Source of the DNA: Giardia intestinalis
Taxonomy: Eukaryota
Assembly (NCBI GenBank): GCA_000002435.2
Contig: CM018789.1
Reading direction: 5' to 3' (one strand)
Length of the DNA stretch: 64,000 bases
Of the stretch, positions 1 through 64,000 are shown in pieces; position 1 is the stretch's first letter; every line of letters begins with the position of its first letter. The notes below the pieces were generated by a model. That model was not told where the DNA came from and ran no database searches. It saw only the letters and a list, made by a program, of their open reading frames with translations. The position numbers and the translations under genes are program-made.

Positions 1-430
1 CCAATAGCAAGTCGTGATCCTCCTTAGCCGTTCGCAGATCGGCCTGGTGCTTCTTTGACGTGTTTGCAAACGTTATCTTAATGACCTGGTCACTAACCGT
101 GGTGACCAGGTTATTGTTTGACCTGTCGTTCTTGTCTGAAGAGGTAGGAGTTATCTCAATGGTTAGAGCGTTCTTTTGCGGAGCTCCCGCATTATATGAT
201 TCAATGTCTATAAGGTCCATGTAAAGATTATGCTCAGGTGACTGCTGAGAGAAGAAGTAAATTGCTTTTCTTGTAAGAACAACACGAGGATTGTGGGCCT
301 GCTCGCGGTCGTAATAGACAGTCTTGCTATCACCGATGGTGATCGGGTTGTCTGTGGAAAAGACAATCGCCTCGTCCGAAGGAATAGAAGCGCCATTCCC
401 CTCCTCTTGCACTTTAAACAACGCGTGCAT
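1..430 (-). CDS. Partial CDS (N-terminal 143 aa; the rest lies beyond the window start): hypothetical protein with a PH/GRAM/GLUE-like N-terminal fold
   Basis: My own translation of the minus strand from the ATG at 430-428 is open to position 1 (MHALFKVQEEGNGASIPSDEAIVFSTDNPITIGDSKTVYYDREQAHNPRVVLTRKAIYFF...). The track does not list it because the window contains no stop. The ATG has an AT-rich context (ttaattaaaaaATG). The 'G..L.LTrkaIYF' pattern resembles GRAM/GLUE/PH-like domains. Confidence 0.45.
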   Translation of the reverse strand, partial: MHALFKVQEEGNGASIPSDEAIVFSTDNPITIGDSKTVYYDREQAHNPRVVLTRKAIYFFSQQSPEHNLYMDLIDIESYNAGAPQKNALTIEITPTSSDKNDRSNNNLVTTVSDQVIKITFANTSKKHQADLRTAKEDHDLLL

Positions 431-463
431 TTTTTAATTAGCCTAGGCGGTTGCAAAATCTGT
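431..463. promoter_or_regulatory. 33-bp AT-rich divergent promoter/initiator region shared by head-to-head genes
   Basis: Start codons at 430 (-) and 464 (+) are separated by tttttaattagcctaggcggttgcaaaatctgt, typical of short AT-rich diplomonad initiators. Confidence 0.5.
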
Positions 464-3400
464 ATGAGCTCCTTGAGCAATCGCCCATCGGCCTTCGGGC
501 GCACGAAGGAAAAACGGGCGGTAAACGACAGCCTCTCCATTTACTTGGAGGACCAGACGCACCCGACGCTCCTTGTTAACCCGCAGAAGAAGGTACAGAA
601 GGTCTCTACAAAGCGGGCAGACATCCCCTCTTACAGAGAAATTCAAACGTATAGGCCGCCAAATGCGCCGAGCCGTGCTTTATCCAAGCCCAAGAAGTCA
701 TCTTCTACCCAGAAGTCAAATAGTCCGGCCGCCATCTATTCTAAATCTGCATCTACAGGACGAAGAGGGCCATTTACACGGAGGGCCTCAGGAAGGAGAA
801 CTCAGAGTACCAATGGAAATAGATTAGTAATAGGAAGGAGCGACGATAACGGCTTTCAGAGGACAAGGTCCCCAGCTGCCCGTGCAAGTACATCACCGTA
901 TTACTTGCGTGACTCTGTAGATACTTTAGCAACGTCCCCAGGGATCGATGGGCCTTTCTCAGTGCAATCTGCTGCTGCCTTGATTCAGAATGATAAGAGT
1001 GAAATAGACATAGACCCCAACATTTTTGGATATCATGAGCCGAGACGCGCCAGCAGAAGCACACTCAGAAATGATACTAAAGCAATAAGAACCAATGGGT
1101 TATTCCACGTACCGTTGCCATCTCAGCAGCCGCCAAATCGAAGTAACTCCGGGTATGAGAGCACCCTCTCACATCGCATGTACTCTCCCATCGCGCCACA
1201 TCACCACTCAACTACTGACTCGAGCATGTCACGTTCTGGCTCTCAACTTGGGCATCATCCCAAGTCAACGATCAAGACAGACGATATTAGAGAGCGGGTT
1301 AGACTCCAGCAGAATGCAGCCCAGGCACTCCTACGTGACTATGTCTTTCTTGTGGGCTATAACCCGAAGTATCTTAGCAAGTCCATGTTGGCAGACGGCT
1401 ATCAAGAGGCAAGAGAGATAGGAGAGGGACATCTCCACGGAGAAGAGCTTATTAAGAAGGAGAAGAAACTCCTTGGAAATATCATTGGAGATATCGTGCA
1501 TTTACGTAGCGGCGGGCACTCTGGGACAGGGCCACACATGATCATGCCAAGCTTGCACGGAGATACATACACAACTATGAGCACTGCAGAACATCTTCCA
1601 CCTATAGACGAAGAGGATTTGCAAATAGACGATGTTATAGGCGTCAGTAAGGATGATAAGGGATTGCAAGGTGATGCCGCTAATATGGTGGACGCCTCTG
1701 TACTGACAGACATTGAGCGTATAAGCTGTGTTCACAATGAGATAGTCCATACGAAAGATGAATCAACACAAAACAATCCGGAAGGATCGGTCTCTCCTCA
1801 ACCGACACACCATAATTATAAAAGTCCAGGATTCCTTAAACCGTCTCACCCTAGCACGCTTCATATCAAGATAGACAGTCCTGATCATCTAGATGCTAGT
1901 GAAAGCCAGGGGCGTACTCAGATATCGGTCATAACAGAGCCAGAAGTGAGTGAGACGCTCTCACAAAATCCTACCCTGTTAATTAGACCAGTGACAGAGA
2001 ACAACGACCCATCAACAAAGGACCTGCATAATATTCTTGATAAGGCAGTGCACAATGACGCGCTTAAACAGGCACGAAGAGAGTCACGGTCGGCCAAACC
2101 TCCCACGACAGCGTCGTTATACACAAAAGATGACACTCCTGGTCGCACACATCGCGTGACAACTAGCGCTCGCACTCCAACGCGAGAGAGATGTGATTTT
2201 GCATATCACATTCCAGCTCTATCAGGTGTGCACTGCAGCAGGCCAGATCGCAGTGCGCCCAAGACACCCAATAGGCGTGTAAGCGATAATATCAACGCCT
2301 ACGTAATAGATAAGCGCCAGGAACCATTAGTGCATGAAATAAGTGACGGAAGCAGTGGTATTTCCGGCATTGACGGGGAGATAAACGGCGAGAAGGCCCA
2401 CGCATCCATAGAGACTTCAAACCAGCCCAGACGCAATATTTCCTCCGGCAATCGGCCTATCAGAGCCATGCAAACCAATAGTGCAATCAATACTCCCGTT
2501 GGAATGGTTAGAACTCATGGGCTGGAATCATCCCCTACGCCTCTTCATCAAAACTGCTCCTTATGCTATGAACCCCTTTGTGTCAAGCCCAATGCTAGGG
2601 ATAAAACGTCTAAATCGTCTACTGATAGGTTTAAAACCGTAAGAGATAGCGACTTAATGAACACTATTTGCACCACATGCTATCCTAAATTTCTTAATTC
2701 TGTCATACACTTGCCATTGAACGATAAAGAATGCAGTACCAACACCCATCTTCCTCCACATTTTGGCCACAGTTTTGGTGATTTAGAAGATTTTCCTGCG
2801 GATTTAATAACGACCTGCAGATTTAGTAATAGCACTCCAGGAGCTATTATAAATTTAGAAGCCTGTAAAGCATGCCCTCATTACAAGCAAACAATGGAAA
2901 ATCCACATTCAAAGGCTACGATGGAAAAATTGGCAGATACCCTTCGTTCAATAGAATTTCATACCAGACTAGATGATGGTAGCAGCATAGCATATTTTAA
3001 TACCAACGTTCCTAGCACAGAGAGTGATCCTTGTGCCCATGAGGCTTTTGGACGTGGAGCAGTTCCCACATATGACACAGATAATAAGGAAAAGCTTGTC
3101 ACAAATAATTTTGGTGCACTACAGATAGACGTCGTCGATGATCACACAGCCATGCATGACATTTCTGTGGCTATGCAGAACTGGGGCATCACTGGGACGG
3201 TGGACAGTTCGTGTAACAGACCACGCACAGATTTAAGATATGCGTGTCCCTTTTTAACTGTTTCCAATATATTTAGTTTTCGCATGACTCACAAAGAGCC
3301 GCATGAACCACCTAAGCCTTATTCCATGGTCAGTTCGTGTCCAGAAAACGTGCTAATAGTCACTCCCATTGAATGGCCACCTGGAGAAGGGTCTCCGGAA

Positions 3401-3871
3401 CCGGAATTACCTAGCGTAGCTCTCCCTCAGACGAATCCTAATTGTTCTTCTGACAAAAGTACAATAGACTTTGGGATGGGTACTTCTCACAGTGCCTATC
3501 CAAATAAGTCCACGCGGAAGTCTCAAAAGATCCATACAAATGTAATAGATGTTACACATACCTATGACTACAACGTTATCAGGAACCCCGGAACGGCTCT
3601 TACTCAAGACGAGCAGACTGAAGTGGTTTTGAACTGTGTTTCTGAGGCCGTGCAGACAGCAAAGATAGATCAATTGTTAGGTGGTCTGTCTGAGCATAGC
3701 CTGGTGGACAAAATAAATAGTAAGGATATTAAGAAGCGAGTGAAAAAGTATCTAGACTTGTTAGACTTAAAGGTACCCGTCTGCACAAGCAAGGACCCTA
3801 CTAGATGCCTTTGCCGCATATGTGTCACCACTAAGGAAACGGTGAGGGAAGTCAAGATAAAGCATAAATAA
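464..3871 (+). CDS. Large hypothetical protein, Ser/Thr/Pro-rich low-complexity N-half with CxxC...CxxC clusters (about 1135 aa)
   Basis: The track ORF 293-3871 opens on GTG. The first ATG at 464 (MSSLSNRPS...) follows an AT-rich tttttaatta element. About 3.4 kb is open in a 49% GC background. CSLCYEPLC...CTTCYP, CKACPH and CLCRIC motifs suggest zinc-binding modules. I recognise no confident homolog. Confidence 0.6.
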   Translation: MSSLSNRPSAFGRTKEKRAVNDSLSIYLEDQTHPTLLVNPQKKVQKVSTKRADIPSYREIQTYRPPNAPSRALSKPKKSSSTQKSNSPAAIYSKSASTGRRGPFTRRASGRRTQSTNGNRLVIGRSDDNGFQRTRSPAARASTSPYYLRDSVDTLATSPGIDGPFSVQSAAALIQNDKSEIDIDPNIFGYHEPRRASRSTLRNDTKAIRTNGLFHVPLPSQQPPNRSNSGYESTLSHRMYSPIAPHHHSTTDSSMSRSGSQLGHHPKSTIKTDDIRERVRLQQNAAQALLRDYVFLVGYNPKYLSKSMLADGYQEAREIGEGHLHGEELIKKEKKLLGNIIGDIVHLRSGGHSGTGPHMIMPSLHGDTYTTMSTAEHLPPIDEEDLQIDDVIGVSKDDKGLQGDAANMVDASVLTDIERISCVHNEIVHTKDESTQNNPEGSVSPQPTHHNYKSPGFLKPSHPSTLHIKIDSPDHLDASESQGRTQISVITEPEVSETLSQNPTLLIRPVTENNDPSTKDLHNILDKAVHNDALKQARRESRSAKPPTTASLYTKDDTPGRTHRVTTSARTPTRERCDFAYHIPALSGVHCSRPDRSAPKTPNRRVSDNINAYVIDKRQEPLVHEISDGSSGISGIDGEINGEKAHASIETSNQPRRNISSGNRPIRAMQTNSAINTPVGMVRTHGLESSPTPLHQNCSLCYEPLCVKPNARDKTSKSSTDRFKTVRDSDLMNTICTTCYPKFLNSVIHLPLNDKECSTNTHLPPHFGHSFGDLEDFPADLITTCRFSNSTPGAIINLEACKACPHYKQTMENPHSKATMEKLADTLRSIEFHTRLDDGSSIAYFNTNVPSTESDPCAHEAFGRGAVPTYDTDNKEKLVTNNFGALQIDVVDDHTAMHDISVAMQNWGITGTVDSSCNRPRTDLRYACPFLTVSNIFSFRMTHKEPHEPPKPYSMVSSCPENVLIVTPIEWPPGEGSPEPELPSVALPQTNPNCSSDKSTIDFGMGTSHSAYPNKSTRKSQKIHTNVIDVTHTYDYNVIRNPGTALTQDEQTEVVLNCVSEAVQTAKIDQLLGGLSEHSLVDKINSKDIKKRVKKYLDLLDLKVPVCTSKDPTRCLCRICVTTKETVREVKIKHK

Positions 3872-4067
3872 TCAGATTGTTTAGTCTGTTCTTAGCGCAC
3901 CTGTGATAAAGTGTGTTAAATTATTTACTGTAGAAAGTGCCTAATGCTATTCTTTTGATAGTGGATACATTCAGTAATGCGATGCTGGCTATAAAGTCAT
4001 TTTTTAGATCTTTCTTCTGCCTTCTTCAGTTATCATTTTTACAGGAGCATTGTTTTTTTGAGCTTTA

Positions 4068-4610
4068 ATGACCATGTCCGTCGCTGACGCTCACGCCCTC
4101 ATTAAGACCATCCCCGATTTCCCAACGAAGGGTATCGCGTTCAAAGACCTCAGCGACATTCTTTCCACTCCAGCTGCTCTTGATGCGGTAAGGAAAGAGG
4201 TGACGGCGCACTACAAGGACGTTCCGATCACGAAAGTCGTTGGAATCGAGTCTCGAGGCTTTATCCTTGGGGGGATTGTTGCAAACTCCCTTGGCGTCGG
4301 GTTTGTAGCTCTGCGAAAGGCGGGCAAGCTCCCTGGAGATGTCTGTAAGTGCACCTTTGATATGGAGTATCAGAAGGGGGTGACCATTGAGGTCCAGAAG
4401 CGTCAGCTTGGCCCACATGATGTCGTGCTCCTTCACGACGATGTGCTTGCAACCGGCGGGACGCTTCTCGCCGCCATCGAGCTTTGCGAGACTGCAGGAG
4501 TGAAGCCTGAGAACATTTACATCAACGTTCTCTATGAAATCGAGGCCCTTAAGGGTCGTGAAAAGGTGGGGCAGAAGTGCACCCGTCTCTTCTCTGTCAT
4601 CAGAGAGTAA
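4068..4610 (+). CDS. APRT: Adenine phosphoribosyltransferase (purine salvage)
   Basis: 180-aa ORF with the PRTase PRPP-binding motif VVLLHDDVLATGGT and a full-length APRT fold (IPDFPTKGIAFKD...). It matches the well-characterised Giardia APRT in my memory. Confidence 0.92.
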   Translation: MTMSVADAHALIKTIPDFPTKGIAFKDLSDILSTPAALDAVRKEVTAHYKDVPITKVVGIESRGFILGGIVANSLGVGFVALRKAGKLPGDVCKCTFDMEYQKGVTIEVQKRQLGPHDVVLLHDDVLATGGTLLAAIELCETAGVKPENIYINVLYEIEALKGREKVGQKCTRLFSVIRE

Positions 4611-4616
4611 ACGGGC

Positions 4617-6467
4617 CTAGAGTACTGAGGCAAAGTCTAGGATATTGATGACCAGGGACTCTGTGCATATCCCGATAGCGACAATCAAAATAGAATAGAA
4701 GATGCCTCGCCGAAAGGGGGTCATCTTCATTAGCAGACGTTGGCGGGTCTCTTCCGTCTGCTTGGACAGCTCCAGTTCTACTTGATCATCTATAGGTGCC
4801 ATGCACTCAATTGGTTGAAGCAGCTCGTTGCGCTTCAGCACAGATACCGGCGCCAGGAGTGGGACAGTGTCACTCTCCTCGGTGGTTCCGTCACAGGACG
4901 TCTGTTGATGCGTAGCAGAGACAAAGTGGAGCGAGTACTCTTTGTGCCGATGATAGCTTGATGATGAGGCATGAAGTCCCGCAGTATGTACAAAGCTCGG
5001 GGCTCGACTTCGGGACCCAGCCTTTTGTTGAGGCGGGGCTACCTCACAGTGTTGCACCCCAAGGAAGGCCGTTGTGGTCACATCTCGAATGTCGTCAACG
5101 TCTGTTTGCGGTTGTAACAGGATGTTTAGTCGGTCAATAATCGGAGACCGAGCCTTAAGCTTGGGGAGCTTGTGCCACAAAAGGATAGGAACAACAAAGT
5201 ATATGAGGACCCCGCATATAGATCCGAAAAGCCCAAATATGGAGGCTATATTATCGTAGAGTGCAGCCAGAGCAAATGCTAAAAGTGCAAATGCAACAGA
5301 AAAGCCAGCATAAGCCAGGTAATTCAAGAACTTGCGTTTTGGATTCAGCTGGCAATATGCGATAAGGGAGACTTTGAGGGGGTATTGAATGAGAGGATAC
5401 GCAATGCAGACCATAAGGCCGTATGCAATCCCGACAATAGTCAAATAAATATCCTTTCCGCAAACCTTAAACGAGTAGAGGATGTTGGTGGAGACGTCGT
5501 GTCCGTAGAGTAGAGCGCCAAAGCAGCCCATCAACATGTACATTAAAAAGCAGAAAGCGTAGGCGTAATAAATGGATCTGCGGATAGAGCGTAGCCGCTG
5601 ATCATTGGACCCATGAAGTTCGTAGAGGATTGGTGGAGCGCCCGCATGAATGCTGAAGCTCCCCATCAGCATAGGAATGTAAGATATGCCAAAGATGGCT
5701 CCCATAACCGGTGCAGAGATGTGTGCTGACCCCACCAGCTGTTCCCTAGGCCATAGTGGCGGCTGTGGACGTACTCCTGGTACATACTCAATATTCTGAA
5801 ATAGGCAGATTTGGCCATGTCGCAAAAACGAAGCAATGTAGTACAAAATAACAGAGAAGACTGTTAGTATAATGAGCCCTAGCCCAGCAGATGCTATTGT
5901 CCCTAGGACTTTGACATTTCTTAATAGTGAAAGAGGAAACATGACCCCAAAGGTAAGTCCTGCCTTCAGTACCAAATAAGGATCAAATGAAAGGCCTTCT
6001 AAAGAAGATGGAAAGAATGTTGTTAGGAGTGTATGAAAGCTTTGCGCAGAGATGATAATGTAAGAGACTAAGAAGCCATAGTTGTTCAAAATCAGAGCTG
6101 CATCAATACATACTGCAAGCCGAGGTCCAAGGACCTTCCGCGTCACTTGCTTGAAGGTTTGCGCATTGGTATAGTAGCAGGCATTGACAACCTGGAGCAT
6201 CAAGACAAGTGCAATGATAAGGACAAGGGTTATTACAATTGTCGACAAAACCAGGCCTAGACGGACAGAGACATATGGAATAGACAGAAGTGAACCACCA
6301 ATCATCTGAGTAATAAATGTGAAACCGTTGGTACGGACTGCGCGCCGCGGAGCCTCAACCGCTGGAAGCTCTATGGCAGGAATATCATCAGAGGGATACC
6401 CATCATCCAAAACTGTATCTGTAGTACAGGACACAGTACCTTGGTTGAGGCCCTCCGAGCCAATCAT
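4617..6467 (-). CDS. Amino acid transporter, Aa_trans (SLC38/AVT-like) family, multi-pass membrane protein
   Basis: 616-aa ORF with about 11 hydrophobic segments and Aa_trans-like N-terminal signatures (FTFITQMIGGSLLSIPY...). The start is a real ATG at 6467 after ttaattaaccgattaaa. Confidence 0.8.
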   Translation of the reverse strand: MIGSEGLNQGTVSCTTDTVLDDGYPSDDIPAIELPAVEAPRRAVRTNGFTFITQMIGGSLLSIPYVSVRLGLVLSTIVITLVLIIALVLMLQVVNACYYTNAQTFKQVTRKVLGPRLAVCIDAALILNNYGFLVSYIIISAQSFHTLLTTFFPSSLEGLSFDPYLVLKAGLTFGVMFPLSLLRNVKVLGTIASAGLGLIILTVFSVILYYIASFLRHGQICLFQNIEYVPGVRPQPPLWPREQLVGSAHISAPVMGAIFGISYIPMLMGSFSIHAGAPPILYELHGSNDQRLRSIRRSIYYAYAFCFLMYMLMGCFGALLYGHDVSTNILYSFKVCGKDIYLTIVGIAYGLMVCIAYPLIQYPLKVSLIAYCQLNPKRKFLNYLAYAGFSVAFALLAFALAALYDNIASIFGLFGSICGVLIYFVVPILLWHKLPKLKARSPIIDRLNILLQPQTDVDDIRDVTTTAFLGVQHCEVAPPQQKAGSRSRAPSFVHTAGLHASSSSYHRHKEYSLHFVSATHQQTSCDGTTEESDTVPLLAPVSVLKRNELLQPIECMAPIDDQVELELSKQTEETRQRLLMKMTPFRRGIFYSILIVAIGICTESLVINILDFASVL

Positions 6468-6494
6468 TTTAATCGGTTAATTATTTACCTCACC

Positions 6495-8066
6495 CTATTC
6501 AAAGACAGCACTCCCCAAAAGCTCTTTGTACCAGTCGTCACTGAAAACGCGGCAGTTCTCCCCAACACAAAGGAGCTGTTCGCGTTTGAGAAGCTCGGCA
6601 CAATCCCTATGACCCAGATGGTCTGCCAGATCACAAGCACGCATAGAGCTCTTTGTCATTATACCCATCTCCAGTCGCAGCAGGCTAACACACTCTACAT
6701 GATTCTCACGCACAGCATACATGAGGGCTGTCCATCCCTTCATTGAAACAACCCCTGCCTCCCTTATGAGCTTCCTCACACATTCAGCGTGACCCATGGA
6801 AGCCGCGATCATTAGGGCAGTCATGCCGTGCATCCCATATACGCAATTAGCTTCGGCGTCCAAGTATTCGTCTATATATGCGGGCTTATTCAAAAGGGCT
6901 ATCTTCATGAGATTGGTATAAGTAGACACACGCCTAATGTGAGGTCGTGGTCCTAGTTGCAAACATGCCCCTACCGTATCCAGGTATTTCACGAGGATTT
7001 CAATATATTCCATATTGCCCTTTTGGATTGCAAGATCCAGAGCAGAGTGGTTACACACATCTCGCTCTGTCAGAAGCTCACTAAGGTGTTCATGAATTCC
7101 GTCTATCATGTCTGCATTGATGGATGAAATCAAGGTAGGAGACTCGGCCAAAGAAGGCGAGCTCGATGCTATTTCCTCGGTTGTTTTCTCAATAAAAAGA
7201 AGTGCGTCTGCAGACGATATCCGAACAGGAGCGTTAATATTCAAACACTGCTCAATAAAGCTCCGTAATCTATCTGTAAAGTCTTTCTCTCCCGAGAAGG
7301 ATAAATGAGCCAATAAATGGTTATCTACTGATACCTTTTCAGGTCTACCCCTCAGTAAGGCTAGTGCAATGATGCCTAGAGCCCATGTATCTCCTTTGGG
7401 ATTGAAATCTTTCCCCAGCGCGGCCTCTGGAGCCAGAAAAGCAGATGTGGAGAGAATGGTTTGTTGGTCACGCAGCTGATCAATAAAGGAATTCATGCCA
7501 TAGTCAAGCAGTACCGCATTGCCGTCACAAAACCCCACATTTTCTAACTTTAGATCCCCGTGGATATAACCATTGAATGGAGCTCTCTTTCTCGCAGCAT
7601 TGGGAGAGGGTAGCTCGGTAGTCCGTACCTTCGAATGTAAATACAGTAATCCCCTGCAAATGTCATAGAGAACTTTCCAAACCTCTCCCTCGGTGAACGA
7701 GGTCCCCGCTCTTCGGTGATCACTGAGTTTGCTTAGCAGCGTGCTTTCACAACGAGGCGTTTCAATGTAGAAGGCTCGGATGTCAGGATTGTATTCATAA
7801 TGATTAATCGCAATAAGATTGGGGGCTGAGAGCTTTGCAAGCTCTTCAAGCTCTTTCTTCAGCAAACCTATTTTGGCGTCCGTGCAGAAGTGGACGTCGA
7901 TCTCCTTTATGCACACAGACACTCCATCTCTTTTTCTGATGGCTGTGCTTACCGTTCCAAATGTTCCTGTGCCCAGGTACTGTATTTGCTCATAGCTACT
8001 TGCTAGTAACGCTGGAAAGACCTCAGGTGCATAGTCAATGGCGGCGTTCGTGCTAGAATTTGGCAT
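6495..8066 (-). CDS. NEK-like Ser/Thr protein kinase with C-terminal ankyrin repeats
   Basis: Kinase subdomains are present: G-loop LGTGTFGTV, VCIK lysine, catalytic loop HGDLKLENV, DYG, APE. They are followed by ankyrin repeats (TALMIAASMGHAECVRKL..., GWTALMYAVRENHVECV...). The track start at 8210 is non-ATG. The first ATG is at 8066 (MPNSSTNAA) after ctctttaaaa. Confidence 0.8.
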   Translation of the reverse strand: MPNSSTNAAIDYAPEVFPALLASSYEQIQYLGTGTFGTVSTAIRKRDGVSVCIKEIDVHFCTDAKIGLLKKELEELAKLSAPNLIAINHYEYNPDIRAFYIETPRCESTLLSKLSDHRRAGTSFTEGEVWKVLYDICRGLLYLHSKVRTTELPSPNAARKRAPFNGYIHGDLKLENVGFCDGNAVLLDYGMNSFIDQLRDQQTILSTSAFLAPEAALGKDFNPKGDTWALGIIALALLRGRPEKVSVDNHLLAHLSFSGEKDFTDRLRSFIEQCLNINAPVRISSADALLFIEKTTEEIASSSPSLAESPTLISSINADMIDGIHEHLSELLTERDVCNHSALDLAIQKGNMEYIEILVKYLDTVGACLQLGPRPHIRRVSTYTNLMKIALLNKPAYIDEYLDAEANCVYGMHGMTALMIAASMGHAECVRKLIREAGVVSMKGWTALMYAVRENHVECVSLLRLEMGIMTKSSMRACDLADHLGHRDCAELLKREQLLCVGENCRVFSDDWYKELLGSAVFE

Positions 8067-8095
8067 TTTTAAAGAGAGGTTTTTTGAAGAATACA
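8067..8095. promoter_or_regulatory. 29-bp divergent AT-rich promoter between NEK kinase (-) and RPC5-like gene (+)
   Basis: ATG at 8066 (minus strand) and ATG at 8096 (plus strand). The spacer is tttaaagagaggttttttgaagaatacaa. Confidence 0.5.
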
Positions 8096-9634
8096 ATGGA
8101 CTTAACGGAGAAGGACGATTGTCCAGAAGGCACCGACTCAATAGTTGAGGAGCTGGACGTCTTTCTCTCCCAGGAGTATGCCAATAATCTTTATATTCTG
8201 CAGTATCCACTACGGCCCACGTGGAGGCTCTATAACTGGAGCAGCATGAGTAGCGTCACATTCCATCCGTCCATTAATCACGTAGAGATGCAGCTACCCT
8301 TACAGTCTGGTCAAGACGACGCTCCAGACTATTCTAGTATAGATGAACTGGAGGGCAAAGACGCCTATCTGACCCTTAGTGGCGTGCCAGTGAATGAGCA
8401 CGGGCCCTATGCTGTAGGGGCCATCCAGACATACGAAGGTGCGAGAATTCTGGTGCTCCACCCGGTGGTAGCACACCTAATGGTTGCTGCTCACCAGAAA
8501 TCGCTGGACGAACCATCGGATATGCACCCACCTCAACCTAATTCTGGAGATGAAATGATGAATCCGAGGGCCATAAATGATGTGGGAACTCTTTCATACA
8601 CACAGGGTGTCACGCTGCGGCACTTTGACCAGACGAGCATCTCATCCAGGGAGCTATTTGCAAAGCTTCATGACACTGAGCATCTGTATATCCAAAACTC
8701 TAATCACTCTATCACAAACCCAGTTTACAGTAAAGCTCCCCGTTTGGTCTCCTACACCGTCGATAGAAATAAATACATCAACTCATTCTCAATTGTAGAA
8801 ATTCAGGAGCGGGAACGAGCAATCCAGTTGGTAGATAAGCTCAAGACCATCCTCGACCCTAAGAGGCGCATGGACTACTGCATCCGCGAATTTCGTATTG
8901 TCAGCTTCAAGAGCCTGCGTCAGGTTGCCCAGATACCGGGAAGAGAACCTCCTTCTCATGAGCTTATCTATAACACATTAGTCTCTAGGACTGTTTTTAT
9001 CCACGGCTGGTTTGCAATCAAAAGCGAATTTGTGGTCACAGGCTCTCTCGTACCGTTTCTTGACTACTTGCTGTTACTTCTAGGGCTCAATACAACGGGT
9101 CTATCTGATGAAAACTCCCTTTTACATGTGATCATGCAACTAAAGAAGACGATTTCTGACATGCAAGAGCAGAACAAAGCATACCTGGGCCTTTTAAGCA
9201 GCATAGAGAAGCAGCAGGAACAGATTGGACGCCAGGTTCTCCAAGCATGTATGAAAGATGAAGTCAAGATGTGTAAGATTTCCCGGAAGGCATTTACTAA
9301 AGAGACAGGCCTCCCAGCGAACAATATCCTCCTTATGTTTCGAGAGACAGGACTCTTGATCCCTGACAAGGAAAGCTCCGACAACGATACATGGACGTTC
9401 AAGAAGGAGAAGCAAAAGGATTTGGGCGATCTCCCTGTTTCTGATGCAGAGCGCGAGGTTGCCAAATGGATTGATGCTACCCCTACGATTATCAATGCAA
9501 TGAACTGTGCACGAAAAATGAATAAGCTGCGAAAAATGCAAGATCAGGGGCTCGTGCGGGACACGTTGACAGATGTGAGCGAGCTTCCCAAGGATGTACT
9601 GGAGCAGCTTTACCAGAAGTACCACATAGAATAA
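8096..9634 (+). CDS. RNA polymerase III subunit RPC5 (C37/POLR3E, 'Sin-like')-like protein
   Basis: The N-terminus DSIVEELDVFLSQEYANNLYILQYPLRP aligns to the POLR3E N-terminal motif (...VQEIDVYLAKSLAEKLYLFQYPVRP). The track start is TTG at 8060. The first ATG at 8096 gives MDLTEKDD. Confidence 0.6.
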   Translation: MDLTEKDDCPEGTDSIVEELDVFLSQEYANNLYILQYPLRPTWRLYNWSSMSSVTFHPSINHVEMQLPLQSGQDDAPDYSSIDELEGKDAYLTLSGVPVNEHGPYAVGAIQTYEGARILVLHPVVAHLMVAAHQKSLDEPSDMHPPQPNSGDEMMNPRAINDVGTLSYTQGVTLRHFDQTSISSRELFAKLHDTEHLYIQNSNHSITNPVYSKAPRLVSYTVDRNKYINSFSIVEIQERERAIQLVDKLKTILDPKRRMDYCIREFRIVSFKSLRQVAQIPGREPPSHELIYNTLVSRTVFIHGWFAIKSEFVVTGSLVPFLDYLLLLLGLNTTGLSDENSLLHVIMQLKKTISDMQEQNKAYLGLLSSIEKQQEQIGRQVLQACMKDEVKMCKISRKAFTKETGLPANNILLMFRETGLLIPDKESSDNDTWTFKKEKQKDLGDLPVSDAEREVAKWIDATPTIINAMNCARKMNKLRKMQDQGLVRDTLTDVSELPKDVLEQLYQKYHIE

Positions 9635-9681
9635 GCTTAGCTGTTTGTAAATTCTTGAATGAAACAATGGAAATTTAAAAT

Positions 9682-12600
9682 ATGGACCTTCCTGAAACGG
9701 CAAGAAGCGCCATTGACAGAGATGCAACACAAGGTGCTCGCCAGCTAGCAGAGCACACTGAAAAGATCACTAGGTCCGCACGGGCTGATAATAAATTAGC
9801 CTTTTCCAAGCACTATGTTCCTCAGTCAAAACGTCCGATTGTGAAGCCACGACAGGCATCTGGAACGACTCTTAAAGTTCCTATGCTGCTAAGTGGGCTG
9901 AGCGCTAGCCATCAAGAGCACGACGTTTCCCAAAAGTCCAGTCGCTTGATAACGACTGATCGACTTCACCCTACATCAGAGCTAGCAAAGATTTACCAAG
10001 ATGGCACCGTTGGTGGAACAGATGCTAAGTGGCGTGATGTGGAGCTCAAGGGCTACGAGCCGGGACCACCAGTACGCTATATGTCTGCAGCTCAGCGCAC
10101 CTCTGCGACTCTTAGACTGGGTTCAAGCGGGCGCCCACCCTCTGGTTCAAAGCGCAATGATATTAGAGCCGTTGGGCAGCTTACCTATGAAGAGACAGAA
10201 GCAGGCATTACCATGGACCCAGCCAAAAGCTTTCTAAGTGGCTTTGATGATAGTCAAATGGTAGATGAAATTCTCACTGAGCGAAATCTGGCCGGAACCC
10301 CTGGTTCAGCAACCCCACGCTCTAATAGGTCTGGCTCCCGACCTTCCTCTGGTGCACCGACAATGTCAGAGAAGATTGGGCGCTTGATGAGGCCGCGAAC
10401 AGCAGTACTTGATCTTGACCTCCCGAGAATGGAGCACTTTCGGCCAGATGCACGTGTGGACGCCGTTGTTCAGGCCCTTTCTGATTTCTCAAAAGATTAT
10501 CCAGTGTACCAGACTGAGGAAAGCTACAACATCATTCTTAAGAGCATTAGTCGAGACTTGTATAGCTACAAGCTTCTAGCGAGAGGTATCATTCCTCCGG
10601 ATATCAGAGAAGAAGGAAGCACAGAGAAGGAACTCATTCAGTCTATCCAGTCTTTCAGGAGTATGCTTTTGAAGGATGAAAACGATGGCTTCCTTCCACT
10701 AGAGTTTTTCGACGCAGAAGAGATCTATGATAACCATTCTCCGACTGAGTGGCTCACGATGCATCAGCGTACATTTAAGCTACCTGACGAACAGCGGCTC
10801 AAGGGAACACCGGCACGATCTCGCTATGTAACCACGGTTGGCGGGCAGACTGTTTTTCTATTAGAGCCCGTGGTCGTGCAGAATTACGATGAAGAGACTA
10901 GATGCTTCGGCGTTCAATGGTTACCTAAAGGGTCAGTAATGCTTCCTAGAGAAGAAGATGACTTGTTGTGTAGACACATCTTTTGCCTTAGAACTATAGA
11001 TGCAAATAATATCCACAGACTTGACTACACAAAAGATTCAGTAACCTTTACCGATTGTCACACGGTGACTGTCGGGGTGACCAAGAATGTCAAGCGGCTG
11101 AACCTGCTTTTCGACGACGAAGATGAGAGAATTTGGTGGCAACGAAGATGGGCTGCCCACATGCTTCGCCGGAAAATTGAAGCAGTGTCTAAGCTTGGGC
11201 TTTTTCTTAAGATCTACATGGAGAGGGCTCTGAAGTTTAAGACTATGCGCACCGAGCTCAGCTGTTATGCGCCCACTCATATTCCTCCCGATTTTGAAGC
11301 AACTCCGCTTCTCGAGATACTCTCAGACGTTTCGGGTCCAACTTCTGAAATAATAGACAACATATTTCATAAGTACTGCTTAAGCAATCCCTTATTTGTG
11401 AGCTTCTTCCTCAGTCATTTATCAAAGGCGGATTACTCTAAGGCACTGACTCGTGCAGAGCAGTTGGTGCCAGACGTCACAGCCAATATTATCGAGTCCA
11501 ACATGTTAGCAAGCATCGACTACCTTCGCCGCTCTGCACGGTTTGATTCTAGTATCCAAACAATCGGATTATGCGCGCCATTCTTCATAACTGAAGGCGA
11601 TAAGTTCAAGCTCCTTACACAGAAGCGCTTCATAGCCACCCTTTCGGGCGAGTTTCTCCCTTCCCAGCCAGTAACAAGTATTCTGCGCTATCTGAAACGT
11701 CGTTGCCGTCAGGAACGCCGCCTTTTCTCGGTATGTGCTGGCTATAACAAGGCCTACAGACTCCTTCAAGAGGAGTGTCTCTCACTTCAGTGTATGGAAG
11801 GGCTCCTGCTTTTCAATGTTGCTGGGGTTGCTCCGTTTATTGCCCAGGATCAGATTTGCGTTATCAAGTCGGGCATAGGAGGTGGAATCCAAGCAGATAA
11901 GGAGTCTTATCGAATAAAGCTCATAGTAGAAGATGATGAGACAAAGCCCAAGCCAAAGCAATCTGGAAAACAGAAGGTATCATCTGGAAAACGAAAACTA
12001 GCTGTAGCAACAGATCAAGATGAGATAGCCAGTGATGTAGAGAATGCAGACAAAAATGCCGAAGAAAAAAGTGACGACAGTACAGATGACATGACAAACA
12101 TCCCATTCTATGCCGCACCTCTTTCAGTGGCCAAAAATACGTTGGATCTGGGTGTCGTCTCTCCAGGCTGTCCATTTCTTCTTGATCGTTTCGTACTTAT
12201 GTCCAGGTGTCATAGAGCACGCATGATTAGCTATCTTCGTGATACTTTGCACGTTGATCTTTCAGCGTCAATTCTTTTGGCGTTGAACGAGGTTGGGATA
12301 GATGTTTATATTCCAAATAGGTTGCTGAAAGAATACATTGACTACGAGTCGCAGATTCATGGCTACGAGCTTTATATGGAGTTATACGGAGATCGCTACC
12401 TGTTTGACAACGCCATGGAGCCTGTTCAGATGCTTATGCTAACAGGAACTGATCGCAATGATCTACAAGGATCGGCAGCTATGCTGCGGAGTGCTACTGC
12501 CAATGCCTCGCTCTTGGATGTTAAAACTCCTGACGAGGACAAAGCCGTCACAGACCTTTTGCACGTTAATGAAATAGATGAGCTAAGACGCTCCATTATA

Positions 12601-15600
12601 GGATTTGATAGTAAAAGCCTTGCAATCACGATTACAGATCGTTTGAACAAGCTAAGAACTACGAATACACTTGTGGATGACCCTGCTATGTCCGTGGGTG
12701 CCACAACTAAAGATAAGACTACCAAATTAAATCAAAGAATGACGGAGGACAGCGACACATCAAACTTCTCCATGTTTAGCGACATGCGTCCATCCAATAC
12801 TGTTAATAACGAATCAATGAGTCTCAGAAAGGCTTGTCAGAAACACCGGCCTCAACCGCGCTCAGGAACACCGACCGAATATGATAATAGCGTAGCCTTG
12901 AGCTCAAATTTAGAGAACGACATTTTAGATGGCTCTACTCTGGAGCAGCGAGCCTCTGTGTTGGTCACTGACACCCATAATAATAGTGCGAAATACTTGC
13001 TCAACGGAAACCTTTCGGCAAGAGGCCGTGTGCGGGATTCAGCCGATCTCCTGGCGTTTTCGCGGCTCGTTAACATGATGAGATATGATAGTATTATGGA
13101 GGTCAGTAAGAACAGCATTTTCCGCTATATGGATATGTTGCACTTATTCAAAGGATCCAATAGAATCAGCTATAACTCTGTCAAGGAGCATATTACCTCC
13201 ATGTTTAGCAACTTCTCCAAAAAACGCTTCTCTGTTCAAGAGGCCAAAGATATCATAGACAAGGCTGCGCAGCCTATATTTGAGTACGTGCCATCCACTA
13301 TGGTAACTAGCTCCCTCATTCAGCTCTTTATTGACTTTGATGCTGTTGTGCGCGACATTGCACCCCTCGATAAGATGACCACTGGAACGATTCAAACGTT
13401 CACCTCCTTTAGCCTCACAGATTCAAAGCTAGACTCACTGAGCCCATCCAAGACATATCCTGCCTCTGCTATCTCTCAAGGCCTTGACATACCTTTGATT
13501 GATGCAGACTTTGATAACATGCCGACAAGACCTGTTGTGACTATTGATGAATTCATGCAAAACTTGGATATGGCTCCCCAGGCATCCATGACCTCTACAT
13601 CCATGATAACGGAGCAGCAGGAGCATGTGTACTCGAGGCACACCCAGTTTAATGCATACTCTAACTATGTAGAGAATTTGAAGGTTCACTTTAAACGTGC
13701 GCAGTACCCGACGCTTGTTGGCCTAGAATTCTCCATCTTTCCCTCTATCTCCGCAATAGAATCTGCAGTGTATGACAATTATGCTCAAATCATTCAGACA
13801 ACATGTGAGATACCACTGATAGAAACATCCATGCCCTGCTTTGAGGGCGATCCATACTACGCTAAAACTGGCACCCTGCTCGGGCCTGATCCCGTGCATA
13901 GTCCCTGGCTTAAGGAGAAGCACGAGGAGCTGCTTCAGTATCTCCACGAATCGTCCGTCGGGCCGCAGTGCGTCTTGGAGGTGCTTCGGGCCATATATCG
14001 CCAGCTGTTCCTCGTGGACCATACTGATTATATAGATAGAGAAAGCTTTCAGTCATTCTTACAGCAGAACAGTACGTTTAGCGAGATAGACTATTTCGTT
14101 AAGCTAATGCCTCCGTTAGATGAGTTCCATAACGTTGCACTGGTGGAAGAGGACGTTAACAACGAAGAGGATCTCTTCCTTGTTGGCTTTGACGGGTGGG
14201 ACTATGACTTTGTCGATAGCGAGCAGCAGAAGCGTAACTTGAAGGAGGCCGAAAATAAGGAGCGGGCACAGGCTGCAAAAGAAAAGCATCACGATCATGA
14301 GTCTAGCGAGGCAGATGACGCAGATGACGAGAACGATGATCAACACGACGACGCACTGAAGGCACCTACCACTACCGAACATGGAGGGACCGGAGATGCA
14401 AGGGAACAGGCCGTCACCGTTAAGATAAATAACACCTGCTTGTCACTGAGGGACTTACGGAGCTTTCTGCTCAAATACACAGCACTAAAGGAGCTCTTGC
14501 GGAAGTTCCCACCCAAGATAAACTGCGGGCTTTATCAGGTGGATTGCACAAAGATACTCGATATTTTTGTAAAGCGTTGTCAGATGCTGCGTGCCCAGGT
14601 GGCGAGGGTCATTCACTTCCGTGCCATTGGCTACTCCAATCGCTTGATTCAAGAGTGGGACGAGCTGAGGGACAAAATGACCACAGATACTACCACCTCC
14701 ACAGCCATATATGCAGAAATACGCGCATATGTCAATAATATAGAAGCAACAGTCGCTGCCATGCAAAAGCGCCATCAAATTCTAGATAGGTACATGGGTG
14801 TTTTGGACGAATTTAGCATCTCAACATCAGACTTTTATAAGTGTCTTAATCATTATGAGGAGACACTTGTCAAGTTTGCGCTGGAGAAGTCTCAGGGACA
14901 ATACAGCAAGCTGGTTGACAAGTACAAGACACGCGTGGCTTACCTTTATAATACACCAGATAAATATGGGGACAAGGACCTTGCCACATTGTACTGGACA
15001 GTCCGGGCAAAACCAGTGGGAGTCATTAACAGCAAGGAGGGTGCTGAGCGGAGACTCCAGGAAGCATTTGCTATCCTGGCGAAGGTGAAGGACGCAGAGC
15101 GCGCAGATCTAGCAGAGCTCATGGCAAAATATAAGGCAATGACTGTCAGCTTTGCTCAGCGCGCAAATCTCAACGAAGCACCACAGTTTGCCGATGAGCT
15201 AGTCAGCATACAGAACTACCGTGAGAAAATAGACCAGAAGGTGGAGGTTTTCTTACTCGAGGAATCTCAGTTGGGCTTCCAGCCCAGTGAGTTTAAGAAC
15301 TATGAGCTCACAAACGAGGACTTCCAGATCTTTAAAGACCTCTGGACCATAGTATCCTCATTTACACACAATTATCCCATGTGGTTCAGTGGAACGTTTA
15401 TCGACTTGGACCCTCGTCAGATTTCCACCAGTATCAATGAATGGGCAGGGAATCTCCTACGTCTGCAGAAAACGTTAGCCAAGATAGGGCGAACGGCAGG
15501 AACCTACACAAAGATAAAGGACAAGGACAGAGCAGCATGCTGCCAAGATAGCATCTCCATCACCGTCGAGATTATTGCGAAGCTAGACGAATTTCGAGGC

Positions 15601-18600
15601 ATTATGCCCCTGATCGAGTCTCTCCGTAACCCTGGTCTTAAGCCACATCACTGGAAAGAAGTTAGTGCTTTAAGCAAGTCTGGAGTAGCTATCCAGCCAA
15701 CAGCTAGTCTTACATTAGTTCAACTCATTGCCGACGGCTTTTTGGAGCCAAAAACTCTTGAGCGTGTGGTATACATTTCAACCTCAGCAACTAAGGAGTT
15801 CGCAATAGAAAAGAGCCTGGACAAGATGACCCAGGATTGGAAGAGCGTTAATCTGGACATGAAGTATTATGGAAAACACGAGGTTATAGAAGCGTCAAAC
15901 AGCAAAGGTGATGAGCAAAAAGTCAGAGTCTACAAGTATTACATTGTGAAGACGTTCGATGAAATTCTCCTGCTGTTAGACGAGCAGTTCTCTACCCTTC
16001 AAGGTATGCGCGCATCCGCTCATGCAGCCAAGTTTGAAGCACGACTTCTTGGGATGGAGAAGAAGCTCGTCTATCTTCAAGATATCGTGGAGGAATGGAC
16101 TCGTTTCCAGCGTCTCTGGATGTACCTGGAGCCCATATTTACATCGGATGATATTAAACGGCAGCTGCCAGAGGAGTCAGTGATGTTTGCCGATACATGC
16201 GTGTTCTGGGCTGACCAGTCTTCGGATGCATACAGATCTCCCGCTGCAATGGCCTTAGCCGGGCGCGACTATGCGGTAGAAAAATTTAGACATAATTTCA
16301 AGCAGCTAGAGATCGTTAATAAGCACTTGTCCAGCTATCTTGAGAACAAAAGAAGGTCATTTGCAAGATTCTTCTTCCTGTCAGACGAGGAGCTACTGCA
16401 AATTCTTGCGCAAACACGTGATCCAGAGGCGGTTCAGCCGCATATCTCGAAGTGCTTTGAAGGGATCAAGTCTCTCGGCTTTAGGCTTGATGCAGAAGGG
16501 AAGAAGGAGATATTTAGTATGATCTCAGCAGAAGGTGAGGAGATTACGTTCGATGGAGCTATTGTTCCGCAGGGAGACGCAGACGTGTGGCTCGGAGAGA
16601 TAGAGAAAATGATGAAGACAGTTCTCAAGCTTCTAATTAAGCAGGCTTTTAATGACTATAAGCAGAATGTCTCCGATTTTGAGTCTCTTGAAGAGCTCAA
16701 CAAGATGCAAATAGCTCTTCAAAACACGCTTCCTCCAGCCATAGACGAACCTAGGGGTAGAAAGAAAAAGGCAAAAGCAGACGCTGCAGAAGCTGCTGCA
16801 GAGGAGGCAAAGCTAGAGGAACCGCTCGTTCAAACCTACTCCGACATCATCATGGCGCCGCGCGAACAGTGGATAACTAGGTGGCCTGCACAGGTGATCA
16901 TTGTTCTTGGACAGGTTATTTGGACGCATGAAACAACCGTTGCAATCAAAAAGCAGGAAGATCTATACAAGCGCAGTTTGGAGGAGTACATGTTAAAGCT
17001 TAACTACGATATAGATAAGATTGTGCGATGGGTAGGATTTATTCCGGGAAGCACAGAAGAAAAGGTCCCCATTTCAAAGAATATCCGAGCATTGCTAGTC
17101 ATCCTTTTGACCCTACATGTCCATAATCGCGATGTTGTCGCGAAAATACAGAAGGCATTCTTTAATAAAAACGCTTCTATCGACTATAGCTTTATTTGGG
17201 AGGCAGAGCTCAAGTTTAAGTACAAGCTTTTAGAGAATGAACGAGCCCCCGCAGACGATTACGCTCTCTACACAAAACAGGTGAATGCAGAAATCCCATA
17301 TGCATACGAGTATATGGGCATTGGTACCCGGCTTACTATTACGCCTCTTACGGAGCGATGCTACCTGACCCTGACATCAGCGATTGTCAGCTTCTACGGC
17401 GGTGCTCCACAAGGTCCTGCTGGCACAGGAAAAACAGAGTCAACCAAGGATTTGGCAAAAGCCATCGGCATACAGTGTGTTGTTTTCAACTGCTCAGAAG
17501 GCCTAAACACAGCCTCCATGGGCCGCATGTTCAAAGGCTTGGCGATGTCTGGAGCTTGGAGCTGCTTCGATGAATTCAACCGCATTGATGTGGAGGTTCT
17601 TTCTGTTATCGCTCAGCAGATTTTGACGATTCAACGTGCCATTAGCATGCGACAGAGGCGCTTTATTTTCGAGGGAGCCGATATTAGCCTCAACTCCAAC
17701 TGCGCTGTGTTCATCACAATGAATCCGGGCTATGCTGGTCGTGCCGAGTTGCCAGACAATCTGAAGGCCCTGTTTCGGCCTATCTCCATGACGGTCCCAG
17801 ACTACTCCTTGATAGCCGAGGTCATGCTATTTGCATGTGGATATCGCGATGCAAGCAAGTTAGCTGTTAAGCTGTGCATGAGCCTGAAGCTCAGCTCTGA
17901 GCAGTTGTCGAAGCAGGATCACTATGACTTTGGCATGCGTGCACTGAAGAGCATACTGTCCGCTGCTTCCCTTCTTAAGCGGCTTTACTATTTAGAGCGT
18001 GAGGACAAGCTTTGTCTTCGAGCGCTCAACTCCGTCAATGTACCGAAGTTCCTCCAGCAAGATGTAGTGCTATTTGAGAACATAGTCAGCGATCTCTTTC
18101 CAGAGTGCTTTGCCGATAAAGTACGAGATAGTGGCAAGAAAAAATCACGGCTTACGAGCGCAAAACCAGAGTCCCCTCAGACCAAGGCGAAGGACGAAAC
18201 TTTGGAGAATGAGGCTTTACTAAGTAACCTTATAGAACAAGCAGGGTTACCCGAGGTCATCGATCTCCACGAAGATGAATTAGATGGTCAAGAATTCGAC
18301 ATCGGATATGTTTCAAAAGACATAGATGCAGAGGACTTGCTTCGTCTGTTTATTGGAGCTGTACTGAGAGAAAAGCACCTCCACGATTCTGTAGATTTTA
18401 TCGAGAAAACAATGCAACTTTACACAACACTATCCGTTCGTCACGGGCTGATGAATGTTGGCAGAACAATGTCAGGCAAGTCAACGATCACAGACGTTCT
18501 CTCCGTGGCCCTCGGTAATGTGCGTAAGTTCTTCACTAAATACCCGGAGTTCGCGTCCCGCTTTTCACATGAGGCATATCCACTTTTCTACCCTGTCCAG

Positions 18601-21600
18601 GTGTACAAGCTTAACGCAAAGTCGATCACTATGTCAGAGCTCTACGGAAGCTTCTCAGACGTTAGCAACGAGTGGTCTGACGGGATAGTGAGCTCCATAA
18701 TGCGTGAGTGCATCAAGGAAGAGGCTGAGTATCGTCTAAAGTGGATATTATTTGACTCTCCCGTTGACGCTCTTTGGATCGAGACCATGAACACTGTTTT
18801 AGATGACAACAAGAAGCTGTGTCTTACGTCTGGTGAGATAATTACAATGACTGCTAACATGACTATCTTCTTTGAGGTTATGGACCTAAGTCAGGCCTCA
18901 CCCGCTACCGTTAGTCGGACAGGCATGATTTACTGTGACCGCACGCTTATTCCACTTTTCAATCTCTTTGTAGCTTTAATGCATCGCTATCTTCCCCAGT
19001 GGTTCTTGGCTCTGGAGATAAACACTGCAGCTACTTGGCCGTACTTCAAAGTAGTAGAAAACCCAAATTACCAGCCAGCAGAAGGAACCCAACCTATCCC
19101 GCCCGAAGAGCTTTTGATGTTCCGTGCTATGAGCGACATCCAATTGGCTGGCAGTTCTAACCCATCGGCACGTGCTATTTTAGAAGGGTATCCCAATCCA
19201 ATCATGACTTGCAAGGAGAGGTTAGAGAATTTGTTCCGTTGGCTCTTCATTCCGCTTGCCACCACGCTAATAAAGATTCGCAAGCCGACTATCTATGCAA
19301 CCACTCATACAATGGTGCTCACACTTATCAAGATAATGGCGTCGCTTCTATCGCACTATACCGCGCCAGCTTCTGATGTCGTTCTAAATGAAGAGGAGAT
19401 AGATGAATATAAAAAGCGCCTGCCGCCACTAAAGGACCCTGGTGTGCTAATAGACGCTCTATTTGTCTTCTCTCTGACGTGGTCTGTCGGGTCCTTTGGG
19501 GACCTAGAAACGCGTGCCCTCTTTGGAAAGCTGTTCCGGCATCTTGCATATGACGTCCCGGCTGTTGCTTTGGCCAACGCAGTTTCAGCAGGTGCGACTC
19601 TTCCACCACCTAAAGATCCCGATTTAGAGCAAAAGATAATGTATGGTACAAAGCAGCCGACGATAAGTGGGTTCAAACTGGGCAAGCAGGAGCATGAGGC
19701 AATTTCTGCGAGAGCTTCATCGGTGGAACAGTTCTATCCATCACTAATGCCAGATTTCATGCAGTACGACATATATATTTGGCCAATGAGTACGCCCATC
19801 CCTTACACAGACGATGAACGTGAAGCAGACCGTCCTGGATATGTCTGTCTTCCGCATGACGTTTTCATTATTTCTAAGACTGCAAAGCAATCTTTGGTGC
19901 CCGGAGAATCCAAAGATGCAGGTGATACATCTATTACTCCTGTCGTGCTTGCGCAATCACTTGAACTGCAGTGGGTGCCATGGTGCAATAGCGTTCACTT
20001 TATCCCTACACCAGAGATTACGTGCACCACAAACTACATTGATACGGTTGTCCCCCACAACGACTTCACCAGCCTTACAGCTATTCTCAACATCCTCAGC
20101 TCCTCGGGCTTCCCTACTCTGCTAGCAGGTCCGGGCGGGTCTGGGAAGTCGACTATTGTCAAGAAGTTAGTTGACCTACGGTCAAATGACATTCTTCTTA
20201 AGTGCTGTCTTACAGCAAACACAACCTCTGGGCAGCTTCGTTCTATTGTTGATTCAAAGTTAGAAAAGCGTAGGCGAGGCGTGTACTCATTTACGCGTGG
20301 AAAAAAGGCTGTTTTCTTCGTCGATGACGCACACATGCCCGAAAAAGAAAAGTATGGAGCACGCCCTCCGCTTGAGGTCATCCGCCAGCTCTTGGAAGAC
20401 TATGGGTGGTACGACATCGAGGGAGGCTTCTTTAAGAAAATCATTAACATGACGTCGATTATTGGCTGCACCACAAACGGCGAGAATATAGACGACATAC
20501 TTCCGGAACGTCTGGTACATCACTGCTGCACCATTTCCGTTCCGGAGTCTGCTGACGAATCCTTTAAGACAATATTTACGACTCTTATAAAGCCGCTCTT
20601 TTCAGTGATTTCCAATCCTGCTTCAGGGTACATGGAACCCATCATATCTGCTTCAATTCAGTTGTACAGGAATATCTGCAAAGAATTTAGACCCACACCT
20701 GTACACCCGCACTACATTTTCTCTCCTCGAGACTTGAGTAAGGTGTTTCAAGGAATTATGTTAGCGGTTAAGAATGCAGCTGTTACGTCCCAGAACTTCA
20801 ACGCCTACTATTCTCAAGAAATTCCCATTGTATCCCTTTGGGTGCACGAGTGCACCAGAGTCTTTGCAGACAGGCTCGTGGACACCGATGATGAGAGTAA
20901 GTTCTTTACTCTACTTTCTACCGCCTGGCGCACGTGTCCTGTCACAGGAAGTCATCCCCCTGAAATTAAAACGATCATTCCGGCTGCAATGCAATCTGGT
21001 ACTGGAATAGAGGTATATTTTGGTGGCTGCCATGCTCAGGCAGACGAAATACCGTACATGCAGCTTAACATAGAAGCTCCAGAGGAGAGGGAGAAAATTG
21101 AAGCATATTACTACGATAGCCTTGAGTCATTCAATCGGTCGGTAGGTGCCGTTGGCAAAATGAAATTGGTGCTTTTCAAATATGCCCTTGTACACCTCAT
21201 ACGTATCGCCCGAGTGCTTTCGATGGATAGGGGTCATGCCCTCTTGATTGGAATGCCGTCCTCTGGAAAGCGCTCTCTAACTCGGTTGGCAGCCGCCAGT
21301 CTAGCCAACTACTATAACAGTATGGAGCAGATCACAGGCCCGAGCTATGTTTACACTAGACCATCTAGCATCAAAATCTTAGAGCCCTCTGGCAAAAGTG
21401 ACTTTATAGATTGCATCAAGGATGCAATTCGTTTTGCAGGCGTGGATGCTAATCCAACCCTTCTGATTGTTCAGGAAGCCCTTGCAGATAACTACGGACT
21501 AGAATGCATCAACTTTCTTGTTAACCTGGGAGAAATACCGAATCTCTGGGCCGCAGATGAGATTAATAACATATGTGAGGTAATGATTGCGGATTTGCAG

Positions 21601-24600
21601 AAGAATAAGAAAGAGGGAGAAGGAGGAGAGGATATAAGCAAAGCACGAGTGTTTGAAGTGATTGCTGACCGCGTTGTGCGAAATATGCACATAGTGATTG
21701 TGACGACCCCAGAGTCTCCGTCGCTTGATAGACTAGTCACCTCTTTCCCCTCTCTCATCGGTTCCCTCTCTGTCAACTGGTTCCACCCATGGGAAACGGA
21801 TACATTGCGAAATATCTCTAACTTCTATCTCTCGGAGCATGCGCAATCCAAAGCAATCACAGAGCTTCTTGTTACCATGCACAGGGATGTTGAGACTCTA
21901 ATACATCGTAGCTATCCATCTTTGTCCGCATCTCCAGCCACATTTCTGGGGATACTAAACACATTTCAATCCTTACTTACCCAGCTCACAGGAAAGCTGG
22001 ACAGCGGAAATGTACGCTATTCAAATGGCATTGCGCGTTTAGCAGAGACAGAAGAAGCTGTGGGAGCTCTGAAGGAAGAGCAGACAGCAAAGCAGCCTAT
22101 TCTAGCAGCAGCACAAAAGGAGGTCAACACAATGGCTCGAAACATAGATGCCCGAAAGATCGACGTCGGAAAGGTTAAGGAGGTGGTATCTGCTGAGGAG
22201 GCTGTTGTTAGCAAGGCTTCTGCGGAAGCTGACGCTCTTGCCGAAGACTGTGCAGAAGAGTTGCGTAAAGCAGAGCCGCTTGTTTACAGAGCGACAAAGG
22301 CGCTAAACGCACTCAAGCCATCTGATGTTAATGAAGTTCGTTCCTTAGCCACGCCTCCTAAGCTTGTGCGTTTCGTAATGGATGCAATCTGCATCGTTAA
22401 AGGGATTAAGATATCCAGCGCACCAGATGCAGACAATTGGCCTATAGCTCAGAAAATGCTCCGTGCCAACGGCTTCCTCCAATCGCTAAAAAGCTATGAC
22501 GCTGAGAAAATGCCAGATGCAATAGCGGCAACCCTGCAGAAGACATATCTTTCCTCATCAGACTTTGACCCGGTAGCTGTGCAGAAGTCTTCCATTGCTG
22601 CAGCAGGACTGTGTGAGTGGGTCCATGCCATTATAGCATATTATAATGTCATGAAGGATGTCAACCCTAAGCGGCAAAAGCTGGCTTTGGCTAATGCTGA
22701 GGCAAAGAAGCTCCAGGATGAGCTTGCTGTTAAACAAAAGCAGCTTAAAGACGCAGAAGATGAGCTTTCCGGACTGGAGGCAGAGGCAGCAAAGGCACAG
22801 AAGGAGCTACAACGTCTCTCGTCAGAGTTTGAGCTTTGTACAAATAGATTGACCCGTGCAGAGGGCCTAATTTCAGGCCTCTCGGGAGAAAAAGTACGGT
22901 GGAGCGCGGAGATAGATAAGCTAGAAAAGCAGAAAACCAACATCTTGCCAACTGCGGTCTCAGCCACCTCATTTTGCGCATGTCTCGGAGGAATAGATTT
23001 TGCTGATAGAGACTCTCTCTACAAGAAGTGGTCAGCAGAGATCTCTGCAACATTCCCGGGAGTCGAGGATTCCATTAAGAATTTCAAGCTGCATGAAACG
23101 TTAGCAGAGCAGGCCTTTATAAGTCGGTGGGTTAGTAATGGCCTTCCTCGTGATTCATTTAGCTTAACAAGCGCCTGCATCGCAATGTCTAGCAAGAAGG
23201 TGCCTTTGCTTATTGATCCGCAAAATCAGGCGCGTAAGTGGGCTGCAACTTGCTTGGGTCAGGACATGCGTCAGCAGCCATCCGTGACTTCTCAGGTCAT
23301 CCGCATAGCCGACCCCAATCTCCACAAAGTTATAGAGCAGTGTCTCCGAACAGGTACAATGCTCATTATTGAGGGCATTAGCAACAACTCGTTCATCCGT
23401 AATGATGCCCGCATTAAGGCAGCTATTGTGGCCCATAATCTTATTATGTCTCTGACATTGCAATCTGAAGAGCTTAGAGCAGTGGAAGTACGGTTTGGGG
23501 ATTCTACCATAGAAGTTCCCCCGACGTTTGGTCTCATTCTGGTCAGCATGTGCGACATCCACATCCCTCCGGACTCCTTCGGCGACTTCACAGTTGTGAC
23601 CTTCAAGGCGACAAAGGAGGCACTGGAGGACCTTCTTCTATCTGTTGCGGTGGAGTGCGAAAAACCAGAACTGGAGAATCAGCGAAAGCATCTACAAGCA
23701 GCAGCGGCAGAGGATGCGACCACGCTTTTGACTCTAGAGACACAGCTGTTGAATCTATTGTCGGAATCGCAAAACAGCGAGGAGGGCCAAACCCTTTTGG
23801 ACAATGCTGTCCTTGTTAACGCACTGAATGAGACCCAGCAGCGCGCGCTCGATATCTCTCGGCGCATGATCAAGGCAGCCAAGACATCTGCCGACATAGA
23901 TGCGGCGCGAGTGGGATACAGATCTCTGGCGAATGACGCCAGTGCCCTCTACTTTGCCTTCCAGAGACTCGTGCAACTTGACTCGATGTATGAAAACTCC
24001 CTGCAGAACTTCATAGCTCTATTCCGCAGTGTTGTTACTGCTGGAAAGAGTATTGAATCTGCAGACAGGCTCCACATCATATCCCGTAACTTTGCAGAGA
24101 AGCTCTACACGTACGTTTCTCGCGGCTTGTTTGTGCGCCACAAGCTAGCATTTGCATTTGATATATGTCTCAGCCTCCAGAGAACCAGCGGCGAGATTAG
24201 CAATGAGCAGTTCAATCTGCTATTGGGCGCCCTGGGCGGGACCATTCCAGCCAAGGAAGCTCCCTCGTCCAAGCTCCTTAGCTCTGTAACCGACGACGAG
24301 TGGACTCTCTTTTCTGCGGCATGCAGTAGTAGGGCCTTTGATGCCCTTGCACTGGATGCGGATAGCATCGAAAGGTACTCCAAGCTTCTTGGGTCTTCCC
24401 CGTCCTCCACCTCCACTACCGTTGTAGATCGCACTTCGGACTTAAGACAGACGGACCCGTTGGCATATGTCATCTTCTGTGCATGCCTGGACCGAAAGAA
24501 TCTTCTTGAAGCCGTCAAGGCGTACATTCGCGCTGCCCTGGGACCAGAGTTCGTCAATACTGAAGCGGCGAACATCGTAGACATCTGTGCAGAGGCTACG

Positions 24601-26577
24601 AACACAACACCGGTTATAGTGCTCCTCAGTCCAGGCTCCGATCCGTCAAATACAATCATGGGTCTTGCGGATGCAAAGTCCATTAGGGTGCACAGCGTGT
24701 CGCTGGGCCGGGGCCAGGGGATTATTGCAGAGAAGGCAATTGCGGAGGCCAGCATCAACGGAGAGTGGGTCCTTTTAGGAAACACACACCTCGCCGGTTC
24801 GTGGCTCCAGAGGCTGGAATCCATCTGTGACGCCATCAGCGACAGGAGCTACAACCCTCGTGGAGCTGAGCAGAGTCGTTCAGACCCGACCGTTAAGTCC
24901 GATAAGAAGCAGAAAACACCAGCCTTTGAAATTCATAAGGACTTCAGGCTTTACCTCACAACCATACCGTTCCCGCAATTCCCCTCTTCTATCACACGCA
25001 ACAGTACGAAGGTCTCAACAGAGCCTCCTCTTGGGCTCAAGAACAGCGTCCTGCGGCTCTTTAACAGCTACGAAGAGGCTGAGCTTTCGGTAGCCACCAC
25101 AATCTTCAAGAAGGCAGAGCAGGATGGTTTTGCTGGAAACTTCGATGCGCTCCGGGCAACGGACCCCCTGAAGATCGCATATGTGGCCGACAGAAAGTAC
25201 AAGATGCTCCTCTGGAACCTCTCCCTGTTCTTTTCGGTTGTTTTGGAGCGCCGGCGATTCGGCACCATCGGTTTCAACTCGCCTTATGACTGGTCCGACC
25301 CAGACCTGCACATATCCAAGACGCAGCTGCTTACTAAGTTCCAGGAGATTGCAATCTGCGATCCAGCCAGCTTCCATACAAAGGTTAACGCCGCTATGGC
25401 AGCCCTCAGGTTCCTGACCGCAGAGATCAACGTCGGTGGCCGCGTATCGGATGGAAAGGATAGGCTCTGTGTCAATTCATTGATGTCTGCCTTTTATGCC
25501 GACGATTTGAAGTCTCTAGGAAAGACTGTTAACGACACATACGGATTCCCCTCCCATCTGTCGATCACCCGCGAGAACATTATCGAGCACGTCACAGAAA
25601 AGTGGCCAGATAACGACCTGCCCGAAATATACGGGCTAGACAGCAACGCTACCATCTTTCTGGCGCAAAACTCCGGAAAGGAGCTTTCTGACATTATGCT
25701 GAAGATGCACAGCCACTCAGAAGGCGGATCTGCCACGCGCTCGCCCAGCTGCTCCACTGGAGGCGAGCTGGCACAGATCAACGCCATTCTTAACGGTCTG
25801 CCGGCCCTGTTTGACGAGGAGGCGGTGAACGAGAAGTACCCCACCAACTACTACCAGTCCATGAACACAGTCCTTGTGCAGGAGTGCGCTCGCTATAACA
25901 AGCTGCTGCGGATAATGAGGAGCACCCTGGTCAACGCAGAGCGGGTGATCAAGGGGCTCATTATCATGACGAAGGAGACAGAGGGAGTCCTGGACGCGAT
26001 GCAGCTGAACCAGGTGCCGAGCGTCTGGGAGGCGACCGCGTGGCCATCAGTCATACCCTTGTCGCGGTGGATTGTGGATCTGCAGGAGCGCGTGAGCTTT
26101 ATCAGAAGCTGGACCGTAGAAGGGGTTCCCAAGGTTGTCTGGTTCTCCGGCTTCAGCTATCCGCAGGCATTTCTGACGGGCATTCTACAAAACTACGCCA
26201 GGCGTGCTAAGATAGCAATCGACGAGCTGGTCTTCGACTTCCAGGTAACCAGCGAGCCCGTGGAACTGGAGCATGCCATGACAATATCCGGGCTCTTTCT
26301 CCAGTGCGCCTCCTGGTCGGAAGCGGGTCTCGCCGATGCTCGGCCAAATGTCCTCTTCGAGGAGATGCCGAACATCGTGCTAATCCCAACCAGAAATACA
26401 GACCTTGAAGTCAGCAATCGTTACCCATGCCCAGTCTACCGTACAAGCCTCCGCCGGGGAGTTCTGACGACCACCGGGCACAGTAGCAACTACATATTGG
26501 ACGTTCTTCTGCCAAGCAACGAGCATGTGAACAAGTGGATACGCCTTGGTGTGGCGCTGTTCCAGCAGAAGGATTAG
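9682..26577 (+). CDS. Dynein heavy chain (axonemal-type), 5631 aa, single uninterrupted exon
   Basis: Four Walker-A P-loops in canonical dynein order: AAA1 GPAGTGKTE, AAA2 GRTMSGKST, AAA3 GPGGSGKST, AAA4 GMPSSGKRS. A coiled-coil stalk region sits between AAA4 and AAA5 (EEAVGALKEEQTAKQ...LQRLSSEFELCTNRLTRAEGLISGL), followed by C-terminal AAA5/6 and the C-terminal domain. ATG at 9682 after aatttaaaat. Confidence 0.95.
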   Translation: MDLPETARSAIDRDATQGARQLAEHTEKITRSARADNKLAFSKHYVPQSKRPIVKPRQASGTTLKVPMLLSGLSASHQEHDVSQKSSRLITTDRLHPTSELAKIYQDGTVGGTDAKWRDVELKGYEPGPPVRYMSAAQRTSATLRLGSSGRPPSGSKRNDIRAVGQLTYEETEAGITMDPAKSFLSGFDDSQMVDEILTERNLAGTPGSATPRSNRSGSRPSSGAPTMSEKIGRLMRPRTAVLDLDLPRMEHFRPDARVDAVVQALSDFSKDYPVYQTEESYNIILKSISRDLYSYKLLARGIIPPDIREEGSTEKELIQSIQSFRSMLLKDENDGFLPLEFFDAEEIYDNHSPTEWLTMHQRTFKLPDEQRLKGTPARSRYVTTVGGQTVFLLEPVVVQNYDEETRCFGVQWLPKGSVMLPREEDDLLCRHIFCLRTIDANNIHRLDYTKDSVTFTDCHTVTVGVTKNVKRLNLLFDDEDERIWWQRRWAAHMLRRKIEAVSKLGLFLKIYMERALKFKTMRTELSCYAPTHIPPDFEATPLLEILSDVSGPTSEIIDNIFHKYCLSNPLFVSFFLSHLSKADYSKALTRAEQLVPDVTANIIESNMLASIDYLRRSARFDSSIQTIGLCAPFFITEGDKFKLLTQKRFIATLSGEFLPSQPVTSILRYLKRRCRQERRLFSVCAGYNKAYRLLQEECLSLQCMEGLLLFNVAGVAPFIAQDQICVIKSGIGGGIQADKESYRIKLIVEDDETKPKPKQSGKQKVSSGKRKLAVATDQDEIASDVENADKNAEEKSDDSTDDMTNIPFYAAPLSVAKNTLDLGVVSPGCPFLLDRFVLMSRCHRARMISYLRDTLHVDLSASILLALNEVGIDVYIPNRLLKEYIDYESQIHGYELYMELYGDRYLFDNAMEPVQMLMLTGTDRNDLQGSAAMLRSATANASLLDVKTPDEDKAVTDLLHVNEIDELRRSIIGFDSKSLAITITDRLNKLRTTNTLVDDPAMSVGATTKDKTTKLNQRMTEDSDTSNFSMFSDMRPSNTVNNESMSLRKACQKHRPQPRSGTPTEYDNSVALSSNLENDILDGSTLEQRASVLVTDTHNNSAKYLLNGNLSARGRVRDSADLLAFSRLVNMMRYDSIMEVSKNSIFRYMDMLHLFKGSNRISYNSVKEHITSMFSNFSKKRFSVQEAKDIIDKAAQPIFEYVPSTMVTSSLIQLFIDFDAVVRDIAPLDKMTTGTIQTFTSFSLTDSKLDSLSPSKTYPASAISQGLDIPLIDADFDNMPTRPVVTIDEFMQNLDMAPQASMTSTSMITEQQEHVYSRHTQFNAYSNYVENLKVHFKRAQYPTLVGLEFSIFPSISAIESAVYDNYAQIIQTTCEIPLIETSMPCFEGDPYYAKTGTLLGPDPVHSPWLKEKHEELLQYLHESSVGPQCVLEVLRAIYRQLFLVDHTDYIDRESFQSFLQQNSTFSEIDYFVKLMPPLDEFHNVALVEEDVNNEEDLFLVGFDGWDYDFVDSEQQKRNLKEAENKERAQAAKEKHHDHESSEADDADDENDDQHDDALKAPTTTEHGGTGDAREQAVTVKINNTCLSLRDLRSFLLKYTALKELLRKFPPKINCGLYQVDCTKILDIFVKRCQMLRAQVARVIHFRAIGYSNRLIQEWDELRDKMTTDTTTSTAIYAEIRAYVNNIEATVAAMQKRHQILDRYMGVLDEFSISTSDFYKCLNHYEETLVKFALEKSQGQYSKLVDKYKTRVAYLYNTPDKYGDKDLATLYWTVRAKPVGVINSKEGAERRLQEAFAILAKVKDAERADLAELMAKYKAMTVSFAQRANLNEAPQFADELVSIQNYREKIDQKVEVFLLEESQLGFQPSEFKNYELTNEDFQIFKDLWTIVSSFTHNYPMWFSGTFIDLDPRQISTSINEWAGNLLRLQKTLAKIGRTAGTYTKIKDKDRAACCQDSISITVEIIAKLDEFRGIMPLIESLRNPGLKPHHWKEVSALSKSGVAIQPTASLTLVQLIADGFLEPKTLERVVYISTSATKEFAIEKSLDKMTQDWKSVNLDMKYYGKHEVIEASNSKGDEQKVRVYKYYIVKTFDEILLLLDEQFSTLQGMRASAHAAKFEARLLGMEKKLVYLQDIVEEWTRFQRLWMYLEPIFTSDDIKRQLPEESVMFADTCVFWADQSSDAYRSPAAMALAGRDYAVEKFRHNFKQLEIVNKHLSSYLENKRRSFARFFFLSDEELLQILAQTRDPEAVQPHISKCFEGIKSLGFRLDAEGKKEIFSMISAEGEEITFDGAIVPQGDADVWLGEIEKMMKTVLKLLIKQAFNDYKQNVSDFESLEELNKMQIALQNTLPPAIDEPRGRKKKAKADAAEAAAEEAKLEEPLVQTYSDIIMAPREQWITRWPAQVIIVLGQVIWTHETTVAIKKQEDLYKRSLEEYMLKLNYDIDKIVRWVGFIPGSTEEKVPISKNIRALLVILLTLHVHNRDVVAKIQKAFFNKNASIDYSFIWEAELKFKYKLLENERAPADDYALYTKQVNAEIPYAYEYMGIGTRLTITPLTERCYLTLTSAIVSFYGGAPQGPAGTGKTESTKDLAKAIGIQCVVFNCSEGLNTASMGRMFKGLAMSGAWSCFDEFNRIDVEVLSVIAQQILTIQRAISMRQRRFIFEGADISLNSNCAVFITMNPGYAGRAELPDNLKALFRPISMTVPDYSLIAEVMLFACGYRDASKLAVKLCMSLKLSSEQLSKQDHYDFGMRALKSILSAASLLKRLYYLEREDKLCLRALNSVNVPKFLQQDVVLFENIVSDLFPECFADKVRDSGKKKSRLTSAKPESPQTKAKDETLENEALLSNLIEQAGLPEVIDLHEDELDGQEFDIGYVSKDIDAEDLLRLFIGAVLREKHLHDSVDFIEKTMQLYTTLSVRHGLMNVGRTMSGKSTITDVLSVALGNVRKFFTKYPEFASRFSHEAYPLFYPVQVYKLNAKSITMSELYGSFSDVSNEWSDGIVSSIMRECIKEEAEYRLKWILFDSPVDALWIETMNTVLDDNKKLCLTSGEIITMTANMTIFFEVMDLSQASPATVSRTGMIYCDRTLIPLFNLFVALMHRYLPQWFLALEINTAATWPYFKVVENPNYQPAEGTQPIPPEELLMFRAMSDIQLAGSSNPSARAILEGYPNPIMTCKERLENLFRWLFIPLATTLIKIRKPTIYATTHTMVLTLIKIMASLLSHYTAPASDVVLNEEEIDEYKKRLPPLKDPGVLIDALFVFSLTWSVGSFGDLETRALFGKLFRHLAYDVPAVALANAVSAGATLPPPKDPDLEQKIMYGTKQPTISGFKLGKQEHEAISARASSVEQFYPSLMPDFMQYDIYIWPMSTPIPYTDDEREADRPGYVCLPHDVFIISKTAKQSLVPGESKDAGDTSITPVVLAQSLELQWVPWCNSVHFIPTPEITCTTNYIDTVVPHNDFTSLTAILNILSSSGFPTLLAGPGGSGKSTIVKKLVDLRSNDILLKCCLTANTTSGQLRSIVDSKLEKRRRGVYSFTRGKKAVFFVDDAHMPEKEKYGARPPLEVIRQLLEDYGWYDIEGGFFKKIINMTSIIGCTTNGENIDDILPERLVHHCCTISVPESADESFKTIFTTLIKPLFSVISNPASGYMEPIISASIQLYRNICKEFRPTPVHPHYIFSPRDLSKVFQGIMLAVKNAAVTSQNFNAYYSQEIPIVSLWVHECTRVFADRLVDTDDESKFFTLLSTAWRTCPVTGSHPPEIKTIIPAAMQSGTGIEVYFGGCHAQADEIPYMQLNIEAPEEREKIEAYYYDSLESFNRSVGAVGKMKLVLFKYALVHLIRIARVLSMDRGHALLIGMPSSGKRSLTRLAAASLANYYNSMEQITGPSYVYTRPSSIKILEPSGKSDFIDCIKDAIRFAGVDANPTLLIVQEALADNYGLECINFLVNLGEIPNLWAADEINNICEVMIADLQKNKKEGEGGEDISKARVFEVIADRVVRNMHIVIVTTPESPSLDRLVTSFPSLIGSLSVNWFHPWETDTLRNISNFYLSEHAQSKAITELLVTMHRDVETLIHRSYPSLSASPATFLGILNTFQSLLTQLTGKLDSGNVRYSNGIARLAETEEAVGALKEEQTAKQPILAAAQKEVNTMARNIDARKIDVGKVKEVVSAEEAVVSKASAEADALAEDCAEELRKAEPLVYRATKALNALKPSDVNEVRSLATPPKLVRFVMDAICIVKGIKISSAPDADNWPIAQKMLRANGFLQSLKSYDAEKMPDAIAATLQKTYLSSSDFDPVAVQKSSIAAAGLCEWVHAIIAYYNVMKDVNPKRQKLALANAEAKKLQDELAVKQKQLKDAEDELSGLEAEAAKAQKELQRLSSEFELCTNRLTRAEGLISGLSGEKVRWSAEIDKLEKQKTNILPTAVSATSFCACLGGIDFADRDSLYKKWSAEISATFPGVEDSIKNFKLHETLAEQAFISRWVSNGLPRDSFSLTSACIAMSSKKVPLLIDPQNQARKWAATCLGQDMRQQPSVTSQVIRIADPNLHKVIEQCLRTGTMLIIEGISNNSFIRNDARIKAAIVAHNLIMSLTLQSEELRAVEVRFGDSTIEVPPTFGLILVSMCDIHIPPDSFGDFTVVTFKATKEALEDLLLSVAVECEKPELENQRKHLQAAAAEDATTLLTLETQLLNLLSESQNSEEGQTLLDNAVLVNALNETQQRALDISRRMIKAAKTSADIDAARVGYRSLANDASALYFAFQRLVQLDSMYENSLQNFIALFRSVVTAGKSIESADRLHIISRNFAEKLYTYVSRGLFVRHKLAFAFDICLSLQRTSGEISNEQFNLLLGALGGTIPAKEAPSSKLLSSVTDDEWTLFSAACSSRAFDALALDADSIERYSKLLGSSPSSTSTTVVDRTSDLRQTDPLAYVIFCACLDRKNLLEAVKAYIRAALGPEFVNTEAANIVDICAEATNTTPVIVLLSPGSDPSNTIMGLADAKSIRVHSVSLGRGQGIIAEKAIAEASINGEWVLLGNTHLAGSWLQRLESICDAISDRSYNPRGAEQSRSDPTVKSDKKQKTPAFEIHKDFRLYLTTIPFPQFPSSITRNSTKVSTEPPLGLKNSVLRLFNSYEEAELSVATTIFKKAEQDGFAGNFDALRATDPLKIAYVADRKYKMLLWNLSLFFSVVLERRRFGTIGFNSPYDWSDPDLHISKTQLLTKFQEIAICDPASFHTKVNAAMAALRFLTAEINVGGRVSDGKDRLCVNSLMSAFYADDLKSLGKTVNDTYGFPSHLSITRENIIEHVTEKWPDNDLPEIYGLDSNATIFLAQNSGKELSDIMLKMHSHSEGGSATRSPSCSTGGELAQINAILNGLPALFDEEAVNEKYPTNYYQSMNTVLVQECARYNKLLRIMRSTLVNAERVIKGLIIMTKETEGVLDAMQLNQVPSVWEATAWPSVIPLSRWIVDLQERVSFIRSWTVEGVPKVVWFSGFSYPQAFLTGILQNYARRAKIAIDELVFDFQVTSEPVELEHAMTISGLFLQCASWSEAGLADARPNVLFEEMPNIVLIPTRNTDLEVSNRYPCPVYRTSLRRGVLTTTGHSSNYILDVLLPSNEHVNKWIRLGVALFQQKD

Positions 26578-26582
26578 GGAGC

Positions 26583-26589
26583 AGTAAAT
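26583..26589 (+). promoter_or_regulatory. Putative Giardia-type polyadenylation signal AGTAAAT, 5 nt after the dynein stop
   Basis: Stop TAG at 26575-26577, then gggagcAGTAAATgc. This matches the diplomonad AGTRAAY poly(A) motif. The convergent Las1 stop is only 18 bp away. Confidence 0.5.
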
Positions 26590-26595
26590 GCAGTC

Positions 26596-28218
26596 CTATT
26601 TCTTAAGGGGAGGCTCGGTGAGCTTCGCCTCCAACGGCGCGTCTCCATCCCTGTGGAGGACGGGGGCATCTGCATCCAGACCCCCATAGTAGTAGCGACG
26701 GAGGCGGGAGTCGTCTGTCCACATCGACCCCAGCAGACTTGTGACGCCTATGGGAATGAGCTCGTTTGCCGGGGAGCGGTGGATGATGACGCTTGCGTCG
26801 CTGGATTGGACCCCCAGCAGTATCTGCAGCCCCGTCAGCTTCAGATGATACTTGTGCAGAACGTCCACCAGAAACTGCACTAAGCAGCCGGACGGCGTGT
26901 CGCTGATAGACACCTGCGCTGTGCCCGGGACGGCCGACGTAGAGGCCACGGGCTCCGTTAGCGAAATCACGTCATCCAGGGTGAACTCTGCGCTAGTGTC
27001 CAGTCGAGTAAACTGCGTGCCCTCCTTTTTGTATGCCTGCTCCAAGGAAAGAAGGAACGGAGGGGCTGCGTTTGCCAGGACAGCCAGCAGGGCCTTCTGG
27101 ATTGCTTTCAGATGCAGCTGCTCCACGCTCTTGTCTGGCTCCGCCCTGATGTGATCCAGAATGGCGTACAGCCACCTGATGCAAAGGTCGAACTGCTGCG
27201 GATTTGTGAGCTTGCCCGACTGGTGCATCACCATGTTGACGATGCAGTAGTGTGATAGCACCGCATCAGAAAACAGTCGTGCGAAGAGCGGGGAGACGAT
27301 GCTGCTCCGAAAGCTCTCGGCAAGGCCTCCCTCTATGGCCCCGACCAGAAACCGTCTGAACTCCGTGCGGTCCCCTGACTCCCCGAAAACGTCGGCCGGA
27401 CTGAGCCTGTTCCTGTATATGACGCGGACCACGGCACCAGGAAGGCCCGTCAGGCAATTTGCAGCGATGAGCCTGTCCACAAACTCAGAAGGATGGAGCT
27501 GGTTCGGAGACACGAAAAACCCTTGCAGCTCTTGGACGCACCTGCTCACGGCGTTCTCGTGCGTCTCGTTTAGAAGCGGCTCCCAGTAGTTGTGGCGCAG
27601 CCAGTGAAGCAGGAGCGCCGCGCTCTGCCGCAGCGCCGGAAGAGGCGGGAGCTGCTGGTGCGTCGCCTCGTGGCGGACATCGATGAGTGCGTAAGGAAGG
27701 CTGATGCGCCCCGCGAGGGTCTTCATGGAGGTCATATAGTTGCCGACCTGCTGGCGGTCTGTGAGCCCGTTGACGGTCCGGATTAGCGCCACAGAATAGC
27801 TAGACTGCAGGGCGTGCTCGTCGGCGGCCTCGTTGTCGGAAAGCCGGGCCGCAACCAGGGCTGCCGTTCCGTCCAATCCCACCTCCACAGCGCCCCTCAG
27901 ACGAATGACGTTCACCATTGCCAGTCCTTCTTCCTGCTTCCTGACATCGTCGGAGTAAAGCAAGTCGAAGAGCGCCGCCTGGTCGCTGAGACAGAGAGTG
28001 CTTATTGATTTCATAAGTTTTTGGCGTGCAGGGTCTAGTTCAACCAGCAGGGGCTCTGCAAGTGGCGCATATCCACGCATGCACGTGCTGGGCTGGCAGG
28101 TGGTTGTACGAGCTATGGCTTGCAAAATGGCATAGATGCCCACTTGAGTGGCAGAAGCCTTACTCGTGTATTCAGCCGCAATGGTGAAAAAGTCATGCGT
28201 CCCACTGCATTCGTGCAT
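26596..28218 (-). CDS. LAS1: Las1-like HEPN endoribonuclease (pre-rRNA ITS2 processing)
   Basis: LIDVRHEATHQQLPPLPALRQSAALLLHWLRHNYW aligns to the Las1 HEPN catalytic block (human LAS1L ...[34 protein letters not shown]). The upstream RLRGAVEVGLDGTAALVAARL also matches. The track start at 28257 is TTG. The first in-frame ATG is at 28218 (MHECSG). Confidence 0.7.
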   Translation of the reverse strand: MHECSGTHDFFTIAAEYTSKASATQVGIYAILQAIARTTTCQPSTCMRGYAPLAEPLLVELDPARQKLMKSISTLCLSDQAALFDLLYSDDVRKQEEGLAMVNVIRLRGAVEVGLDGTAALVAARLSDNEAADEHALQSSYSVALIRTVNGLTDRQQVGNYMTSMKTLAGRISLPYALIDVRHEATHQQLPPLPALRQSAALLLHWLRHNYWEPLLNETHENAVSRCVQELQGFFVSPNQLHPSEFVDRLIAANCLTGLPGAVVRVIYRNRLSPADVFGESGDRTEFRRFLVGAIEGGLAESFRSSIVSPLFARLFSDAVLSHYCIVNMVMHQSGKLTNPQQFDLCIRWLYAILDHIRAEPDKSVEQLHLKAIQKALLAVLANAAPPFLLSLEQAYKKEGTQFTRLDTSAEFTLDDVISLTEPVASTSAVPGTAQVSISDTPSGCLVQFLVDVLHKYHLKLTGLQILLGVQSSDASVIIHRSPANELIPIGVTSLLGSMWTDDSRLRRYYYGGLDADAPVLHRDGDAPLEAKLTEPPLKK

Positions 28219-28538
28219 CTTCTGTCCGCGCTTCCATGGCTGAGTTGCAACGGACAAGGTGCAGACAGTTCGGGCTTCTGGGGGTCACCCACAAGGCACT
28301 ACGTCTGAGATATGCATATCCAGAAGATACCGTGGACCAGCGTTTTGCATCTCGTTGTCCGCGCCACGACCCAAGCATATTTAGGACTTCTTTCTACCTC
28401 ATCATTGTCAGTTCTATTGCCGAAAGATTTACTCGCATGGAGGATTAATAATTAGAAATGAAAATTCAACACAGACCAATATTATAGAATCAATCTGCCA
28501 GCAAACAGCACAAAGGTAGCTACAGAACTATCGCTAGA

Positions 28539-29411
28539 TTATTTTATACTGGTATCAATCAGATCCATACCTTGACTATGAATAGGGGAGAGGGCCCGTA
28601 CCGCATGCCATTGGTCCTGCTTCACAATGCAAAGGCCTGTTATGCGCGGGGTGCAAGGGCGCCCACTACTTTCAAATGATACTTCATCAGATTCTTCGTA
28701 AATAGTGGACAGAAAAACAGCACTATCCACAAGGTAATCATCAATAGAGCCACTGAGATCCTCTGATGTTAGATAAGAAGAAAAATAATCAAAGTGTAGG
28801 AGCTCTGGAGTTAGCAAAGTAGTTTTAGCAGCTCCATTCTTAAACGATTGTGGGGCAGTCATATATGTAGGTGGAGATCCTATAGACACGTCAACTGGTG
28901 ACATGAGTTCTCCAAGACTCAAAGAAAGCGAAGATTGGGAACAAGTAAAATCCGGTTGCATACAAACTGAATTCGTTTTGACCAAAGCTTGCTTTTGATT
29001 GCCAATGGCTGTCGATTCGGGTGAGAATATAGCTAATTCTGATACGGGTACGTTGCGGCAAAGTTGTTGGGGATAAACTGGTGAGAGTGGAATGGCTTGT
29101 TTCTGAAGATTGGCTAAGACCCCAGTAAATATTCCATGTACACTAGGAGATCGTTTCAAGGAAGGTGGACTTCTGATCAGCTTATCTAAGCCAGGGACTT
29201 TGGGGCTGGCTTTATTTGCTATTCGCCTAATGTCACGTGAATGAAGCTCGTTTTGTAGCCTTTTAGCTCTATGCTTAATACGCTCTTCTAAACACTTGCG
29301 AGTTGCTTGTTCGAGTGCAGGGTTCTCCGGCTTCCGGATCCGTTGGCCAGAGATGCACGCTGCAAGACTGTATGTTTCAGGTCTTGTGATATTCTTGCGT
29401 ATAATTGTCAA
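28539..29411 (-). CDS. Uncharacterised 290-codon open frame lacking an in-frame ATG for its first about 170 codons; candidate pseudogene or 3' exon of a spliced or trans-spliced gene
   Basis: The long open frame is improbable by chance at this GC, but the track start is TTG and the first in-frame ATG is near codon 171 (MSPVDV...). I see no ATG in any frame in the first about 330 nt. It lies 51 nt downstream of the PTEN stop and in the same frame, separated by four stops. Confidence 0.3.
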   Translation of the reverse strand: MTIIRKNITRPETYSLAACISGQRIRKPENPALEQATRKCLEERIKHRAKRLQNELHSRDIRRIANKASPKVPGLDKLIRSPPSLKRSPSVHGIFTGVLANLQKQAIPLSPVYPQQLCRNVPVSELAIFSPESTAIGNQKQALVKTNSVCMQPDFTCSQSSLSLSLGELMSPVDVSIGSPPTYMTAPQSFKNGAAKTTLLTPELLHFDYFSSYLTSEDLSGSIDDYLVDSAVFLSTIYEESDEVSFESSGRPCTPRITGLCIVKQDQWHAVRALSPIHSQGMDLIDTSIK

Positions 29412-29459
29412 CTAGAGGATCAGCCAGAGCGTCTAAATAATTTATTGGCCTGGCACTTG

Positions 29460-38041: not shown

Positions 38042-39175
38042 CTAGTTGGAAGACTTGTGCAAGCTGTGGTATAGATTTTCGAAGCACCAGTTCTCGTTCA
38101 TGTTATAAGTCATGTCTTCGAAGAGTGTCTCTGGAGTCGTATACACAAATTCTATTATGAACTCGTCAAGACTGAAGAGATCGTTAATCGATTCGCCGTC
38201 TGGACCCGTTATGGCATCCGCAGAAAATATCGTATTGCTCTCGGCCAAGAACTGCTTGTGCTTCTCGTTGATTGCTCCCAGCTGTTCTAGAGCGTCTCCA
38301 ACAATGGAATTGATAAAGAATCCCGAGTTATCAATCTGTAAATTTCCGGAGTACATTTGCCAACCTTCTAGAGAGTTTTGGTCAAGCGGGGTGTGAGGCT
38401 CAATCTTGAGGTCCTTCTGCGGTACACCAGAGAGCTTGATATCTGTGTAGCTTACGTTCTGTGCGGCTAACACTATCCGCCTGAGAAATGCATATGTTGG
38501 CAATTCAAAGAACAGCTTAATAAGGATTTGCGAGGGGATTGCAGAAAGGTCTGTGCCAGGAATGGTGACATCGCTTTCACCCGGGCCTATTAGCTGAGTG
38601 ATGGTGGCGCACTTCAAGATGGCTGCAGTTGTGGTATTAACAACGGTAAACAAAGAAATTCCAGAATCCGAGTCTCCTTCGGGGAGGGTTGGAAGCACTG
38701 CCACATGCCAACTGTTGGACTGAAGGGAGATATCTTCTTCGTATAGCAGCACGGCGCAGTGGCCTAAAAGAGTCGGTGCAGGCACTTGGCCTGCTGCCCG
38801 TAGCTTGTCGGCCTTTCGCTTGAGGGCCAATGTGATGGGGTGGTGGGGCTCCAAACCCGGCCACCGAAGAACATGGGGCTGAAGAGTCTTGAAGAACTCT
38901 ATCAAGGTATCATGATCCCCCTCGAGATGTATGATGACAAAGGACCCCAAAACAAAAGTATTTCCATAGAGATATGGCTGCTTTGTTGACGACGGCTGCC
39001 CTCTATAAACTAGACTGGAAATCAAGTCTATCACGTTGATCGGGACCCCCGCGTTTATAGTGCTCACCAATATTGCGCGTGCTGAATAGCGCGGATATGA
39101 AAGGATGCCGGTGCTCTCGTTCCGCGCCAGAAGCGACGAAAAGGCGGTACGGAGCTGGGGAAGACTACCTTTCAT
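38042..39175 (-). CDS. Hypothetical protein (377 aa)
   Basis: ATG at 39175 after cctaattttacaaaattgc. Open 1.1 kb. No recognised domain. Confidence 0.55.
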   Translation of the reverse strand: MKGSLPQLRTAFSSLLARNESTGILSYPRYSARAILVSTINAGVPINVIDLISSLVYRGQPSSTKQPYLYGNTFVLGSFVIIHLEGDHDTLIEFFKTLQPHVLRWPGLEPHHPITLALKRKADKLRAAGQVPAPTLLGHCAVLLYEEDISLQSNSWHVAVLPTLPEGDSDSGISLFTVVNTTTAAILKCATITQLIGPGESDVTIPGTDLSAIPSQILIKLFFELPTYAFLRRIVLAAQNVSYTDIKLSGVPQKDLKIEPHTPLDQNSLEGWQMYSGNLQIDNSGFFINSIVGDALEQLGAINEKHKQFLAESNTIFSADAITGPDGESINDLFSLDEFIIEFVYTTPETLFEDMTYNMNENWCFENLYHSLHKSSN

Positions 39176-39333
39176 GCAATTTTGTAAAATTAGGCATATT
39201 TATTTTTTAGTTCTCTCTCAAAACATCAGCAAACATCTCTGCGCACTTGAATAGCAGAGAAAAGACAACTTAAGTATTGACCATAAAGTTGTCTGGGATT
39301 TTTTTCTTTTTTATAAAAAGTCAAACTAGTTAA

Positions 39334-41151
39334 ATGCTCCTGCTTGCAGGTCTGCTGGCTTTTGCTCTAGGATCTGACGAGTGTCCTTACTACACCACTA
39401 AGGTAGGCCTCAAGTGCGTGCATAATGGGTGCGTGGTTTTCGACTACCGTGGCATTCCTTCCGAATGTGGGGGCCTGGGATACTGTTCCGAAACACCTGC
39501 TAACTCTTGGGGCTGTGTTTGCATGTATGGGTCTATTGCCGTAGGGAGCAACTGCGTTTCACAATCCTGCGTTAAGCCAGGCACAGACCTTGAGTGTTCC
39601 GGCAACGGAATGTGCATTAGAGAGAAGTGCATCTGCTCTCTCAGGCACAGCGGACTCTACTGTGAGAAACCTATCGACGACCTTTGTCCAAGTAACATGG
39701 TGAGCGCGGAGGGATATTGTGTTGTTGAACGATGCCGAAGTGACAACGGATTGATATGCGGAGGCCGTGGTTACTGTTTCAACAACCCCAAGTACGCTGT
39801 CCCGTGTTCCTGCGATGAGAACTTTGAGTATATTAAGTCCGGGTGTCACCCAACTAACTGTCTCGGAGTGGTAAGCGAGACCAGTGAAGTCCTTGTTTGT
39901 AATGGACACGGTGAGTGTGAGTTTGATGCAGAGAACAGCAAGTGGGGCTGCGATTGTGACGCTGGCTATGTGCGCGCGGGCCACACGTGCGTGCCTCCTA
40001 CTTGCGCTAGCTCTGGCGCTGAGCATATCTGTAGTTCTCATGGATATTGCACGCTTAACTCTGAGACAAACAGCTATTCTTGTCTTTGTCTTCACGGATA
40101 TGCAGGAGACTATTGTGAGATGTGTGCAGAGGACGCCATTCCCATCTGGAGCGGTCTCTGTCTTGCCGGTGCATGTGCCAGCTATGATGACAGTGGTAAC
40201 TTGCTAATATGTAACAACTTGGGAGGTTGCGACGAAGACGCCTCTCTTCCTGCTCCTAGATGCACCTGCTCTGAGGGCGCATTCTTTAAAGACGGCAATT
40301 GCTACCCACTGTACTGCAGGACTGGGCCCCATGAGATATGCTCTAATCACGGGACATGCAGCTATGATGGTTGCAGGTGTGAAGAAGGATATTGCGGTGG
40401 CTATTGTGAGAACAAGGTCATCACTTGTCCTGATGGAGAAACCTTCCTGGACGGGTCTTGCTATCCGTCTGCGTGTGTCATCAACAATACTGTTTGCAGC
40501 TACTTTGGCCAGTGCGTCAGAGACGAGGCGACGGGAACAGCTCGCTGTGTTTGCCCGAAGAATCTTCTCCAAGCAAACGACGGTTCGTGCATCCCAATGG
40601 CATGCATTTTCAATGGAGAGGTGTGTCCAAATATGGGCCCCTGCCAGATTGTCGGCGAGGACGAATATGAGTGCTTCTGTAACTTCATCACCAGCACAAT
40701 CGTTGACGGACAATGTGTGCCATATAAATATCTCAGCAAGAATCTTTTTGGCGAGTATGTCATATGTAATGGCCGTGGGAAGTATGATGTGGGTTCCGAC
40801 AGCTGTATCTGCCACTCACTATACAAGGGGCCTTCCTGTGAGTTCTGCGCGGAGAATGCTGTGGTGATCAATGGAGAGTGCTACCCCATGTCCTGTGTGA
40901 ACATACACCACGACGGGACTGCAGCTGTCTGCGGAAATTATGGTCAGTGTATGCTATCGCACGAGACCCACAATCCTGCCCGTGAAATATACAGCTGCAT
41001 ATGCCGCGGATACAGCCATGAGAGCAACCTCTGCGTCTCCAATGTCTGCATGCCCTTCGTCGACGGTCCTGTGTGCAGCGGCCACGGATACTGCGATGGT
41101 GGCGCCTGTATATGCGATAGCGGATATCGTGGTGTGCAGTGCGAATATTAG
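39334..41151 (+). CDS. Secreted high-cysteine EGF-like/tenascin-like protein (605 aa) with a signal peptide and no transmembrane or CRGKA tail
   Basis: N-terminal signal MLLLAGLLAFALGSDEC. About 13% Cys in tandem CxC/CxxC EGF-like modules (GHGYC..C.C..GY.G..CE). It ends ...GVQCEY with no hydrophobic anchor, so it is not a canonical VSP. A 158-bp AT-rich upstream region precedes it. Confidence 0.85.
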   Translation: MLLLAGLLAFALGSDECPYYTTKVGLKCVHNGCVVFDYRGIPSECGGLGYCSETPANSWGCVCMYGSIAVGSNCVSQSCVKPGTDLECSGNGMCIREKCICSLRHSGLYCEKPIDDLCPSNMVSAEGYCVVERCRSDNGLICGGRGYCFNNPKYAVPCSCDENFEYIKSGCHPTNCLGVVSETSEVLVCNGHGECEFDAENSKWGCDCDAGYVRAGHTCVPPTCASSGAEHICSSHGYCTLNSETNSYSCLCLHGYAGDYCEMCAEDAIPIWSGLCLAGACASYDDSGNLLICNNLGGCDEDASLPAPRCTCSEGAFFKDGNCYPLYCRTGPHEICSNHGTCSYDGCRCEEGYCGGYCENKVITCPDGETFLDGSCYPSACVINNTVCSYFGQCVRDEATGTARCVCPKNLLQANDGSCIPMACIFNGEVCPNMGPCQIVGEDEYECFCNFITSTIVDGQCVPYKYLSKNLFGEYVICNGRGKYDVGSDSCICHSLYKGPSCEFCAENAVVINGECYPMSCVNIHHDGTAAVCGNYGQCMLSHETHNPAREIYSCICRGYSHESNLCVSNVCMPFVDGPVCSGHGYCDGGACICDSGYRGVQCEY

Positions 41152-41171
41152 AAACTTTATTTTGAGATGTA

Positions 41172-41178
41172 AGTGAAT
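41172..41178 (+). promoter_or_regulatory. Putative poly(A) signal AGTGAAT downstream of the high-cysteine protein gene
   Basis: Stop TAG at 41149-41151. AGTGAAT lies about 21 nt downstream and fits the AGTRAAY consensus. Confidence 0.45.
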
Positions 41179-41224
41179 ACCTTGAGGTTTTTCACCTAGT
41201 CCTTTTTCTCCAAAAAAAAAGTCC

Positions 41225-41629
41225 ATGCCTATAACACGAGAGCAGCGATCGGCCCTGATAAAAGCAGCCATAGAGGGGAGTGAGCATGCGTATATACCGT
41301 ACTCTAAGTACAAGGTCGGCGCCGCCATCTTGACTGAGAGCGGGGAGATTTTTAAGGGCTGCAACGTCGAGAACGCGGCGTATCCTATCGGTGTATGTGC
41401 TGAGCGCACTGCTGTTGTCAAAGCTATCAGCGAGGGCAAGAAGGACATGGTCGCGTGCGCCGTGGTTACTCGTGATGGGGGCTCGCCGTGCGGTATGTGC
41501 CGACAGACCTTGAACGAATTCAACCCCAAGATGCACATGATATTGGCCAAGTTAGACGGGGAGGTCATAACTGAAATGCCGTTGGACGAGCTCCTCCCCC
41601 TGGGCTTCGGGCCTGCAAACCTGCTCTGA
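41225..41629 (+). CDS. CDA: Cytidine deaminase (pyrimidine salvage)
   Basis: Zinc-binding motifs CAERTAV (H/C-A-E) and PCGMCRQ are present. 134 aa, the typical size of a homotetrameric CDA. Confidence 0.9.
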   Translation: MPITREQRSALIKAAIEGSEHAYIPYSKYKVGAAILTESGEIFKGCNVENAAYPIGVCAERTAVVKAISEGKKDMVACAVVTRDGGSPCGMCRQTLNEFNPKMHMILAKLDGEVITEMPLDELLPLGFGPANLL

Positions 41630-41703
41630 TTAGTCGGGCATTTGCACTGGGCGCCTAACACGGATAACCCGCGGAATAAATCTTAGTTAACGTTAGTGGA
41701 GAC

Positions 41704-44700
41704 TCACTGCATCAGTTCAAACGATTGAATGTATGTCAGGAAGGTCTGGGCCTTCATCGCCAGGGCTGTTCGTGCGTGCCCGTCTGTGCCATTCTCAGTA
41801 GCCGGCCGTTCATAAGACAGAACAATCATCAGTTTTCTAATATTATATCTGGTGATGAGCTGCCGTGGGTGAGACGAATGCAGATAGATATGCTCAAATA
41901 TATCCATACACCCCTTCCGCGTCGTGTTCTGCTTGCTTGCGCGGAGATTGACGAATAGTCTCTGGAGGAACTGCTGATCTGACGACAAAAATTGTGGAAT
42001 GCTTTCGTGCTGCTTAATAAACCGCGTCAAGTCGCCTATCACCTCGGATGCGATCTTTTCAGTACTCAGCAGAACAGAGAGCTTGGCCAGATTAGCGGGG
42101 GAGACGATTACGTTGATAATTCTCCGCCAGGACTGTTGTATGTGGCTATATTTAGAGCAATCAAAGAACCAGCTAAGTAGACAGAGCACTTTGTTGGGAT
42201 ATGTTGCAGCAAGATTGAATATTTTTGACAGCCATTGCTCCCTTCCATCTTCAACGGTAGAGAACTCCTTGAAGATCTTTTCCAAAAGACTCTGGTAGGG
42301 GACCATCAACCGGTTTTGCCGTTTTTGTTGATTTGGGAAGCGCTTTGTCGGCCGCAGCGCAGACGTTCTAAGTATTATCTCCATCGCCAGCTCAACTACG
42401 TTACCAGAGAACTCTGTTATGGGCGACGGGGAGTAGGATGACGATGCCTCCGGTGCTTGAGATGTCATCTTCTTGGATGGCTTCCGTGGAGAAGATCGTT
42501 GAGAATGTGGTCTGCTAGCATCTCCTTCGATGACTGGCGTCAGGCTGCCGTAGATAATCCTATAGCACACAGGTATGAGGCCCTTATTGAGTGCAATGGC
42601 GTGTATCTCCGGAAACTGGATGATGCTGTGGCAGAGATAGGTGGCCGAGTCCAAGATGTCGTCTGTTCGGTAGTTCTGAATGTTTATTAACAAATCTACC
42701 AGTATGTCAATTGTCTGTGATGTAAGAGATTGCACAAAATCCGGTGTGAGAACAAATTTTCGCAGTGAAGCAAAGAACGTGGTAACAATCGTGTGTATGC
42801 GATAGGGCAAAGAGGTAGAAGAGTAGTTGCTTAGGGGAGAGGCTGTGTAAGAAGCTGGTAGACAACTCATCAAGACGCAGCTTATAAAGTTGATGTAGGT
42901 TTTCAAAACGTCCTTGGAGAAGATGATGTGTGCATAGTCCAGGTCTACCAGCTTAGTGTATACCTCGATACCCTGCTCTAGAGCCTGGATCCTCTTCTCA
43001 TTCATTGCTAATATGCTCAAATAGTACTTTAATTTGGTTTCGTTATAGTCCTTGCCCTTATCAGCAAAGAATATTGACCGGAGTCTATCGCTAGTCTCCC
43101 CAGAAAGGTCCAAGTCAAAGGGATTGTTCCAGTCGACTCGCTGGCCAATGACCTGGACTTCACAGGTGGGGTAATTGTAGGGCGAACCCTCTAAGATTGG
43201 GGGCAGGAGCTTCCAGAACAGAAGAATGTTAAGCGATTTTGCAATGTACTCGTATGCATTTTCAGTTATTAATATCGTTGCATAGGATTGTGTTGAGATT
43301 GTCGGTATTTCCATTATGGACTTTGCTGGCTGAATGGCAGACGTGGAGCCTACCCGGCTATTTTTGGTGGATACGGCCTTTTCAGATGGGAGGACAGAGT
43401 CTAGTTGATACAGTTTTACCACGTGATCAAGGACCTCTCTCTCATCGGTCAAGAACTTGGAGTTGAGAATACCTACCTTCCGTGCTTTAGATGTCTTGTC
43501 TTTAAACACCAGCTTATAAATTATGCCAATGACTTGAATAACAAAGCGTGCATCCTTGGTAGACAGGAGGCAGTCGCACAGCTGCAAAATCTGAGAGTGT
43601 AGGATGAGACAGTAATCTATGGAAATGAACTCTGCAGATGCAAAGTTTCCGTCAATAAACACCTGCAGAAGATCAGAGACCACGGTCCGCGTCTCACCCT
43701 GGAGCACATTGATCAGTGCATCTTTGTCACAGGGGTACGAAACTAGTTTCTGTGACGAGTCTGCCGCAGAGGGGTCTATTTGGAAGCCTACGCATGAATC
43801 TTCACCATAGATTGACGAATTCGTATGACCCGTATCTTTATCAACAATAGGCACAACGGTAGGGATATTAGTGGGCACAATGCTCGGGGTTTCGCGACCG
43901 GTTAGCATAGATGGGTAGTGAGACAAGCCAGCATGGTCATTTTCTAGTGTCTTTGAGGTACATGAAAATCTGGGAACGTTGGGGAGCTGCAGAAGGTGAG
44001 CGTAAGATCTCGCCGGTACTGTGGTACTGTGGATTATTTCATAATAGTCTTTAGTCCCCTTCCTAGCTGAGTATTTTGGGCGTTCCTTGTCCTTTTCACT
44101 TACTCTATCTGCCCCAACGTTGATTGGCAGAGATGAGTACGTAAAGCTACGAAATGCTAGAAGCGTCCGATCAGCTGTTGCTTTAAATTCTCCCAGGAAA
44201 CTCTTCAGTGCATACTTGTCGTCAGTGTTTTGATTCTTCAGCGTGGTGTATGTTAGAAATAAATGCGTCGTGAGATGGCAGTCAAGAGATCTGATTGTAT
44301 CGTGCTGTATTTGGGATTTTTGATTGGTGGTTGTACCTGAATCGAATTGGCCGTTAACACGACCGGATCTGGCTGTGCTGATAGTATCATTCTGTAGCGT
44401 GGTCTGGGCGTCTTGGCTGTGCCGCATGAACTTGAAGCCCCGTGATTCGGAATTAACTGCCTCACATGTTTGACTTTTTATCGCTCTAAAAAAATCAGAG
44501 ATTGATTCTACAAAAGTAATAGAATTGGAGATTTTAAAATCTATTAACCTTTTCATCAACGGAGGAAGGCCCAGGGCGGTTAGGTTCATTATCAACCGCG
44601 GTGAATACTGACACAGCACATACAAAATCTTGCACAACTCTATACAGTACTCATACATGTACAGGGTCAATGCCGCATTCCAAAAGATGGCTCTGCGGGT

Positions 44701-47217
44701 TGCAAGCGACATAGCAGCTTTAGGATCTCCTCTTTTACTTTTGTTGTTTCTATCCCGCAGATCTGCATTTAAATAGTATTTCTCATCAAATTCCTTTCCG
44801 AAAAACTCCTGAGCCGCACCCAGAAACGGAACATTAGTGGATTTGGAGGGGAGTGCTTCATCGAGCAAGGAGTGGTTGGATTCCGGAAACGATCCCAGCT
44901 CACCAAATTTCTTCAAGACCAGAGGCTCTAGCGACGATGAGTGCAAGTTACTCTGAAGAGTATTTGTGAGAGAATGATACTGGGGGCGAACCATAGATGT
45001 TTTTTGCATGCCAGCTGCATAGGAACTTGGCATGTGTCTGCCCCTTGATGATGGTTTTGCCGGAGAATGCAAGCTTGCTGTGTTGTGCACTTTGAGCGTA
45101 CTAAAGGACATTTGGATCGAGTCATAGCCACTAGCAGTTGAGGATTGGTTAGAGTCTGCGTCAGGATTGCTGGAGTACAAGGCCTTGGTTCTATGTGTCG
45201 ACTCCTGGTCTCTTGGAGTAGTAAGCGGTAACCCCTGATAGTTCTGCTGTCTCTCGCGAAGAGCCTTGAGCTTGTTCTTTAGAACGCTGGTCTCTATTGG
45301 GTGAGTGTTATACAAGTTATTTAGATTAACGCAAACCTCATTGAAGTGATCCATGGACGAAGCCAATGAAGAGTTCTCTATATTGATTAGAATGTTATCA
45401 ATGTGTTGTATCACAGACAAGAAGCCACGCTTTTCCATTATGTTTGAGATTAGGACCCCCGCTGTCTCCGTTGGCTGCAGACTCTCTAGGTCCAATTCAT
45501 ATGGCAAGAAGGGTGAGGGATCCTCTTCCCCGTTGGTAGGGTTTTGGTGCCCTCCGCTACCATCAGCAATAGCCTCTTGCTGTTTCTGGGGAAACATATG
45601 ACCTCTAAAGATGCAGGAGAGCTTCTTACGCTTCTGCGAAGTTGAGATTGCTTTTAGTAACTTGTGTGCGTCTATTATGGAATATGATGCAAAGACGTTC
45701 TTCTCTAGTATGCGGAGATGCTGCTTTATTGCTTTCTTGTTAATCTTGGGAGTCATAAGGATATTGCTCATAAAGGTGTGTCGCATAACTCCGTCAATAA
45801 TTACAGAGTCTTGGCCCGGGGGTTCCTTGCAAGAAACGTCTAAGATATCATTGCTCATAGTCCCGATCAGGGAATTGTATTTGTTGTCGTCGCTGAGGTC
45901 CTGGATGTCTGGAAAGAGAGTTAGGTCATCACTGTCAGAGTTGATGCTTAAAATGGAATCTGTCTGGATATTTATGAGCGGATCTGCTCCGAAAAGAGAT
46001 TCTGAGCGCTCAAAGTCCCGTTCCAGACGCCTTGTCCTCACAGTTTCAAGTCGTGTGGCCAAGGTGTCATGTGTAAGGCTGGAAAACTGTGGAGCCGAGG
46101 AGCCTGCGTTGTGTCTGACAGAGGACTTTGAGAGGGGCTTTTCCGAGACCTTTGGGCTTGTTGATTTTGGATAGCTTGGATTCTGTAATGTGTGCATGTC
46201 TAAAGTGCTGGAATTGGGCTCCTTGGTGGGCGGGAGTGCTTGAACATCTTTCCCTGTGCTCGATTCTCTGCTTGATCTTCTGCTCGACTCCTTGGGTGAT
46301 CCTGGTAGCGAAAAGCCTTTCGGTGGTGGGAGCATGTTATTGGTCAATGTAAGCTTTGCTGACTCTCTTGGGCCAACAAGCTGCTTTTGCCTCATAAGGC
46401 TGTTTGCATTTTTGATGAGCCACGGGTGATTCAGAAGCTCAGCACAACTGTGCCGCTCATGCGGATCAATTTTGAAGCAGCACGAAAGGAAATCTGCGCA
46501 CTCGGGGGAGATGTTGGGGGGAAGCGGCATCTCCGTGAGCGTTGCAATGTTATACATTGCTGCAAACCCCGTAAGGTTGTGAAAGGGCGGCTTCTTAGTT
46601 AGTAGCTCAATCATCGTGGCACCTAAGGACCAGACATCAGACTTAGTGGATACACCCTCTTCGTTGATCACCTCTGGGGCAAGCCAATAAGGAGACCCCT
46701 CGACGACGGTCGGATCCACATCTTGAAGCCGTTGAGAGAGGCCAAAGTCAGTCAGTTTGCAAAGTCCAGAAGAGGTCATCAAAATGTTTGCCGCCTTAAT
46801 ATCTTTGTGGATTATGCCCTGCTCGTGTAGATATTTAAGTCCCAACAATATTTGGTAAATATAGCATGCTACCACATTTTCTCCCAAATCATCATATTGC
46901 TTAATTAACGTCTGCAAAGAGCCAAAATCTACTAATTCTAGAATAATATAAAGGTAATTCTGCTCTAAGAAGCACCCCCGGTACTTCACTATGTTGGAGT
47001 GGTTCAGTTTAGACAAAAGGTTTATCTCAGACATCACTTCCTTGATAAATCCCTGGTCAACAGCTTTCTTTTTGCCCTTAGGCTCCAACTGCTTGAGTGC
47101 CACAAAACCACCTGTTACTTCATCTGCTGCTTTCCACACCTTCGCGAAGGCCCCTTTTCCTATGAGGCAATGTAAAGTGTAGCGGCCACGTATGGTGAGG
47201 GGATTGTCTGTCTGCAT
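41704..47217 (-). CDS. STE-group Ser/Thr kinase, Cdc15/Cdc7(S. pombe)/MAP3K-epsilon-like, with a roughly 1500-aa C-terminal non-catalytic region
   Basis: The N-terminal kinase domain is [48 protein letters not shown]. It closely parallels MAP3K-epsilon/Cdc15 kinases. A long, probably helical-repeat tail follows. ATG at 47217 after ttattagcataaaaaaa. Confidence 0.85.
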
Positions 47218-47237
47218 TTTTTTATGCTAATAAAAGG
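47218..47237. promoter_or_regulatory. 20-bp divergent promoter between the STE kinase (-) and AC19-like gene (+)
   Basis: Spacer ttttttatgctaataaaagg. Confidence 0.5.
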
Positions 47238-47543
47238 ATGGAGGGGAGGAACGCCACCTTTGTCATTGTCAACGAGGACCACACGCTAGGGAATTGCATT
47301 CGCTACTGTCTTACTTGTAACCCAGCCGTCTCTTTTGCTGGCTACTCTGTCCCTCACCCCGCAGAGCCGAAGCTAAACCTTCGCATTCAATCTGACACTC
47401 AGTCCGCCACTGACTGCCTTTTGCAGGCGGCTGACCTCATGTACGCTATAGCAAGTGTCTTGAGGCAGCGACTTGCAGAGGCCTGTGGGGTTAGTCCTCC
47501 TCCTTCCTCCAGAACCAGCGAAAACCGGTCTATCACCCAGTAA
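47238..47543 (+). CDS. DNA-directed RNA polymerase I/III subunit AC19 (RPAC2/POLR1D)-like, Rpb11 family
   Basis: [46 protein letters not shown] matches the Rpb11/AC19 dimerisation motif (POLR1D [45 protein letters not shown]). Confidence 0.75.
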
Positions 47544-47763
47544 ACCAAGAATGGAAAAGGCTGGTAGCTTGTGCTGGTGCCAAACTTGGTGCCCAACTTG
47601 TGTCTCCAATACACAGGCTCAACCTCTACCCACCCTACTAGCTAGATCGTTATGTTTACTTTACCCCAAGCTATGATGTGCAGAGCAGAGCAGAGCAACG
47701 CCCACAAGAATAAAAGGTTAGAACAGTAGCAAAAAGGACAGCAACAGAAGCAGCGAAACCGGA

Positions 47764-48366
47764 TTACTTGTTAGAGATCGTGTTGACATCACCAGAGCCA
47801 GGGACCCACTGTGCACACTCAGCCATGTACGAGTCCATGTCTAACAACTTCTGCTTCTGGAGGAGGTCGAACTCGCTCATCACCATGTCAACCTCCTTGC
47901 TGGCCTGAGAGCTCTCGTTGTCGATTCGGATCGCAGAGTCCAAGCTGTCCTCCATATAGCTTTGCCTAATTTGAAGGTTTTGCATTTCGCGCGAAAACTT
48001 TGCCAACTGCTGCTGCATCTCCTTATTATTAACGTTCTTATTTAAACTGGCCATGATTGCGGCGGACTTAGAGATGATTCCGCCCACAACTTCGAAGGAC
48101 TTGGCCAACTGCATGTTCATTTGGAGAGATAGGATTTGAGCCTTCGAGACACTCAAGCGCTTGATATTGTCCTTAATTCTAACCAAGCACTTTGCGTGGA
48201 TTTCGGCAGAGGAGCGATCACCGTCCTGCGCAGCCTTTCGAATTTGCTGTTCAACTTTTTTTCTTTCGAACTCCAGCTGCATCCTCTCTCGTTCAATGCT
48301 CCTTATAGTTTCTCTGGCTTTCTCTTTGTATGCCTCGAGACTAGCTGCGATAGTACGCTCCTTCAT
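47764..48366 (-). CDS. ESCRT-III subunit, CHMP2/Vps2-like (Snf7 family)
   Basis: IRSIERERMQLEFERKKVEQQIRKAAQDGDRSSAEIHAKCLVRIKDNIKRL parallels CHMP2A IRDRAALEKQEKQLELEIKKMAKIGNKEACKVLAKQLVHLRKQ. About 200 aa with an acidic C-terminal MIM-like end. The track start is TTG at 48384; the ATG is at 48366 (MKERTIAAS). Confidence 0.8.
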   Translation of the reverse strand: MKERTIAASLEAYKEKARETIRSIERERMQLEFERKKVEQQIRKAAQDGDRSSAEIHAKCLVRIKDNIKRLSVSKAQILSLQMNMQLAKSFEVVGGIISKSAAIMASLNKNVNNKEMQQQLAKFSREMQNLQIRQSYMEDSLDSAIRIDNESSQASKEVDMVMSEFDLLQKQKLLDMDSYMAECAQWVPGSGDVNTISNK

Positions 48367-48748
48367 TTCTTTTTTGTCCCACAATCAAGTAAATTTTTTT
48401 CGTACCCTTTTTAGCCCGCAAAAAGACTTTAGAAATTGAGCTTAGTTTATGTGGATGGTTTGCAAGGTTGCCCACTCACATACAGATAGCCTGCACTCTG
48501 GTCATCAAAAGCCTTTTCTGATATTGTTTACTTCTTTACTTATAAGAATTACGGCGCTGCCCTGCGTCATTAAGGTTTGAATGCTCATGTAGTAAGTGGT
48601 AAGATTGTATGTCCCGGGTCAATTAGCTTTCAGGGCAAAGTATTTTTTGAAGTTGCTACAATTAAAGTTATTTTAATAGAGCCCAATAGAAGCATGAAAT
48701 CGTGGATAGGTGGTGAGGAAGCCTCTTGATGATGTTTACAGACTGACA

Positions 48749-50317
48749 TCAACTAAACCCCAAAGCAGATCTTAGAAACTCAAGCTGCGTGGCGCGCAAG
48801 CTGTCATTGATCGACCACGATGTGTACAGATCTGTGCAGTGCGACCCATTCGGTATGTACGATGTGGTCGAGCCATTATGGAGATGATGCCCTGTGGACC
48901 AGGTCTCCCCTTCACGATAACTGAGCTCGCTCCACGGGTCCACGTGACCATTCGTAATGTAGATGTTAGACATCTTGATGTTTCTGGCACCATAGTACAC
49001 GTTAGTGAACCGGACAGCCTTGTTGACGAGGTCATCGCTCTGGGAACGTGTGAAGCTAGGGGCACCCGGCGGTGTAGCGCCCGGGGCAAAGTACGCTTTG
49101 TAGCACATCTCGAGGAAGTAGTCTAGGGTGATCATGGTGCCAAAGCCCGCAGCAGGGCTCGACGTCTGATAATAACCAAACTCCACACACGTCTGCCACA
49201 GCCACGATCGATCTACTGCAAACTCTGAATCTATGCTGGTATCCTGTATGGCCTTAATATACCCATCGAATGAAAGGTCAATCTCTTCCATTGAACCCCC
49301 GTAGTAGTCTAGTAGCCATGAAGCATATGCTTTAAGGTCCTGGTAGCTCTCTCCAGTGTCGTAGCTATCATAGGATGCCTCAATAGCCTTGCACATCTGC
49401 TTGATATCACCATCCTTCGTGGTGTTGTAATACCCATCGTGCTTAGCGTACTGCACAACACCAGAGGGAGCGCCCATAGCAGACATGAAGCTGGCCTTAT
49501 CATACCCTGTGCTATTGTAAATGCTTTCCTCTTTGAGCTTAAAGATTGTAGCCAAGGTCGCCTTGTCGTGACTTAGCAGGTATTCCGCATCCTTGTGGGC
49601 GGCAGAAATGATGTCCATGCAGCGGTCCCCTCCATACTTCCGTACCTGAGAATCAATGTGCTGAAGGTATTCTGGATAGTCTGTCTGTGCCAGATATGGG
49701 CCGCTGGAAGAGATTGCAGCGTCAATAATGAACGGAAACTGAATGCGGGCCCACGCAGCCAGATTGCCCGAATAGGATCCGCCGACTGCCACAATCTTTG
49801 TACCCTCTGGAAGATTATACTCTCGCTTCAAATATGCAAGAAACGTAGCTATATCGGCCAGTGCTTGGTCTGAACGGAGGAGGCTCAGGTTAGCTGAATT
49901 CGTGCTTGGAAACGAAGCTCCGTAGAAGCGATGCTCAAGTGCAACCTTGAGGCCGTTCATGTTCTTTGCAAAGTAGTCAATGCTGAAGTAGTCTCCGACA
50001 TCTCTTGGAGTAGCCGGTCCCTCCCCGCCTATCATGAGAAAGACGGGCCCCCCTGCCTTGTAGTAGGTGTCATTGTAGTAGTACCTTTGCGACCACTTCT
50101 TGGTATTCGTAGAGTCAAAGTGATCCACGTGCTGTTCACGGAACCAGAGTTCCCCGGGGTAGTGTTGGACCCTCACTGGTTTTGGTGCCTTTAAAGGGAC
50201 AGGAGAGCCATCTGGAGACAGGTCGGTGTCCAGGCTGCGGGTGAAGATAGAGGAGACGCGGGAGAGGGGCTTCTTTGAAATGCTTCCGAGAAGGAAGATA
50301 AAGAGAAGCGAAATCAT
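48749..50317 (-). CDS. Serine carboxypeptidase, peptidase family S28 (PRCP/lysosomal Pro-X carboxypeptidase-like), with a signal peptide
   Basis: N-terminal signal MISLLFIFLLGSIS. S28 hallmarks are present: WSQRYYYNDTYY...GGPVFLMIGGEGP and the nucleophile motif GGSYSG. About 520 aa. Confidence 0.85.
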   Translation of the reverse strand: MISLLFIFLLGSISKKPLSRVSSIFTRSLDTDLSPDGSPVPLKAPKPVRVQHYPGELWFREQHVDHFDSTNTKKWSQRYYYNDTYYKAGGPVFLMIGGEGPATPRDVGDYFSIDYFAKNMNGLKVALEHRFYGASFPSTNSANLSLLRSDQALADIATFLAYLKREYNLPEGTKIVAVGGSYSGNLAAWARIQFPFIIDAAISSSGPYLAQTDYPEYLQHIDSQVRKYGGDRCMDIISAAHKDAEYLLSHDKATLATIFKLKEESIYNSTGYDKASFMSAMGAPSGVVQYAKHDGYYNTTKDGDIKQMCKAIEASYDSYDTGESYQDLKAYASWLLDYYGGSMEEIDLSFDGYIKAIQDTSIDSEFAVDRSWLWQTCVEFGYYQTSSPAAGFGTMITLDYFLEMCYKAYFAPGATPPGAPSFTRSQSDDLVNKAVRFTNVYYGARNIKMSNIYITNGHVDPWSELSYREGETWSTGHHLHNGSTTSYIPNGSHCTDLYTSWSINDSLRATQLEFLRSALGFS

Positions 50318-50383
50318 TTATCGCTGAATTTTATTTTTTGAAAGGAGAAGGAAGAAGAATTAAGCAGAAGACAGCAGATTTCC

Positions 50384-52855
50384 ATGTCTGGCCCAGGTCG
50401 CCGTGGTGTAAAGAACCGCTGCAATGCACTATTCATTAACATGGCTACCATTTGGAATACCTATGGGTTTGACGTAATGATGTATCATCTTCTATGTAAC
50501 GAAATTCTTGTCTACACCTTCTTTCTGATGAGCATCTACTCTGCTATCTATACCATCTATGGTATAATTGATTTCTCCTCCTCTCAGGCCCTTCTAACCT
50601 CAAACCTCTTCACGGTTATGCAAGGATATGGATATGATTGGATTTCCTTTGCCGTACAGATGTCTGCCATACTTGCTTTTGTTCTCTATACCAAGTTCCT
50701 GCTCATTTATAGACGCGACTTACTGAGAATCCAGGAATTGACACATCTAGACGTGAGTTTATATACACTTTTCCTTTACAACGTTAGGGCTAAGACGCGC
50801 GATGAAGACATAATTGCGCGCATCGACAAGGACTTAACATATCTAAAAGGTACATTTGCTGTTCCCAAAGAGGTACAGCGACCAGTAACCAAGGAGCAAG
50901 ACCCTAGGGGCGATAGAGGCGAAGCGTTCCATGTCTCAATGCATGAGAAGGTCATCAAGTGCGGGCAGAAGAGGTGGGGAAGAAAGGGTGATTGCGAAAG
51001 AGAGCATCACATAGATCACATCTTCTCATTGGAGAGGATTCGCGACTTAAATGTCTATCATGCTAAGAGACGTCTTGCAGAACTTGAGACGCAATACTAT
51101 AATCAGATTAAGGCAAATCCCCAGAAGCTTGTACCAAAGCGTGGTCGTGGAGCATCCTGCCTAAAGGCGCTTGGGATTATCAAGTGCATGCAAAAATATG
51201 GGCTTCTGCGGGATGCTATTTGGTATAATGAGGCTATTAAATGGGAGAAAATGAAAGTACAAAAGATGGAGGCCATGAGTTCAGAGACAAGCAAAGGAAT
51301 GGCTATTGTCATTTTCAAGTTGGCCTCAGCAAAAACGGCTTTCTACAATCATCGGCAGTCTTACTTGGGAGACAGATATGTCGCGGTTAAAGGAAACATC
51401 ATACGTGTCACCAAAGCACCATCACCCAGCGATGTGAATTGGGATAATGTGCACAGAGGGAGAGCTATTTTCCTTGTGATGTTCCTCTGTTGTCTTCTCC
51501 TTTCATTACTGCTTACATCCGTTGTTTATTTGATCACCGCAGTGATCAGAGCTTATCAGCGAATCATTGCGTCTCAGACAACCTCTGTCATTACGTCGCT
51601 CGCGCTAAGTGGAAGTATGTACCTTGTTATATTACTTTCCGATTATCTGGGGAGGGTCTTGATGACCAAGATCGTCCAACTAGAGCGCCATCACACAACC
51701 TCTGCGTATGAAACATCGTATCTGCTCCGTTACTTTATCTATATCTTTATCAATAGACTGACACCTCTATATTCCCGAACAATCTTGGAATATTTAACCA
51801 ATCTATTCACCAATCTATTCAAGCCATTGAACCTGAACAATTATTATTTTTTTAAAATAATAGACTTCACGAAAGATTGGCGGTGGGGAAAAGATACTCC
51901 GGGGCGCGACATATTAATGTATGTGATACTAGCAACTGTCCTTGATAACACACTTGATGTTATCCTGCACTATTTGCAACCCGCTGCATGGGGTGAATGC
52001 TGTCATAAACGTCACACAAGTAGCCCTGAACATCTCATAGAACGTGGTGATAGCGTTGTTGAGGAGAACACAGAAACAATAAGCTTGGTGACTACCAAGG
52101 CAAAGTACTACTGTGGCTGTCACTGTGAGTTCTGCAGAGTGCGGTCACATGACGAAGAAGCTTTGCGGCTAAAGCTAGAGTACAGCATGCTCTATTGCAG
52201 ACTGGCATCTATATTCACTTACAGTCTATCATTCGGATATACTCAGCCCGTAATACTCCCTATCGCATGTGTGTATTTTCTTTTGCAGAACATTGTGGGC
52301 AAATGCAAGCTCGTCTACTTGTCTAAACCGGGAAGGAAATTCTCAACCTCTCTGTCATCATATTTTTGTAACGTATTGCTGACCTTTAGCTATCTATTTG
52401 CAACAGCTACATTAGCTCAAGGGTATCTGTCCAGCGCGGTTGTGCCAGCTGGAATAGCTCTCTCTATTGGCTTCCCAATCGTCATTCTCTTCTCAGCTAT
52501 CTTCAATACTGCAACTATATGTGCTCTTATTAAAATCTGCCGCTGCAGAAGGAAAATTGAAAAGGAGACGTCCCTTCGCAAGAGCATCATAAGCCATAGT
52601 TATGGAATGCTCAGCAAAGAGATAGAAGAGGAAAGGCGGTTCAACAAGATGCCCATCTATGATCCTGACCTGCATGGAGAATATATATTTCAGCCAACAA
52701 CGGGCTATTCTGAAAAAGAATGTGCAAAGCTAAAGACTCTCTTATCTAGTGCAATCTCAGGAAAGGCAGATGACTCCAGCGCCACGCCTGAGGTAACAGA
52801 GGCGATGGCCGTATCGAAGTTAAGAGCCTCTCCTACATCGTCACAGATAGACTAG
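50384..52855 (+). CDS. OSCA/TMEM63/CSC1-like calcium-permeable mechano/osmosensitive cation channel (RSN1_TM, PHM7_cyt, RSN1_7TM architecture)
   Basis: N-terminal transmembrane helices come first. A cytosolic domain follows, with the OSCA signature AIVIFKLASAKTAFYNHRQ...APSPSDVNWDNV (compare AFVTFKSR...APEPRDVYWDNL). It is followed by a 7-TM pore region (LVMFLCCLLLSLLL..., GIALSIGFPIVILF). ATG at 50384. Confidence 0.8.
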   Translation: MSGPGRRGVKNRCNALFINMATIWNTYGFDVMMYHLLCNEILVYTFFLMSIYSAIYTIYGIIDFSSSQALLTSNLFTVMQGYGYDWISFAVQMSAILAFVLYTKFLLIYRRDLLRIQELTHLDVSLYTLFLYNVRAKTRDEDIIARIDKDLTYLKGTFAVPKEVQRPVTKEQDPRGDRGEAFHVSMHEKVIKCGQKRWGRKGDCEREHHIDHIFSLERIRDLNVYHAKRRLAELETQYYNQIKANPQKLVPKRGRGASCLKALGIIKCMQKYGLLRDAIWYNEAIKWEKMKVQKMEAMSSETSKGMAIVIFKLASAKTAFYNHRQSYLGDRYVAVKGNIIRVTKAPSPSDVNWDNVHRGRAIFLVMFLCCLLLSLLLTSVVYLITAVIRAYQRIIASQTTSVITSLALSGSMYLVILLSDYLGRVLMTKIVQLERHHTTSAYETSYLLRYFIYIFINRLTPLYSRTILEYLTNLFTNLFKPLNLNNYYFFKIIDFTKDWRWGKDTPGRDILMYVILATVLDNTLDVILHYLQPAAWGECCHKRHTSSPEHLIERGDSVVEENTETISLVTTKAKYYCGCHCEFCRVRSHDEEALRLKLEYSMLYCRLASIFTYSLSFGYTQPVILPIACVYFLLQNIVGKCKLVYLSKPGRKFSTSLSSYFCNVLLTFSYLFATATLAQGYLSSAVVPAGIALSIGFPIVILFSAIFNTATICALIKICRCRRKIEKETSLRKSIISHSYGMLSKEIEEERRFNKMPIYDPDLHGEYIFQPTTGYSEKECAKLKTLLSSAISGKADDSSATPEVTEAMAVSKLRASPTSSQID

Positions 52856-52948
52856 TGTACTCTGTCTAGTTACCCTTTCCCTGCGCCTATACAAAGTTAT
52901 GCTGTCTCTGAAGGGCGCCAGTAATCTCTTGTCTCAGAATGTTTCAAA

Positions 52949-53758
52949 ATGATTAAAATGAACTCGCAAGATGACCAGAGTGAAGAGCTCTTTATGCCAG
53001 AGGCGGAGTTCTCTGATGTTCAGCTTAACCTAGAGTTCGCTGACTCGTCAGAAGACTTTAAACCGGAGATTGAGACGCTAGCTGGTGCATTTTGGGCACA
53101 GACGCCACACAGTGAGCTTGCCTTTGAATTGGCCAAAATAGTTTCAGCCCAGCCTGAAATTGGTACAGTTGCTTGTGGCGACGACTCGGCTGTCCTAGGA
53201 TACCATAGTATAATTAACTTAGGACAGCACATGCATATCTCAGCCATAGAGGCCCTCTTTGACTTGCTATTAAATGCCTTAGAAGAATACAAAGACACGT
53301 TGCCGCCTGCTAAGCTTTTCTGGCAACGCCTTAAGGCTGGGACTGTTTGCCTAGGGTTTCTGACTACAGGCCGCTACACAAATTTGCCTATGAGTGCAAT
53401 TGCAGCCTTCTATCAGGTTGTCAAGGACGACATAGAGTGGGCCTCTAGTGCAAAATACAATAGCAGCACTCCGTCACATCTCTTTAAGTTCACTCACATC
53501 CTTTACATCACCAAGGCCGTGCTGAAGGATACTGAGCCTTCCATGAACCAAACAACTGGGTGCACAACTAATCCATTAAACCGCCTCAAGAAACGAAGCC
53601 TGGCTCGGCCAGAGGACACAACCATTATTGAATGTTCTCTATTTACTCTTCTTGTACCAGCTTCCTTGGGCTCATTTACCTGCTGGGTGATCTCTGTTCT
53701 AGATTTGGCCGGGTACCTTCGTGTCTCGAAAGCATTAGCTGATGAGGACTTCGATTGA
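52949..53758 (+). CDS. Hypothetical protein (269 aa)
   Basis: ATG at 52949 in AT-rich context (atgtttcaaaATGATTAAAATG). Open 0.8 kb. No recognised domain. Confidence 0.5.
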   Translation: MIKMNSQDDQSEELFMPEAEFSDVQLNLEFADSSEDFKPEIETLAGAFWAQTPHSELAFELAKIVSAQPEIGTVACGDDSAVLGYHSIINLGQHMHISAIEALFDLLLNALEEYKDTLPPAKLFWQRLKAGTVCLGFLTTGRYTNLPMSAIAAFYQVVKDDIEWASSAKYNSSTPSHLFKFTHILYITKAVLKDTEPSMNQTTGCTTNPLNRLKKRSLARPEDTTIIECSLFTLLVPASLGSFTCWVISVLDLAGYLRVSKALADEDFD

Positions 53759-53823
53759 GTCAATATAGGTGTTGCATACGTGCCATCCGCCGGAAGTTGT
53801 TTGCATAACAGGTGATTGTCATG

Positions 53824-56800
53824 TCAGCGTGGTCCCTTCAGTAGTTCCCGAATGCGGTTATCGTTAGCCCAGTACAGCGCGTTCTTCTTGTCTGGCTGGG
53901 TGATGTCCAGCTCCTCATCTAATAGTAAACGAACACATGCTTCATGCCCATTTGTTGCAGCAGCCATGAGCGCAGTGAAGCCTTCACCAAGCTCATAAGC
54001 TGCGGTAGTCGTCATTCTGACCTCCATATCCTTCAACAATTTGACACAGTCAGTGTACCCATTCCAAGCGGCAAACATGAGCGCCGTGCGGCCCTCCTTA
54101 TTCTGCATACGTCCCTCTACGGGAAGAAGCATGCGGCAGGCCTCCAAATTCCCCTTACTTGCGGCAAGCATTAACGAAGTTGTTCCATTGTTCCAGCCGC
54201 GGCCAGTCATCTGCATTTTCGCCTCATAAGGTATGAGCAAACGCATTATTCCGAGATACCCCCGTTCTGCAGCAATCATGAGACCCGTGCGGCCATTTCT
54301 ATCTGTGAGCTTAGCCTGCTTGGCCAGTAATGAATATACCTGAACAATGTCATTAAGTTCAGCCGCTTGCATGAGTTCTGTGCAACTCTTTCCGTCGTGC
54401 GGAAGAATATCATCTGTGCTGGGTGTCTCCCGACGAGCTAGTATTTCCGCTGTCTGTAAATTGCCAGCCTCCAAGGCGAAAGCCAGCGCTGTCTGCCCAT
54501 CTTTTGTCATTATTCCAGCTTCAGCGTTCAAAAGGCAATAAACTGCATCAGTGTAGTCGAGCTTTGCAGCTATCATTAGGGCTGTTTCCCCATTACTATT
54601 TTTCTTCCCAGCCTCCACAGGAGCAAGAAGTTTGACGAAGTCCAACTTTCGCCGAGTTACGGCTATCATAAGTGCCGTGTAAAGTGGATAGGGAGGAATG
54701 TCTCTAGTCTGCATGCCCGCCTCTCTATTTATTAAGCGCCGCGCAATATCAAGTCTATCATGTTCTACTGAATACATCAGTGCGGTCCTGCCGTTAATAT
54801 CCATCAATCCAGCTGAGAGATCTATCAGCAACAAGGCTGCATCGGTAAACCCAACTTGGATGGCATACATCAACGGCGAAATACCTTGTTGATCTTGCCT
54901 TCTTGAAAGGCTATCCATAGCTTGTTGCACAGCCGTGATATCCTTATTAGTTATGGCACGGAAAAGAACGTTGTCATCGTGCTGTCTTTGCATGGTTGTG
55001 CGTACAATATTTGTATTAATAGTTGGGGACACTGCTTCGGAGACAGTCACTGTTTCCACCATAGGGCTTATGGTAGTGTTGACGACGCTGACTCGCCGAT
55101 CTATAGGTTTGGGTACATTTGCCAGAGCCGTGGACGCTGAGGAGGGACGATAAATTACATCCTGCAAAAGACCATGTGAAGCATTTGCATTAGGCTCCAA
55201 GAGCGGCTGTTCCTTATGTGACTGGTGGGCATTAGGGGCATGGCCTCCCGGTAAGTAATCATCGTTTCCGGTATGTGCTTGCTGAATCGTAGCAAATCCA
55301 GGAGTGAACAGAGACGGGGTTGCTGTTGTCACAGAGTCCTCAATTGGTGCTGATGTTATGCTGCCGCGCCTATTCTCAATAGCGTGCTGCAACGCGGAGA
55401 GGATGTCGTCTTCGGAGATACGTGCTGGCGTTTCGTGCATCCGTCGAGGATCCAGTGAGCTCATTTCATGCATATCGGGGATACCTCGCAATGCAGAATT
55501 GGGGCCGGCTGCAGACGCAGAGCCTGGGCGTGATGATCCCTGCTGCTTGGCATGTCCAGAACTCTGAAAAGTGTATGTACCTGAACCTGCAGGATAAGAC
55601 TGTCCCGAAACAAGCCTTATGGCCTCTAACTCAGCGACCCGTTGCTTCAGTTCTGAGCATTCCCTGATGTACTTTTGAATATTTGCCTCTTTGTTTTGAC
55701 GTAGAGGCTGCAAAATACTGATGAAATCTTGCCGTAACTTGTCTTGGGCTATAGCCAGAGCAGAATCTATATCACGTAACTCAAACATGATGCTTTTGCT
55801 CAAAAGGGCAGACAATGCAACTGTGGATCCACCCATCACGGCATAATAAAGAGCCGTGTTACCTGCTGCATCCCTCTCTGTGCATAGTTTTTCCAGAAGT
55901 ATGTTTATGGATTGCACGCTTCCACTGTGTGCTGCAAGCATCAAAGCAGTGCAACCAGCCGGCCATGTGGAAAGTTGTGTTGTGGAGAAGTAGGCCTCAT
56001 AGTCTAATAGTAGCTTGACGATGAGATAGTGTCCAGAGATCACAGCATGCATGAGAGCTGTAAATCCATCAGATTGCTGAATCCCTGCTTCATGCTCTGC
56101 TAAGACAAAAGCTATGTCAATAAAGCCATTGCATGCAGCATGCATGAGTGCTGTCTTGTTATCTCTATCTCTTACCCTCGCCATTATACCTACATGAGCC
56201 TTTACATATGCGACATTATTTTGCTGGACGGCAGAGAACCAGGCATCGCCGAGATCTGTCTGGGTTCCAATAGAGTTACTGGCCATAATTTGAGATATAT
56301 TGAGCCTGCTACTAGAGAGACTCGGCGGAAGGGCATAGGCTGGGCCCTTTTGAGAGTCTTTGGCATCTGGAAATTCAAGGCCGTGCTGCTGCTTGAGCTG
56401 TGCCAGTTCAGTAGTCAGAGCTTCTATTATTCCTGCTTGAGAGGTGATTTCGAACTTCTGTAGCATGTAATCGTTTCGAAGCTTTTCAAGCTCTTTGTTA
56501 TCAGCATTCTCAGAAAAATTTAATTGCGATGATTCCATAATACAAACATTAGAGTACAGTTTAGATACAAAGTCTGTTACTTTCTCTTTTTTAGTTTCAG
56601 GTAAATCTAAAAGAATTTCATGAAACGTACAATCCATATCTTTGTCGGGAAAATGAAGTGTGCGGAGCGGTGTCTTAAGCTTTTCTGCAAGGCGGGAAGC
56701 TGGAGACATTCGTATGGATGTAATTGCATCTAGCGCCGACAGAATAGTCTTATCTTCATACACCTTGCTGCCATCTAGGTTCAGCATTGGAGAGGTAAGC

Positions 56801-58365
56801 CTGTTATGACTCAGCGGAGGGGTAGCAGCAATTTTACTTTTAACCAACGTGTGCCCTTCTAATGCAGTTATATATTTTTGAACATCCTTCCAACTTTCTA
56901 TTGCATCTAAAGGAGAAATACCGTTAGGCATATTCGATAAGTCTTCTGCAGTGGTTACCATGGCCAGCTTTCCTGGAGTGTTTGACGATTGATGATTAAT
57001 TAGGTTGACCATTGGTGCCATCGCACTAATAAGCTGCTTGGTGGTCTTGACTGCAGGACTATTAACGACCTCAAGCACGCTTTGATATGTCCGCGCAGAT
57101 GGCGGGGTATTCGTTCCATTTGCTACTGTTCCTATATGTGACAACGCTAAGCGCAGATTTCGCTCAATTTCGCTAAAGGAGCTAAAAGAACGGTCAGTCT
57201 GCACAACGGGAGCAGGAGCAGACGATGCACCGGCGAATGGCTGCATGTTCAATGTTGGCAGAGTCGACTCCGTATTGATAAATGTGTGCAAAGTAGAAGG
57301 GTTAGAAGACGTGATCCCCGTGGGGATATGCTGTGATAACGTGCTCACATCCGAAAGAGTGCTAAAATCGTAAGGCACATAAGGTTTGTACGTGGATGAT
57401 GTATTGGTGCTTATCTTTGGGGCTGTAAAGTTGGCTAACGGTGAAAGAGATCCATGAGTAGCTGTGGTAGAGTCGATCACGTTGGAGTCTGGTAACACAG
57501 AGAAGCCGTCAACTGACGTCTTTGTATCAGCCTGCTTCTGTTGCTGTGCACCAAAGTGGTAACTTCGTTGCATAGGTTGCTGAGTCTGTTTCCCGGGGGT
57601 GAGTGACTCTACTCCCATTGACTTCGATAGGGAGGGTCTTAAATTGTCAATGAATCCATCAGGACGAGGGATCTTAGACGTGACATTCATAGAGGACGCC
57701 TGTGAAGCGTCGCTATCTGCTGTAAGGATATTATTTGCCGAGGCTGCTGGCTTGAAGCCATCTTTGACATCTGTCTTGAGTGATTTAACATTTATTTGGG
57801 AACTTGCAAAGGAATGATGATGCTCAAGAGCCTCCTTCAACGCTGTCTCAATTGCACCAAGGTCCTTAGCCCGTGCTAAAGAAAGAGAGAGCTCAAGCAC
57901 CTCCTCTTGGAAGACCATTCTTTGTAGCAAGAGGCGAACACAAACAAGGCTCTCCGCTAGAACCGCATAGTCCAGAGCACAGAGATCGTGACTGTCCCGC
58001 CTGTACGACACATATTTTAGGAGCACAGAAAGAGACTCCACAGAGACCGATTTGGCGGCAATCATAAGGCAGTCTCGCCCTCGGTCACAATAGATATTGG
58101 CCTCGTACGGAGCTAAAAGTTCGCAAACGTCAGGGTAATCCCTCGAGGCAGCAATCATTAACGCTGTCCTGCCATCTCTTGTCATTCGCCCATGTTCGTG
58201 GGCAGCCAGGATGCGAACAATGCCTATTTTGTTCAAACGGGCAGCCAAAATAAGAGCTGTATCTCCAGCATCATTCACGGTGAGCTTATACTGTGGCAGA
58301 AGCTGTTGAATAAGGCTCGTGTCACCTGCCTCCACGGCACCAAACCAGTCTGCGCTTCCTGGCAT
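53824..58365 (-). CDS. Giant ankyrin-repeat protein (Giardia 'Protein 21.1'-like): N-terminal ankyrin repeats, Ser/Thr-rich low-complexity middle, coiled coil, C-terminal ankyrin array
   Basis: Numerous 33-aa ankyrin repeats with the diplomonad-typical pattern (G.TALM.AA..G...V..LL..EAG..). Coiled coil at ELEKLRNDYMLQKFEITSQAGIIEALTTELAQLKQQ. The track ORF reaches an ATG at 58398, which overlaps the upstream gene's stop (ATGA). An alternative ATG at 58365 (MPGSADWFG) follows atttcattaaaattctg. I annotated from 58365. Confidence 0.85.
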   Translation of the reverse strand: MPGSADWFGAVEAGDTSLIQQLLPQYKLTVNDAGDTALILAARLNKIGIVRILAAHEHGRMTRDGRTALMIAASRDYPDVCELLAPYEANIYCDRGRDCLMIAAKSVSVESLSVLLKYVSYRRDSHDLCALDYAVLAESLVCVRLLLQRMVFQEEVLELSLSLARAKDLGAIETALKEALEHHHSFASSQINVKSLKTDVKDGFKPAASANNILTADSDASQASSMNVTSKIPRPDGFIDNLRPSLSKSMGVESLTPGKQTQQPMQRSYHFGAQQQKQADTKTSVDGFSVLPDSNVIDSTTATHGSLSPLANFTAPKISTNTSSTYKPYVPYDFSTLSDVSTLSQHIPTGITSSNPSTLHTFINTESTLPTLNMQPFAGASSAPAPVVQTDRSFSSFSEIERNLRLALSHIGTVANGTNTPPSARTYQSVLEVVNSPAVKTTKQLISAMAPMVNLINHQSSNTPGKLAMVTTAEDLSNMPNGISPLDAIESWKDVQKYITALEGHTLVKSKIAATPPLSHNRLTSPMLNLDGSKVYEDKTILSALDAITSIRMSPASRLAEKLKTPLRTLHFPDKDMDCTFHEILLDLPETKKEKVTDFVSKLYSNVCIMESSQLNFSENADNKELEKLRNDYMLQKFEITSQAGIIEALTTELAQLKQQHGLEFPDAKDSQKGPAYALPPSLSSSRLNISQIMASNSIGTQTDLGDAWFSAVQQNNVAYVKAHVGIMARVRDRDNKTALMHAACNGFIDIAFVLAEHEAGIQQSDGFTALMHAVISGHYLIVKLLLDYEAYFSTTQLSTWPAGCTALMLAAHSGSVQSINILLEKLCTERDAAGNTALYYAVMGGSTVALSALLSKSIMFELRDIDSALAIAQDKLRQDFISILQPLRQNKEANIQKYIRECSELKQRVAELEAIRLVSGQSYPAGSGTYTFQSSGHAKQQGSSRPGSASAAGPNSALRGIPDMHEMSSLDPRRMHETPARISEDDILSALQHAIENRRGSITSAPIEDSVTTATPSLFTPGFATIQQAHTGNDDYLPGGHAPNAHQSHKEQPLLEPNANASHGLLQDVIYRPSSASTALANVPKPIDRRVSVVNTTISPMVETVTVSEAVSPTINTNIVRTTMQRQHDDNVLFRAITNKDITAVQQAMDSLSRRQDQQGISPLMYAIQVGFTDAALLLIDLSAGLMDINGRTALMYSVEHDRLDIARRLINREAGMQTRDIPPYPLYTALMIAVTRRKLDFVKLLAPVEAGKKNSNGETALMIAAKLDYTDAVYCLLNAEAGIMTKDGQTALAFALEAGNLQTAEILARRETPSTDDILPHDGKSCTELMQAAELNDIVQVYSLLAKQAKLTDRNGRTGLMIAAERGYLGIMRLLIPYEAKMQMTGRGWNNGTTSLMLAASKGNLEACRMLLPVEGRMQNKEGRTALMFAAWNGYTDCVKLLKDMEVRMTTTAAYELGEGFTALMAAATNGHEACVRLLLDEELDITQPDKKNALYWANDNRIRELLKGPR

Positions 58366-58394
58366 CAGAATTTTAATGAAATATTTACTTAACT

Positions 58395-59069
58395 TCATGT
58401 CCAGGAAAGCGCCTCTAGAACATCATTCTTCGACTCGCCCAACGTAACATCATGATTGTGCCCAGGGTAGATTCTGAAATCGTCAGACAGTTCTTTGTAA
58501 ATTCGTTTCACAGATGCTTTTAATTGCTTTGAAGATCCACCGGGGAAATCTGTTCGTCCGACGGAGTTAGCAAATATGGTATCACCCGTGAAAACGACCT
58601 TGGCCTTATTACAGTACAACAGAGAGGAGCCCGGCGTATGGCCTGGGGTGTGCATAATCCTGAAGATGTTATCGTTGCCTAGATCAAAGGTCGACTCCTC
58701 ACTGAATGTTTCATCCGGTTCAGCTGGAAAGTCAGCTGGAACGGACTCCCCAAAGAGAGGAGCAAACATTCTGTTTGCCTTCCAATGGGTAACATCATCT
58801 GCGTGGGAATATATCTTAGGGGAGCCAAATCTGTCACCCTCCTTTTTCAACTCATTCACCACATAACCAGTCCCAAAGACGTGATCGAAGTGCGTGTGAG
58901 TAAGGAGGATGAAGAGGACCTTGAGTTTTTGCTTCTTCACATAGTCTAAAACATCGGGACAGCTCGCACCAGGATCGACAATCAGTGCGTTGCAGCTTTT
59001 CGGATCAAACGCAACATAGCAGTTTGCTTGCAGGGGGCCCGTAGGGAATGTAGCAACGGTCAGAGACAT
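58395..59069 (-). CDS. Metallo-beta-lactamase-fold hydrolase (bacterial YcbL/GloB-like, about 224 aa)
   Basis: Motif THTHFDH (HxHxDH), then HTPGHTPGS and the GDTIF...GRTDFPGG block typical of small bacterial-type MBL hydrolases. The track start is GTG at 59072; the ATG is at 59069. Confidence 0.85.
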   Translation of the reverse strand: MSLTVATFPTGPLQANCYVAFDPKSCNALIVDPGASCPDVLDYVKKQKLKVLFILLTHTHFDHVFGTGYVVNELKKEGDRFGSPKIYSHADDVTHWKANRMFAPLFGESVPADFPAEPDETFSEESTFDLGNDNIFRIMHTPGHTPGSSLLYCNKAKVVFTGDTIFANSVGRTDFPGGSSKQLKASVKRIYKELSDDFRIYPGHNHDVTLGESKNDVLEALSWT

Positions 59070-59131
59070 CACAGGCTGTTTTTGACCTTAGTTTTCAAAA
59101 CTGCGCCAAGCTGAATTAAAACGGCGAAACA

Positions 59132-59518
59132 ATGCCGATACCGGAGGTGCGTCGACAATTGGCGGCACTCATCAAAGCTGTTCAGCGTGGGGAATGGCCG
59201 GCCATACTGCCGCCTGAAATTACCGCAAAAGATTACAGCATTCTTGTGCAGTACATATCTAACCCAGACCAGCGCGTTGAGGCAACACGAAAGCTGGCAG
59301 GACTGATAGTGGACCTGAAGACCAACGCACGCTTGCTTCTGGACTCCAATCCGTTTGCTACAGAGAAGGAGCAGCTGCGGCAGATCTTCCGGGAGCAGGA
59401 GCAGCTTATTCCGAACGCGTCGATCGGGTGCTCCTTCAGCCGGCGCAGCCTCCTGCTTTCGCACAACACGAGTAGGGCGAGCGTCCTTCAGTCACAGAGC
59501 GCCTCGTTCAGCGAGTAA
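59132..59518 (+). CDS. Hypothetical small protein (128 aa)
   Basis: ATG at 59132 after a 62-bp divergent spacer. Open frame MPIPEVRRQLAALIKAVQRGEWPAIL.... No recognised family. Confidence 0.45.
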   Translation: MPIPEVRRQLAALIKAVQRGEWPAILPPEITAKDYSILVQYISNPDQRVEATRKLAGLIVDLKTNARLLLDSNPFATEKEQLRQIFREQEQLIPNASIGCSFSRRSLLLSHNTSRASVLQSQSASFSE

Positions 59519-59574
59519 ACCCAACCAATACAACCATACTACCTATACAATTTATATGTTCTCGCGCAGGCGAC

Positions 59575-59656
59575 GGCGCTATGGCCGAGTGGTTAAGGCG
59601 ACAGACTTGAAATCTGTTGTGCGTCGCACGCGTGGGTTCGAACCCCACTGGCGCCG
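59575..59656 (+). tRNA. tRNA-Ser(UGA): tRNA-Ser (anticodon UGA), class II with a long variable arm
   Basis: Acceptor GGCGCTA pairs with TGGCGCC (one G-U pair). D-arm GCCGAGTGGTTAAGGC. Anticodon stem ACAGA/TCTGT with loop CTTGAAA (anticodon TGA). A 14-nt variable arm with a GTGCG/CGCAC hairpin. T-arm GTGGG-TTCGAAC-CCCAC. Discriminator G73. 82 nt. Confidence 0.85.
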
Positions 59657-59889
59657 CTTTCGTCTGGGCTTCCGCCGGGATAACGCTTCATGCTATGCGC
59701 TCACTTCTCCGTCGAGCACTGCATCCACCTCCAACTCTGGTGCTACCAGCGGACCCCAAGACCTTTTGGACGAGCGTCGATATGTTATGGCTGTCCTAGC
59801 GCACACTAATAAAGCTGGAGATGGCAGAGCAATTTTGAGCCTAGAAGCCACACATAATGGAAAGTACATATTAACTGCAAACGTGTGAT

Positions 59890-60520
59890 GATGATTCACT
59901 CCGCCCACCGGCTGCCCCCGGCGCTAGCTATTGAGCTCCGCGACGGACCCTCCATCCTTGGCCGTGGAGCGGGGCTCCTCAAGGCAGCAGGGGGCCAGCG
60001 CGGTCGCCGCTCCCATCCCCAGCCGCCGGGCTAGCACGCCCACTGAGCCGCGACAGGCCCATCAGAGTCTACTTGTTTGCATGTTCTGCGGAGGGCGGCG
60101 CGTTTCTACCGTGGGTCAGGGGGCGAGGGATCTCGTCGGAAGCCGTGCAGATGCACCGATCGGGCAGCAGCCCCAGAAGATCGCCAGCCTGGCCTGTGCT
60201 GGCAAGTCGGGCAGTGGCGACGAGCGCTCCGGTCCGGGAGAACATGGTCTGCCCGTGTCTTCGCGCTGTCCACCGGCGGCCCCTCGCCTCCCGATCTGCT
60301 GCCCACGGGTGAGGACGGGGGCGACAATCGTTGCGGCCCTTGATGGCCCGCTGGGGGCCGGGCTCCTGCCATGTCAGAGGCAGATGCGCAGCCCGGCCCT
60401 AGAGCCAGCCCTGGATGAGTCCCTGCACCGCGCCCCGGGCGGCCTCGCTGGCGGCGGCGGCGGCCCTGACCCCGTGTGCCTTCGCCTCGTAGGGGGCCAG
60501 GGCTCCGACGCACTCGATAC
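59890..60520. other. GC-rich island of about 600 bp (roughly 70% GC) between tRNA-Ser and the 3' end of the downstream ankyrin gene
   Basis: Runs of gccgccgggc, ggcggcggcggcggccc and similar. Both strands carry overlapping ORFs, as expected from GC-driven stop depletion. It contrasts sharply with the 49% GC surroundings. The last about 40 codons of the ankyrin gene (Ala-rich ...VRAAAAASEAARGAVQ...) lie inside it. Confidence 0.5.
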
Positions 60521-63500
60521 GGCCATGCTTTGCGGCATAGGTGAGTGCAGTATCACCTGCCGGTGTCACTATGTTGGCCTCAAGTTTAGCCAAGATTTGC
60601 ACGCATTCTACATGTCCATACGTAGAAGCAAACATAAGTGCAGTTAGGTCGAAGTTGTCTTGAGATCCAGCTTCATATGGAGCAAGCACTTTACACGCGT
60701 CCGCGTGTCCATAAATAGCTGCTAACATTAATGCAGTCCTTCCCTTAGAATCAGTGAGAGTAGCTTCAGTTGCAACTAGCTCTTTGATGGAGTTACAGTC
60801 GTCTACCATGGCCGCTATCATAAGGGCCGTTGGCTCAACCACTGGGAAAATCCCTCTTGTGTTGAAGCTGCCCTGAAGTCTTGTCCCGCTCTCCACACTC
60901 TTTAAGACGCTAACACACTCATGATGACGGTTAAGCACAGATAAGTGTAGCGCGTTATACCCCCTCTTGTTATAGTTGCCGTGCATATACAAAAACGCTT
61001 TTACATATCCTACCTCTCCAGAGATAGCCTTCTGCATGAGCTGCGTATTTCCATCATCATCTAGCAAAACATCTACCCTTAATGAGTTGACTAATTCATT
61101 AGTAAAGCAGTCCTTGCGTGCGAAAGAAGTAGCAATAGCGTATGCGGTAACACCGTTTGTCATGCAAAGATCGCGCTCTTCTAGGAGCAGTGGGATAAGT
61201 GTAAGTCTAGCGAGCAACACAGCTATCATAAGAGCTGTTTGACCTGCTGTAGTTTGTTGACGCAGTAAGCCTTCCTTAATATACCTTTTTACGGCATGAA
61301 TATCATCTGCTAGAACCGCAAACATAAGCTGCGTATATCCTGCGCTCATCAAGAGAGCCCTTTCGACAGACGCTAAAATTGCTATGGAAGTTAAGTCTCC
61401 TGAGATCATAGCTAACTCTGCAGCAAAGTGACCATCTGCATCGACCATGTTTGCTTCGTAATGCACGAGAACTTCAACAATTGCTGAGTGTCCCTGAGAT
61501 GCTGCAAACATAAGCGCCGTTTGGTGCATGTTGTTGGTGGTTTTTGCTAAGTATATACTTGCATGCACTCCGGCTAGATCTCCATGTAATGCAGCACGAT
61601 GCAGCGTAGTATTTCCATTACTATCTGCGGACGGAGAAGGACCAATAATCCGTTGTAGAGCTAAATGGTTGTGCCTCATTTGCTTCTCCCAGCGGCTCAG
61701 CATTTCTGGATCAAGATGTAGCGATGAAATCATGCTCGTGACCATGTCACCTTTAGCTAGGTTTGCGCTTGAAGTTTGCAGATCATCAGTTATAGTCTCT
61801 GTTGTACTAGCCTCAGAGCCGTGTTCAGACGTGTTAGAATATATGGACACTGGTGGGACAAAACCCAGTTCGAGAGGAACGATAAGATTACAAAGCTCCT
61901 TGTTACCGGATTGAATGGCAAGTTGGGACGCTTTTATTCCCTGCTTAGTTTGAAGTCCCACTTCGCTTCCTAGTAATATCCTCGCTACATCAACATGCCC
62001 AGCTGCACATGCCAGCATCAACGCTGTTGTTCCATCGTTTGCCTGAAGACCATAGAGTGTTGTCTTGGAAGTGACCTGGTCCATACGACCATAGAAGGCA
62101 TCGATCATGAGATCTGTGTAGCCATCTTCAACTAAAAAATCTCGCTCTACTGGCAATAATACATCAACCATATCTTTGTTACCGGCCAAGAGCGCGCACT
62201 TTAGAGCATAGGATTGCCCATCTGTTGACCGCATTCCTGATTCTGCCTCTAAAAGTGACTGATCGACGCACCTGCATCCACGCGTACCTGCTCTCAACAT
62301 CAGTGCAGTTAATCCGGCGCCATTGTATAATTTATACTGATAGGAATATTGCTTAGTAATTATAGGACCTTTCGTAATGGCTATTCGATGCAGATCATAG
62401 TTTCCTTGCTCATCAACTATGCTGTCAGGCTCGAGCATGGACAATAAGTGCTTGTGACTATTACGTTGCGCAATTTGCCAAGCTGTCTCCCCATCTGCAG
62501 AGACGATACTCTTTGTATCAAGTAGAAGCTCACAACAATCTGCATGACCTTTGGCTGCTGCATACATTAGTGCTGTCCATCCCTTGCTATCAACAAGGTT
62601 TTTCTGAGACTGAAGACACCATGTGTAATTAAAATTGCCTGCATCTGCTGCCTTCATGAGAGGTGTCATCACATGCTCAGAGCCTTGCTCGCAGAATGTG
62701 ACATCGGTAGCAGGTGGCCCTTCATAGTCCTTCAAGATAGCGCACGCCTCTTGATAGCCCATGCGAATAGCTATAGTAAGTGCGGTAGCATCTGTAAAAC
62801 TTCGTATATTATTCTCTAGTGGCGCCAAAAGATCGATGATATCCGTATGATTCATTATGGTGGCTTTCATGAGAGCCGTTTCACCGGCCTTATCTACCAG
62901 CCCTGCCTCTACACTTGCTAGTCTTGCAACAGCAGAAAGAGATCCTGCTTCTGCCGCAAACATAAGTGCGGTCTTTCCAATAAGACTGGTCGAATCTGGA
63001 TCAGCTATCCAATCTTGCTGATCAACCTGCATGCCACCTTCGACATCAATTAAGTATTCGATAGCCTGCTGATTTCCGTACTTGGCCGCCAACATCAATG
63101 CAGTCATGCCAAAGACATTCCTTAATCGTGCCTGTCGTAAGTAACAAAATGTGCTAAAGGGATCCTTATTAACTACGGCTAGCATTAGGTCAGTGTTGAA
63201 ATCACTTTCTGCCGTGGGGACGGTGTCGCTGGGACCTTCATACTGAACGAGCTCCCGTGCCAACTCCAAGAATCCGTTGGTATATGCTATTTGAAGTGCT
63301 GTAAGGCCATCAGGAGTGCGGCTACCTTGCTCATATGGAGCTAATATCCGCGCTGCATCAATATAATTCTTCTCTGCACAATAGTGAAGTGCAACCCTTC
63401 CGTCCCTGTCTGCAATGCCATGTCCATGTTGTGCAAGAATCCGAATCGCAGGGAGATAGTCTTTCTGCGTTGCTTTGTGTAGTGCAGTAAATCCGTCTTC

Positions 63501-63884
63501 GTCTGGTATGGCTGATTGTTTCTCACGCCAATACCATACTGAATCAATGTCTTCTGCCTCAACGGCAAACAAAAGGTTCGTCATGTTGTGGTTTGAAACC
63601 ACCAATGAATGATCTTGTCTTTCTAAATCGTGCAGAGCCAGTGCTATGTCAAGATGTCCGCTTTTTAGTGCATAGTGGAGTGCTGTGTGTCCCTCAGATG
63701 ATATGCGCATTGCTTCTGTGTTTAGTAACACTTGGACAATTTCATAATATCCCAAGCTCGCAGCCTCCATGAGAGCTGTCTTTGGACACAATGGAGGCGA
63801 AGTCAGACCGCGTCCAAGAAGTGCTGTAACACGGTCGAGATTCTTCTGCCTAACAGCATCTACTAAGGCGTCATACGGTGGCAT
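60399..63884 (-). CDS. Giant ankyrin-repeat protein (Protein 21.1-like), about 1160 aa, essentially all ankyrin repeats
   Basis: More than 25 tandem ankyrin repeats (GHTALHYALKSGHLDIALAL..., GFTALHKATQKDYLPAIRIL...). The track start is GTG at 63920. The first ATG at 63884 gives MPPYDALVDAVRQKNLD. Confidence 0.85.
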   Translation of the reverse strand: MPPYDALVDAVRQKNLDRVTALLGRGLTSPPLCPKTALMEAASLGYYEIVQVLLNTEAMRISSEGHTALHYALKSGHLDIALALHDLERQDHSLVVSNHNMTNLLFAVEAEDIDSVWYWREKQSAIPDEDGFTALHKATQKDYLPAIRILAQHGHGIADRDGRVALHYCAEKNYIDAARILAPYEQGSRTPDGLTALQIAYTNGFLELARELVQYEGPSDTVPTAESDFNTDLMLAVVNKDPFSTFCYLRQARLRNVFGMTALMLAAKYGNQQAIEYLIDVEGGMQVDQQDWIADPDSTSLIGKTALMFAAEAGSLSAVARLASVEAGLVDKAGETALMKATIMNHTDIIDLLAPLENNIRSFTDATALTIAIRMGYQEACAILKDYEGPPATDVTFCEQGSEHVMTPLMKAADAGNFNYTWCLQSQKNLVDSKGWTALMYAAAKGHADCCELLLDTKSIVSADGETAWQIAQRNSHKHLLSMLEPDSIVDEQGNYDLHRIAITKGPIITKQYSYQYKLYNGAGLTALMLRAGTRGCRCVDQSLLEAESGMRSTDGQSYALKCALLAGNKDMVDVLLPVERDFLVEDGYTDLMIDAFYGRMDQVTSKTTLYGLQANDGTTALMLACAAGHVDVARILLGSEVGLQTKQGIKASQLAIQSGNKELCNLIVPLELGFVPPVSIYSNTSEHGSEASTTETITDDLQTSSANLAKGDMVTSMISSLHLDPEMLSRWEKQMRHNHLALQRIIGPSPSADSNGNTTLHRAALHGDLAGVHASIYLAKTTNNMHQTALMFAASQGHSAIVEVLVHYEANMVDADGHFAAELAMISGDLTSIAILASVERALLMSAGYTQLMFAVLADDIHAVKRYIKEGLLRQQTTAGQTALMIAVLLARLTLIPLLLEERDLCMTNGVTAYAIATSFARKDCFTNELVNSLRVDVLLDDDGNTQLMQKAISGEVGYVKAFLYMHGNYNKRGYNALHLSVLNRHHECVSVLKSVESGTRLQGSFNTRGIFPVVEPTALMIAAMVDDCNSIKELVATEATLTDSKGRTALMLAAIYGHADACKVLAPYEAGSQDNFDLTALMFASTYGHVECVQILAKLEANIVTPAGDTALTYAAKHGRIECVGALAPYEAKAHGVRAAAAASEAARGAVQGLIQGWL

Positions 63885-64000
63885 AGTAAAGGCCAATCCA
63901 GTGCGTGATAGATCCTGCACGGATATGCGAGGATCAAACGTTCGTGCGGTTGAAGTTACCTTCGTCGCGCTCAGCTCAACTTGCGGGGCATTTGTGCTCC

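What the first reader, a model, noticed from the sequence alone, without database searches (positions are those of the whole stretch)
50384..52855. OSCA/TMEM63-family mechanosensitive cation channel in Giardia
The protein shows the diagnostic cytosolic PHM7 block (..FKLASAKTAFYN...APSPSDVNWDNV) flanked by the N-terminal TM bundle and the 7-TM pore domain of OSCA/TMEM63/CSC1 channels. A hyperosmolality- or mechano-gated channel is a plausible sensor for the osmotic and bile/pH transitions that trigger excystation and encystation. It would be a tractable target.
Basis: partly seen in the sequence, partly recalled or inferred. Interest (0 to 1): 0.5.

Follow-up and report, generated by a model that had tools for sequence, protein, structure and literature searches.

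The report
Divergent OSCA/TMEM63-like protein of Giardia
This Giardia gene does encode a very divergent relative of the OSCA/TMEM63 force-sensing membrane channels, but it was already catalogued as such in 2018 and nobody has tested what it does.

Summary
The ORF (50384..52855, +, 823 aa) and both quoted motifs are real. It is Giardia intestinalis XP_001709178.1 / UniProt A8B7A1.

It is not new. The first 75 residues and the 823-aa length match TCDB entry 1.A.17.7.5, in the 'CSC-L2' family of Medrano-Soto et al. 2018.

Differences from canonical OSCA/TMEM63:
- No TM0, so 10 helices rather than 11.
- Two Giardia-specific inserts.
- An Asp conserved across the clade (D420) at the TM4 site where charge substitutions turn OSCA1.2 and TMEM63A into scramblases.

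The mechanosensitive cation-channel function, and any role in encystation or excystation, are inference only.

The parts
50384..52855 (+). Complete ORF, 823 aa plus TAG stop. Giardia intestinalis XP_001709178.1 / A8B7A1; matches TCDB 1.A.17.7.5.
   Evidence: An in-frame stop lies 15 codons upstream and only 66 bp separate this ATG from the divergent neighbour's ATG.
50384..50485 (+). Short cytosolic N-terminus (residues 1-34) with the pre-TM1 helix and the G-x-D-x-x-x-Y motif (YGFDVMMY). There is no TM0.
   Evidence: The profile alignment to TMEM63B starts here, at TMEM63B residue 137. No hydrophobic peak precedes the motif in any N-terminally complete clade member.
50468..50713 (+). TM1 (about residues 29-64), an extracellular loop, and TM2 (about residues 86-110).
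   Evidence: Hydropathy, AlphaFold helices H29-64 and H86-120, alignment to TMEM63B TM1-TM2.
50714..51454 (+). Cytosolic IL2 domain (residues 111-357), containing the Pfam PHM7_cyt match (210-355). It has an RRM-like beta sheet and two long helices.
   Evidence: 30.9 bits. Strands 128-135, 213-219, 304-311, 330-335 and 338-344 in the model. Weak RRM matches.
50861..51013 (+). Insert in IL2 (residues 160-210), variable between Giardia orthologues and of low model confidence.
   Evidence: Poorly conserved among Giardia orthologues; pLDDT below 50 for residues 166-208; gapped against TMEM63B.
51119..51214 (+). Candidate membrane 'hook' between the two long IL2 helices (residues 246-277), ending in the clade-conserved Q270, G273, R276, D277.
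   Evidence: The position corresponds to the Cys-rich TMEM63B stretch CGHLCCC. The hook's role in OSCA1.2 is from PMC6235563.
51416..51451 (+). APSPSDVNWDNV, the conserved end of PHM7_cyt that leads into TM3.
   Evidence: Aligns with TMEM63B YAPDPQNIYWEHL. P346 and P348 are nearly invariant and N355 invariant in the clade.
51455..51811 (+). TM3, TM4 and TM5 (residues 358-476), including the superfamily motif ERHHTTSAYETS (434-445).
   Evidence: E434 is invariant in the clade. The motif aligns with TMEM63B FEAHWTRSGEN.
51641..51655 (+). TM4 signature D420-x-x-x-R424, aligned to TMEM63B S488 and P492 and so to OSCA1.2 L438.
   Evidence: Asp in 13 of 13 core-clade members and Arg in 10 of 13. Alignments. 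Equivalences and mutant phenotypes from PMC11753361 and PMC11534332.
51899..52015 (+). TM6a/TM6b (residues 506-544), with D525 aligned to TMEM63B D584 and a break at residue 532, next to P533.
   Evidence: D or E at this position in 10 of 13 clade members.
51989..52147 (+). Cys- and His-rich insert between TM6b and TM7 (residues 536-588), Giardia-specific.
   Evidence: Variable among Giardia orthologues; pLDDT below 50 for residues 534-585; largely gapped in TMEM63B and, at its start, absent from most clade relatives.
52148..52543 (+). TM7 to TM10 (residues 589-720). TM8 (624-646) has no acidic residue.
   Evidence: This was the best single-sequence match to TMEM63B (residues 596-695).
52544..52852 (+). 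Cytosolic C-terminal tail (residues 721-823). The block YGMLSKEIEEERRF...HGEY is conserved within Giardia only.

Best explanation
The gene encodes a highly divergent, single-exon member of the OSCA/TMEM63 branch of the TMEM16/OSCA/TMC superfamily. It belongs to the small fornicate-specific clade that TCDB calls CSC-L2 (entry 1.A.17.7.5).

Shown here: a 10-helix membrane domain (TM1-TM10, no TM0), with the OSCA-type cytosolic PHM7/IL2 domain inserted between TM2 and TM3; homology to TMEM63 and OSCA along nearly the full length; a predicted fold closest to OSCA/TMEM63; and no TMEM16-type Ca2+ site.

Inferred: it works as OSCA/TMEM63 proteins do. A pore or groove lined by TM3-TM7 opens when membrane tension or lipid packing changes, with coupling through the membrane-anchored IL2 helices and TM6b and no dependence on Ca2+. 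It then passes cations and possibly phospholipids. The conserved TM6 Asp (D525) would line the pathway. The clade-specific TM4 Asp (D420) would make the TM4/TM6 interface polar, which favours easy opening or lipid scrambling.
Confidence: 0.65

Rival explanations
1. It is mainly a lipid scramblase that responds to membrane structure, as reported for TMEM63B, and not a signalling cation channel. The native charged TM4 residue D420, with R424, would keep the TM4/TM6 groove hydrophilic so that lipids cross when packing or cholesterol content changes.
For: D420 is Asp in 13 of 13 core-clade members and aligns with TMEM63B S488, TMEM63A S475 and OSCA1.2 L438. L438K and S475K give constitutive scramblases, and the acidic I521E does the same in TMEM16F (PMC11534332). 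TMEM63B scrambles lipids when cholesterol is extracted with MbCD (PMC11753361).
Against: The residue equivalence rests on alignment at about 17% identity. R424, one helical turn away, may simply neutralise D420. Only Lys was tested in OSCA and TMEM63A. No coordinates were available to show that D420 faces the groove. Scrambling and ion conduction usually coexist in this superfamily, so this rival overlaps the best explanation.
Confidence: 0.22
2. It is a TMEM16/anoctamin-type Ca2+-activated channel or scramblase, as the UniProt name 'Anoctamin transmembrane domain-containing protein' suggests.
Against: The Anoctamin match covers only model positions 101-359 of 460. The clade profile prefers TMEM63B by about 88 bits. 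The N-terminus is 28 residues, with no TMEM16-type cytosolic domain. The cytosolic domain sits between TM2 and TM3 and matches PHM7_cyt. TM8 has no acidic residue. PMC5868767 also reports that the Ca2+-site residues are not conserved in CSC-L2.
Confidence: 0.03
3. It is the sensor that converts osmotic, bile or pH transitions into the encystation or excystation programme.
For: A 2013 survey found no Piezo, MscS/MscK, MscL, MscM or DEG/ENaC homologue in Giardia (PMC3681921), so this is the only candidate from a known mechanosensitive-channel family among those surveyed. Encystation is triggered by bile or MbCD cholesterol depletion and changed membrane fluidity (PMC10636121). Cholesterol extraction with MbCD also activates TMEM63B (PMC11753361).
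Against: There are no localisation, expression or knock-down data for this gene. The demonstrated pathway uses adenylate cyclase AC2 and cAMP, and no channel has been implicated. The argument is by analogy only.
Confidence: 0.06
4. It is a non-conducting relic or an organelle-resident structural or tethering protein that keeps the fold but not the transport activity, as some superfamily members do.
For: Extreme divergence; loss of TM0; two large disordered inserts; loss of the K655 and D659 equivalents. The TMEM16 homologue Ist2 appears among the fold matches.
Against: The pore-region helices and motifs are the most conserved parts across Fornicata: E434, E443, N457, D420, D525, Y604 and P622. 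That pattern is what selection on the permeation pathway would produce.
Confidence: 0.08

Closest known systems
TCDB family 1.A.17.7, 'CSC-L2' (Medrano-Soto et al. 2018, PLoS One, PMC5868767), entry 1.A.17.7.5
   Same: Almost certainly this very protein. The entry has the same length (823 aa) and the same first 75 residues, and the trimmed alignment blocks match. It shows the same PHM7_cyt plus Anoctamin Pfam pattern, the same taxon (Giardia and Spironucleus), and a placement next to the CSC (OSCA/TMEM63) family.
   Different: Nothing about its identity. Points added here that I did not find in that paper: explicit loss of TM0 (the paper reports only 9 hydrophobic peaks against 10); structure-level confirmation; relatives in Dysnectes, Kipferlia and Hexamita, so the clade is Fornicata-wide; and the TM4 D-x-x-x-R signature.
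Animal TMEM63A/B/C (monomeric high-threshold mechanosensitive channels; TMEM63B also reported as a lipid scramblase)
   Same: Best sequence-profile match (E=4.9e-31, TM1 to TM10). IL2/PHM7 domain between TM2 and TM3. AP-x-P...W-x-N motif, E-x-H-x-T...E motif, TM6 Asp (D584 aligns with D525), TM7 Tyr and TM8 Pro. No Ca2+ site.
   Different: No TM0. About 17% identity. K655 and D659 are not conserved. Asp replaces Ser at the S488 position. There is a 50-residue IL2 insert and a 53-residue Cys-rich insert between TM6b and TM7. The oligomeric state is unknown.
Plant OSCA1.2, OSCA2.3 and OSCA3.1 (dimeric mechanically activated channels)
   Different: No TM0. RSN1_TM and RSN1_7TM Pfam models are not matched. 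OSCA1.2 has Leu at the position of D420. Dimerisation was not tested.
TMEM16/anoctamin Ca2+-activated channels and scramblases
   Different: No N-terminal cytosolic domain. The cytosolic domain is inserted between TM2 and TM3. No Ca2+-coordinating acidic residues on TM8. The sequence-profile score is far weaker.

Membership tests
OSCA/TMEM63 (CSC; Pfam RSN1_TM + PHM7_cyt + RSN1_7TM) | PHM7_cyt cytosolic domain inserted between TM2 and TM3 | tested here: met
   PF14703 at 30.9 bits (cut-off 27), residues 210-355, between helices 86-110 and 358-396. All 4 Giardia orthologues match, and 15 of the 22 sequences in alignment A2 do.
OSCA/TMEM63 (CSC; Pfam RSN1_TM + PHM7_cyt + RSN1_7TM) | Match to the RSN1_7TM profile (PF02714) | tested here: not met
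   No hit at E<=10 for this protein or any Giardia orthologue. Ten of the 22 sequences in A2 do match, and P0036 (37.4 bits) and P0038 (36 bits) exceed the 28.7-bit cut-off.
OSCA/TMEM63 (CSC; Pfam RSN1_TM + PHM7_cyt + RSN1_7TM) | N-terminal TM0 (11-helix topology, extracellular N-terminus) and a match to RSN1_TM (PF13967) | tested here: not met
   No RSN1_TM hit. Only two hydrophobic helices precede IL2. The G-x-D-x-x-x-Y motif sits at residues 28-34 with nothing hydrophobic before it, in every N-terminally complete clade member. An in-frame stop lies 15 codons upstream and the intergenic gap is 66 bp.
OSCA/TMEM63 (CSC; Pfam RSN1_TM + PHM7_cyt + RSN1_7TM) | Significant sequence homology from TM1 to TM10 with solved OSCA/TMEM63 proteins, stronger than with TMEM16 or TMC | tested here: met
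   Clade profile: TMEM63B E=4.9e-31 (110.6 bits), TMEM63A about 1e-27, TMEM63C 1.9e-25, OSCA2.3 6e-15, OSCA3.1 4e-12, OSCA1.2 5e-11. TMEM16F 2.5e-4. No TMC hit.
OSCA/TMEM63 (CSC; Pfam RSN1_TM + PHM7_cyt + RSN1_7TM) | Three-dimensional fold, including the IL2 domain, closest to OSCA/TMEM63 | tested here: met
   [not shown]
OSCA/TMEM63 (CSC; Pfam RSN1_TM + PHM7_cyt + RSN1_7TM) | Conserved pore-facing acidic residue on TM6 (OSCA1.2 E531) | tested here: met
   D525 aligns with TMEM63B D584 within a shared N-x-x-D pattern, and 10 of 13 clade members have D or E there. The link from D584 to E531 is deduced from PMC6235563, not aligned directly.
OSCA/TMEM63 (CSC; Pfam RSN1_TM + PHM7_cyt + RSN1_7TM) | Mechanically or osmotically activated cation current | not testable with these tools
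   Needs electrophysiology. No published data were found for any CSC-L2 member.
TCDB 1.A.17.7 (CSC-L2) | Sequence identity with a listed member; PHM7_cyt plus Anoctamin domain pair; 600-850 aa; at least 9 TMS; Hexamitidae | tested here: met
   The supplement sequence for 1.A.17.7.5 is 823 aa and has the same first 75 residues and the same trimmed blocks as this ORF. Domain pair. Taxon.
TMEM16 / anoctamin | Match to the Pfam Anoctamin model | tested here: met
   43 bits against a cut-off of 28, but only model positions 101-359 of 460. The model belongs to the same Pfam clan as RSN1_7TM (PMC5868767).
TMEM16 / anoctamin | Ca2+-coordinating acidic and polar residues on TM6, TM7 and TM8 | tested here: not met
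   TM8 (residues 624-646) contains no Asp or Glu. PMC5868767 reports that these residues are not conserved in CSC-L2.
TMEM16 / anoctamin | Large N-terminal cytosolic domain before TM1 and only a short TM2-TM3 linker | tested here: not met
   Only about 28 residues precede TM1, and a cytosolic domain of about 245 residues lies between TM2 and TM3.
TMC | TMC Pfam domain and closest fold | tested here: not met
   [not shown]

The most novel reading that the evidence does not exclude
This TM0-less OSCA/TMEM63 homologue carries a native charged residue at the TM4/TM6 gate. It could be Giardia's sensor of the physical state of the membrane: a channel and scramblase that opens when bile or MbCD strips cholesterol, acting upstream of or in parallel with AC2-cAMP signalling to start encystation. 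It would also be the parasite's only channel from a known mechanosensitive family.
Probability: 0.06. Interest if true: 0.7.

Novelty: already known. Interest (0 to 1): 0.3.

Why it matters
A 2013 survey found no Piezo, MscS/MscK, MscL, MscM or DEG/ENaC homologue in Giardia (PMC3681921). A 2022 review of protozoan ion channels (PMC9799330) never mentions OSCA, TMEM63 or anoctamins. This already-catalogued gene is therefore an overlooked candidate for mechano- or osmosensing, or for membrane-state sensing, in the parasite.

For channel biologists it is a natural experiment in two ways. It is an OSCA/TMEM63 relative that works without TM0. It also has a conserved Asp exactly where engineered charges convert channels into scramblases.

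None of this changes the main verdict. The family assignment is correct but published, and the physiological role is speculation until the protein is localised, knocked down and recorded from.

Tried and rejected
1. The word-indexed homology search returned only Giardia orthologues, whether run with the single protein, the 4-sequence profile or the 13-sequence profile. The one extra hit was a spurious EGF-repeat protein, P0056. Distant relatives came only from the exhaustive representative search.

2. AlphaFold with the 4 Giardia sequences gave pLDDT 35 and was discarded. The 13-sequence clade alignment gave a usable model.

3. I looked for a hidden TM0, either through an upstream start or an in-frame extension. 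An in-frame stop and a 66-bp intergenic gap rule it out.

4. NCBIfam gave nothing, as expected for a prokaryote-oriented library.

5. Literature searches for this gene in Giardia found only the 2018 TCDB paper. I could not obtain the GiardiaDB gene number, so expression and proteome tables could not be queried.

6. Gene neighbourhood: peptidase S28, BCCIP, an ankyrin-repeat protein, a kinase and an EGF-repeat protein. These are unrelated, and no functional linkage is expected in a eukaryote.

7. A Zn-binding role for the Cys/His-rich insert (residues 536-588) was considered and dropped, because the Cys pattern is not conserved even among Giardia orthologues.

8. I could not align OSCA1.2 residue by residue, because only the top PDB alignments are printed. 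The E531 and L438 equivalences therefore go through TMEM63B and published statements.
Full report
**Observation.** The window has an 823-codon ATG-to-TAG ORF at exactly 50384..52855 on the + strand. The 90% identity cluster that holds the exact window sequence also contains XP_001709178.1 / UniProt A8B7A1 of Giardia intestinalis, named only 'Transmembrane domain-containing protein'. The assemblage B orthologue is named 'Anoctamin transmembrane domain-containing protein'. Four orthologue clusters at 63-100% identity exist. The helices and the core of the cytosolic domain are strongly conserved, while two inserts and the far C-terminus vary. That is the pattern of a functional gene under constraint.

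The result is mixed. PHM7_cyt is significant (30.9 bits, cut-off 27, residues 210-355). The membrane half matches Anoctamin (43 bits, cut-off 28, residues 342-638, model positions 101-359 of 460). Neither RSN1_7TM nor RSN1_TM appears, even at E<=10. All four orthologues behave the same way. A single-sequence search of the PDB gives only a weak TMEM63B hit (E about 0.01, residues 596-695). Pfam alone therefore cannot decide between OSCA/TMEM63 and TMEM16.

**Resolving the family.**
- *Size of the clade.* An exhaustive HMMER search with the Giardia profile against 1.84 billion cluster representatives found only 22 proteins at E<=1e-3. The named ones come from Spironucleus salmonicida (two paralogues), Hexamita inflata, Dysnectes brevis and Kipferlia bialata, all fornicate metamonads.
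- *Pfam matches of the relatives.* Of the 22 sequences scanned, 15 match PHM7_cyt, 18 match Anoctamin and 10 match RSN1_7TM. Two exceed the RSN1_7TM cut-off.
- *Clade profile against solved structures.* A 13-sequence profile hits TMEM63B at E=4.9e-31 (110.6 bits) in one alignment covering TMEM63B residues 137-728. TMEM63A follows at about 1e-27, TMEM63C at 1.9e-25 and OSCA2.3, 3.1, 1.2 and 1.1 at 6e-15 to 4e-8. The best TMEM16 entry, TMEM16F, reaches only E=2.5e-4 on a 65-residue stretch, and no TMC chain appears.
- *Predicted structure.* An AlphaFold2 model from the same 13 sequences used no templates, and the alignment contained no OSCA or TMEM63 sequences. It reaches pLDDT 70 and pTM 0.69.
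- *Why the alignment is longer with OSCA/TMEM63.* The extra 100 or more aligned residues are most simply explained by the cytosolic IL2 domain being matched. The tool prints no per-residue alignment, so this is an inference.
- *Independence of the model.* From my own knowledge, the AlphaFold2 training set stops at April 2018. The earliest OSCA entry listed was released in September 2018. The resemblance is therefore unlikely to be memorised.

Conclusion: the protein belongs on the OSCA/TMEM63 branch. The Anoctamin Pfam hit reflects homology at the superfamily (clan) level.

**It is already catalogued.** Medrano-Soto et al. 2018 (PMC5868767) defined TCDB family 1.A.17.7, 'CSC-L2'. [quoted passage not shown] Their supplement lists 1.A.17.7.5 as an 823-aa protein beginning MSGPGRRGVKNRCNALFINMATIWNTYGFDVMMYHLLCNEILVYTFFLMSIYSAIYTIYGIIDFSSSQALLTSNL. 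That is identical to the start of this ORF, and the trimmed alignment blocks match too. Their trees place 1.A.17.7 beside 1.A.17.5 with 98% support.

**Anatomy and differences from canonical OSCA/TMEM63.**
1. *No TM0.* Only two hydrophobic helices (about residues 29-64 and 86-110) precede the cytosolic domain. The TMEM63B alignment starts at the G-x-D-x-x-x-Y motif just before TM1, which is Giardia YGFDVMMY at residues 27-34. Every N-terminally complete clade member has this motif within its first 40 or so residues, with no hydrophobic segment before it. An in-frame stop lies 15 codons upstream, and only 66 bp separate the ATG from the divergent peptidase gene. The protein is therefore a 10-helix OSCA relative with a cytosolic N-terminus. 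TM0 is what distinguishes the 11-helix OSCA/TMEM63 proteins from TMEM16 (PMC6235563, PMC11753361). Its loss explains the missing RSN1_TM match.
2. *The IL2 domain* has the expected beta strands and two long helices. The intervening segment (residues 246-277) ends in clade-conserved Q270, G273, R276 and D277. It sits where OSCA1.2 has its membrane-embedded 'hook'.
3. *Two low-confidence, poorly conserved inserts*: residues 160-210 in IL2, and a Cys/His-rich stretch at 536-588 between TM6b and TM7.
4. *Pore helix TM6.* D525 aligns with TMEM63B D584, and 10 of 13 clade members have D or E there. [quoted passage not shown] D584 is the only acidic residue in TMEM63B TM6, so I take the three as equivalent. 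This is a deduction, not a direct alignment.
5. *TM8.* TMEM63B K655 and D659, which pair with D584, are Q635 and G639 here.
6. *No TMEM16-type Ca2+ site.* TM8 has no acidic residue, so that site cannot form. This agrees with the 2018 paper.

**A feature worth flagging.** In all 13 core-clade proteins, the residue 14 positions before the invariant Glu of the ERHHT motif is Asp (Giardia D420). The residue four positions after that Asp is Arg in 10 of 13. Both the HMMER and MAFFT alignments place D420 at TMEM63B S488.
- TMEM63B W485 corresponds to the OSCA1.2 lysine K435 (PMC11753361).
- K435 corresponds to the TMEM16F gate residue F518 (PMC11534332).
- By the shared W-x-x-S-A pattern, S488 then equals TMEM63A S475 and OSCA1.2 L438.
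- L438K and S475K convert those channels into constitutively active scramblases with easier gating. In TMEM16F the acidic I521E does the same as I521K.

A native, clade-invariant charge at this TM4/TM6-interface position suggests a polar groove. That would mean a low gating threshold, lipid permeation, or both. This is inference. I had no model coordinates to check side-chain orientation, and R424 may simply neutralise D420.

**Mechanism and confidence.**
- Shown: the family-branch placement, the topology, the domain order and the absence of a Ca2+ site. My confidence in the branch placement is about 0.9.
- Inferred, at about 0.5: a Ca2+-independent pore or groove formed by TM3-TM7, gated by membrane tension or lipid packing through IL2 and TM6b, that passes cations.
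- Lipid scrambling as the main activity is a serious alternative, at about 0.2.
The published pathway for sensing encystation stimuli is bile or MbCD cholesterol depletion, then altered membrane fluidity, then AC2-dependent cAMP (PMC10636121).
- One parallel deserves mention. MbCD cholesterol extraction activates TMEM63B scrambling (PMC11753361), and MbCD is also one of the stimuli that induce encystation. I rate a causal role at about 0.06.

**Context.** A 2013 survey found no Piezo, MscS/MscK, MscL, MscM or DEG/ENaC homologue in Giardia (PMC3681921). A 2022 review of protozoan ion channels contains no mention of OSCA, TMEM63 or anoctamins (PMC9799330). I found no paper that studies this gene in Giardia. 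The gene is thus catalogued by transporter bioinformaticians but apparently unexploited by parasitologists. The flanking genes are unrelated: peptidase S28, BCCIP, an ankyrin-repeat protein, a kinase and an EGF-repeat protein.

**Verdict.** Novelty: already known (TCDB 1.A.17.7.5). Interest is modest at 0.3. It rests on the TM0-less architecture, the native TM4 Asp, and the gene's standing as Giardia's only candidate from a known mechanosensitive-channel family.

Noticed in passing
window 51641-51655 (D420...R424); the same positions in P0002-P0004, P0035-P0042 and P0045: A clade-invariant Asp in TM4, with Arg four residues later in 10 of 13 members. It sits at the position equivalent to OSCA1.2 L438 and TMEM63A S475, where an engineered lysine makes those channels constitutive scramblases. 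The more remote hits P0044, P0049 and P0050 have Asn and Ser instead.
   Followed up: partly
window 50384-50485, and the N-termini of P0035, P0038 and P0040: TM0 is missing from all N-terminally complete members of the fornicate clade, giving a 10-helix OSCA/TMEM63-type protein with a cytosolic N-terminus. The 2018 paper notes only 9 hydrophobic peaks against 10.
   Followed up: yes
P0038 (Dysnectes brevis), P0041 (Kipferlia bialata), P0039 (Hexamita inflata): The CSC-L2 clade extends beyond Hexamitidae to free-living Carpediemonas-like fornicates, and Spironucleus has two paralogues (P0040, P0045). P0035 (701 aa, 30% identical, E=1e-83) comes from an unnamed sequencing-run assembly and could not be assigned to an organism.
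   Followed up: partly
window 51989-52147: A 53-residue Cys/His-rich insert between TM6b and TM7 (WGECCHKRH...CGCHCEFCRVRS). It is predicted disordered, and its Cys pattern is not conserved even among Giardia orthologues.
   Followed up: partly
window 9682-26577 (+): A single 5631-codon ORF. The local G+C rises to 0.53-0.59 at 24-28 kb, against about 0.47 elsewhere. It was not examined.
   Followed up: no
window 48749-50317 (-) and 50318-50383: A divergently transcribed serine carboxypeptidase S28 gene (Pfam E=1.3e-95) starts only 66 bp from the channel gene's ATG. The spacer is A/T-rich (TTTATTTTTTGAAA), so two promoters must share a very short region.
   Followed up: partly
window 52949-53758 (+), 53824-58398 (-), 41704-47217 (-), 39334-41151 (+): Neighbouring genes: a BCCIP-family protein, a 1524-aa ankyrin-repeat protein, an 1837-aa protein with an N-terminal kinase domain, and a 605-aa EGF-repeat cysteine-rich protein. 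None has an evident link to the channel gene.
   Followed up: partly
[not shown]
   Followed up: no

What the first reader, a model, noticed from the sequence alone, without database searches (positions are those of the whole stretch)
59890..60520. Unexplained GC-rich island of about 600 bp and about 70% GC
It is compositionally unlike the rest of the window. It has overlapping ORFs on both strands (59931-60647 plus strand, 60106-60513 minus strand), which are an artefact of stop depletion. It has alanine/glycine-coding runs (ggcggcggcggcggccc). It swallows the last roughly 40 codons of the ankyrin gene, whose final repeat is replaced by an Ala-rich tail (VRAAAAASEAARGAVQ). Candidate explanations: (1) an insertion or gene-conversion tract of rDNA-like or subtelomere-like GC-rich DNA that truncated the ankyrin gene; (2) a structured Pol III ncRNA near the tRNA, for example SRP/RNase P/MRP RNA (one segment, aaggcagcagggggcc, is reminiscent of SRP helix-8 motifs); (3) a recombination or biased-gene-conversion hotspot.
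Basis: seen in the sequence. Interest (0 to 1): 0.55.

Follow-up and report, generated by a model that had tools for sequence, protein, structure and literature searches.

The report
GC-rich duplicated scar beside ankyrin gene
The GC-rich island is real, but it is not an RNA gene, an rDNA fragment or a gene truncation: it is a non-coding, two-copy leftover at a spot where Giardia assemblage A lost a kinase gene, and a strong AT-to-GC substitution drive there has also rewritten the last ~50 codons of the neighbouring ankyrin gene.

Summary
Window 59890-60520 is 71% GC against 47.6% elsewhere, and it is the only such block in 64 kb.

The window is Giardia duodenalis assemblage A.
- **Ankyrin gene not truncated.** Orthologues in assemblages A, B and a more distant lineage are 1452-1454 aa, and the Ala-rich tail aligns residue for residue with their tails.
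- **AT-to-GC shift in place.** In the A and E lineages the last ~52 codons changed: GC3 rose from 0.25-0.30 to 0.95. Polarised changes are 24 W->S against 3 S->W, and 17 are shared by A and E.
- **Kinase gene lost.** In B and the distant lineage a ~680-aa NEK kinase gene lies between the ankyrin gene and tRNA-Ser. In A only frameshifted remnants remain (59664-59876), followed by the island.
- **Second copy.** Window 59889-60250 recurs at 99.4% identity 152 bp upstream of a DEAD-box helicase gene carried on a WB contig of the same length as the ankyrin gene's (probably the same chromosome). Short-read contigs break at both repeat ends.
- **Not an RNA or a gene.** There is no Rfam hit, no excess RNA structure, no codon periodicity and no protein homologue. 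The WB ORF GL50803_37173 is a stop-depletion artefact.

Best reading: a low-copy duplication at a rearrangement scar, made GC-rich by biased gene conversion. The origin of the ~510-bp core is unresolved.

The parts
59575..59657 (+). tRNA-Ser(TGA). It is the conserved anchor on the left side and is present at the same place in all assemblages examined.
   Evidence: ARAGORN and Rfam RF00005 at 64.7 bits. The same tRNA lies next to the 128-aa gene in L001, L002, L007, L011 and L014.
59664..59876 (+). Frameshifted remnant of a NEK kinase gene (pseudogene). Pieces correspond to residues ~47-87 and 286-320 of the 682-aa assemblage B orthologue. It ends ...GKYILTANV followed by TGATGATGA.
   Evidence: tblastn of the B NEK (L011 184-2232) hits window 59775-59876 at 74% identity over 35 aa, plus 59705-59761 in another frame. 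blastn gives 77% to L011. The intact gene lies between ankyrin and tRNA in B and the distant lineage.
59889..60250 (.). Repeat R: the left 362 bp of the island, present a second time 152 bp upstream of a DEAD-box RNA helicase gene that is probably on the same chromosome.
   Evidence: L024 315-676 is 99.4% identical to window 60250->59889, with unrelated flanks on both sides. The helicase-side junction also appears in L020, L025 and L030. Short-read contigs end at 60218 (L021/L022 plus 20 similar) and start at 59921 (L025, L030), about k-1 inside each repeat end. The WB helicase, ankyrin and MBL proteins are each recorded on a contig of the same length, 1,485,438 bp.
60251..60398 (.). GC-rich intergenic segment found only at this locus, between repeat R and the ankyrin stop codon. 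It is invariant among the three assemblage A sequences compared.
   Evidence: Copy 2 diverges from the window at 60250. There are no differences among window, DH and L007 across 60249-60419.
60399..60560 (-). Last ~52 codons of the ankyrin gene. They are orthologous to the B tail but strongly AT->GC shifted in the A and E lineages (tail HGVRAAAAASEAARGAVQGLIQGWL against B HGVRAMTIANSAIRSATQRIIQTYL).
   Evidence: - GC/GC3 per 20 codons in A.57/.50.72/.85.82/.95, against a flat ~.43-.45/.20-.50 in B.
- W->S 24 against S->W 3. 43% of ancestral W sites changed against 15.5% in the rest of the gene (p=1.7e-6).
- GC ramps from 0.43 to 0.93 between 60,608 and 60,429.
- A 25-nt stub of the last repeat (60530-60554) sits at the far end of copy 2.
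60399..64000 (-). Ankyrin-repeat protein gene (Protein 21.1 / 'Ankyrin repeat protein 1', 1452 aa). Its start codon lies beyond the window end, at about 64757.
   Evidence: ORF. About 100% identical to P0137, and in the same 90% cluster as WB XP_001709172.1. The DH gene model is L001 4277-8674.
60081..60647 (+). ORF annotated in WB as hypothetical protein GL50803_37173 (XP_001709173.1, 188 aa). Judged not to be a real gene.
   Evidence: - P0282 equals the window translation from MFCGG....
- No codon periodicity.
- A 1-bp deletion at 60119 in DH and L007 breaks the frame.
- Among 1.84 billion representatives, only self-locus hits.
- No Pfam hit.
- It overlaps the ankyrin gene antisense by 250 nt.

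Best explanation
The island is a non-coding scar, not a gene.

**Ancestral arrangement (shown).** This arrangement is kept in assemblage B and in a more distant lineage. The ankyrin gene and a NEK kinase gene converge with a 20-nt overlap, and tRNA-Ser lies just upstream of the NEK start.

**What happened in the A/E lineage.**
- Shown: the NEK gene was destroyed. A kinase-domain deletion is shared with E, and further loss occurred in A.
- Shown: in A, about 510 bp of GC-rich sequence of unknown origin now lies between the NEK remnant and the ankyrin stop.
- Inferred from a 25-nt ankyrin stub at the far end of copy 2: a unit of about 670 bp, covering the ankyrin tail plus this core (~59889-60560), was duplicated to a site upstream of a DEAD-box helicase gene.
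- Shown: 362 bp of the second copy is still 99.4% identical to the window.

**Proposed mechanism (inferred).** Repeated non-allelic and/or allelic gene conversion across this duplicated unit, with the usual repair bias towards G/C, drove AT->GC fixation throughout it. That would explain three things:
- The GC-rich block coincides with the duplicated unit.
- The composition is GC-rich regardless of coding status.
- The orthologous ankyrin tail reached 95% GC3 and was pushed towards Ala, Gly and Trp codons.

Most of this drive predates the A/E split.
For: 1. **Ankyrin gene intact.** Orthologues have the same length and a homologous tail. GC3 rises 0.30->0.95 only in A and E.
2. **Polarised substitutions.** With B and the distant lineage as outgroups, the last 52 codons show 24 W->S against 3 S->W in A and 19 against 1 in E. 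Fisher p is 1.7e-6 and 3e-6 against the rest of the gene. 17 of the W->S changes are shared by A and E, 4 are A-only and 2 are E-only.
3. **Non-coding core equally GC-rich.** The core is 71% GC with no phase-3 signal, so the bias is not codon selection.
4. **Two genomic contexts for 59889-60250.** Contig breaks sit at k-1 from both repeat ends in dozens of independent short-read assemblies.
5. **Concerted evolution.** The window's copy 1 differs from copy 2 (L024) at 1-2 sites. The orthologous copy 1 of DH and L007 differs from both at 14-15 sites.
6. **Coincident boundaries.** The GC ramp begins at ~60,580-60,545, where the ankyrin-derived stub of copy 2 starts (60,530-60,554). Copy 2 is itself a 450-bp block at 70% GC bounded by the stub and the R end.
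7. **Lineage-specific.** There is no island at either locus in B.
8. **Literature.** In G. duodenalis assemblage A, genes inside inferred gene-conversion tracts are GC-enriched, median 0.541 against 0.488 (PMC12669663). gBGC has also been proposed for the GC-rich Giardia rDNA (PMC10123126).
Against: - The origin of the ~510-bp core is unknown. It shows no similarity to the NEK 3' half of B, the distant lineage or the P15 pseudogene, even with scoring that forgives W->S changes. It may have been GC-rich when it arrived.
- The left edge is a step, not a ramp. That looks like a junction rather than a decaying conversion gradient.
- The tail part of copy 2 is now reduced to a 25-nt stub plus 65 unrelated nt. 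Ectopic conversion of the tail would therefore have had to happen before that deletion.
- The differences between copy-1 haplotypes show no obvious W->S excess, though numbers are small.
- The relative orientation and distance of the two copies on the chromosome were not seen.
- In P15 the sequence downstream of the ankyrin tail is unknown, because the contig ends inside the tail.
- gBGC has not been demonstrated mechanistically in Giardia.
Confidence: 0.6

Rival explanations
1. GC-rich filler or insertion. The ~510-bp core was already GC-rich when it was captured at the break that destroyed the NEK gene, for example from an rDNA spacer, a subtelomere or a decayed VSP-type sequence. It was later copied to the helicase locus. 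The GC shift of the ankyrin tail would be a secondary or separate effect.
For: - The left boundary at 59,889 is abrupt and is also the repeat boundary.
- The core has no detectable homology to the NEK sequence it replaces, while neighbouring NEK remnants are still 74-77% identical to B.
- Other non-coding blocks of 75% GC exist in Giardia, for example P15 L014 ~624-1840 with Cys-rich ORF fragments beside VSP genes.
Against: - It does not explain the in-place, gradient-like AT->GC shift of orthologous ankyrin codons.
- No rRNA model hits.
- No VSP or other Pfam signal in six frames.
- No translated similarity to the VSPs in L014.
- Copy number looks like two rather than many.
Confidence: 0.2
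2. Local mutational bias without gene conversion. Recurrent breakage and repair, or transcription- or replication-associated mutagenesis at a fragile convergent gene junction, would produce AT->GC changes and rearrangements.
For: - The site is rearranged independently in A and in E: P15 has VSP genes next to an AT-rich NEK pseudogene.
- Sequence diversity among assemblage A isolates peaks here at 11-12 segregating sites per 200 bp, against mostly 0-5 elsewhere.
Against: - Private changes in DH and L007 within the repeat are mostly G->A, the opposite direction. Mutation itself therefore seems AT-biased, and a fixation bias is needed.
- The P15 NEK pseudogene at the same junction stayed at 35-50% GC.
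Confidence: 0.12
3. A functional element: a structured non-coding RNA (SRP, RNase P or MRP-like, or Giardia-specific), or a cis-regulatory or small-RNA-generating repeat shared by the ankyrin and helicase loci.
For: - 60249-60419 is invariant among three A isolates.
- An assembly of an RNA-seq run (SRR2642200, listed as RNA-seq in PMC5224939) covers the whole island, so it is probably transcribed at some level.
- Transcripts from opposite strands of the two copies would be complementary over 362 nt (inference).
Against: - No Rfam family at E<=10.
- Folding energies are within shuffle expectation.
- No Giardia ncRNA 3' processing motif within kilobases.
- No Giardia splice-site motifs were seen by eye in the two flanks read.
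- Absent from B and the distant lineage at both loci.
- The repeat part is hypervariable with indels.
Confidence: 0.05
4. A real protein-coding gene: WB hypothetical protein GL50803_37173 on the plus strand.
For: It is annotated in the 2007 WB genome as XP_001709173.1, and the window encodes the identical 188 aa.
Against: - No codon-phase GC signal, and stop counts as expected by chance.
- A frame-breaking 1-bp deletion in DH and L007.
- No homologue outside this locus among 1.84 billion representatives.
- No Pfam hit.
- It overlaps the ankyrin gene antisense.
- Not annotated in DH.
Confidence: 0.03

Closest known systems
Mouse Fxy (Mid1) gene straddling the pseudoautosomal boundary: the textbook case of GC-biased gene conversion acting on part of a gene (from my own knowledge: Perry & Ashworth 1999; Montoya-Burgos et al. 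2003; Galtier & Duret 2007)
   Same: - Only one end of an otherwise ordinary gene is affected.
- GC3 rises to near saturation.
- Non-coding neighbours are equally GC-rich.
- Many amino-acid replacements go towards GC-rich codons.
- The change is lineage-specific and tied to a change of genomic context.
   Different: - In Fxy the cause is relocation into a meiotic recombination hotspot. Here meiosis is not established, and the associated feature is a two-copy repeat at a gene-loss or rearrangement scar.
- The scale is ~160 bp of coding sequence plus ~510 bp of non-coding sequence, not kilobases.
GC enrichment of gene-conversion tracts and multi-copy sequences in Giardia (assemblage AI/AII conversion tracts, PMC12669663; GC-rich rDNA attributed to gBGC, PMC10123126)
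   Same: The organism is the same, and so is the association between conversion and high GC. Copy homogenisation is seen here in the AI-like window sequence.
   Different: - Those reports are gene-level statistics (median GC 0.54) or concern rDNA.
- This is a single 0.63-kb, 71% GC, two-copy intergenic block with polarised substitution evidence.
- No rRNA similarity.
Non-syntenic breakpoints between Giardia assemblages, which are enriched for NEK kinase, Protein 21.1 and VSP genes (Franzen et al. 2009, PMC2723961; the description here is from my own knowledge)
   Same: A NEK kinase gene is lost in A and pseudogenised in E. VSP genes are inserted at the same junction in P15. The flank is a Protein 21.1 gene.
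   Different: The literature I could search does not describe a GC-rich duplicated block at such breakpoints. That absence is from a limited search only.

Membership tests
Structured ncRNA (SRP / RNase P / RNase MRP or other Rfam family) | Covariance-model match to a curated family | tested here: not met
   cmscan of 58500-61500 at E<=10 returns nothing inside the island. Only tRNA-Ser and chance hits overlap the tRNA. The whole window at gathering thresholds gives the tRNA only.
Structured ncRNA (SRP / RNase P / RNase MRP or other Rfam family) | Folding energy beyond the composition expectation | tested here: not met
   z = -0.56 (plus strand) and -1.30 (minus strand) against dinucleotide shuffles.
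Structured ncRNA (SRP / RNase P / RNase MRP or other Rfam family) | Giardia ncRNA 3' end processing motif (TCCTTTACTCAA consensus, as quoted in PMC5224939) downstream | tested here: not met
   With <=2 mismatches there are 5 matches in the window, none between 36 kb and 64 kb. 6.2 are expected by chance.
Structured ncRNA (SRP / RNase P / RNase MRP or other Rfam family) | Conservation across assemblages | tested here: not met
   Absent between ankyrin and tRNA in B (L011, L017) and the distant lineage (L002, L018). Absent upstream of the helicase in B (L027).
rDNA-derived fragment | Similarity to SSU, 5.8S or LSU rRNA | tested here: not met
   No rRNA model hit at E<=10.
rDNA-derived fragment | Similarity to the rDNA intergenic spacer or subtelomeric units | not testable with these tools
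   No Giardia rDNA unit or whole-genome BLAST was available. Only two flanking contexts were seen in the assemblies sampled, which argues against a many-copy origin.
GC-biased gene conversion tract (Fxy-like) | Excess of W->S over S->W substitutions on the affected lineage, polarised by outgroups | tested here: met
   24 against 3 in A and 19 against 1 in E in the last 52 codons. The rest of the gene shows 236 against 104. The W-site change rate is 43% against 15.5%, p=1.7e-6.
GC-biased gene conversion tract (Fxy-like) | The bias acts alike on synonymous, non-synonymous and non-coding sites | tested here: met
   GC3 is 0.95 and the tail residues changed to Ala, Gly and Trp. The non-coding core is 71% GC with flat phase GC.
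GC-biased gene conversion tract (Fxy-like) | Independent evidence of recombination or conversion at the site | tested here: inconclusive
   There is a two-copy repeat. Copies are near-identical in the AI-like window, but copy 1 is 4% diverged in DH and L007. This is suggestive of non-allelic conversion, but assembly or polishing artefacts and incomplete sampling cannot be excluded.
GC-biased gene conversion tract (Fxy-like) | W->S alleles segregate at higher frequency than S->W alleles | not tested
   This needs population read data, and only three haplotypes were available.
Low-copy segmental duplication | The same sequence with two different pairs of unique flanks | tested here: met
   One context is ankyrin-island-NEK remnant-tRNA (window, L001, L007). 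The other is X-R-helicase (L024 plus 13 similar). The helicase-side junction is also in L020, L025 and L030.
Protein-coding gene (GL50803_37173) | Codon periodicity, frame conservation, homologues | tested here: not met
NEK kinase pseudogene (for the island core 59890-60398) | Residual similarity to the NEK 3' half | tested here: not met
   Nucleotide, purine/pyrimidine, W->S-forgiving and translated comparisons with B, the distant lineage and the P15 pseudogene all fall within shuffle expectation. The GC-shifted ankyrin tail used as a positive control scores 94 against 30.5 +/- 2.7. The flank 59664-59876 does meet the test.
VSP / cysteine-rich gene remnant | Pfam VSP (PF03302) match or a CXXC-rich frame | tested here: not met
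   No Pfam hit at E<=10 in any frame. No translated similarity to the VSPs of L014.

The most novel reading that the evidence does not exclude
The locus would be a fine-scale, datable footprint of GC-biased gene conversion in Giardia, an organism whose sexuality is disputed.
- A two-copy repeat is homogenised in the AI-like lineage.
- The conversion drive has pushed a 0.67-kb unit to 71% GC.
- It has forced more than 10 amino-acid replacements in a conserved ankyrin protein tail before the A/E split.

A bolder variant: the two copies, which would give 362-nt complementary transcripts if read from opposite strands, act as a recombination or small-RNA-generating element linking the ankyrin and helicase loci.
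Probability: 0.45. Interest if true: 0.5.

Novelty: new member of a known kind. Interest (0 to 1): 0.4.

Why it matters
- **Annotation.** GL50803_37173 should not be treated as a gene. The Ala-rich ankyrin tail is orthologous sequence rather than a truncation, and assemblage A has lost a NEK kinase that B retains.
- **Biology.** The site gives a compact, testable case for biased gene conversion in Giardia. It has outgroups, a shared A/E history and two copies with contrasting homogenisation in AI-like and AII-like sequences. That bears on the debate over recombination and asexuality in this parasite.
- **Assembly.** It also explains a recurrent break point in short-read assemblies.
- **Limit.** It is one locus, and the mechanism is a known one, so the general interest is moderate.

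Tried and rejected
- **Rfam.** Scans with permissive E-values on the region and with gathering thresholds on the whole window found only tRNA-Ser.
- **RNA folding.** Both strands are unremarkable.
- **Giardia ncRNA 3' motif.** Absent nearby.
- **Bacterial-type promoter and terminator scan.** Empty, and not relevant to a eukaryote.
- **Repeats within the window.** No second copy in the 64 kb.
- **Is the core a decayed NEK 3' half?** Local alignment in nucleotide and purine/pyrimidine alphabets, a W->S-forgiving matrix with a positive control, and six-frame tblastn all gave no signal.
- **Pfam on all stop-free frames.** No hit.
- **HMMER of the 238-aa ORF against 1.84 billion representatives.** Only two hits, both from this same locus. 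One is a frameshift-ridden 1-kb contig, and the other clusters with WB GL50803_37173.
- **The 65 nt between the ankyrin stub and R in copy 2.** No significant similarity to the 280 nt at the corresponding place in copy 1.
- **Exact 31-mer scan of JGI metagenome contigs.** No match.
- **The contig joining ankyrin, island and helicase (L020/L023).** I first read it as a structural variant. I rejected that because SRR2642200 is an RNA-seq run (PMC5224939). The join is best explained as an assembly path through the repeat.
- **Trans-splicing geometry.** Considered because of the complementary copies. By eye I saw no GTATGT 5' site in the NEK-remnant end and no CT[AG]ACACACAG 3' site in the 152 bp upstream of the helicase start. 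The helicase gene is complete in one locus.
Full report

Yes. Window 59890-60520 is 71.0% GC, while the rest of the window is 47.6%. In 200-bp windows the maximum is 75.5%, about 5.4 SD above the window mean. No other stretch exceeds 0.65. The one other elevated area, 26-28 kb at 58-65%, is the end of a 5631-aa dynein-type ORF plus a 553-aa ORF, so it is ordinary coding sequence.

The left edge is a step: 34% to 74% GC within about 25 bp at 59,889. The right edge is a ramp inside the ankyrin gene, running 0.93, 0.77, 0.70, 0.60, 0.53, 0.43 per 30 bp from 60,429 to 60,608.

Stops per frame (2-4) equal the expectation from composition (3.2 +/- 1.7). GC by codon phase is flat at 0.68/0.74/0.69, against 0.90/0.59/0.78 in the adjoining real coding tail. 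'Stop depletion artefact' is therefore correct.

**2. Where is this?**

The metallo-beta-lactamase-fold gene at 58395-59072 is 100% identical to Giardia duodenalis hydroxyacylglutathione hydrolase. The window is about 98% identical around the island to the DH isolate contig AHGT01000011 (L001) and to a WB-like metagenome scaffold (L007). Contigs carrying the WB ankyrin protein (L021, L022) match it 100% across 60218-60800. It is an assemblage A genome, probably AI-like.

The local gene order is:
- MBL gene, minus strand;
- a 128-aa ORF, 59132-59518;
- tRNA-Ser(TGA), 59575-59657;
- about 230 bp of other sequence (see section 4);
- the island;
- a 1452-aa ankyrin-repeat gene on the minus strand, with its stop at 60399.

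**3. The ankyrin gene is not truncated.**

Orthologues were found in four lineages:
- assemblage A (P0137, 1452 aa);
- assemblage B (P0139, 1452 aa);
- a more divergent, AT-rich lineage (P0140, 1454 aa). I did not verify which assemblage this lineage is;
- P15, assemblage E (P0138). That contig ends 8 codons before the stop.

The tails align residue for residue:
- A: HGVRAAAAASEAARGAVQGLIQGWL*
- B: HGVRAMTIANSAIRSATQRIIQTYL*
- distant lineage: HGTRAATIASESIRGAVQKVIQEYL*

The difference is composition. For the last 120 codons in 20-codon bins:

| Lineage | GC/GC3 per 20-codon bin |
|---|---|
| A | .43/.30, .47/.35, .40/.30, .57/.50, .72/.85, .82/.95 |
| E | same rise as A |
| B | flat |
| distant lineage | nearly flat, reaching only .52/.60 in the last bin |

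I polarised changes using sites where B and the distant lineage agree. The last 52 codons then have 24 W->S and 3 S->W changes in A, and 19 and 1 in E. In A, 43% of ancestral A/T sites became G/C, against 15.5% in the remaining 1121 codons (p = 1.7e-6; E p = 3e-6). Seventeen of the W->S changes are shared by A and E, four are A-only and two are E-only. Most of the shift therefore predates the A/E split.

The Ala run is the product of this drive on orthologous codons (M, T, I -> A; R/K -> G; Y -> W). It is not a replacement of the last repeat.

**4. What used to be there.**

In B (L011, L017) and the distant lineage (L002, L018), the ankyrin gene is followed by a convergent NEK kinase gene of 682-692 aa. 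The two genes overlap by 20 nt at their 3' ends. The NEK start lies 18 bp from the same tRNA-Ser.

In the window only about 740 bp separate the ankyrin stop from the tRNA. tblastn with the B NEK finds residues 286-320 at 59775-59876 (74% identity). It finds residues ~47-87 at 59664-59775 in shifting frames. The remnant ends GKYILTANV followed by TGATGATGA at the island edge.

P15 keeps a longer, AT-rich NEK pseudogene beside the tRNA, covering residues 24-92 and 307-665. It is followed by VSP genes rather than the ankyrin gene.

The NEK gene was therefore inactivated in the A/E lineage, with a shared kinase-domain deletion. The junction was then remodelled differently in A and E.

**5. The island is partly a two-copy repeat.**

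Many independent short-read assemblies break inside the island:
- contigs coming from the tRNA side end at 60,033-60,036 (L008-L010);
- contigs from the ankyrin side end at 60,218 (L021, L022 and 20 similar).

One contig (L020/L023) runs from the ankyrin gene through the whole island. It then leaves the window sequence exactly at 59,889 and continues to a DEAD-box RNA helicase gene.

Looking up that helicase gave L024 (plus 13 similar contigs). In L024, 362 bp (315-676) are 99.4% identical to window 60250->59889. This block lies 152 bp upstream of the helicase start, and the sequence beyond it is unrelated. L025 and L030 start 33 nt inside the same end.

The break points at 60,218 and 59,921 are therefore the repeat ends minus or plus about k-1. 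The WB helicase, ankyrin and MBL proteins are each recorded on a contig of the same length, 1,485,438 bp, so they are probably on one chromosome. I could not retrieve that record to confirm it.

SRR2642200, the source of L020/L023, is an RNA-seq run (PMC5224939). I therefore read the ankyrin-island-helicase join as an assembly path through the repeat. It does suggest that the island is transcribed at some level.

In B the helicase is preceded by a CK2-beta gene and 305 bp of ordinary intergenic DNA with no island. Copy 2 is therefore also lineage-specific.

At the far end of copy 2 there is a 25-nt stub, GATACCGCGCTCACCTATGCCGCAG. Its only match in the window with <=3 mismatches is the last full ankyrin repeat at 60530-60554. 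This suggests the duplicated unit originally ran from about 60,560 to 59,889, which is the GC-rich block itself. It also suggests the ankyrin locus was the source. The 65 nt between the stub and R in copy 2 are not recognisably related to the 280 nt at the same place in copy 1.

**6. Signs of copy homogenisation.**

Differences within 59889-60250 are as follows:

| Comparison | Differences |
|---|---|
| window vs copy 2 (L024) | 1-2 |
| window vs DH copy 1 | 15 |
| window vs L007 copy 1 | 14 |
| DH vs L007 | 12 |

To the right of 60,250, window, DH and L007 are identical for 171 bp. Segregating sites per 200 bp are 11-12 across 59,600-60,200, against mostly 0-5 elsewhere.

The simplest reading is non-allelic conversion making copy 1 equal to copy 2 in the AI-like lineage. 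Consensus or polishing artefacts in a two-copy repeat cannot be excluded.

**7. What it is not.**

- **Not a known RNA.** No Rfam family hits at E<=10. Folding z-scores are -0.56 and -1.30. There is no Giardia ncRNA 3' motif nearby.
- **Not mature rRNA-derived**. The rDNA spacer could not be tested.
- **Not protein-coding.** The plus-strand ORF is annotated in WB as hypothetical protein GL50803_37173.
  - It has no codon periodicity.
  - It is frame-broken by a 1-bp deletion in DH and L007.
  - It has no Pfam match.
  - Among 1.84 billion representative proteins it hits only sequences from this same locus.
- **Not recognisably the NEK 3' half or a VSP remnant**.

**8. Most likely mechanism.**

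- **Shown:** a lineage-specific gene-loss and rearrangement scar; a low-copy duplication whose extent matches the GC-rich block; and a strong AT->GC fixation bias acting on orthologous coding sequence and on non-coding sequence alike, mostly before the A/E split.
- **Inferred:** the bias is GC-biased gene conversion, sustained by exchange between the two copies and/or between homologues at this site.

This fits two published observations. Genes in conversion tracts of assemblage A are GC-enriched (PMC12669663). gBGC has also been suggested for the GC-rich Giardia rDNA (PMC10123126). The closest textbook analogue, from my own knowledge, is the mouse Fxy gene at the pseudoautosomal boundary.

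Weak points:
- The origin of the ~510-bp core is unknown.
- The left edge is step-like.
- The tail part of copy 2 is now deleted.
- Private variants in DH and L007 are mostly G->A. That argues the bias is in fixation rather than mutation, but it gives no direct support.

I put about 0.6 on this explanation. The rivals are 0.2 for a core that was GC-rich on arrival, about 0.12 for a purely mutational bias, and under 0.1 together for a functional RNA or a real gene.

**9. Verdict.**

The anomaly is real and is now largely explained. The truncation, rDNA and ncRNA ideas do not. It is a new example of a known kind of process, of moderate interest. Its value is for correcting annotation, for explaining assembly breaks, and as a testable locus for biased gene conversion in Giardia.

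Noticed in passing
window 59664-59876 (+): Frameshifted remnant of a NEK kinase gene that is intact (682-692 aa) at this position in assemblage B and a more divergent lineage. Assemblage A has lost this kinase. P15 (L014 ~8137-9433) keeps a longer AT-rich pseudogene with the same kinase-domain deletion.
   Followed up: yes
L014 (P15, ACVC01000048) ~624-1840: A 1.2-kb block of up to 75% GC between the EF-1alpha gene and a VSP gene. It has ORFs in all frames and some Cys-rich (CXXC-like) fragments, no Rfam hit and no similarity to the island. It may be a decayed VSP-type sequence. It shows that very GC-rich non-coding blocks occur elsewhere in Giardia.
   Followed up: partly
window 48400-64000 against L001 (DH) and L007: DH and the WB-like metagenome scaffold L007 are almost identical to each other from 48.4 to 57.2 kb, while the window differs from both by about 1%. 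From 57.2 kb onward all three differ. This is a haplotype-block boundary (mosaic ancestry) a few kb from the island.
   Followed up: no
window 60249-60419: 171 bp with no difference among the three assemblage A sequences. It lies directly next to a stretch with 14-15 differences per 362 bp, and the switch falls exactly at the repeat boundary (60250). It could reflect the haplotype structure, paralogue exchange limited to the repeat, or constraint on the ankyrin 3' end.
   Followed up: partly
L020/L023 (logan SRR2642200_302): A 50-kb 'contig' assembled from an RNA-seq run joins the ankyrin gene to the DEAD-box helicase locus through the repeat. It is probably chimeric. Public assemblies of Giardia RNA-seq runs behave like genome contigs and can mislead synteny inference.
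   Followed up: partly
L024 1-314 (upstream of copy 2): Fourteen contigs start at the same base, 828 bp upstream of the helicase gene. This suggests another repeat or branch point just beyond the AT-rich sequence that precedes the ankyrin-like stub. In B the upstream neighbour is a CK2-beta gene, which is not seen here, so the helicase upstream region is a second A-versus-B synteny break.
   Followed up: no
window 26000-28000: A moderately GC-rich stretch (58-65%) that is ordinary coding sequence: the C-terminal end of a 5631-aa dynein-heavy-chain-like ORF (9682-26577) and a 553-aa ORF on the minus strand (26596-28257).
   Followed up: partly
L011 2232-2333, L002 2267-2350: In B and the distant lineage the NEK start codon lies only ~18 bp from tRNA-Ser. 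Automatic gene calls extend the NEK ORF into the tRNA (for example, the N-terminus VGSNPTGAVFLK... is the translated tRNA).
   Followed up: no
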